The notes below the pieces were generated by a model. That model was not told where the DNA came from. It made no database searches and worked only from the letters and a program-made list of their open reading frames with translations. The position numbers were made by a program, and so were the translations under genes. A DNA stretch of 21,113 nt, from the IMG/VR virus record IMGVR_UViG_3300032245_001714; one strand, 5' to 3'. Shown piece after piece: positions 1 to 21,113 of the stretch (position 1 is its first letter; every line of letters begins with the position of its first letter). This stretch comes from a virus. Taxonomy: Duplodnaviria > Heunggongvirae > Uroviricota > Caudoviricetes.

Positions 1-237
1 AGATCTCCAGGAGGGCCCGGCCACATGGGAGATGTCCATGCTGTCTATAATGACCATGAGACTAAGAACTAGACCAAGACCATCCAAGTCTAACCATGTG
101 TACAAAGTCATAAGGGAAGTGCTACCGCTCTCTAATCTCAAACCCAATGAAAGGTCTAGAAGAACAAAGATGCACGCGTACGGAACAAATACGTGTCCCT
201 CACCCACAAGAATGGCTCCTATAAAGATAAGAGCCAT
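1..237 (-). CDS. Partial hydrophobic ORF running off the window (MALIFIGAILVG...)
   Basis: My own translation: open frame from ATG at 237 to the window edge, hydrophobic, directly downstream of the holin-like gene. Start uncertain. Confidence 0.35.
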   Translation of the reverse strand, partial: MALIFIGAILVGEGHVFVPYACIFVLLDLSLGLRLESGSTSLMTLYTWLDLDGLGLVLSLMVIIDSMDISHVAGPSWRS

Positions 238-261
238 CCAAGTTAATTCTAAATAGTCATA

Positions 262-576
262 CTACACTGTCTTCTTAGCCTTCAAGAGGGCGAGTACGCT
301 CTGGACAATCTCCACAGAGTAAACACCATTGGCAACTAAACCAACACCAAGACCGTTTAACACAGTCCAAAGGACATCAGTCTCGGCGAAGAAACCTAGA
401 CCTTTCCACTGTCCTACAAATGCTAGGGCAATGGCTACCGCCCAAGTCATAGCCTGAGCCTTCCAGCCGTCCAATTTGAGGAGGTGGGTTTTGAGCCACC
501 CTGTAACTAAGGTCACCAAGCCAGCTAGAGCCAGAAGGGATCCGAAGTACGGAGCGAGATCAATTGTACCGTTCAT
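262..576 (-). CDS. Holin-like small membrane protein (~104 aa)
   Basis: Probable start MNGTID at 576; 3 hydrophobic segments and a basic C-terminus (LLKAKKTV), typical holin architecture. Family not confirmed. Confidence 0.5.
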   Translation of the reverse strand: MNGTIDLAPYFGSLLALAGLVTLVTGWLKTHLLKLDGWKAQAMTWAVAIALAFVGQWKGLGFFAETDVLWTVLNGLGVGLVANGVYSVEIVQSVLALLKAKKTV

Positions 577-653
577 AGTAAAAGGTTTTTTTTCACAGTT
601 CCCACGCTTCACGTGGTGGGTCTGCCGGACCATCCCTGAGGGAGATCCACGCT

Positions 654-661
654 TATATATT
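654..661 (-). promoter_or_regulatory. Late-promoter-like motif AATATATA
   Basis: Variant of the GATATATA motif found before 676..1230, 3941..4327 and 4518..5066. Confidence 0.35.
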
Positions 662-675
662 ACAGCTAAAAATTT

Positions 676-1230
676 TTAGAGATATCTCTTGAGCTTGTGG
701 TACTTGAGAAGAGCCTGAAGGTCTGGATCTGGGTTCTTAAGAAGCTCTGGGAGCACTTCGTCCTCAAAATAAGGTCTATCCATGTAATATGGAAGATCTC
801 CTGGGGAGTTGAGGATGGAGTTCACTATGTACATTTTGCTGCCCTTGGGTCTTCTGATGATGGCCTTAGGGTTGATGAACACGGACTCTAGGCTCTCAAT
901 CACCTCATAGGGATTAAAGCACCACACCGAGGTGTAGGAGGGAGTTTGGGACTTGGGACGGAAACCTGTCCACAGGTCTGGGGTTTCTGAGACGTCCGTG
1001 TGCTCGAAGTACCCGCTATCATGTAGGCTATCCAGCAGAGCAAACTCGTCAGGGAGGAATTCTGAAGCCCTGCTCCCGTTGATGGACTCGTAAACCTCCT
1101 GGGCAAACTCATTGAATGTGGCCGCCACCCCGATGTGGACATAGGTGGAACCAGCGGAGAACGCCAGGTAGAAGCCCTGCATTCTGAGGGAAGAGCTCTC
1201 TTGAAGGAAGTCGGAGTACTTGTGAATCAT
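676..1230 (-). CDS. Hypothetical protein, 184 aa, possibly virion-internal
   Basis: ORF track; N-terminus MIHKYSDFLQES resembles the T4 capsid-targeting sequence; GATATATA lies 4 nt upstream. Confidence 0.75.
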   Translation of the reverse strand: MIHKYSDFLQESSSLRMQGFYLAFSAGSTYVHIGVAATFNEFAQEVYESINGSRASEFLPDEFALLDSLHDSGYFEHTDVSETPDLWTGFRPKSQTPSYTSVWCFNPYEVIESLESVFINPKAIIRRPKGSKMYIVNSILNSPGDLPYYMDRPYFEDEVLPELLKNPDPDLQALLKYHKLKRYL

Positions 1231-1234
1231 GTGC

Positions 1235-1242
1235 TATATATC
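1235..1242 (-). promoter_or_regulatory. Late-promoter-like motif GATATATA
   Basis: Exact copy also at 4332-4339 and 5093-5100, each before a gene lacking TAnnTTTG. Confidence 0.5.
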
Positions 1243-1290
1243 AAAACTAACACATCCGGTGGGGAGATGAGAGATTAGATTGGATTAAGG

Positions 1291-1388
1291 TGAACCGAGT
1301 TGACTTGGTCATCAGGTGGGAGATTATGATGAACCTAGTTGACTTGGCCATCAGGTGGGAGATTATGATGAACCTAGTTGACTTGGCC
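1291..1388. repeat. 39-bp tandem repeat, 2.5 copies
   Basis: TGAACC(G/T)AGTTGACTTGG(T/C)CATCAGGTGGGAGATTATGA starting at 1291, 1330 and (partial) 1369. Confidence 0.9.
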
Positions 1389-1438
1389 TTTGGAGGGCTG
1401 AGCGTTTTTTAAACCGTTGGATTAGCCTATACGCAAGG

Positions 1439-1615
1439 CCCCCTTAACAAGTCCCCTAAAGGGTCCCCCAATTTAGATCCCCTAAGGGTCCCCTAACAAA
1501 ATGCCCACCTCCCTTAGCCATCCTCCCCCCTAAATAAGGATCCCCTATATAAGGGGGTTTATAGCCCTATACAAAGGACCCTGTTTTTACCCCCCTCCAC
1601 GATTTGGAAGGGGGG
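1439..1615. repeat. C/G-tract region with iterated RTCCCCTAA-like motifs
   Basis: About ten runs of >=4 C or G; (G/A)TCCCCTA at ~1451, 1478, 1488 and 1539. Confidence 0.7.
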
Positions 1616-1725
1616 TCTTTTTTTAGGAAAAAGGGAAAAAGGGAATCTCACCTGGATTTGCTTCGAAACCGAGGGCCTGCTGAAGCCGGGTAAATCCCAA
1701 GGATTCCCAAACAAAGCTCTCTTTG

Positions 1726-1826
1726 GGAACCGCTGATCCTGGGCATCGGGAGGGAAGAAGTTTTCCTCCTGGCTTGGAGGAGGAACCGTTGAATCCCCTT
1801 ACGCGAGGCCCCAGGTCAGCGGTTCC
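1726..1826. repeat. 101-bp element bounded by 17/18-bp inverted repeats whose outer 10 bp are palindrome arms
   Basis: GGAACCGCTGATCCTGGG (1726-1743) versus CCCAGG-TCAGCGGTTCC (1810-1826). Confidence 0.75.
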
Positions 1827-1831
1827 TGGAT

Positions 1832-1980
1832 TTAATCCAGGTTTAGGGGTTTTTGGAAATTTCCCAACTTTTCCCAACTCGCTCTAAATGCAAACCCGGG
1901 ACCGCAGCCTTCGGTTCCGCTGCTTAATCCAGGTTTAGGGTTTTTGGGAATTTTCCAATTTTTTCCCAACTCCTCTAAAA
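1832..1980. repeat. Degenerate direct repeat, 92-bp period
   Basis: TTAATCCAGGTTTAGGG(G)TTTTTGG...TTTTCCCAACTC at 1832 and 1924, with a remnant at ~2024-2048; each copy alternates with a palindrome. Confidence 0.85.
1898..1918. repeat. 21-bp palindrome (degenerate)
   Basis: GGGACCGCAG-C-CTTCGGTTCC. Confidence 0.6.
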
Positions 1981-1989
1981 CTCGATTGC

Positions 1990-2010
1990 GCCACCGTTGG
2001 CAACGGTTCC
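1990..2010. repeat. 21-bp palindrome
   Basis: GCCACCGTTG-G-CAACGGTTCC. Confidence 0.85.
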
Positions 2011-2060
2011 GGAACGGTATCCGCTTTTTGGGTTTTTGGGAATTCCTAAACTTCACTTAG

Positions 2061-2103
2061 CCCACACACAAAAAAAAGGCCTCGCAATCGCGAGACCCCT
2101 TTT
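2061..2103 (-). terminator. Intrinsic terminator, followed by GTGTGTGGG
   Basis: CTCGC/GCGAG stem plus T8 on the minus strand, just after the stop of 2118..2417. Confidence 0.8.
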
Positions 2104-2117
2104 GGTCTAAACACACA

Positions 2118-2417
2118 CTATTCCTTAAGCTCTTTTAATATCATTCTCTCTTCCTCCCAGCGGTCGGCTTGTACCTCTATGTCCTGATAGGAGTAGCCCC
2201 AGTTGGGAGAGTTAAAAGAATGTCGGTATTTTGATTCGGGTTCCTTTGGGGTAATTGACAGGATGGTCAAAGTGGACATTGCTAATGAGAGCAAGAAGCA
2301 AATTGACTGGATGACTGGCGACACCTGAGGCAATATGTGATTGTTGTTCATAAATGCGAATGCTCCTGCTAGGATGATGAAAAGGGTTGCGATGATGATT
2401 TTTGTTGATGTCTTCAT
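2118..2417 (-). CDS. Hypothetical membrane protein (2 TM, 99 aa)
   Basis: Start moved to MKTSTKII, downstream of the -7 box and the AAACACACA leader. Confidence 0.75.
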   Translation of the reverse strand: MKTSTKIIIATLFIILAGAFAFMNNNHILPQVSPVIQSICFLLSLAMSTLTILSITPKEPESKYRHSFNSPNWGYSYQDIEVQADRWEEERMILKELKE

Positions 2418-2438
2418 GATATGTGTGTTTTTGTTTTC

Positions 2439-2446
2439 CAAATGTA
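2439..2446 (-). promoter_or_regulatory. Bacteroidota-type -7 promoter box TACATTTG
   Basis: TAnnTTTG with TTTTTTAT 15 nt upstream. Confidence 0.75.
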
Positions 2447-2481
2447 AGACTTATTTCTAAGATAAAAAAATAATTTGAGAG

Positions 2482-2640
2482 TTATTTTATAAAAGTTATT
2501 GGGTCAATTTGCACGATGGTGTAGGCCGGGTAATTTAGTTTGGCCTTCTCTTTAGCCTCGTCCGGGGTCTTGGCCTGAACAACAACTCTTAGTGGGGAGT
2601 AGTGAATGTGCATGTAAACTATGAAAGTGTGTGATTTCAT
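2482..2640 (-). CDS. Small hypothetical protein, 52 aa (not in ORF track)
   Basis: My translation MKSHTFIVYMHIHYSPLRVVVQAKTPDEAKEKAKLNYPAYTIVQIDPITFIK; starts 11 nt after the upstream stop. Confidence 0.65.
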   Translation of the reverse strand: MKSHTFIVYMHIHYSPLRVVVQAKTPDEAKEKAKLNYPAYTIVQIDPITFIK

Positions 2641-2651
2641 GTCCGGGCGTT

Positions 2652-2879
2652 TTATTGGTTAACTAATCGAGTTGGCTGAGGGAGAGCCAAAAACTCTCTC
2701 TTGGGTTTAAAGGCCCAAAAGGCGAGGTAGATGTATAAGCCCATTGGCATGAGATAAAAGCCTAAGCGGACTTTCCAAGGAGCAACTCCTAATTCTGAAG
2801 CTAAGCCTTTGCAAACGCCGGCGCCGTAAGGGGATTCAAGTCTTTGAAATGTGTTAAGAGCGGAAAATAACTTTTTCAT
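2652..2879 (-). CDS. PspC-domain small membrane protein
   Basis: AGVCKGLASELGVAPWKVRLGF...GLYIYLAFW matches the PspC pattern GVCxGLAxxxGxDPxxVRxxF...YxxxW. Confidence 0.65.
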   Translation of the reverse strand: MKKLFSALNTFQRLESPYGAGVCKGLASELGVAPWKVRLGFYLMPMGLYIYLAFWAFKPKREFLALPQPTRLVNQ

Positions 2880-2931
2880 TTTTGTGTGTTTTAGACCGTA
2901 AAAGTAAAGCTTCTTTCTTGAATAAAAAAAT

Positions 2932-3096
2932 TTATTCCTGGGTTTTTTGTGAAATTATTTCCAAGGCTTTTTCTCTGGAATCTACAGGAATTAGCATTCC
3001 TTGTCCAACCACGTAAACCCCGTCGGAGAGTTCTAACGTTCTAAGTGGACCTGAGGTGTCGATGGATACCCCATCTGAAAATTTTAATATAGACAT
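2932..3096 (-). CDS. Small hypothetical protein, 54 aa
   Basis: True start MSILKFSDG follows the AAAACACACATC leader; the longer ORF-track call crosses a promoter and terminator. Confidence 0.75.
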   Translation of the reverse strand: MSILKFSDGVSIDTSGPLRTLELSDGVYVVGQGMLIPVDSREKALEIISQKTQE

Positions 3097-3116
3097 GATG
3101 TGTGTTTTTATTAACC

Positions 3117-3124
3117 CAAATGTA
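3117..3124 (-). promoter_or_regulatory. -7 promoter box TACATTTG
   Basis: TAnnTTTG plus upstream T-tract. Confidence 0.75.
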
Positions 3125-3205
3125 AGGAAAAGAATTTGAATAAAAAAATTATTATGGGATTTTTTTTGACCTTGCAGATTGGCTGCAAATCCGAATCGAG
3201 CTCGG

Positions 3206-3226
3206 GGAACCGTTGACCTCGGTTTA
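3206..3226. repeat. 21-bp palindrome (degenerate right arm)
   Basis: GGAACCGTTG-A-CCTCGGTTTA. Confidence 0.7.
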
Positions 3227-3322
3227 ATTGTAGAGAATTCCAAGAGGGTCAGGAAAGATTCCAAGAGATATCCAGGATATTCTAGAGTGTATCCAGAGGG
3301 AATCCAGAGTGTATCCAGGGTC

Positions 3323-3343
3323 GAAACCGTTGGCGGCAGTTTC
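3323..3343. repeat. 21-bp palindrome
   Basis: GAAACCGTTG-G-CGGCAGTTTC. Confidence 0.75.
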
Positions 3344-3386
3344 AGCAACAGAGCATGTGTTTGGGCATCAGAAGATTTGACGGGAA

Positions 3387-3419
3387 CCCACAAAAAAAGC
3401 TGGAGAATCTCCAGCTTAA
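3387..3419 (-). terminator. Intrinsic terminator + T7-GTGGG
   Basis: AAGCTGGAGA/TCTCCAGCTT stem. Confidence 0.85.
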
Positions 3420-3436
3420 ACTCTTTGACCTAAATG

Positions 3437-3775
3437 CTAACCTATGTTGATTACCTTCTCGAAATCGTTGATGCTCTCTAGGTGCTTTGAAAATATGGTG
3501 ATAAGTAAAGCATATGCAACGCCATAGTCCCTAGTTTGAATAGCTGTCTGTTTAATGAGGTTTGATCTCACAACCATATCTATCGATGGGATGTTGATAT
3601 CGTAAGTGTATATGAGCTTTAAATATAGCTGGTCGTTATTCTGAGAAGGAACTATCTCTAATACATCTGCATCACCAATCCACTCCGTGTGAATATGTGA
3701 ACCCGTTTCTTCTGCGAAACGTTTAACCAGTGATCTAATGTTTTCTTTATCTTCTGAATTCAATATCTTGTCCAT
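3437..3775 (-). CDS. Hypothetical protein, 112 aa
   Basis: ORF track; promoter upstream, terminator downstream. Confidence 0.75.
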   Translation of the reverse strand: MDKILNSEDKENIRSLVKRFAEETGSHIHTEWIGDADVLEIVPSQNNDQLYLKLIYTYDINIPSIDMVVRSNLIKQTAIQTRDYGVAYALLITIFSKHLESINDFEKVINIG

Positions 3776-3796
3776 TATTTCATCTTTTTAGAATCC

Positions 3797-3804
3797 CAAA
3801 TGTA
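3797..3804 (-). promoter_or_regulatory. -7 promoter box TACATTTG
   Basis: TAnnTTTG 21 nt before the ATG. Confidence 0.65.
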
Positions 3805-3845
3805 GATTGTTTCCTCGAGAGAGCTACGATAAAAAGATGGTAAAT

Positions 3846-3884
3846 GCGCCCGCGTGCGCACTATGTTATTACCATACTATGTTT
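3846..3884. repeat. 40-bp dispersed repeat, copy 1
   Basis: GCGCCCGCGTGCGCACTATGTTATTACCATACTATGTTT. Confidence 0.75.
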
Positions 3885-3940
3885 AAGGGATCTTGAAAAA
3901 GAAGAAATCCGCCGCGAATTCTCTGCGGATACATCTCGGA

Positions 3941-4327
3941 TTACAGTTGAGAACCGCTGGCACCCCACGGTAGGGATCCAGGATCCATAGGAGGATTCGG
4001 TAGGTCGTAGAGATATCCAATCTTGGAAGGTGTCTTAAGCGATTCTATCATGCGATCTATCTTGGCTTCCATTAAAGCCACAGCTGCTGTTCCACCTAAA
4101 ACCGTTTGAGTCCAACTCACTACTTGCTCTTGGGTTAAGTCCTGATAAGGAGTAAACACATAGCCGGAACCGCCGGGCGGTGGAAATGCACATGAACCCT
4201 TTAATTCTGCTGTGTATCCGTCCTGAGTTGATTCTAGTTTCCAAGAAGAACCTTTAACCACATTAACATAGCCTTCTCCAGTTGCTGCTGCGGTAATATT
4301 GGTGACCGTCCAAGTATAAGTTGACAT
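3941..4327 (-). CDS. Conserved phage protein, possibly tail/virion-associated (128 aa)
   Basis: FTPYQDLTQEQVVSW...LPW pattern recalled from a common phage family; GATATATA upstream. Confidence 0.7.
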   Translation of the reverse strand: MSTYTWTVTNITAAATGEGYVNVVKGSSWKLESTQDGYTAELKGSCAFPPPGGSGYVFTPYQDLTQEQVVSWTQTVLGGTAAVALMEAKIDRMIESLKTPSKIGYLYDLPNPPMDPGSLPWGASGSQL

Positions 4328-4331
4328 GTTT

Positions 4332-4339
4332 TATATATC
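4332..4339 (-). promoter_or_regulatory. Late-promoter-like motif GATATATA
   Basis: 4 nt upstream of the ATG. Confidence 0.5.
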
Positions 4340-4389
4340 CCGAAAAATAAAACCGAAATCTTGTAAATCCTGATTCGATTCAAAGCTGC

Positions 4390-4410
4390 GGAACCGTTGG
4401 CAACAGTTTC
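4390..4410. repeat. 21-bp palindrome
   Basis: GGAACCGTTG-G-CAACAGTTTC. Confidence 0.85.
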
Positions 4411-4458
4411 GGCTCTACTCACAGAGCAAACCTTTAGTAGTTTTCTCTTAGGGTTTAG

Positions 4459-4494
4459 CCCACAAAAAAAGACCTCGTGTGCGAGGCCCTTTTT
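4459..4494 (-). terminator. Intrinsic terminator + T7-GTGGG
   Basis: CCTCG/CGAGG stem. Confidence 0.8.
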
Positions 4495-4517
4495 AATGAA
4501 TTAACGTAAGATGTTTC

Positions 4518-5066
4518 TTACATTGACTTATTTGTAAATACCACTTTTCTTGGGAAAGATCTACCAGACATTGCCAATTTCATATAATTTGGCTCAAACG
4601 TACCAGCTGGGTATTCTGAGATTGAATAATATTCCTCTTCTGAACCAGCACCCCATATTCTAGAGCATTCGTCCTTTAAATAAGATTCAATCTCTGATGG
4701 GTTTAAAGAAGGGTCAATAAAAATTCTTACTATCCCTTCTCTCATGTCTTTAACATATTGTGAATTGTTTCCTGACATATAAGAGTAATCTTTTGGTGCG
4801 ACATTTGCTCCATTTTGGTCTCCTCCAAAAACTTCTTCTGAAATCATTCCTAAATCAGATTGAGGATCTGCTTGGTTCTCATATCCAGAAGGGATTGGTG
4901 ATCCAGCTGGCATATACTCACAGATAAAGGTGGCAGGTGCAATAAATTCGCCATCGAAAGGAACTGCAAATTTATCAGGATTCTCTAGAATTCCTGTCCA
5001 ATCTCCAGACACTATCAGTTGTGCTGGCGTTGACAAAAACGTCTCGAATAATTTTACGTGTTTCAT
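4518..5066 (-). CDS. Hypothetical protein, 182 aa, possibly virion-internal
   Basis: Start moved to MKHVKLFETFL; upstream extension overlaps the 5125 gene. Confidence 0.75.
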   Translation of the reverse strand: MKHVKLFETFLSTPAQLIVSGDWTGILENPDKFAVPFDGEFIAPATFICEYMPAGSPIPSGYENQADPQSDLGMISEEVFGGDQNGANVAPKDYSYMSGNNSQYVKDMREGIVRIFIDPSLNPSEIESYLKDECSRIWGAGSEEEYYSISEYPAGTFEPNYMKLAMSGRSFPRKVVFTNKSM

Positions 5067-5092
5067 GTTCTTATTTTTTTTATTGTTTTTTC

Positions 5093-5100
5093 TATATATC
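5093..5100 (-). promoter_or_regulatory. Late-promoter-like motif GATATATA
   Basis: 26 nt upstream of ATG 5066. Confidence 0.5.
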
Positions 5101-5124
5101 GTTTTTTTTTTGTTTTTCCTGCGA

Positions 5125-5625
5125 TTAAATCTTTTCGAAGAAATCGGAGGCTTTAAGATTGGATGAAGCGAGAACATACTCCAAGCAATCTGGTCCGAAA
5201 CCGGTGTTAATAGATTCTGGGTGGGTGAGTGGTAAACCACAACGGAAGCAATGGCCTTCGTGGAGAAGAGCAACTCCTTTATCCTTGAGGATCTGCGGTG
5301 TATCAAGCGCTTTCATAAGGAAAGCAATCACTCGCCCATACTGGGAATCGCTGGTGATGTCTTTGGCGAACTTGAACATCTTGGTTTCTTGGAAGAGGGT
5401 ACCAACAAAAACTGCTCCCGATTGCTTATCCCCTAATAGGGAAACATAAACGTAGAAGATGGGAAGCTTTTTCTTTCTGTCCTCCTTATCCCTTAACTGC
5501 TTGACCTTAACTGTCATGTGAGTCCCGGTCTGGGTGTTGCGGAAGGTGAGAACTGAGCGACCAGCAAAAAAGTATTGTGGAAGCTGAAGAGGGTTAACGT
5601 TGCTGCGGATGATTTTGCGTCTCAT
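5125..5625 (-). CDS. DUF6011-like protein with C-terminal Zn-finger-like motif
   Basis: CFRCGLPLTHPESINTGFGPDC matches the CxxCGxxLTxPESxxxGxGPxC pattern; start moved to MRRKII. Confidence 0.7.
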   Translation of the reverse strand: MRRKIIRSNVNPLQLPQYFFAGRSVLTFRNTQTGTHMTVKVKQLRDKEDRKKKLPIFYVYVSLLGDKQSGAVFVGTLFQETKMFKFAKDITSDSQYGRVIAFLMKALDTPQILKDKGVALLHEGHCFRCGLPLTHPESINTGFGPDCLEYVLASSNLKASDFFEKI

Positions 5626-5644
5626 GATGTGTTTGTTTAGAACA

Positions 5645-5652
5645 CAAATATA
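5645..5652 (-). promoter_or_regulatory. -7 promoter box TATATTTG
   Basis: TAnnTTTG plus upstream TTTTTTAT. Confidence 0.75.
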
Positions 5653-5696
5653 CAGCCTTTCCACCGGATAAAAAAATTATTTGGGTGAATTATTTT

Positions 5697-5945
5697 TTAA
5701 TCTTCTTCTCTATTAAATTGACAAAGGAAGCTTTCTACTTTGTCGTTCAGTTCTTTGTATTCTTTTTTTAATTTAGAATGATACCTTTGGTAATAATCTA
5801 GTCCATCAATAAGAGCCTGTTGTTCACTTTTAGCGTGTATTGCTATATTAAAACCAGCGACTTTATCCCAAAGATAATATCCATCAGTACATTCTGTTAA
5901 AGTTAATGTATCAGTTTTAAATACATTTCTGATTGCTTTTCCCAT
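5697..5945 (-). CDS. Hypothetical protein, 82 aa, C-terminal coiled coil
   Basis: ORF track. Confidence 0.7.
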   Translation of the reverse strand: MGKAIRNVFKTDTLTLTECTDGYYLWDKVAGFNIAIHAKSEQQALIDGLDYYQRYHSKLKKEYKELNDKVESFLCQFNREED

Positions 5946-5965
5946 TTTATTTTAATTCGTTTTTG

Positions 5966-6039
5966 TAGTCAGGACGGGACTCGAACCCGTAGCCTCGATG
6001 GTATAAGCATCTTGCGCTAACCAATTGCGCCACCTGACC
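5966..6039 (-). tRNA. tRNA-Ile (anticodon UAU)
   Basis: GGTCAGG-TG-GCGC-AATTGGTTA-GCGC-A-AGATG-CT[TAT]AC-CATCG-AGGCT-ACGGG-TTCGAGT-CCCGT-CCTGACT-A; cloverleaf folds; CCA not encoded; 27:43 mismatch. Confidence 0.85.
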
Positions 6040-6044
6040 TTAAT

Positions 6045-6082
6045 CGCTCGCGTGCGTGGTATCTTACTACCATACTATGTTT
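6045..6082. repeat. 40-bp dispersed repeat, copy 2
   Basis: CGCTCGCGTGCGTGGTATCTTACTACCATACTATGTTT, between a stop codon and the tRNA 5' end. Confidence 0.85.
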
Positions 6083-6524
6083 ACATGATGTGTTTTAGGA
6101 CGGTGTTGAATTTTCTAATCTTTTCAAACTCGTTCAAGTCAACTCCTTTTTTATTGAGATATCTGCGTAGGACAATTTCATCCTTAGGAGGATATTTGGG
6201 AATCGTTGATAATGCGGATAAAAAGCTTGAGCCTTCGGAGACAGCTTGAGCTATCTTAATAGAGGTGCGGATGCTAAAGCAATTATCTACTCTGCAGTTT
6301 GCTTCTCCCATCTCGTATTTGTGGAATGGGATTTTTGCTTTGGCATCTGATATAACATTTAGCTTAAATAGGTTGGCCACGATGCGCACGTGTCTAGTTG
6401 TTGTTCTTGAGAATTTTCCCTTCTCATAAATAGCTCCATCCTTAATCACTGCTACCACTGTGTCGTAGCTAATGACTTCGTTCTCTTTAATAAATAGGCT
6501 TGGCGATAATTTTAAGTTGCTCAT
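6081..6524 (-). CDS. Hypothetical protein, 147 aa
   Basis: Start moved to MSNLKL, downstream of the -7 box and AAACACACAAC leader. Confidence 0.75.
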   Translation of the reverse strand: MSNLKLSPSLFIKENEVISYDTVVAVIKDGAIYEKGKFSRTTTRHVRIVANLFKLNVISDAKAKIPFHKYEMGEANCRVDNCFSIRTSIKIAQAVSEGSSFLSALSTIPKYPPKDEIVLRRYLNKKGVDLNEFEKIRKFNTVLKHIM

Positions 6525-6542
6525 GTTGTGTGTTTTGTGGGA

Positions 6543-6550
6543 CAAAAGTA
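6543..6550 (-). promoter_or_regulatory. -7 promoter box TACTTTTG
   Basis: TAnnTTTG plus upstream T-tract. Confidence 0.75.
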
Positions 6551-6632
6551 ATGATTACCTTTCAATAAAAAAAATTCCAAGCTGGATATTTTCAGAATCG
6601 AATTTCGCTCAGCTGGTTTGCTCAGCTGGAGA

Positions 6633-6653
6633 GGAACCGTTGGCATCGGTTCC
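6633..6653. repeat. 21-bp palindrome
   Basis: GGAACCGTTG-G-CATCGGTTCC. Confidence 0.9.
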
Positions 6654-6697
6654 GCAGACGTCATATGACGTTTCAAGTGAGCACGTCACGAACTCAA

Positions 6698-6733
6698 CCC
6701 ACAAAAAAAACCCCAACCGAAGTTGGGATCTTT
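6698..6733 (-). terminator. Intrinsic terminator + T8-GTGGG
   Basis: CCCAAC/GTTGGG stem with CGAA loop on the + strand. Confidence 0.85.
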
Positions 6734-6754
6734 AACAAACAAACACACTAACTC

Positions 6755-7096
6755 TTAAATTTCATCTTCCCATTCTGAGATAGCTTCATCTATAATTTCT
6801 TTAATCTGGTCACCGTCAAGATCAAGACTGCGTATCTCAACACAATTTCCATCCATCTCAAGACAGTAATCATCAACAAGATCTAAGCCATCCACATATG
6901 AAATTGCAGTTGATATCCTTTCCGATAGGTCATCCAATTGATCCTGAGATATTGAAGTTTTCTTTTCCGCAGCTTCGTTTACCTCTTCTAAAAGTCTTAG
7001 CACATCTTCCTTTGAGAACACTGAGGATTCTGAAGAGATGACGGATCCAAAGATCTCTTGGATTTTTCTGTTTAGTTTTTTTTGTTTCTTTGCCAT
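6755..7096 (-). CDS. Hypothetical acidic protein, 113 aa
   Basis: ORF track. Confidence 0.75.
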   Translation of the reverse strand: MAKKQKKLNRKIQEIFGSVISSESSVFSKEDVLRLLEEVNEAAEKKTSISQDQLDDLSERISTAISYVDGLDLVDDYCLEMDGNCVEIRSLDLDGDQIKEIIDEAISEWEDEI

Positions 7097-7147
7097 GGTG
7101 ATTGCAATTTTAGTGTGTGAAATTTTGATTAAAGAATACTATAGGTG

Positions 7148-7360
7148 TTAGTCTTCGGCAGGGGAAAACATTTTACGTCCAGTGTCCATGAACTTGTTGT
7201 ACTCATATTCACCCATCGATTCTTTGAGTTCGGATTTTAGCCTATCAAGCTCTTTTGCCTTTTCTATTGCTTCTATCCATCTGCTGGATTCTGTTAACTC
7301 TTTAACTTCCCAATTGGTATCTAGTACCTTTCTGAAGATTGCTGATTGTTCGTTTGTCAT
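7148..7360 (-). CDS. Hypothetical protein, 70 aa
   Basis: ORF track; promoter upstream. Confidence 0.75.
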   Translation of the reverse strand: MTNEQSAIFRKVLDTNWEVKELTESSRWIEAIEKAKELDRLKSELKESMGEYEYNKFMDTGRKMFSPAED

Positions 7361-7382
7361 AATTATATAGGTTTTGTTGGTG

Positions 7383-7390
7383 CAAAGATA
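7383..7390 (-). promoter_or_regulatory. -7 promoter box TATCTTTG
   Basis: TAnnTTTG. Confidence 0.75.
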
Positions 7391-7392
7391 AG

Positions 7393-7433
7393 AAAAAAAA
7401 TCTGTAATAAAAAATAAATTACAGATTTTTTTT
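7393..7433. terminator. Long hairpin overlapping the promoter upstream element (bidirectional-terminator-like)
   Basis: AAAAAAAATCTGTAAT / ATTACAGATTTTTTTT, loop AAAAAATAA. Confidence 0.7.
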
Positions 7434-7436
7434 AGT

Positions 7437-7736
7437 TTAAAAATGTTCAGCGATTGCGGTTAGGTCTGAAATAATACGATTGAATGCGCTCTGAGGATAA
7501 CTTGACTGATATGAGATATCAATCTTGTAATCCCTCTTAGGGTTCTTTGACGTTATTACCTCCCAGCCTTTTTCGTTGGTCCATTTGTATAGACGGGCGT
7601 AGGATTGGGATTCGTGAGATTCTGACAGAATATAAATTCTGAATTTCTCTTTCTTTTCATTGACAATGATAATGTCCTGAAAACGTCCTCCGTTTGATGA
7701 TGAAGGTTTAATACCCTCGTTTAGAATAACTTTCAT
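7437..7736 (-). CDS. Hypothetical protein, 99 aa
   Basis: ORF track; AAAAACACACATC leader. Confidence 0.75.
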   Translation of the reverse strand: MKVILNEGIKPSSSNGGRFQDIIIVNEKKEKFRIYILSESHESQSYARLYKWTNEKGWEVITSKNPKRDYKIDISYQSSYPQSAFNRIISDLTAIAEHF

Positions 7737-7756
7737 GATGTGTGTTTTTGTTGGAG

Positions 7757-7764
7757 CAAATGTA
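7757..7764 (-). promoter_or_regulatory. -7 promoter box TACATTTG
   Basis: TAnnTTTG with TTTTTTAT 15 nt upstream. Confidence 0.75.
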
Positions 7765-7852
7765 ATTAAACTTCTTCAGATAAAAAAATAAATTTGAGAG
7801 ATTTCAAAAAAATATTTCCAACCTTCTTTTCCCTGATCGAGAATGCAATCGC

Positions 7853-7873
7853 GGAACCGTTGACAACGGTTTC
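7853..7873. repeat. 21-bp palindrome
   Basis: GGAACCGTTG-A-CAACGGTTTC. Confidence 0.9.
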
Positions 7874-7911
7874 TCCTCCTGCTAGCATAGCTGCAATAAG
7901 CTTTGGTTTTA

Positions 7912-7940
7912 CCCACAAAAAAAGCAGACCGAAGTCTGCT
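7912..7940 (-). terminator. Intrinsic terminator + T7-GTGGG
   Basis: AAGCAGAC/GTCTGCTT stem. Confidence 0.85.
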
Positions 7941-7959
7941 TCCAACCCAAAACCCAAAT

Positions 7960-8259
7960 TTAATATTTTGGAGGTGTAAAGAATACTATTGTAACTCCAC
8001 CTTCTCTGAAATCTTTACTTACCATAACTCCATCTAAAAGAGCCTTCTCCTCCGGGCTTATCTTATACCACTTAGCCACATAATCGTATTTGTCTGCATC
8101 AGCAAATCCTATTGGCTCCGTTCGAGCCATAGAACCTGTTGTGTATCCTAAATCTTTTAAACGGGCCTCAGCATTATAGAATGCTTGAAATGTTCCCGCG
8201 GCCGGAAACTCCTCAGTGTGAAGAATCTCTCTGCCTAAATATTGGTCTCCTCTTTTCAT
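7960..8259 (-). CDS. Conserved phage hypothetical protein, 99 aa
   Basis: GYTTGSM...PIG...AKW...LDG...DFREG pattern; start moved to MKRGDQ, 5 nt after the upstream stop. Confidence 0.75.
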   Translation of the reverse strand: MKRGDQYLGREILHTEEFPAAGTFQAFYNAEARLKDLGYTTGSMARTEPIGFADADKYDYVAKWYKISPEEKALLDGVMVSKDFREGGVTIVFFTPPKY

Positions 8260-8264
8260 ATTGT

Positions 8265-8594
8265 TTAGTTTAATTCGAAATTGCAACCTGTTAAAAACTC
8301 GTAATCCATCTCATCCAGTTCTCCAACTAAGATTTGTTCCCATTCCCTGTTGAAGAAAGGTTTATCGTCAACAGTAATTTGTGTCTTTACTTCAACATCA
8401 AGAACTGCTCCTATCAAGCTTTCGTATCCCATACCGGAATCTAGACTTCCGTCTTTTAAAGCCTTCTCTGCTTTTTCTTGAATCTCTTCAATTGAATCTC
8501 CAGTGATAACTACGGTTGGGTAAGCTCCTCTTCCACCTCCCCAAAAATTTCCAAGGACGTTACCTTTTGCTGTGTAAGTGATTTTCTTTTGCAT
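8265..8594 (-). CDS. Hypothetical protein, 109 aa
   Basis: ORF track; AAACACAC leader. Confidence 0.75.
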   Translation of the reverse strand: MQKKITYTAKGNVLGNFWGGGRGAYPTVVITGDSIEEIQEKAEKALKDGSLDSGMGYESLIGAVLDVEVKTQITVDDKPFFNREWEQILVGELDEMDYEFLTGCNFELN

Positions 8595-8615
8595 GTGTGT
8601 TTATTTTTGTTGGGA

Positions 8616-8623
8616 CAAAAGTA
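8616..8623 (-). promoter_or_regulatory. -7 promoter box TACTTTTG
   Basis: TAnnTTTG plus upstream T-tract. Confidence 0.75.
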
Positions 8624-8711
8624 ATAAATAGTTTCTGAATAAAAAAATATTTCAGACAATATTTATCTACTACTGAAAACTACTGGAAACTACTGAAACA
8701 CCAAAAGTGCC

Positions 8712-8732
8712 GGAACCGTTGACAGCAGTTCC
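8712..8732. repeat. 21-bp palindrome
   Basis: GGAACCGTTG-A-CAGCAGTTCC. Confidence 0.85.
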
Positions 8733-8770
8733 GAGACTGTAACAGGGTTTTGGGTTTTTCCAGATTTGAC

Positions 8771-8806
8771 CCCACAAAAAAAGGGACTCTTTTTTAAGAG
8801 TCCCTT
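8771..8806 (-). terminator. Intrinsic terminator + T7-GTGGG
   Basis: AAGGGACTCTT/AAGAGTCCCTT stem. Confidence 0.85.
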
Positions 8807-8824
8807 AACCAAAACAAACACCTA

Positions 8825-9307
8825 TTATGCTACTCTAAAAATCCTGAAAAATTTTCCATTTGGTAAGGTTGGTGTAATTTTGATTTTGTAAGCTTCAAAC
8901 TCTGCTTTGTAAACTGCTTTTACAAAGTACAAATCAGATTTTGGAACTACAAATGATTGACCGGGTTTCATTTGATTAAAGATAAATCTTGCTCTTTCTT
9001 TTGCCTCCGGGTTTTTCTCTTTTCTAGTAGGAATTGGAATTCCACTTTCAAGTTTGAATGTTTCTACAAACTCCGGGTTAGGCTCCTGAACCAAACCAAT
9101 TCTTTTAGTAGATTGTATTTTGGTTCCTCTTTCAGAACTTTTGAACCTACCCTCTAAGCCCAATGCCCATTTTCGGGTTGAAACTGATCCGGATGTGCGA
9201 TTAAGGGTTTTTGCGATTTCGGAAGTTGTTAAACCTTTCTGAAGAGAAAGGATGATGTAGCTGTCTTCCAATTTGCTCCATCTTTTTTTAGGGGTTGTGT
9301 GTACCAT
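8825..9307 (-). CDS. DNA-binding protein with N-terminal Myb/SANT-like HTH
   Basis: KKRWSKLED...SEIAKTLNRTSGSVSTR matches the WxxxED...IAxxLxRTxxxxxxR pattern; C-terminal GIPIP...MKPGQSFVVP domain. Confidence 0.65.
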   Translation of the reverse strand: MVHTTPKKRWSKLEDSYIILSLQKGLTTSEIAKTLNRTSGSVSTRKWALGLEGRFKSSERGTKIQSTKRIGLVQEPNPEFVETFKLESGIPIPTRKEKNPEAKERARFIFNQMKPGQSFVVPKSDLYFVKAVYKAEFEAYKIKITPTLPNGKFFRIFRVA

Positions 9308-9327
9308 ATAGAATGTTTTTTGTTATG

Positions 9328-9335
9328 CAAATATA
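9328..9335 (-). promoter_or_regulatory. -7 promoter box TATATTTG
   Basis: TAnnTTTG. Confidence 0.7.
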
Positions 9336-9390
9336 ATACATCTTTTCCAATTACAGAAATCTTTTTCCTATTTTTTTCGTTAAAGATTTA

Positions 9391-9768
9391 TTAGCTTATA
9401 ACATAAAGTTTAGAACCTAAACTCTGGATTCGGTCGAACTCGAAACCGTCGGCGTTATGACCTTGGTAAACCCAGTTGGGGAAATTCTTAGGATTGTAGT
9501 AAACCCAGGAATCTGGACTCTGGATGCAGTGGAGGGAACCGCGGGTTAGCTCAATTCGGTTGCAGAGAACCCAAGCGCAAACCGTTTTGCTTTGGCCCTG
9601 ATATATTCTCTCTGCTGTTTTGGGATTGTTCTTTAGCTTGCATCCATGCATGGTTAGCTGGATCGCATTTGGGTCTAAGTACTCCACTCTCTTATCTGGA
9701 TACTCGATCTTCCACTTTAGATAATTCTTGCCCCTTCCTAGATTGAACCTAACTTTGATACTTTTCAT
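9391..9768 (-). CDS. Conserved phage hypothetical protein, 125 aa
   Basis: VRFNLGRGKNYLKWKI...TVCAWVLC...YNP motif recalled from large phages; start moved to MKSIKV. Confidence 0.75.
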   Translation of the reverse strand: MKSIKVRFNLGRGKNYLKWKIEYPDKRVEYLDPNAIQLTMHGCKLKNNPKTAERIYQGQSKTVCAWVLCNRIELTRGSLHCIQSPDSWVYYNPKNFPNWVYQGHNADGFEFDRIQSLGSKLYVIS

Positions 9769-9789
9769 GTGTTTGTTTTTTGGTTGGGA

Positions 9790-9797
9790 CAAAGGTA
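9790..9797 (-). promoter_or_regulatory. -7 promoter box TACCTTTG
   Basis: TAnnTTTG. Confidence 0.7.
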
Positions 9798-9845
9798 ATG
9801 AATCTTTTTTAAATCTTTATGATTTTTCTTAAATCTTAACGTGTC

Positions 9846-9885
9846 CGCTCTCGCGGGCGTAGTATCTTACCACCATACTATGTTT
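9846..9885. repeat. 40-bp dispersed repeat, copy 3
   Basis: CGCTCTCGCGGGCGTAGTATCTTACCACCATACTATGTTT. Confidence 0.85.
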
Positions 9886-9895
9886 TGGGATGAAG

Positions 9896-10039
9896 TTATT
9901 TTAAACCTCTTAGCCTTTTAATAAGTGCAGGCTTATCTAAAAATAAACCTAAACTTTTTAATTTTTTTCTAATCTTGTAGAAATTATAATTATTGTATTT
10001 TATGTACGTTTCTATTTTATACGCTATATAATCTTTCAT
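9896..10039 (-). CDS. Small basic hypothetical protein, 47 aa (not in ORF track)
   Basis: My translation MKDYIAYKIETYIKYNNYNFYKIRKKLKSLGLFLDKPALIKRLRGLK. Confidence 0.45.
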   Translation of the reverse strand: MKDYIAYKIETYIKYNNYNFYKIRKKLKSLGLFLDKPALIKRLRGLK

Positions 10040-10060
10040 CCTATTTAAAATCTTTATTCA

Positions 10061-10363
10061 TTAAACATCGCTTGACGTGTAAACGTCAACAACAGGACAA
10101 GAAACGAATCCTGTTCCCACCTCTCTCTTAACCGGTCCTACAATTCCATTCTCCTGTAGGAATTCCAGCACTCCCTCGTTCTCTGAATAGTTCTTGATGA
10201 TAACTTCGTTCTCGGTCAACGGAACCTCGGGAATGTTGACTGTGGCAACCATAACAGGGAATCCATCTTCAGAGTCAATAATTTCTAATGCTTTGCGTCC
10301 GTTACCATACTTTCCCCAGGAAAGGATAACGTCGTATTCGGAGTAAGCTGTTTTTAATTTCAT
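10061..10363 (-). CDS. DUF4313-like phage protein, 100 aa
   Basis: YGNGRKALEI..EDGFP..VATVNIP...EFLQENGI...TGFVSCP; start moved to 10363 (ATGA overlap with the upstream stop). Confidence 0.65.
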   Translation of the reverse strand: MKLKTAYSEYDVILSWGKYGNGRKALEIIDSEDGFPVMVATVNIPEVPLTENEVIIKNYSENEGVLEFLQENGIVGPVKREVGTGFVSCPVVDVYTSSDV

Positions 10364-10833
10364 ATATTCTTGTTTTGTATTTTTTCTGCCCAAACTTCGA
10401 AAAGTCCTTTTGATTTAATTTTAAACGGAACACTGCCGTCATAGGCGGTTAAAGTCTTTACGAGATTTTGAATGGTTGTCTTTCTCTCGTCATCTTCTGA
10501 AGCCCAATTGTCCGTGGGAATCCAATTTAGCATAATGTCCTTCAAATCGTAAGATATCTGACATCCATTCTCCATTAGGATAACAGCTAGGACCTGGTAT
10601 CCTATACTCTTATGATCTCGATAGAATGATTCATCAGGTTCTCCGCACCCCCATTTGTTTAGGATGTTATCCATCTCCCCATCACTCACGAACTTCTTTT
10701 GGTATTTCTCAAAGGCGGTTTTAACCTTGTCACCTTTGTCCTTGAATTGATCAAGTTTTAATTTACTGTAAAATTCTGATTTGAAATCTAGGGGAGTATC
10801 TCCTCCTAAAATATCTGTTGACCACCAGCCCAT
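10360..10833 (-). CDS. Hypothetical protein, DUF4259-like N-terminus
   Basis: MGWWSTDILGGDTPLD resembles the MGAWGxGxFDNDxALD start. Confidence 0.7.
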   Translation of the reverse strand: MGWWSTDILGGDTPLDFKSEFYSKLKLDQFKDKGDKVKTAFEKYQKKFVSDGEMDNILNKWGCGEPDESFYRDHKSIGYQVLAVILMENGCQISYDLKDIMLNWIPTDNWASEDDERKTTIQNLVKTLTAYDGSVPFKIKSKGLFEVWAEKIQNKNI

Positions 10834-10863
10834 AGTTTGTGTGTTTAGATTATAAATTAAGGT

Positions 10864-11004
10864 TTATTCAAAGTTTTTTAAATCTTCATTCATTTTCTTT
10901 ATATCCTCTGCTGCTGATATTGACATTGGATTTTTTTTATTTCCTAAATAAATTAGATACGCTATTGTAATAAAAAAAATTATAATTAATATTATTTGAT
11001 TCAT
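10864..11004 (-). CDS. Small single-TM protein, 46 aa
   Basis: Start moved to MNQIILII, downstream of the -7 box. Confidence 0.65.
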   Translation of the reverse strand: MNQIILIIIFFITIAYLIYLGNKKNPMSISAAEDIKKMNEDLKNFE

Positions 11005-11033
11005 CTTATTTGTTTTTAAAAGCTTCGACATCC

Positions 11034-11041
11034 CAAAGATA
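11034..11041 (-). promoter_or_regulatory. -7 promoter box TATCTTTG
   Basis: TAnnTTTG plus upstream TTTTTTAT. Confidence 0.75.
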
Positions 11042-11082
11042 ATAAATCTATACAAGATAAAAAAATATTTTGGGAACTTTTT

Positions 11083-11415
11083 TTATTTAATTTCTTCGAA
11101 CCCTTCGTCAACAAGAGGGTCGAAACCGAAGATGCTGTATGTTGAATAGTTTTTAGAAACAGTGAACTCAACTTCAAACGTACCATCAGATTGAGGATAT
11201 GCCCATATGATAATTATAGCGTTACCAGAACCCATATAACTATGATGTGATTTTGTAGGGTCTTCAAGAATCTGAAGTCGGAGGGTCTCAAAACATTCTC
11301 TGATCCATCTATTGATTTCTGGATTCGAGATGTCGACACCGTTGGCGAAGCTGTAGAATTCTTTTGGATATTCTACCTCTTTTGAAATATCAAGTATTCT
11401 TCTTCTCTCTTCCAT
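11083..11415 (-). CDS. Hypothetical protein, 110 aa
   Basis: ORF track. Confidence 0.75.
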   Translation of the reverse strand: MEERRRILDISKEVEYPKEFYSFANGVDISNPEINRWIRECFETLRLQILEDPTKSHHSYMGSGNAIIIIWAYPQSDGTFEVEFTVSKNYSTYSIFGFDPLVDEGFEEIK

Positions 11416-11474
11416 GATTACTATATCTTATAATCAGGGAAAAATTTCAGCTGCAGATCAGCTGCATCATCCGC

Positions 11475-11495
11475 GAAACCGTTGGCAGCGGTTCC
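11475..11495. repeat. 21-bp palindrome
   Basis: GAAACCGTTG-G-CAGCGGTTCC. Confidence 0.9.
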
Positions 11496-11535
11496 CTAAG
11501 ATGGCTCTGATATCAGGACGGAGTTGAAGAAAGAC

Positions 11536-11572
11536 CCCACAAAAAAAAAGAAGACCCCGAAAAGTCTTCTTT
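11536..11572 (-). terminator. Intrinsic terminator + T9-GTGGG
   Basis: AAGAAGAC/GTCTTCTT stem. Confidence 0.85.
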
Positions 11573-11594
11573 GATGTTTTTAATGGTTAGCTTT

Positions 11595-11975
11595 TTACCA
11601 CCAAGAACTGTAATAAACCGTATTGCCTTCTTGGATAAGTCTTTTGGCATTTTCAATGAAAGCAAGATCTTCATTTACCTCTTCCTCATCCCCTGAGGAT
11701 TCCCCGAAAAAGAAACCCATAGTTCCGGGTAGCTCATTATCTTTAATGGTTTTTTCCAGATTGTTTAAATCCTCTTCTGTTAACTGAACGTTTACACAGT
11801 TGAAGAATTCATCAGAACCGCCTTTTTTACGATAAAGATCTTCCATCCATCCATGAAGGTTTGGATGCTTACGCCAGTACTGGAATTCTTCATTCTCTAA
11901 TTCTTCGGGAACTTGAAAATCAACTTGTGATTCAGGTTTAAATTTGGTGTGGTTTGCATACATGTCTAAGCCCAT
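11595..11975 (-). CDS. Conserved phage protein (MGLDMY...YWRKH family)
   Basis: MGLDMYA, YWRKHPNLHGWM and the C-terminal YYSSWW are recurrent phage motifs. Confidence 0.8.
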   Translation of the reverse strand: MGLDMYANHTKFKPESQVDFQVPEELENEEFQYWRKHPNLHGWMEDLYRKKGGSDEFFNCVNVQLTEEDLNNLEKTIKDNELPGTMGFFFGESSGDEEEVNEDLAFIENAKRLIQEGNTVYYSSWW

Positions 11976-12006
11976 AGTTGTGTTTTTTTTTTGATTAATA
12001 ATAGTG

Positions 12007-12014
12007 CAAAATTA
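12007..12014 (-). promoter_or_regulatory. -7 promoter box TAATTTTG
   Basis: TAnnTTTG. Confidence 0.65.
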
Positions 12015-12042
12015 AGAATTTATTTCCAGATGTAAAAATTTA

Positions 12043-12231
12043 TTAGGAAATTTTTCCGTTAATGAATATTAGTGATATTCCTCCCACATCTAAGTGGACT
12101 TCATCAAGGTTAACATTGAATACTTCATCACGGTTGGTTATAACAGGGTTTAGTTTCATATCCTCAGACCAAAGTATGAATTTAGATACCGTGAGTTTAG
12201 ATGCTGCTTCTTTTATTTTTTCTGGGGTCAT
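12043..12231 (-). CDS. Hypothetical protein, 62 aa
   Basis: ORF track; starts 2 nt after the upstream stop. Confidence 0.65.
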   Translation of the reverse strand: MTPEKIKEAASKLTVSKFILWSEDMKLNPVITNRDEVFNVNLDEVHLDVGGISLIFINGKIS

Positions 12232-12233
12232 GA

Positions 12234-12389
12234 TTAAAAAGTTATAAGGTCAATAATTAGTTCTCCGGTTACTTTACCGTTATAAGTGATCTCATAGTTT
12301 GGATCCATGCCTGAATCTATGACATCATCAATAAGCTGGTTAATAGTGGGAAATGTTTTGGTGTAATAAGAGCAATTTAATCCGTACAT
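12234..12389 (-). CDS. Small hypothetical protein, 51 aa (not in ORF track)
   Basis: My translation MYGLNCSYYTKTFPTINQLIDDVIDSGMDPNYEITYNGKVTGELIIDLITF. Confidence 0.7.
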   Translation of the reverse strand: MYGLNCSYYTKTFPTINQLIDDVIDSGMDPNYEITYNGKVTGELIIDLITF

Positions 12390-12411
12390 ATGTGGTTTGT
12401 TTTATTGGATG

Positions 12412-12419
12412 CAAAAGTA
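12412..12419 (-). promoter_or_regulatory. -7 promoter box TACTTTTG
   Basis: TAnnTTTG plus upstream TTTTTTAT. Confidence 0.75.
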
Positions 12420-12517
12420 ATCAAAAGAATCAGTATAAAAAAATATCTAACTGATTAATTTCTATAGCCTTATAAATCCAAAGATGTCAAACCGAAAACC
12501 CAACATCTTCCCAGCGC

Positions 12518-12538
12518 GGAACCGTTGACAACAGTTCC
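12518..12538. repeat. 21-bp palindrome
   Basis: GGAACCGTTG-A-CAACAGTTCC. Confidence 0.9.
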
Positions 12539-12558
12539 GTCCGATTCCGATCGGAAAC

Positions 12559-12582
12559 AAAAAAGTCCGTTTTCACGGACTC
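12559..12582 (-). terminator. Intrinsic terminator (no GTGGG)
   Basis: AGTCCG/CGGACT stem plus T6. Confidence 0.7.
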
Positions 12583-12676
12583 TTCTATTATTGCGGATGT
12601 ACTTAATTAATCTAAAGTTACCATTCCTCCAAAGCCTGTAAATGTCATCTTTACACCTTTGATTGATGATGTTCAA

Positions 12677-12836
12677 CCAACGGTTTCCGCTTATCTGAAC
12701 TACAGCTTAGCTATTATTATTCTTGTTGATTCTCTTACATGCGAGGGCCATCCAACGGTTTCAGCTTATCTGAACTACAGCTTAGCTATTATTATTCTTG
12801 TTGATTCTCTTACATGCGAGGGTCATCCAACGGTTT
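12677..12836. repeat. 75-bp tandem duplication with junctions at CCAACGGTTT half-sites
   Basis: Units start at 12677 and 12752 (2 differences); a third CCAACGGTTT is at 12827. Confidence 0.95.
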
Positions 12837-12837
12837 A

Positions 12838-12881
12838 CGCGCACTCTCGCGAGCGTGGTATCTTAGTACTATACTATCTTT
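12838..12881. repeat. 40-bp dispersed repeat, copy 4
   Basis: CGCGCACTCTCGCGAGCGTGGTATCTTAGTACTATACTATCTTT. Confidence 0.75.
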
Positions 12882-12887
12882 ACGGGG

Positions 12888-12918
12888 GCCACAAAAAAGG
12901 TCCCAATTAAGGGACCTT
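12888..12918 (-). terminator. Intrinsic terminator + T6-GTGGC
   Basis: AAGGTCCC/GGGACCTT stem. Confidence 0.8.
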
Positions 12919-12940
12919 CGATATTAGCGATTATTTAAGA

Positions 12941-14035
12941 TTAAAACGGACTCGGAATAATGTTAGCCATGTCATACTTCTTAGTCAGTATATCGGCTGC
13001 TTTAACTTGCAGAAGACGACGATTTTTATCTTCGATTTTAAAGCCATTGTCGTGAGATGCAAAGTGAGTCATACCATTAACCAAGTCCCAAACATTTGTT
13101 CCGGTCTTAGCTCCCTTCTTCTGGGCTGGTGACATTGTAATCGTGTCGATGCCAGCAGTGTGGAAACGAGCACGGGTGTTATGAAGAGGCACCCAAGCTT
13201 CCAACTCCTTATGTTCTGCGTCAGAATATGACTTAAGGTAATCGTGGGCAATTTCAAGTTCTGATAGAGATGCTCTAGTGTTCATAGCATTACGAACTGA
13301 AGCTTCGAATTTAGCCGGACGGAAGCCTGTCTCTGCTAAGCTATTTAGATTAGTCCAAAACTTCTCCATTGTAAACCCGTCCATTTGACCAAGACGTAAT
13401 GTTTCTTCGAATGCGTTACCGATCATACCGTTTGCGCAGACCAATCGATATAGATAAGGACTAACTTCAAAGCCTGCGTTTGGTGAGTTTGAAAAGGTTA
13501 CTCCTCCAAAGAACTCTTCATCTTTTAGACCTTCTAAACTCCAAACGTTTTTAGGAGAAGAAGTGTTGATCGTTACTCCTCCGTCGAAACCGATGGAGAA
13601 GTCGTTAACCTCCAGACCATACTTATTTATAATAGATGTAGAGGTGTCTAAGAATGTTTGGTTTGAAACCAAGTCTCTTGGATCTTTTTGAACTCCAACG
13701 ATGGAACGGTTTGAAGGATTGAGTACCAATGAAACCTCAGTGTTACCCTTAGCCTGAGCTGCAGTCTTTAACCTGTTAACTAATTGTTGTCTAGCCTTTT
13801 CTCCGAAGGCTGAGCTAAACGTTTTATCAAAACCAACCGGAAGACCTACTATCTTACAGATGCCTTTGAATGCGTCGGCTGTCATGCTGACCTGTTTGCC
13901 ATCAAGGCTAAGTGTAGAGTTGTTAACCACCTCAATGTTCTTAAGCGGAAATGCTTTACGGATTGGTGTGCGATCTACGGCTTCTTTAGCTCTTTGATCG
14001 AATACTGTTTGTGAAATTGTTTGATACTTTGACAT
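12941..14035 (-). CDS. DUF932/DUF945-like protein, 364 aa
   Basis: YLYRLVCANGMIG motif and C-terminal WDLVNGMT helix; start moved to MSKYQT. Confidence 0.65.
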   Translation of the reverse strand: MSKYQTISQTVFDQRAKEAVDRTPIRKAFPLKNIEVVNNSTLSLDGKQVSMTADAFKGICKIVGLPVGFDKTFSSAFGEKARQQLVNRLKTAAQAKGNTEVSLVLNPSNRSIVGVQKDPRDLVSNQTFLDTSTSIINKYGLEVNDFSIGFDGGVTINTSSPKNVWSLEGLKDEEFFGGVTFSNSPNAGFEVSPYLYRLVCANGMIGNAFEETLRLGQMDGFTMEKFWTNLNSLAETGFRPAKFEASVRNAMNTRASLSELEIAHDYLKSYSDAEHKELEAWVPLHNTRARFHTAGIDTITMSPAQKKGAKTGTNVWDLVNGMTHFASHDNGFKIEDKNRRLLQVKAADILTKKYDMANIIPSPF

Positions 14036-14060
14036 ATGACTTAAATTTTTGTTTGTTATG

Positions 14061-14068
14061 CAAATATA
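14061..14068 (-). promoter_or_regulatory. -7 promoter box TATATTTG
   Basis: TAnnTTTG. Confidence 0.75.
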
Positions 14069-14072
14069 ATAC

Positions 14073-14111
14073 AAGTCCGCTTAATAAAAAAATATTAAGC
14101 GGACTTTTTTT
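14073..14111. terminator. Hairpin enclosing the promoter upstream element
   Basis: AAGTCCGCTTAAT / ATTAAGCGGACTT, loop AAAAAAAT. Confidence 0.7.
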
Positions 14112-14114
14112 AGA

Positions 14115-15125
14115 CTAACTCATAAAATCAGGTTGAAGTTGGGGTTGTCCTCCGAATATCAGATCATCAAAGACTTCTCCCTCGCTCTCAATCAGTGATC
14201 GTTCGTGGGCTAAAGCTTCTCTTGCATTCTCATCGTTGCTAAACCTAACAGAGTCATATTTAACATCTCCTGTTTCAGATAGAGAATAGAACATACGCTT
14301 ACCCGCTGTACCTCTACGGTTTTTAGTGAACGTGATATACTGAGTTGAAGACTCTTGATCAAATCTAAGCTCCATCATACCCGTTGTGTTGTGCTTGAGT
14401 TTATTGGAACCGACGAAGACACCACCCTTAGTAACCTGTTGGATAGCAATGAAGGTGGTATTGGTTTTAGTGTCGTTGTTTCCAAGGTTGTGAGAAACCA
14501 TCAGATCGATCAGCCATTTTTCGGAACCGGTGGTCGAGAACTTTAGGGTCTCTTTTATGTCCTCTTGAACCTCTGCAAAAGAGTCAATCAGAACCACATC
14601 GTATCCTGGCTGAAGTGCCTTCTCTATTACGTTCTTTGGATTGCTGTCGCAATACTCTCCGGTAAATAGAATATCAACCTCTCCAAACTTTGGATAGCGT
14701 TTAACATATCCATGAAGATCGATGCGAGTCATTTCAGCGGAAATGAAAAGTACTTTATGACCTGCGATAGCCAAGTCGGAAAGGATGTCCAACGAAACCG
14801 TTGATTTACCTACCCCCGGATCTCCGATAAGCATGAAGTTGCAAGCCTTAGGTATACCTCCGTCAGTAGTGAAGAGTAGGTCTACCGGTTTGCCGGTCTT
14901 CATGGGTACAAATAGATCGTCAGGAAACTCCTGGTCCTTCATCTTAACAAGCTCTAGTGGTTTCTCCACGAAGGTTGGTGCTGATGGGGTTGGTGTAACT
15001 GGGGTTGGTGGTAAGCCTTGCTCAATACGCTTACGTATTGCTGCTTGGCGCATAGCCTCTGCTATGCGGGCTTTAGCCTCCTCTGTCATGGGTTTTCTTT
15101 GCCCGGTTGGTTCTTTAAATGCCAT
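14115..15125 (-). CDS. RadA/Sms-like RecA-fold ATPase lacking the Zn finger and Lon-like domain
   Basis: Walker A GDPGVGKST, ISAEM, Walker B VLIDS, GSNKLKH and KNRRG (RadA KNRFG motif). Confidence 0.8.
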   Translation of the reverse strand: MAFKEPTGQRKPMTEEAKARIAEAMRQAAIRKRIEQGLPPTPVTPTPSAPTFVEKPLELVKMKDQEFPDDLFVPMKTGKPVDLLFTTDGGIPKACNFMLIGDPGVGKSTVSLDILSDLAIAGHKVLFISAEMTRIDLHGYVKRYPKFGEVDILFTGEYCDSNPKNVIEKALQPGYDVVLIDSFAEVQEDIKETLKFSTTGSEKWLIDLMVSHNLGNNDTKTNTTFIAIQQVTKGGVFVGSNKLKHNTTGMMELRFDQESSTQYITFTKNRRGTAGKRMFYSLSETGDVKYDSVRFSNDENAREALAHERSLIESEGEVFDDLIFGGQPQLQPDFMS

Positions 15126-15155
15126 AGTTTTTAAATTTAAGTTTGATTAATAAAG

Positions 15156-15163
15156 CAAATGTA
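15156..15163 (-). promoter_or_regulatory. -7 promoter box TACATTTG
   Basis: TAnnTTTG. Confidence 0.7.
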
Positions 15164-15207
15164 AGATAAACTTTTTAAATAGAAAAATCCTATCTGAGAA
15201 TTTTTTG

Positions 15208-15417
15208 TTAATAGATCGTAATGAAATTTATGTAGTCGATGTAGCGTCTCACGGAACCGTTGGCTAAATAAACGTTGAGTACTCCGCCGTCCCAGTGGGC
15301 TTGTGTTACCCTTTGACCGACATGGACCGTAACTGAATTGTACTGATCTTTGAAAACTCTAACTCGGTCAGTTTCTACTCTAACTATACCGAATGATTGA
15401 AATGATGGATTCCACAT
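15208..15417 (-). CDS. Hypothetical protein, 69 aa
   Basis: ORF track; promoter upstream. Confidence 0.75.
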   Translation of the reverse strand: MWNPSFQSFGIVRVETDRVRVFKDQYNSVTVHVGQRVTQAHWDGGVLNVYLANGSVRRYIDYINFITIY

Positions 15418-15438
15418 ATAAGTTTGTTTTAATTAACC

Positions 15439-15446
15439 CAAATGTA
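15439..15446 (-). promoter_or_regulatory. -7 promoter box TACATTTG
   Basis: TAnnTTTG. Confidence 0.7.
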
Positions 15447-15494
15447 AATAAAACTATTCAAAGATAAAAATATTTGGACGGATATTTTAAAAAT

Positions 15495-15520
15495 AAAAAA
15501 AGCCCGGGATATCCCGGGCT
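15495..15520 (-). terminator. Intrinsic terminator
   Basis: Perfect palindrome AGCCCGGGATATCCCGGGCT plus T-tract. Confidence 0.85.
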
Positions 15521-15558
15521 CTGGACCAATTGGTCCTATCAACCAAACCAAACTATGC

Positions 15559-16002
15559 TTAATAACTCACAGTCGCATCTTTACTTAACACAGATCTTAG
15601 AGTTTGAAACTCCCTCTTTGATTCATTAACGTGTCCGTTAACAAATAACCATTCTCCTGCTGCTGTGAAAAGATAGCCATACTCCTCAACATCGCTTCTC
15701 ATGAAATCTTCAGCATTCTTATGTGATGAGATGCTTAGATCTTCACCTCGGTCTCGGTGATAAGCTACTGTGATGTCATCATTCTGATTTTCAAAAGTGT
15801 GTTGCACTCCTTCAGGAATTTCAACCTGTGGTCTAAGGGACGAGATGCTCCCAAGTTCTATTAAGGATTCCACCTTCTCTTGGGTTTTGTAATTGTTGAA
15901 TAAAATTTCTCCATTGTTAGATGGATAACCATCCCAGTGACAGTAAATTGAATTAACTGTTCCGTCTTGGTTTTCGATTGCGATTCTTGAACGTGTTGCC
16001 AT
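15559..16002 (-). CDS. Conserved phage protein (IYCHWDGYP family)
   Basis: MATRSRI...SIYCHWDGYP...AYHRDRGE...EYGYLF motif series. Confidence 0.8.
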   Translation of the reverse strand: MATRSRIAIENQDGTVNSIYCHWDGYPSNNGEILFNNYKTQEKVESLIELGSISSLRPQVEIPEGVQHTFENQNDDITVAYHRDRGEDLSISSHKNAEDFMRSDVEEYGYLFTAAGEWLFVNGHVNESKREFQTLRSVLSKDATVSY

Positions 16003-16071
16003 ATGTATTTGTTTTTAGGTTGTAAAGGTAATCAATCTTTTTGAAATAAAAAAATATTTAGAGGTTTTTTT

Positions 16072-16302
16072 TTAATAATCTTCATCATCTTCGTCCTCAG
16101 TGTAGTTACTATTGTTTTCATTATAACACCATTCCTCTTTCCGGTCGTCCCAATAGATTCCGTACTCTTTCTCGTAGTAGTCAGAGTTGTTTGAATGGTA
16201 TTCGCTCATCGGCATCGCATCGTCCTCATGTCTAATACTATCCATATACTCCTTGTAATCCTTTTTGAGGATAGCTTTGAATTCATGAATAGTGGTATTC
16301 AT
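16072..16302 (-). CDS. Acidic hypothetical protein, 76 aa
   Basis: ORF track. Confidence 0.65.
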   Translation of the reverse strand: MNTTIHEFKAILKKDYKEYMDSIRHEDDAMPMSEYHSNNSDYYEKEYGIYWDDRKEEWCYNENNSNYTEDEDDEDY

Positions 16303-16303
16303 G

Positions 16304-16708
16304 TTATTTGTTTTTTACAATTTCAATAAGTTTTTTAAGACATTCAAGTTCAGCTTCTTCGTAAGTATCAAAAACCTTACTTGTCCAAGTAGCCCAATTA
16401 ACCCACCACTTTGTTTCATCATACTTTGTTGGATACATGTGCACATTATACTTCTCTCTAAACCATCTAAATGCTTGTTGGTAAAGTGGAACTCCACAAA
16501 TACCAAAAGAATATAATTCTAATTCTTCTGCTTTGTCATCTGATTTTATATTGTCATGAGGATAAAACACTTGTTGATATTTAATGAAATACTTATCATT
16601 TTCTATAGTACCATCTCCAAATCCAATAAGATGTGCTAAACAAGGTTCATCAAACCCTAGTTTCTTTAAGGCAAGTGCTTGTTCGTATGGTATAAATTCT
16701 TTTTTCAT
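16304..16708 (-). CDS. Conserved Bacteroidota-phage-type protein, 134 aa
   Basis: EFIPYEQALALKKLGFDEPC...PLYQQAFRWFREKY...TYEEAELECLKKLI pattern. Confidence 0.8.
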   Translation of the reverse strand: MKKEFIPYEQALALKKLGFDEPCLAHLIGFGDGTIENDKYFIKYQQVFYPHDNIKSDDKAEELELYSFGICGVPLYQQAFRWFREKYNVHMYPTKYDETKWWVNWATWTSKVFDTYEEAELECLKKLIEIVKNK

Positions 16709-16714
16709 ATTGTT

Positions 16715-17116
16715 TTAGAGTTCTGCGCTAAATGAACATTCTCCTTTCTCCTCCACACATCCTTTAATCTTTACTCCTAGTTCCAATCGGGCATACCAAA
16801 CCAGAAGTTCCCAAACCTTTTCCTTTGGTATTTCAAAAGCCTCTATAATCATCTGGTCGTTATAACTATCTCTTTGTGCAAAGAAATCATCCAATCTCAT
16901 TTTATACTCTCCAAGATGAATTATACATTCTTCTATACCATGCTTAATCTCTTCAAGGTCTCCAGTTTGAAAGAAGTACTGAAGCTCATAAGGAATTTCA
17001 TCCTCGTCTTCAAAATAAACCTCTTCCTCCGATCCTCCGAAGAATGAAGCGTCGTCCGAGCATTGAACTCCGAACCAGAATTTACCTTCAATGTCACCTG
17101 TGTAATAGCGTCCCAT
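16715..17116 (-). CDS. Conserved phage protein (MGRYYxGDIEGKFWFGVQ family)
   Basis: N-terminal motif. Confidence 0.8.
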   Translation of the reverse strand: MGRYYTGDIEGKFWFGVQCSDDASFFGGSEEEVYFEDEDEIPYELQYFFQTGDLEEIKHGIEECIIHLGEYKMRLDDFFAQRDSYNDQMIIEAFEIPKEKVWELLVWYARLELGVKIKGCVEEKGECSFSAEL

Positions 17117-17137
17117 ATTTTTAAGTTTGATTTAACC

Positions 17138-17145
17138 CAAAGATA
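17138..17145 (-). promoter_or_regulatory. -7 promoter box TATCTTTG
   Basis: TAnnTTTG with TTTTTTAT 15 nt upstream. Confidence 0.75.
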
Positions 17146-17176
17146 AGACTTCTCGTTCAGATAAAAAAATCTTTTA

Positions 17177-17371
17177 CTAGATTCTTTCTTTCAAAATTGA
17201 TAATTCTTTGTTAATGCGCTTCACGTCACCGTCAACCAATTCTGCGGTGCCGCCACCTTTAACTGTTTTCACTCCGCTCTTTAACTGAGACTCTAGACGA
17301 TCCATTACTCTAGTTCTGCGTTCTCTTGTTTTTTGGTCTCCTTTGAAACCTTTTAATGATCCGTTACTCAT
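17177..17371 (-). CDS. Basic hypothetical protein, 64 aa
   Basis: ORF track; tandem stops TAG TAA. Confidence 0.7.
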   Translation of the reverse strand: MSNGSLKGFKGDQKTRERRTRVMDRLESQLKSGVKTVKGGGTAELVDGDVKRINKELSILKERI

Positions 17372-17397
17372 GATATAAAATTTAAGATTTTAAAAAA

Positions 17398-17730
17398 TTA
17401 ATTTAGCGTATAGCCGGCTTCAGCCAATTCTCTCTTAGCCTCGCTGTCCCATTTGTCCGGAATAGCTCCTTCTATATGGTAGGCGTAATTTGATTGTTCT
17501 TCGTTGTCCTCGTCGAATCTGATAACGACATCCAGATAAGACCCAAAGTCGTGAGGGTTGGATTTGATTTTGAAATCAACACCTTCTGGTGGATTCCCGT
17601 TCTCTCTAATTAGTTGATTGATAAGTGCTCTGGCTTCTGTGCGGGAACTGCTGGAATAGTTGAAAGATCCAACTTGAGCGCAAGGTTCGTCATGTGGTGT
17701 AGTGCATGCGAGTTCTAGTTGATAGTACAT
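17398..17730 (-). CDS. Conserved phage protein (TPxDEPCAQVG...HDFGxY family)
   Basis: Motifs TPHDEPCAQVG, NPHDFGSYLDV and PDKWD. Confidence 0.8.
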   Translation of the reverse strand: MYYQLELACTTPHDEPCAQVGSFNYSSSSRTEARALINQLIRENGNPPEGVDFKIKSNPHDFGSYLDVVIRFDEDNEEQSNYAYHIEGAIPDKWDSEAKRELAEAGYTLN

Positions 17731-17750
17731 CTTTTATTTGGTTTATGTCC

Positions 17751-17758
17751 CAAATGTA
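17751..17758 (-). promoter_or_regulatory. -7 promoter box TACATTTG
   Basis: TAnnTTTG with TTTTTTAT 15 nt upstream. Confidence 0.75.
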
Positions 17759-17788
17759 AATCAACTTCTTCAAATAAAAAAATTTTTA

Positions 17789-17995
17789 CTAAACTTTTTC
17801 TACTTTTCTTTTTTTGAGACTACCTATCATTCTGGCTCTGCCAACAGGTTCTCCGTTTTCGTCTATTCGATAGACATAGGCGTAAAGGTATGTTAGGGCA
17901 TCTACTAAATAGACCTCTCCGTCTATTCTGTAATACTCTCCAACCTCTAGCTTAATCTCTTTCTCCTTAGACTTTTTTATACTATTGTTACTCAT
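17789..17995 (-). CDS. Hypothetical protein, 68 aa
   Basis: ORF track; overlapping operon structure. Confidence 0.7.
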   Translation of the reverse strand: MSNNSIKKSKEKEIKLEVGEYYRIDGEVYLVDALTYLYAYVYRIDENGEPVGRARMIGSLKKRKVEKV

Positions 17996-18251
17996 CTCTT
18001 TTAAGTTGTGGATAATTTTGTTCTATTTCTTCTTTGCTCATTCCAAACTTCTCTTTCAACATATTGCTCAGCGACACGGGACCGCTGGTGTACTCAACGA
18101 TTGGCCATTCCTGATTCTCCTCCTTCTCTAGTATCTTGGGTATTATTGAGTACTCATCTAGATACTCAAAGAAGCCTTTGTCTATAGCCTCGCTTTCTCC
18201 TAATACTGTTTCGACCTCAATCGTGATTAGCCTATAGTCTACTGCTGCCAT
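17988..18251 (-). CDS. Hypothetical protein, 87 aa
   Basis: ORF track. Confidence 0.7.
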   Translation of the reverse strand: MAAVDYRLITIEVETVLGESEAIDKGFFEYLDEYSIIPKILEKEENQEWPIVEYTSGPVSLSNMLKEKFGMSKEEIEQNYPQLKRDE

Positions 18252-18532
18252 TGTTTAATTAGTGTTTTTGTATAGATGGTGTCACCAATGGGCATAGACC
18301 GTTGGGATCTCATTGTTCTTCCGTTACTAAGGGTAATATCGAAACTTGGATTAATCTGATCCATGACACTGACAGGTTTATGTCTCTCACACGAGTTAAC
18401 GATTAGTGTATCGAATTTAACCTTGTAAACAACATGGTTGATAACTTCAATATCTGAATCCTTTTTAACCTGGGTTTGTTGACATGAGACCAATGTCAAA
18501 ACTAATAGCGGAAGTAGAATCTTTTTAATCAT
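18239..18532 (-). CDS. Putative lipoprotein, 97 aa
   Basis: Signal II MIKKILLPLLVLTLVS-C with lipobox LVSC. Confidence 0.65.
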   Translation of the reverse strand: MIKKILLPLLVLTLVSCQQTQVKKDSDIEVINHVVYKVKFDTLIVNSCERHKPVSVMDQINPSFDITLSNGRTMRSQRSMPIGDTIYTKTLIKQWQQ

Positions 18533-18741
18533 TTTGATATTCCTATAATTAATTCTCTATTTAATTTACTATACTTTGAAATCAGATTCTCCAAAGAGAT
18601 ACCATATACTAGATATCTTTTGTTTTTGTAACTGAATGAAACCTCCCAATCATCTTCACCAAATAGTGTTTTAGTTTCTATCGCACGCACATTAGTGAAA
18701 CCAAGAATCTCTAGCAACTTTACGTGTTCTTCCTTATTCAT
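18529..18741 (-). CDS. Hypothetical protein, 70 aa
   Basis: ORF track; ATGA overlap. Confidence 0.7.
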   Translation of the reverse strand: MNKEEHVKLLEILGFTNVRAIETKTLFGEDDWEVSFSYKNKRYLVYGISLENLISKYSKLNRELIIGISK

Positions 18742-19081
18742 CCTGAATTATTAAATTTGAAACCATACTAGCTAACTGGCTAATGATGGCAAATCCTTTA
18801 GCCAACTCCTCTGGAGTTCTCCCCGTCGATTCAAACCATGGCATATCGTTACTGGAAACGAATTTCTCTATATCGTTTACAAATCTCCATCCAACAAGAG
18901 TTCCCTGCTGACAGGAGCTATCTCCCTCGGGACCGATGATGCAAATTTGATCTCCAATAAATTTAGAAGAATATCCAAGTCCGGTGACATGCTTAGCACA
19001 TGAATCAACGAAAGACCGACTGAAGATTTTTTTAGTCCAGTCATCAAGCTCTGGGAATAATGTGAGGATCTTGGTGGTCAT
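18734..19081 (-). CDS. Hypothetical protein, 115 aa
   Basis: ORF track; TATAAATA 9 nt upstream. Confidence 0.7.
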   Translation of the reverse strand: MTTKILTLFPELDDWTKKIFSRSFVDSCAKHVTGLGYSSKFIGDQICIIGPEGDSSCQQGTLVGWRFVNDIEKFVSSNDMPWFESTGRTPEELAKGFAIISQLASMVSNLIIQDE

Positions 19082-19090
19082 TTGTATATG

Positions 19091-19098
19091 TATTTATA
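19091..19098 (-). promoter_or_regulatory. TATAAATA, identical to the T4 late promoter
   Basis: Exact match between a terminator and an ATG, with no TAnnTTTG nearby. Confidence 0.45.
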
Positions 19099-19109
19099 GT
19101 TGGAATTGT

Positions 19110-19123
19110 TGAAAACGTTTCGA
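19110..19123. promoter_or_regulatory. LacI-family-operator-like site TGAAAACGTTTCGA
   Basis: 12/14 match to TGWAANCGNTNWCA; AAACGTTT core. Confidence 0.35.
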
Positions 19124-19127
19124 TCAG

Positions 19128-19165
19128 AAAAAAGCCCAGCTATATCTTTGATAGCTGGACTTTTT
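19128..19165 (-). terminator. Intrinsic terminator
   Basis: CCAGCTAT/ATAGCTGG stem flanked by A and T tracts. Confidence 0.8.
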
Positions 19166-19183
19166 AATTTCTGAAGGCAGATC

Positions 19184-19411
19184 TTAAGCTTTAACTGCAG
19201 CCTTACGACCGCGGCTAATGTTGTAAGCTGCATTTACAATACGCTCGTTTTTGAAACGACCAGACAACACGTAGCTCACTGTGCTGATTGCAAACCCAGT
19301 TTTACGAGCAACATCTGAAACATCCCCACGACGGCGACCTGCATTTGCGATGCTCAATTTTTGACCATAGCTAACCTTAGCGTAATTGGTCGGACGATTT
19401 TGATTTCTCAT
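19184..19411 (-). CDS. Stand-alone LacI-type HTH protein, 75 aa
   Basis: DVARKTGFAISTVSYVLSG...ERIVNAA matches the LacI HTH pattern DVAxxxGVSxSTVSxVLNG...ERVxxAA; no ligand-binding domain. Confidence 0.7.
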   Translation of the reverse strand: MRNQNRPTNYAKVSYGQKLSIANAGRRRGDVSDVARKTGFAISTVSYVLSGRFKNERIVNAAYNISRGRKAAVKA

Positions 19412-19443
19412 CTTTTAATACTTATTTAAGTTAATAATAGGTA

Positions 19444-19451
19444 CAAATATA
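19444..19451 (-). promoter_or_regulatory. -7 promoter box TATATTTG
   Basis: TAnnTTTG plus upstream TTTTTTAT. Confidence 0.75.
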
Positions 19452-19564
19452 AGGTAAAATCTCGAGATAAAAAAATTTTAATCCAACTTTTTTGGAATTT
19501 TTAGAACCCGCGGTTTCGAAGATGTCTACATCCAAAACTTCTTTTAACTCTCATTCTTCCAAAC

Positions 19565-19594
19565 CCCACAAAAAACCCCCGGATATTCCGAGGG
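19565..19594 (-). terminator. Intrinsic terminator + T6-GTGGG
   Basis: CCC(C)CGGA/TCCG(A)GGG stem; degenerate half-site CCGCGGTTTC at 19508-19517. Confidence 0.75.
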
Positions 19595-19602
19595 TGTTCT
19601 TG

Positions 19603-19860
19603 TTATTTAACTAGCTCCTGAGATTTGAGAATCTCGTATGTCTCTGATAGTTTTTCGTAATCTCCATTTTCAATCTCATCAAGTAGAGCTTCAATAGCGG
19701 ATGTGGCTATGTCGGCTTCAAGATCCTCCGGTGACCACTCTTTCTCTAACATGACTAGACCTAACCCACAGAGGGTGGAGGGATTGTTTACAGAGCCTTC
19801 CACAAATGATGTGAGCTCGCTCTTGATTATTCTTAATTTTAATGCTCTTCCTTGATTCAT
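19603..19860 (-). CDS. Hypothetical protein, 85 aa
   Basis: ORF track. Confidence 0.7.
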   Translation of the reverse strand: MNQGRALKLRIIKSELTSFVEGSVNNPSTLCGLGLVMLEKEWSPEDLEADIATSAIEALLDEIENGDYEKLSETYEILKSQELVK

Positions 19861-19887
19861 AACCGGTTCTATTAAACGTGAGAAATA

Positions 19888-20133
19888 CTATCCGTTATCT
19901 TTACCTGACCCAATTCTTGTTGCATACGAGATAAAGAGTAGCAACATAATGGCTCCAAGGTAAGATTTACTACTTAGCCCGATCTGACTAAATCCGATAA
20001 ACTTTAACCCGTAGATTAGAAGAAGTGGAAAAGAAAGAATGAGGGCTAACCCAATCACAACCGAAAAGATTAAGACGGGCAAAGCTTTGTTCTGAGATGA
20101 TGCGATTTGTTTTAAGATGTCTTTTATATTCAT
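19888..20133 (-). CDS. Small membrane protein (2 TM), 81 aa
   Basis: Hydrophobic segments. Confidence 0.7.
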   Translation of the reverse strand: MNIKDILKQIASSQNKALPVLIFSVVIGLALILSFPLLLIYGLKFIGFSQIGLSSKSYLGAIMLLLFISYATRIGSGKDNG

Positions 20134-20143
20134 GTGATAGTTT

Positions 20144-20386
20144 TTAGATTTCCCAAGGATTTGTTTTCATTGAATCGCTCCAAGCGGATTTACCGTCTAT
20201 AAGTATTTCTTTGATTGCTCCGTGTTCTCCTTTGGAGTGAATGGCTTTAATATACATGCCCGGTTTTTTAACCTTGTCGTAGACGAAGCTTGCTCCGCCG
20301 GCATATGTAACTGTTACTGTGTGTCCTCCTGGCTTTAAGCTAAGGGAATTTGTTCTGTACTGGTCTTGTACTTTTAATTGACTCAT
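20144..20386 (-). CDS. Hypothetical protein, 80 aa
   Basis: ORF track. Confidence 0.75.
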   Translation of the reverse strand: MSQLKVQDQYRTNSLSLKPGGHTVTVTYAGGASFVYDKVKKPGMYIKAIHSKGEHGAIKEILIDGKSAWSDSMKTNPWEI

Positions 20387-20403
20387 GTCTGTGAATTTTG
20401 GGT

Positions 20404-20742
20404 TTAACTAAATGGATCTAAATCTGGATTGGGAATCATCTTCCAACTCTTCTCCGCTCCGGTAATATTTTTGGCTAGAGCAACCGATTTGGCTCTATTC
20501 TTAATCTCTATCAGAGCCTCCGGGTATTCCCCGGCATCTATAAGATCGTCTACAATTTTGGCATCATCTACTGCGAGTTCAACTTGATAGACAACTGCGT
20601 GTCGTTGTCTGTTGGCGTTGGCCCTAAGAATCATGATGCTGAGTTCTCTCGGATCGATCTGTAAACCGTCGGTCTCAAAGTTGAACTCGACAGGTCTGAA
20701 TGATTCAATTCCGTGTGCGTCTGCAATTCCGTAAAATTTCAT
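20404..20742 (-). CDS. Hypothetical protein, 112 aa
   Basis: ORF track; AAACCACAAACT leader. Confidence 0.75.
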   Translation of the reverse strand: MKFYGIADAHGIESFRPVEFNFETDGLQIDPRELSIMILRANANRQRHAVVYQVELAVDDAKIVDDLIDAGEYPEALIEIKNRAKSVALAKNITGAEKSWKMIPNPDLDPFS

Positions 20743-20752
20743 AGTTTGTGGT

Positions 20753-20890
20753 TTATTTTTTTATACTGATGGTGAAGCCAGGTCCGAAGGCCATTCTATA
20801 CTCTGCTGCTAATTTCTCTGCTGCTGATAAAGTATTAGCCTCGTCTACAACTTCAGTTCCGTATTTTGATTTTGCAATGATTTTGTACAT
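20753..20890 (-). CDS. Small hypothetical protein, 45 aa (not in ORF track)
   Basis: My translation MYKIIAKSKYGTEVVDEANTLSAAEKLAAEYRMAFGPGFTISIKK. Confidence 0.65.
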   Translation of the reverse strand: MYKIIAKSKYGTEVVDEANTLSAAEKLAAEYRMAFGPGFTISIKK

Positions 20891-20937
20891 ATGTATTCTT
20901 TTTTTATAGTTTGTAAATGTTTTTATATTTCAAGATC

Positions 20938-20945
20938 CAAATGTA
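20938..20945 (-). promoter_or_regulatory. -7 promoter box TACATTTG
   Basis: TAnnTTTG plus upstream TTTTTTAT. Confidence 0.75.
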
Positions 20946-21006
20946 ATTCTTTTTCCTAGAATAAAAAAATATTTACCAAAAAAAATATTTCTTTAACGAA
21001 TAAAAT

Positions 21007-21043
21007 AAAAAAAGGAGCGAATCAAAATGATTTCACTCCTCTT
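21007..21043 (-). terminator. Intrinsic terminator
   Basis: GGAG-GAATCA/TGATTTC-CTCC stem plus T7. Confidence 0.65.
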
Positions 21044-21113
21044 CTGAAAATTGGGCTTATGCGTTTATATATTCAACTCCAGTGCCATTTTTCGATCTCC
21101 TCCAATTGTTTCA

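Follow-up and report, generated by a model that had tools for sequence, protein, structure and literature searches.

In large phages, the fastest-changing genes, often those for host takeover and counter-defence, are kept in arrays of tiny self-contained cassettes, and knowledge of how such arrays are controlled and reshuffled is in outline only, from the promoter-early stem-loop (PeSL) cassettes of T4-type coliphages. The window analyzed here, a whole stretch of 21,113 nucleotides of DNA from a huge uncultured Bacteroidota phage, contains an array of small early genes punctuated by a repeated palindrome, and it raises the question of what this palindrome does. The initial annotation had described ten copies as boundary marks of small gene blocks and had proposed a recombination or cassette-exchange site, with a dimeric protein site as the alternative.

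The palindrome is 19-21 bp long, takes the form GGAACCG-N7-CGGTTCC in the window, and is intergenic in every window copy. The 21-mer has seven copies in the window at up to three mismatches (0 expected), and the 17-mer core has nine (0.05 expected). The pattern ACCG-N7-CGGT at up to one mismatch recovers all ten annotated starts and gives 14 matches, far above the chance expectation of 2.3 ± 1.4; the four matches outside the ten copies look like chance. The copies at 1898, 3206, and 3323 fit the full 21-mer poorly and keep the outer half-sites. All genes in the array region are on the minus strand, so the module order of terminator, palindrome, and promoter runs from high to low coordinates, as in the following list.

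19504-19517, minus strand: collapsed palindrome GAAACCGCGGGTTC, about 47 nt past the 19565-19595 terminator
12677-12836, minus strand: 75-bp tandem repeats, with the terminator-proximal half-site GAAACCGTTGG in every unit
12552-12581, minus strand: intrinsic terminator, hairpin, T6, and GTTTCC
12518-12538, minus strand: palindrome copy 1, coding strand GGAACTGTTG-T-CAACGGTTCC, 21 nt past the T-tract of the 12552-12581 terminator, center 109 nt ahead of the -7 box at 12419
12412-12419, minus strand: Bacteroidota-type -7 box TACTTTTG belonging to the unit that follows
11536-11572, minus strand: intrinsic terminator, hairpin, T9, and GTGGG
11475-11495, minus strand: palindrome copy 2, 46 nt past the T-tract, then a late-type GATATAGT box (11420-11427) and ATG (11415)
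8771-8806, minus strand: intrinsic terminator, hairpin, T7, and GTGGG
8712-8732, minus strand: palindrome copy 3, 44 nt past the T-tract, 99 nt ahead of the equivalent -7 box starting at 8623
7912-7946, minus strand: intrinsic terminator, hairpin, T7, and GTGGG
7853-7873, minus strand: palindrome copy 4, the best copy, 44 nt past the T-tract, 99 nt ahead of the equivalent -7 box starting at 7764
6698-6736, minus strand: intrinsic terminator, hairpin, T8, and GTGGG
6633-6653, minus strand: palindrome copy 5, 50 nt past the T-tract, 93 nt ahead of the equivalent -7 box starting at 6550
4459-4494, minus strand: intrinsic terminator, hairpin, T7, and GTGGG
4390-4410, minus strand: palindrome copy 6, 54 nt past the T-tract, then a late-type GATATATA box (4333-4340) and ATG (4327)
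3387-3417, minus strand: intrinsic terminator, hairpin, T7, and GTGGG
3323-3343, minus strand: palindrome copy 7, left arm degenerate, 49 nt past the T-tract, in tandem with copy 8, 117 nt away
3206-3226, minus strand: palindrome copy 8, left arm degenerate, 92 nt ahead of the equivalent -7 box starting at 3124
2065-2103, minus strand: intrinsic terminator, hairpin, T8, and GTGTG
1990-2010, minus strand: palindrome copy 9, 60 nt past the T-tract of the 2065-2103 terminator, with a non-coding hub and no gene downstream
1898-1918, minus strand: palindrome copy 10, weak, five mismatches to the 21-mer with the ACCG-N7-CGGT outer half-sites intact, 92 nt from copy 9 within a local repeat

The annotated succession of terminator and palindrome is borne out, with a palindrome next in line after seven of the eight minus-strand terminators with a T-tract and GTGGG or GTGTG, and with the copy at 12518 following its T6 and GTTTCC terminator. 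Five copies lie 92-109 nt (center to box) ahead of a TAnnTTTG box, as had been noted, two are followed 57-61 nt on by a late-type GATATA box, and the copies at 1898, 1990, and 3323 have no gene next. Terminator and Bacteroidota -7 box are both present, 130-170 nt apart, in five of the ten modules. The terminator stems are mutually unrelated, as are the spacers between anchors, in agreement with the earlier description, and the conserved repeat is the third element, the palindrome. The palindrome itself has no T-tract and is followed by GC, and the true terminator is separate, about 35 nt upstream; lacking its own T-tract, the palindrome was rejected as an intrinsic terminator.

Across 86 sites in 11 related phage stretches, a hairpin, T-tract, and GTG terminator precedes 67 sites, at a median distance of 35 nt (IQR 33-42, sd 8.5 nt), and 58 of 86 such terminators have a site behind them. 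Only 44 of the 86 sites have a downstream -7 box (median distance 99 nt, IQR 81-129, sd 33 nt), and about half show no recognisable promoter box within 190 nt. The palindrome is thus coupled to terminators rather than set at a fixed distance from promoters, and the position of about -90 put forward in the initial annotation gives way to a fixed terminator distance with a loose promoter distance. Behind one orthologous gene, terminator and palindrome decay or disappear jointly across relatives, and two relatives have a collapsed form, AACACCGTGGGTT, similar to that at 19504, after a terminator that has decayed.

The relatives carrying the same module are jumbo phages of 290-435 kb, whose neighboring conserved proteins are about 57-79% identical to those of the window, and the site varies by lineage, with CACCG-N7-CGGTG found elsewhere. 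In six complete relative genomes, on which confinement to a single array was established, nearly all copies fall within one array of 10-17 kb, and reversed-pattern controls gave none; a genome-wide spread of the stoperator type is therefore not seen. Searches of bacterial DNA used exact patterns and returned eight single matches to the 19-mer in 596 Gb, along with the 15-bp core in 29 of 401 Bacteroidota genomes at 1-3 copies each, where a reversed-pattern control gave likewise scattered matches of 1-2 per genome. The core shows no host-phylum enrichment by exact pattern in these 401 genomes, and a regulon site of a host transcription factor was discarded on this ground.

Each palindrome is built from a pair of 5-bp half-sites, spaced about 12 bp apart, that flank an odd, single-base center and read AACCG...CGGTT in the window and CACCG...CGGTG in most relatives. 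Information content is limited to the stretch from -9 to +9, where CACCG, G, C, and CGGTG score high and the bases separating them low. The two arms co-vary by lineage, pair 5/21 being C:G in 25 distinct copies but A:T in another 14, and dyad pairing reaches 79%, compared with 28-58% for slid partners. In the window and one relative (L040), 18 of 18 copies have an unchanged promoter-proximal arm, CAACGGTT, while the opposite arm degenerates. All sites lie behind terminators on the coding strand, along the direction of transcription, and the coding-strand center base is a pyrimidine in 53 of 64 copies. Judged from sequence, this half-site anatomy is operator-like and unlike known crossover sites, and of the two readings in the initial annotation the dimeric protein site is the better. 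Because sequence is conserved rather than foldability, the palindrome points to a double-stranded protein-binding site and not an RNA hairpin.

Upstream of 12941 the genes keep a collinear order in relatives, and those of the window array fall, in order, at 36042, 34574, 29386, 32390, 27191, 33737, and 39731 in the composite coordinates of relative G1; gene order in the array is likewise shuffled in G2 compared with G408 and G409. Two genome pairs were sufficiently close to place breakpoints, and in them about five sides of replacement or rearrangement junctions coincide with or adjoin palindromes. Between L041 and G2, homology twice spans a gene, its terminator, and the palindrome and ends directly after the palindrome, and the homology of one cassette begins at a palindrome; between G408 and G409, one crossover is at a palindrome. 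Three clean indels of a single gene each, together with one start of a block, have no contact with a palindrome, and the breakpoint pattern is mixed. Entire terminator-palindrome modules are also gained or lost between gene pairs that are still adjacent. Palindrome-bearing units are multiplied in local tandem in the window (1898/1990 and 3206/3323) and in G408 (three copies 66-76 nt apart), and a collapsed palindrome center is seen in two lineages. Half-sites had been taken to mark duplication junctions at 12677-12836; this is not upheld, since every 75-bp unit there carries one but a tandem repeat can be divided into units at any phase, and the half-sites cannot be tied to a junction.

Among known systems, the closest parallels are the PeSL cassettes of T4-type phages (Arbiol et al. 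2010, PMC2839356; Comeau et al. 2014, PMC4122927), for which the authors raised the possibility that the motif is the target of a specific DNA-binding protein. A hallmark of PeSL cassettes is mini-circles arising by recombination between flanking motifs. The comparison with T4-type regulatory cassettes made in the initial annotation is apt. Like PeSLs, the present modules are repeated among small orphan genes in a hyperplastic region, as the window array is with its small, poorly conserved genes, and they combine a terminator with a host-type promoter in five of ten window copies; both systems have gene content and order shuffled in relatives, with some exchanges ending in the motif. In contrast to PeSLs, the conserved element here is neither stem nor promoter but a separate operator-like palindrome of 19-21 bp, which the terminator precedes by about 35 nt. 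A promoter of the Bacteroidota type (TAnnTTTG) comes roughly another 100 nt later, unless a late-type box takes its place, and all palindrome copies are in a single array. By analogy, the palindrome module is most likely a variant of these promoter/terminator cassettes with an added operator.

The stoperators of temperate Cluster A mycobacteriophages are asymmetric 13-14 bp sites for a monomeric immunity repressor, are spread genome-wide, and stop elongating polymerase (PMC9283540). In both cases many copies of one site for a protein (predicted in the present case) occupy short intergenic gaps and point along the direction of transcription; a further likeness, the ability to stop elongating polymerase, is only proposed here. 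Unlike stoperators, the present sites are near-palindromes, stand consistently behind a terminator, and are limited to one array in phages with no detectable integrase. The lambda CI/Cro consensus half-site is TATCACCGC, with the core CACCG. The lambdoid operators and the present sites have this core in common, together with an odd-centered dyad of 17-21 bp, but here the half-sites are 4 bp further apart (N7 rather than N3), overlap no promoter, and are linked to no CI/Cro-like gene. Integron attC and other site-specific sites are also imperfect palindromes that bound small promoter-poor or self-contained cassettes, whereas here sequence and not structure is conserved, one base forms the center, genes are gained or lost at places other than the sites, and no integrase was found in relatives. 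REP/BIME elements are enterobacterial, chromosomal, genome-wide, and transcribed in 3′ UTRs, and some bind gyrase or other proteins. They resemble the present sites as imperfect palindromes in fixed orientation at the 3′ ends of transcription units and differ from them in that the present sites are phage-borne, past the terminator, and limited to one region.

Several other functions can be weighed against this evidence. A phage activator, functionally like MotA of T4, might bind the palindrome and switch on the downstream unit as a later promoter class, as the location of sites upstream of every following unit, the -7 and GATATA boxes behind seven window copies, and the better conservation of the promoter-proximal arm would suggest. 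Set against the tight terminator spacing, the loose promoter spacing, the frequent lack of a box within 190 nt, and the three copies with no gene after them make such an activator unlikely. The dedicated, integron-like cassette-exchange site of the initial annotation, served by a specialised enzyme, retains the heavy shuffling, the junction sides at palindromes, the tandem multiplications, and the collapsed centers in its favor. Against it stand the anatomy, since a single-base center with half-sites 12 bp apart matches no known crossover geometry (two arms around a 2-bp or 6-8-bp spacer), the indels and block start away from palindromes, and the modules that come and go between adjacent genes. 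The recombinase search suggested in that annotation gave no match to PF00589 (tyrosine) or PF00239 (serine) in four complete relatives, with control genomes positive, and thus no integrase in the four of six complete array-bearing genomes searched. Such a site is accordingly improbable.

A site that organizes DNA or its topology, used by a phage type II topoisomerase, by host gyrase in the manner of REP/BIME-2, or as a clustered centromere, would suit imperfect palindromes that lie outside genes, where transcription units end (3′), and that cluster in one region of 10-17 kb per genome. The strong base-specific half-sites resemble a transcription-factor operator and not a weak topoisomerase consensus, and the ParB-N domain PF02195 had no match in the four complete relatives, by which a parS or KorB-type OB site was also set aside; we regard this function, too, as having little probability. 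The least probable, by a reading that makes it a very long shot, is a hairpin in RNA or single-stranded DNA that acts as a 3′ stabiliser, processing signal, or second terminator. Its location downstream of genes would fit, and some copies fold at -11 to -13 kcal/mol with z-scores of about -4, yet fold energies range from -13 to -0.4 kcal/mol with several copies unfolded (-0.4, -2.3), inner pairs are often unpaired (14 and 17 of 45 distinct copies), degeneration of one arm meets no compensating change in the other, which is invariant, the site comes after an intrinsic terminator without a T-tract of its own, and Rfam has no match for the palindrome.

We tentatively favor, as a reading with a substantial chance of being correct, a candidate double-stranded site for a dimeric protein within a PeSL-like boundary module; the protein would probably act on RNA polymerase, and the site would also serve as a passive homology patch. 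What the sequences show is the site family with its conservation, lineage variants, terminator coupling, and single-array confinement, its lack of enrichment in host-phylum genomes, and the mixed breakpoints; we infer protein binding, the dimeric state, the direction in which transcription is affected, and a passive part in recombination. The putative binder is probably a sequence-specific, phage-encoded dimer; the sole clear small helix-turn-helix (HTH) protein in the window (19184-19411) is absent from three complete array-bearing relatives. In the boundary module, a terminator hairpin and its T-tract with GTG would be followed, after some 35 nt of free sequence, by the palindrome and then by a variable spacer leading to the next promoter. 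The bound protein would most likely act on RNA polymerase crossing the cassette boundary, either as a roadblock or insulator backing up the terminator or as a timed read-through switch, and every small early cassette would be made autonomous. Polymerase would rarely reach a site beyond an efficient terminator, which counts against this boundary-protein model. As the sole sequence common to all modules, the palindrome would offer a homology patch at which the general recombination system of the phage crosses over, and this is proposed as the reason why some cassette swaps end exactly at it; recombination there is likely a by-product of shared homology. A bolder version, in which palindrome and putative binder form a dedicated boundary system that insulates early cassettes and directs recombination to their edges with no classical integrase, is distinctly doubtful; if true, this clade of 290-435 kb phages would possess a programmed device for shuffling gene cassettes.

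In the clade, the site of 19-21 bp is conserved, clearly delimited, and simple to synthesise, with lineage variants and a strict position behind terminators, which makes the question of the PeSL authors, whether a specific DNA-binding protein marks cassette boundaries, directly testable. Such a binder, if found, would represent a new class of regulator in phages of Bacteroidota and might supply a portable insulator of transcription.

The genes of the window lie on the minus strand, and on this coding strand the intergenic palindrome has the consensus GRAACYGNTG-Y-CAACGGTTCC, followed by GC, with a variable terminator-proximal arm and a nearly invariant promoter-proximal arm. In the window the 21-mer with up to three mismatches has seven copies against 0 expected, a 17-mer core nine against 0.05 expected, and ACCG-N7-CGGT with up to one mismatch 14 matches against 2.3 ± 1.4 expected. 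The last pattern recovered all ten starts that the initial annotation had listed between 1898 and 12518.

Eight minus-strand terminators of the window carry a T-tract with GTGGG or GTGTG, and the palindrome stands behind seven of them; behind the eighth, a T-tract plus GTG terminator at 19565-19595, lies a shortened, collapsed copy. The copy at 12518 sits behind a different terminator, a hairpin followed by T6. Bacteroidota-type promoters (AT-rich tract plus TAnnTTTG, the -7 box) number about 20 and precede genes across the whole window, with the palindrome upstream of only five, at 92-109 nt, and two further palindromes preceding genes with a GATATA box that adjoins the start codon. This coupling was measured on 86 sites in 11 phage stretches. 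A terminator consisting of a hairpin, a T-tract, and [GA]T[GT] precedes 67 of the 86 sites, with a median of 35 nt from the end of the T-tract to the start of the palindrome (IQR 33-42, sd 8.5, 67 sites), and a site stands behind 58 of the 86 strong coding-strand terminators of this form in the same stretches. Only 44 of the 86 sites have a downstream -7 box, its median distance being 99 nt (IQR 81-129, sd 33); seven of the 86 have a putative late-type box at 23-61 nt, and behind some sites there is no gene at all. The palindrome goes with the terminator rather than with the promoter, and the fixed position before the promoter that had been proposed gives way to a spacing that is loose to the -7 box and tight to the terminator.

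The same association was followed behind one orthologous gene in related phage genomes and stretches, denoted here by G and L numbers. The terminator-palindrome module is intact in G5 and L039; both parts are decayed in G2 and L041, with a broken T-tract and a palindrome collapsed to AACACCGTGGGTT; and the module is wholly absent from G1. Because these states are joint, terminator and palindrome seem to persist and decay together.

Collapsed palindromes
Window 19504-19517: GAAACCGCGGGTTC, behind the terminator at 19565-19595, without the central ~7 bp
G2 composite ~14575-14590 (locus L002): AACACCGTGGGTT, behind a decayed terminator, without the central ~7 bp

In the whole records G001, G002, and G005, T6+GTGKR terminators are themselves concentrated in the array (8 of 11 in G002, 6 of 11 in G005). 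Behind the T-tract, the TGTG resembles the consensus elemental pause in its downstream portion.

INPHARED contains no close relative of the window, a megablast search with its full length giving no match; the perfect 19-mer had no match in IMG/VR, and 13 single matches to a 17-mer are chance. Relatives were reached through a RecA/DnaB-like ATPase (14115-15125) and its DUF932-like neighbor (12941-14035; 364 aa, no informative match in PDB or Atlas), which at 55-79% protein identity matched uncultured jumbo-phage contigs of 290-373 kb in IMG/VR, as well as metagenome contigs; two 430-kb phages were added by searching for the motif. In the motif-bearing relatives the module is the same and occupies the same position, directly downstream of the ATPase/DUF932-like pair where that pair could be located, and the motif falls into three types.

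Motif types
Type I, window and L040: GRAACYGNTG-Y-CAACGGTTCC
Type II, G1: RRRAMCGYTG-T-CAACGTTCCC
Type III, all other motif-bearing relatives: AACACCGTYG-C-CRACGGTGK

Common to all three are two 5-bp half-sites 12 bp apart and a G and a C around a free center base, with information content limited to positions -9 to +9. The arms co-vary between lineages: at pair 5/21, 25 of the distinct copies have C:G and 14 have A:T. Dyad pairing reaches 79% against 28-58% for slid controls.

Single copies have fold energies of -13 to -0.4 kcal/mol; all 18 copies of the window and L040 share an identical arm CAACGGTT, the opposite arm degenerating without compensation, and the inner pairs fail to pair in 14 and 17 of the 45 distinct copies. 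Foldability is not conserved. Since the palindrome also follows a terminator, has no T-tract of its own, and has no match in Rfam (a tRNA was found, and the one other match was insignificant), it is probably not an RNA hairpin but a double-stranded, sequence-specific protein-binding site, with a putative dimer as its binder. Readings of the motif as an ECF-sigma or sigma-54 promoter were set aside on inspection of their unsuitable spacings.

In complete genomes, the copies are restricted to one stretch each, and reversed-pattern controls gave zero in each of the six.

Distribution of palindrome copies
G001, 349 kb: 15 of 15 copies within 75-92 kb
G002, 373 kb: 7 of 7 copies within 296-306 kb
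G005, 290 kb: 7 of 7 copies within 255-267 kb
G408, 430 kb: 12 of 15 copies within 158.6-170.4 kb, 2 more near 134-136 kb
G409, 435 kb: 10 of 11 copies within 180-194 kb
G003, 319 kb: just 2 copies, separated by 6.5 kb and close to an end of the contig

A host operator found no support in exact-pattern searches: the perfect 19-mer had eight scattered single matches in prokaryote genomes totaling 596 Gb, close to the number estimated for chance, and the 15-bp core occurred in 29 of 401 Bacteroidota genomes at 1-3 copies each, with the reversed control also scattered at 1-2 per genome.

Tandem pairs or triplets of palindromes are common, with spacings of 66-117 bp, and originate from short tandem duplications; they may reflect cooperative binding or slippage.

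Local tandem palindromes
Window: 1898/1990 and 3206/3323
L040: 16541/16616 and 17711/17784
G1: 34339/34447
L176 (G408): 13104/13170/13246

The suggestion that half-sites mark duplication junctions was dropped, as this is undecidable for tandem repeats. At 1726-1826 of the window, perfect 11-nt inverted repeats from the palindrome arms, GGAACCGCTGA ... TCAGCGGTTCC, enclose 79 nt containing another half-site.

A less likely reading of the palindrome is a dedicated role in recombination, as in the cassette-exchange site first envisaged. Gene order in the array is strongly shuffled between relatives, with collinear flanking genes. HSP ends over all genome pairs merely follow gene ends at this divergence, and junctions were mapped in two sufficiently close pairs, L041 with G2 (85% nucleotide identity) and G408 with G409 (~80-85%); L003-L005 were left out as identical to L002. 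Between L041 and G2, shared sequence at two places spans gene, terminator, and palindrome and ends directly behind the palindrome, and the homology of a relocated cassette starts at a palindrome; another block starts at a promoter AT-tract without one. Between G408 and G409, the right edge of a palindrome is the starting point of one replacement, one block stops ~26 nt short of a palindrome present in three tandem copies in G408 and one in G409, and three clean single-gene indels lie at gene boundaries without a palindrome. Two genes parted by a terminator-palindrome-promoter module in G2 directly adjoin in G408 and G409. Four complete relatives were searched for tyrosine recombinases, serine recombinases, and ParB-N proteins, and none was detected. 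Breakpoints fall at palindromes on several junction sides and elsewhere on others. The palindromes sometimes act as crossover points, like the promoter-early stem-loop cassettes (PeSLs) of T4-type phages (PMC2839356, PMC4122927), but they are dispensable for gene gain and loss and have no known recombinase alongside. Homologous recombination at the one sequence that all modules have in common is the simplest explanation, and selection for viable junctions would likewise put breakpoints in these gaps.

Two proteins of the window were considered as binders of the putative operator.

19184-19411, minus strand: 75-aa protein, very basic (pI 11.5), with a LacI-type helix-turn-helix (E = 9e-4), the best-looking in the window
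8825-9307, minus strand: basic 160-aa protein, N-terminus resembling a GcrA-type DNA-binding motif by eye; the sole Pfam match is a weak one to DUF7303

The gene of the former sits behind the collapsed palindrome in the window and behind a full one in G1. Its homologues occur in G1, G4, and L039, the G004 copy being on a fragment without sites; it was rejected as it has no homologue in the array-bearing G002, G003, and G005. The latter was rejected as a general binder, having no homologue in the relatives examined.

Other elements also lie in and near the array.

1414-1616, in the gene-free stretch 1245-2110: non-coding element of ~200 nt with abundant G and C tracts (e.g., GTGGAGGGGGGTAAAA and repeated TTAGGGG)
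3820-3880, minus strand: second conserved intergenic element, CATAGTATGGT...AACATA, then a CGCG-centered dyad; also in L039 after 16294 and G2 after 19288
5966-6039, minus strand: tRNA gene within the array (62.8 bits to the Rfam tRNA family, E = 1e-11), initially annotated as tRNA-Ile(UAU)

G1, G2, G5, and G3 carry the ~200-nt element, with 70-75% nucleotide identity, at the distal end of their arrays; it may be an origin, a structured RNA, or some other cis element. In several genomes the second element is found again on the downstream side of some palindromes.

Because the palindrome is tightly coupled to the terminator and fixed in orientation, a phage protein is proposed to bind it and act on the polymerase at the cassette boundary, where it would serve as a terminator back-up, an insulator, or a timed read-through switch. 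The palindrome may alternatively, though less probably, act as an activator site for the next unit, or have a topological or DNA-organizing role. The array is a PeSL-like cassette system, differing from PeSLs in its host phylum and in an extra, separately conserved putative operator. We know of no description of such an operator.
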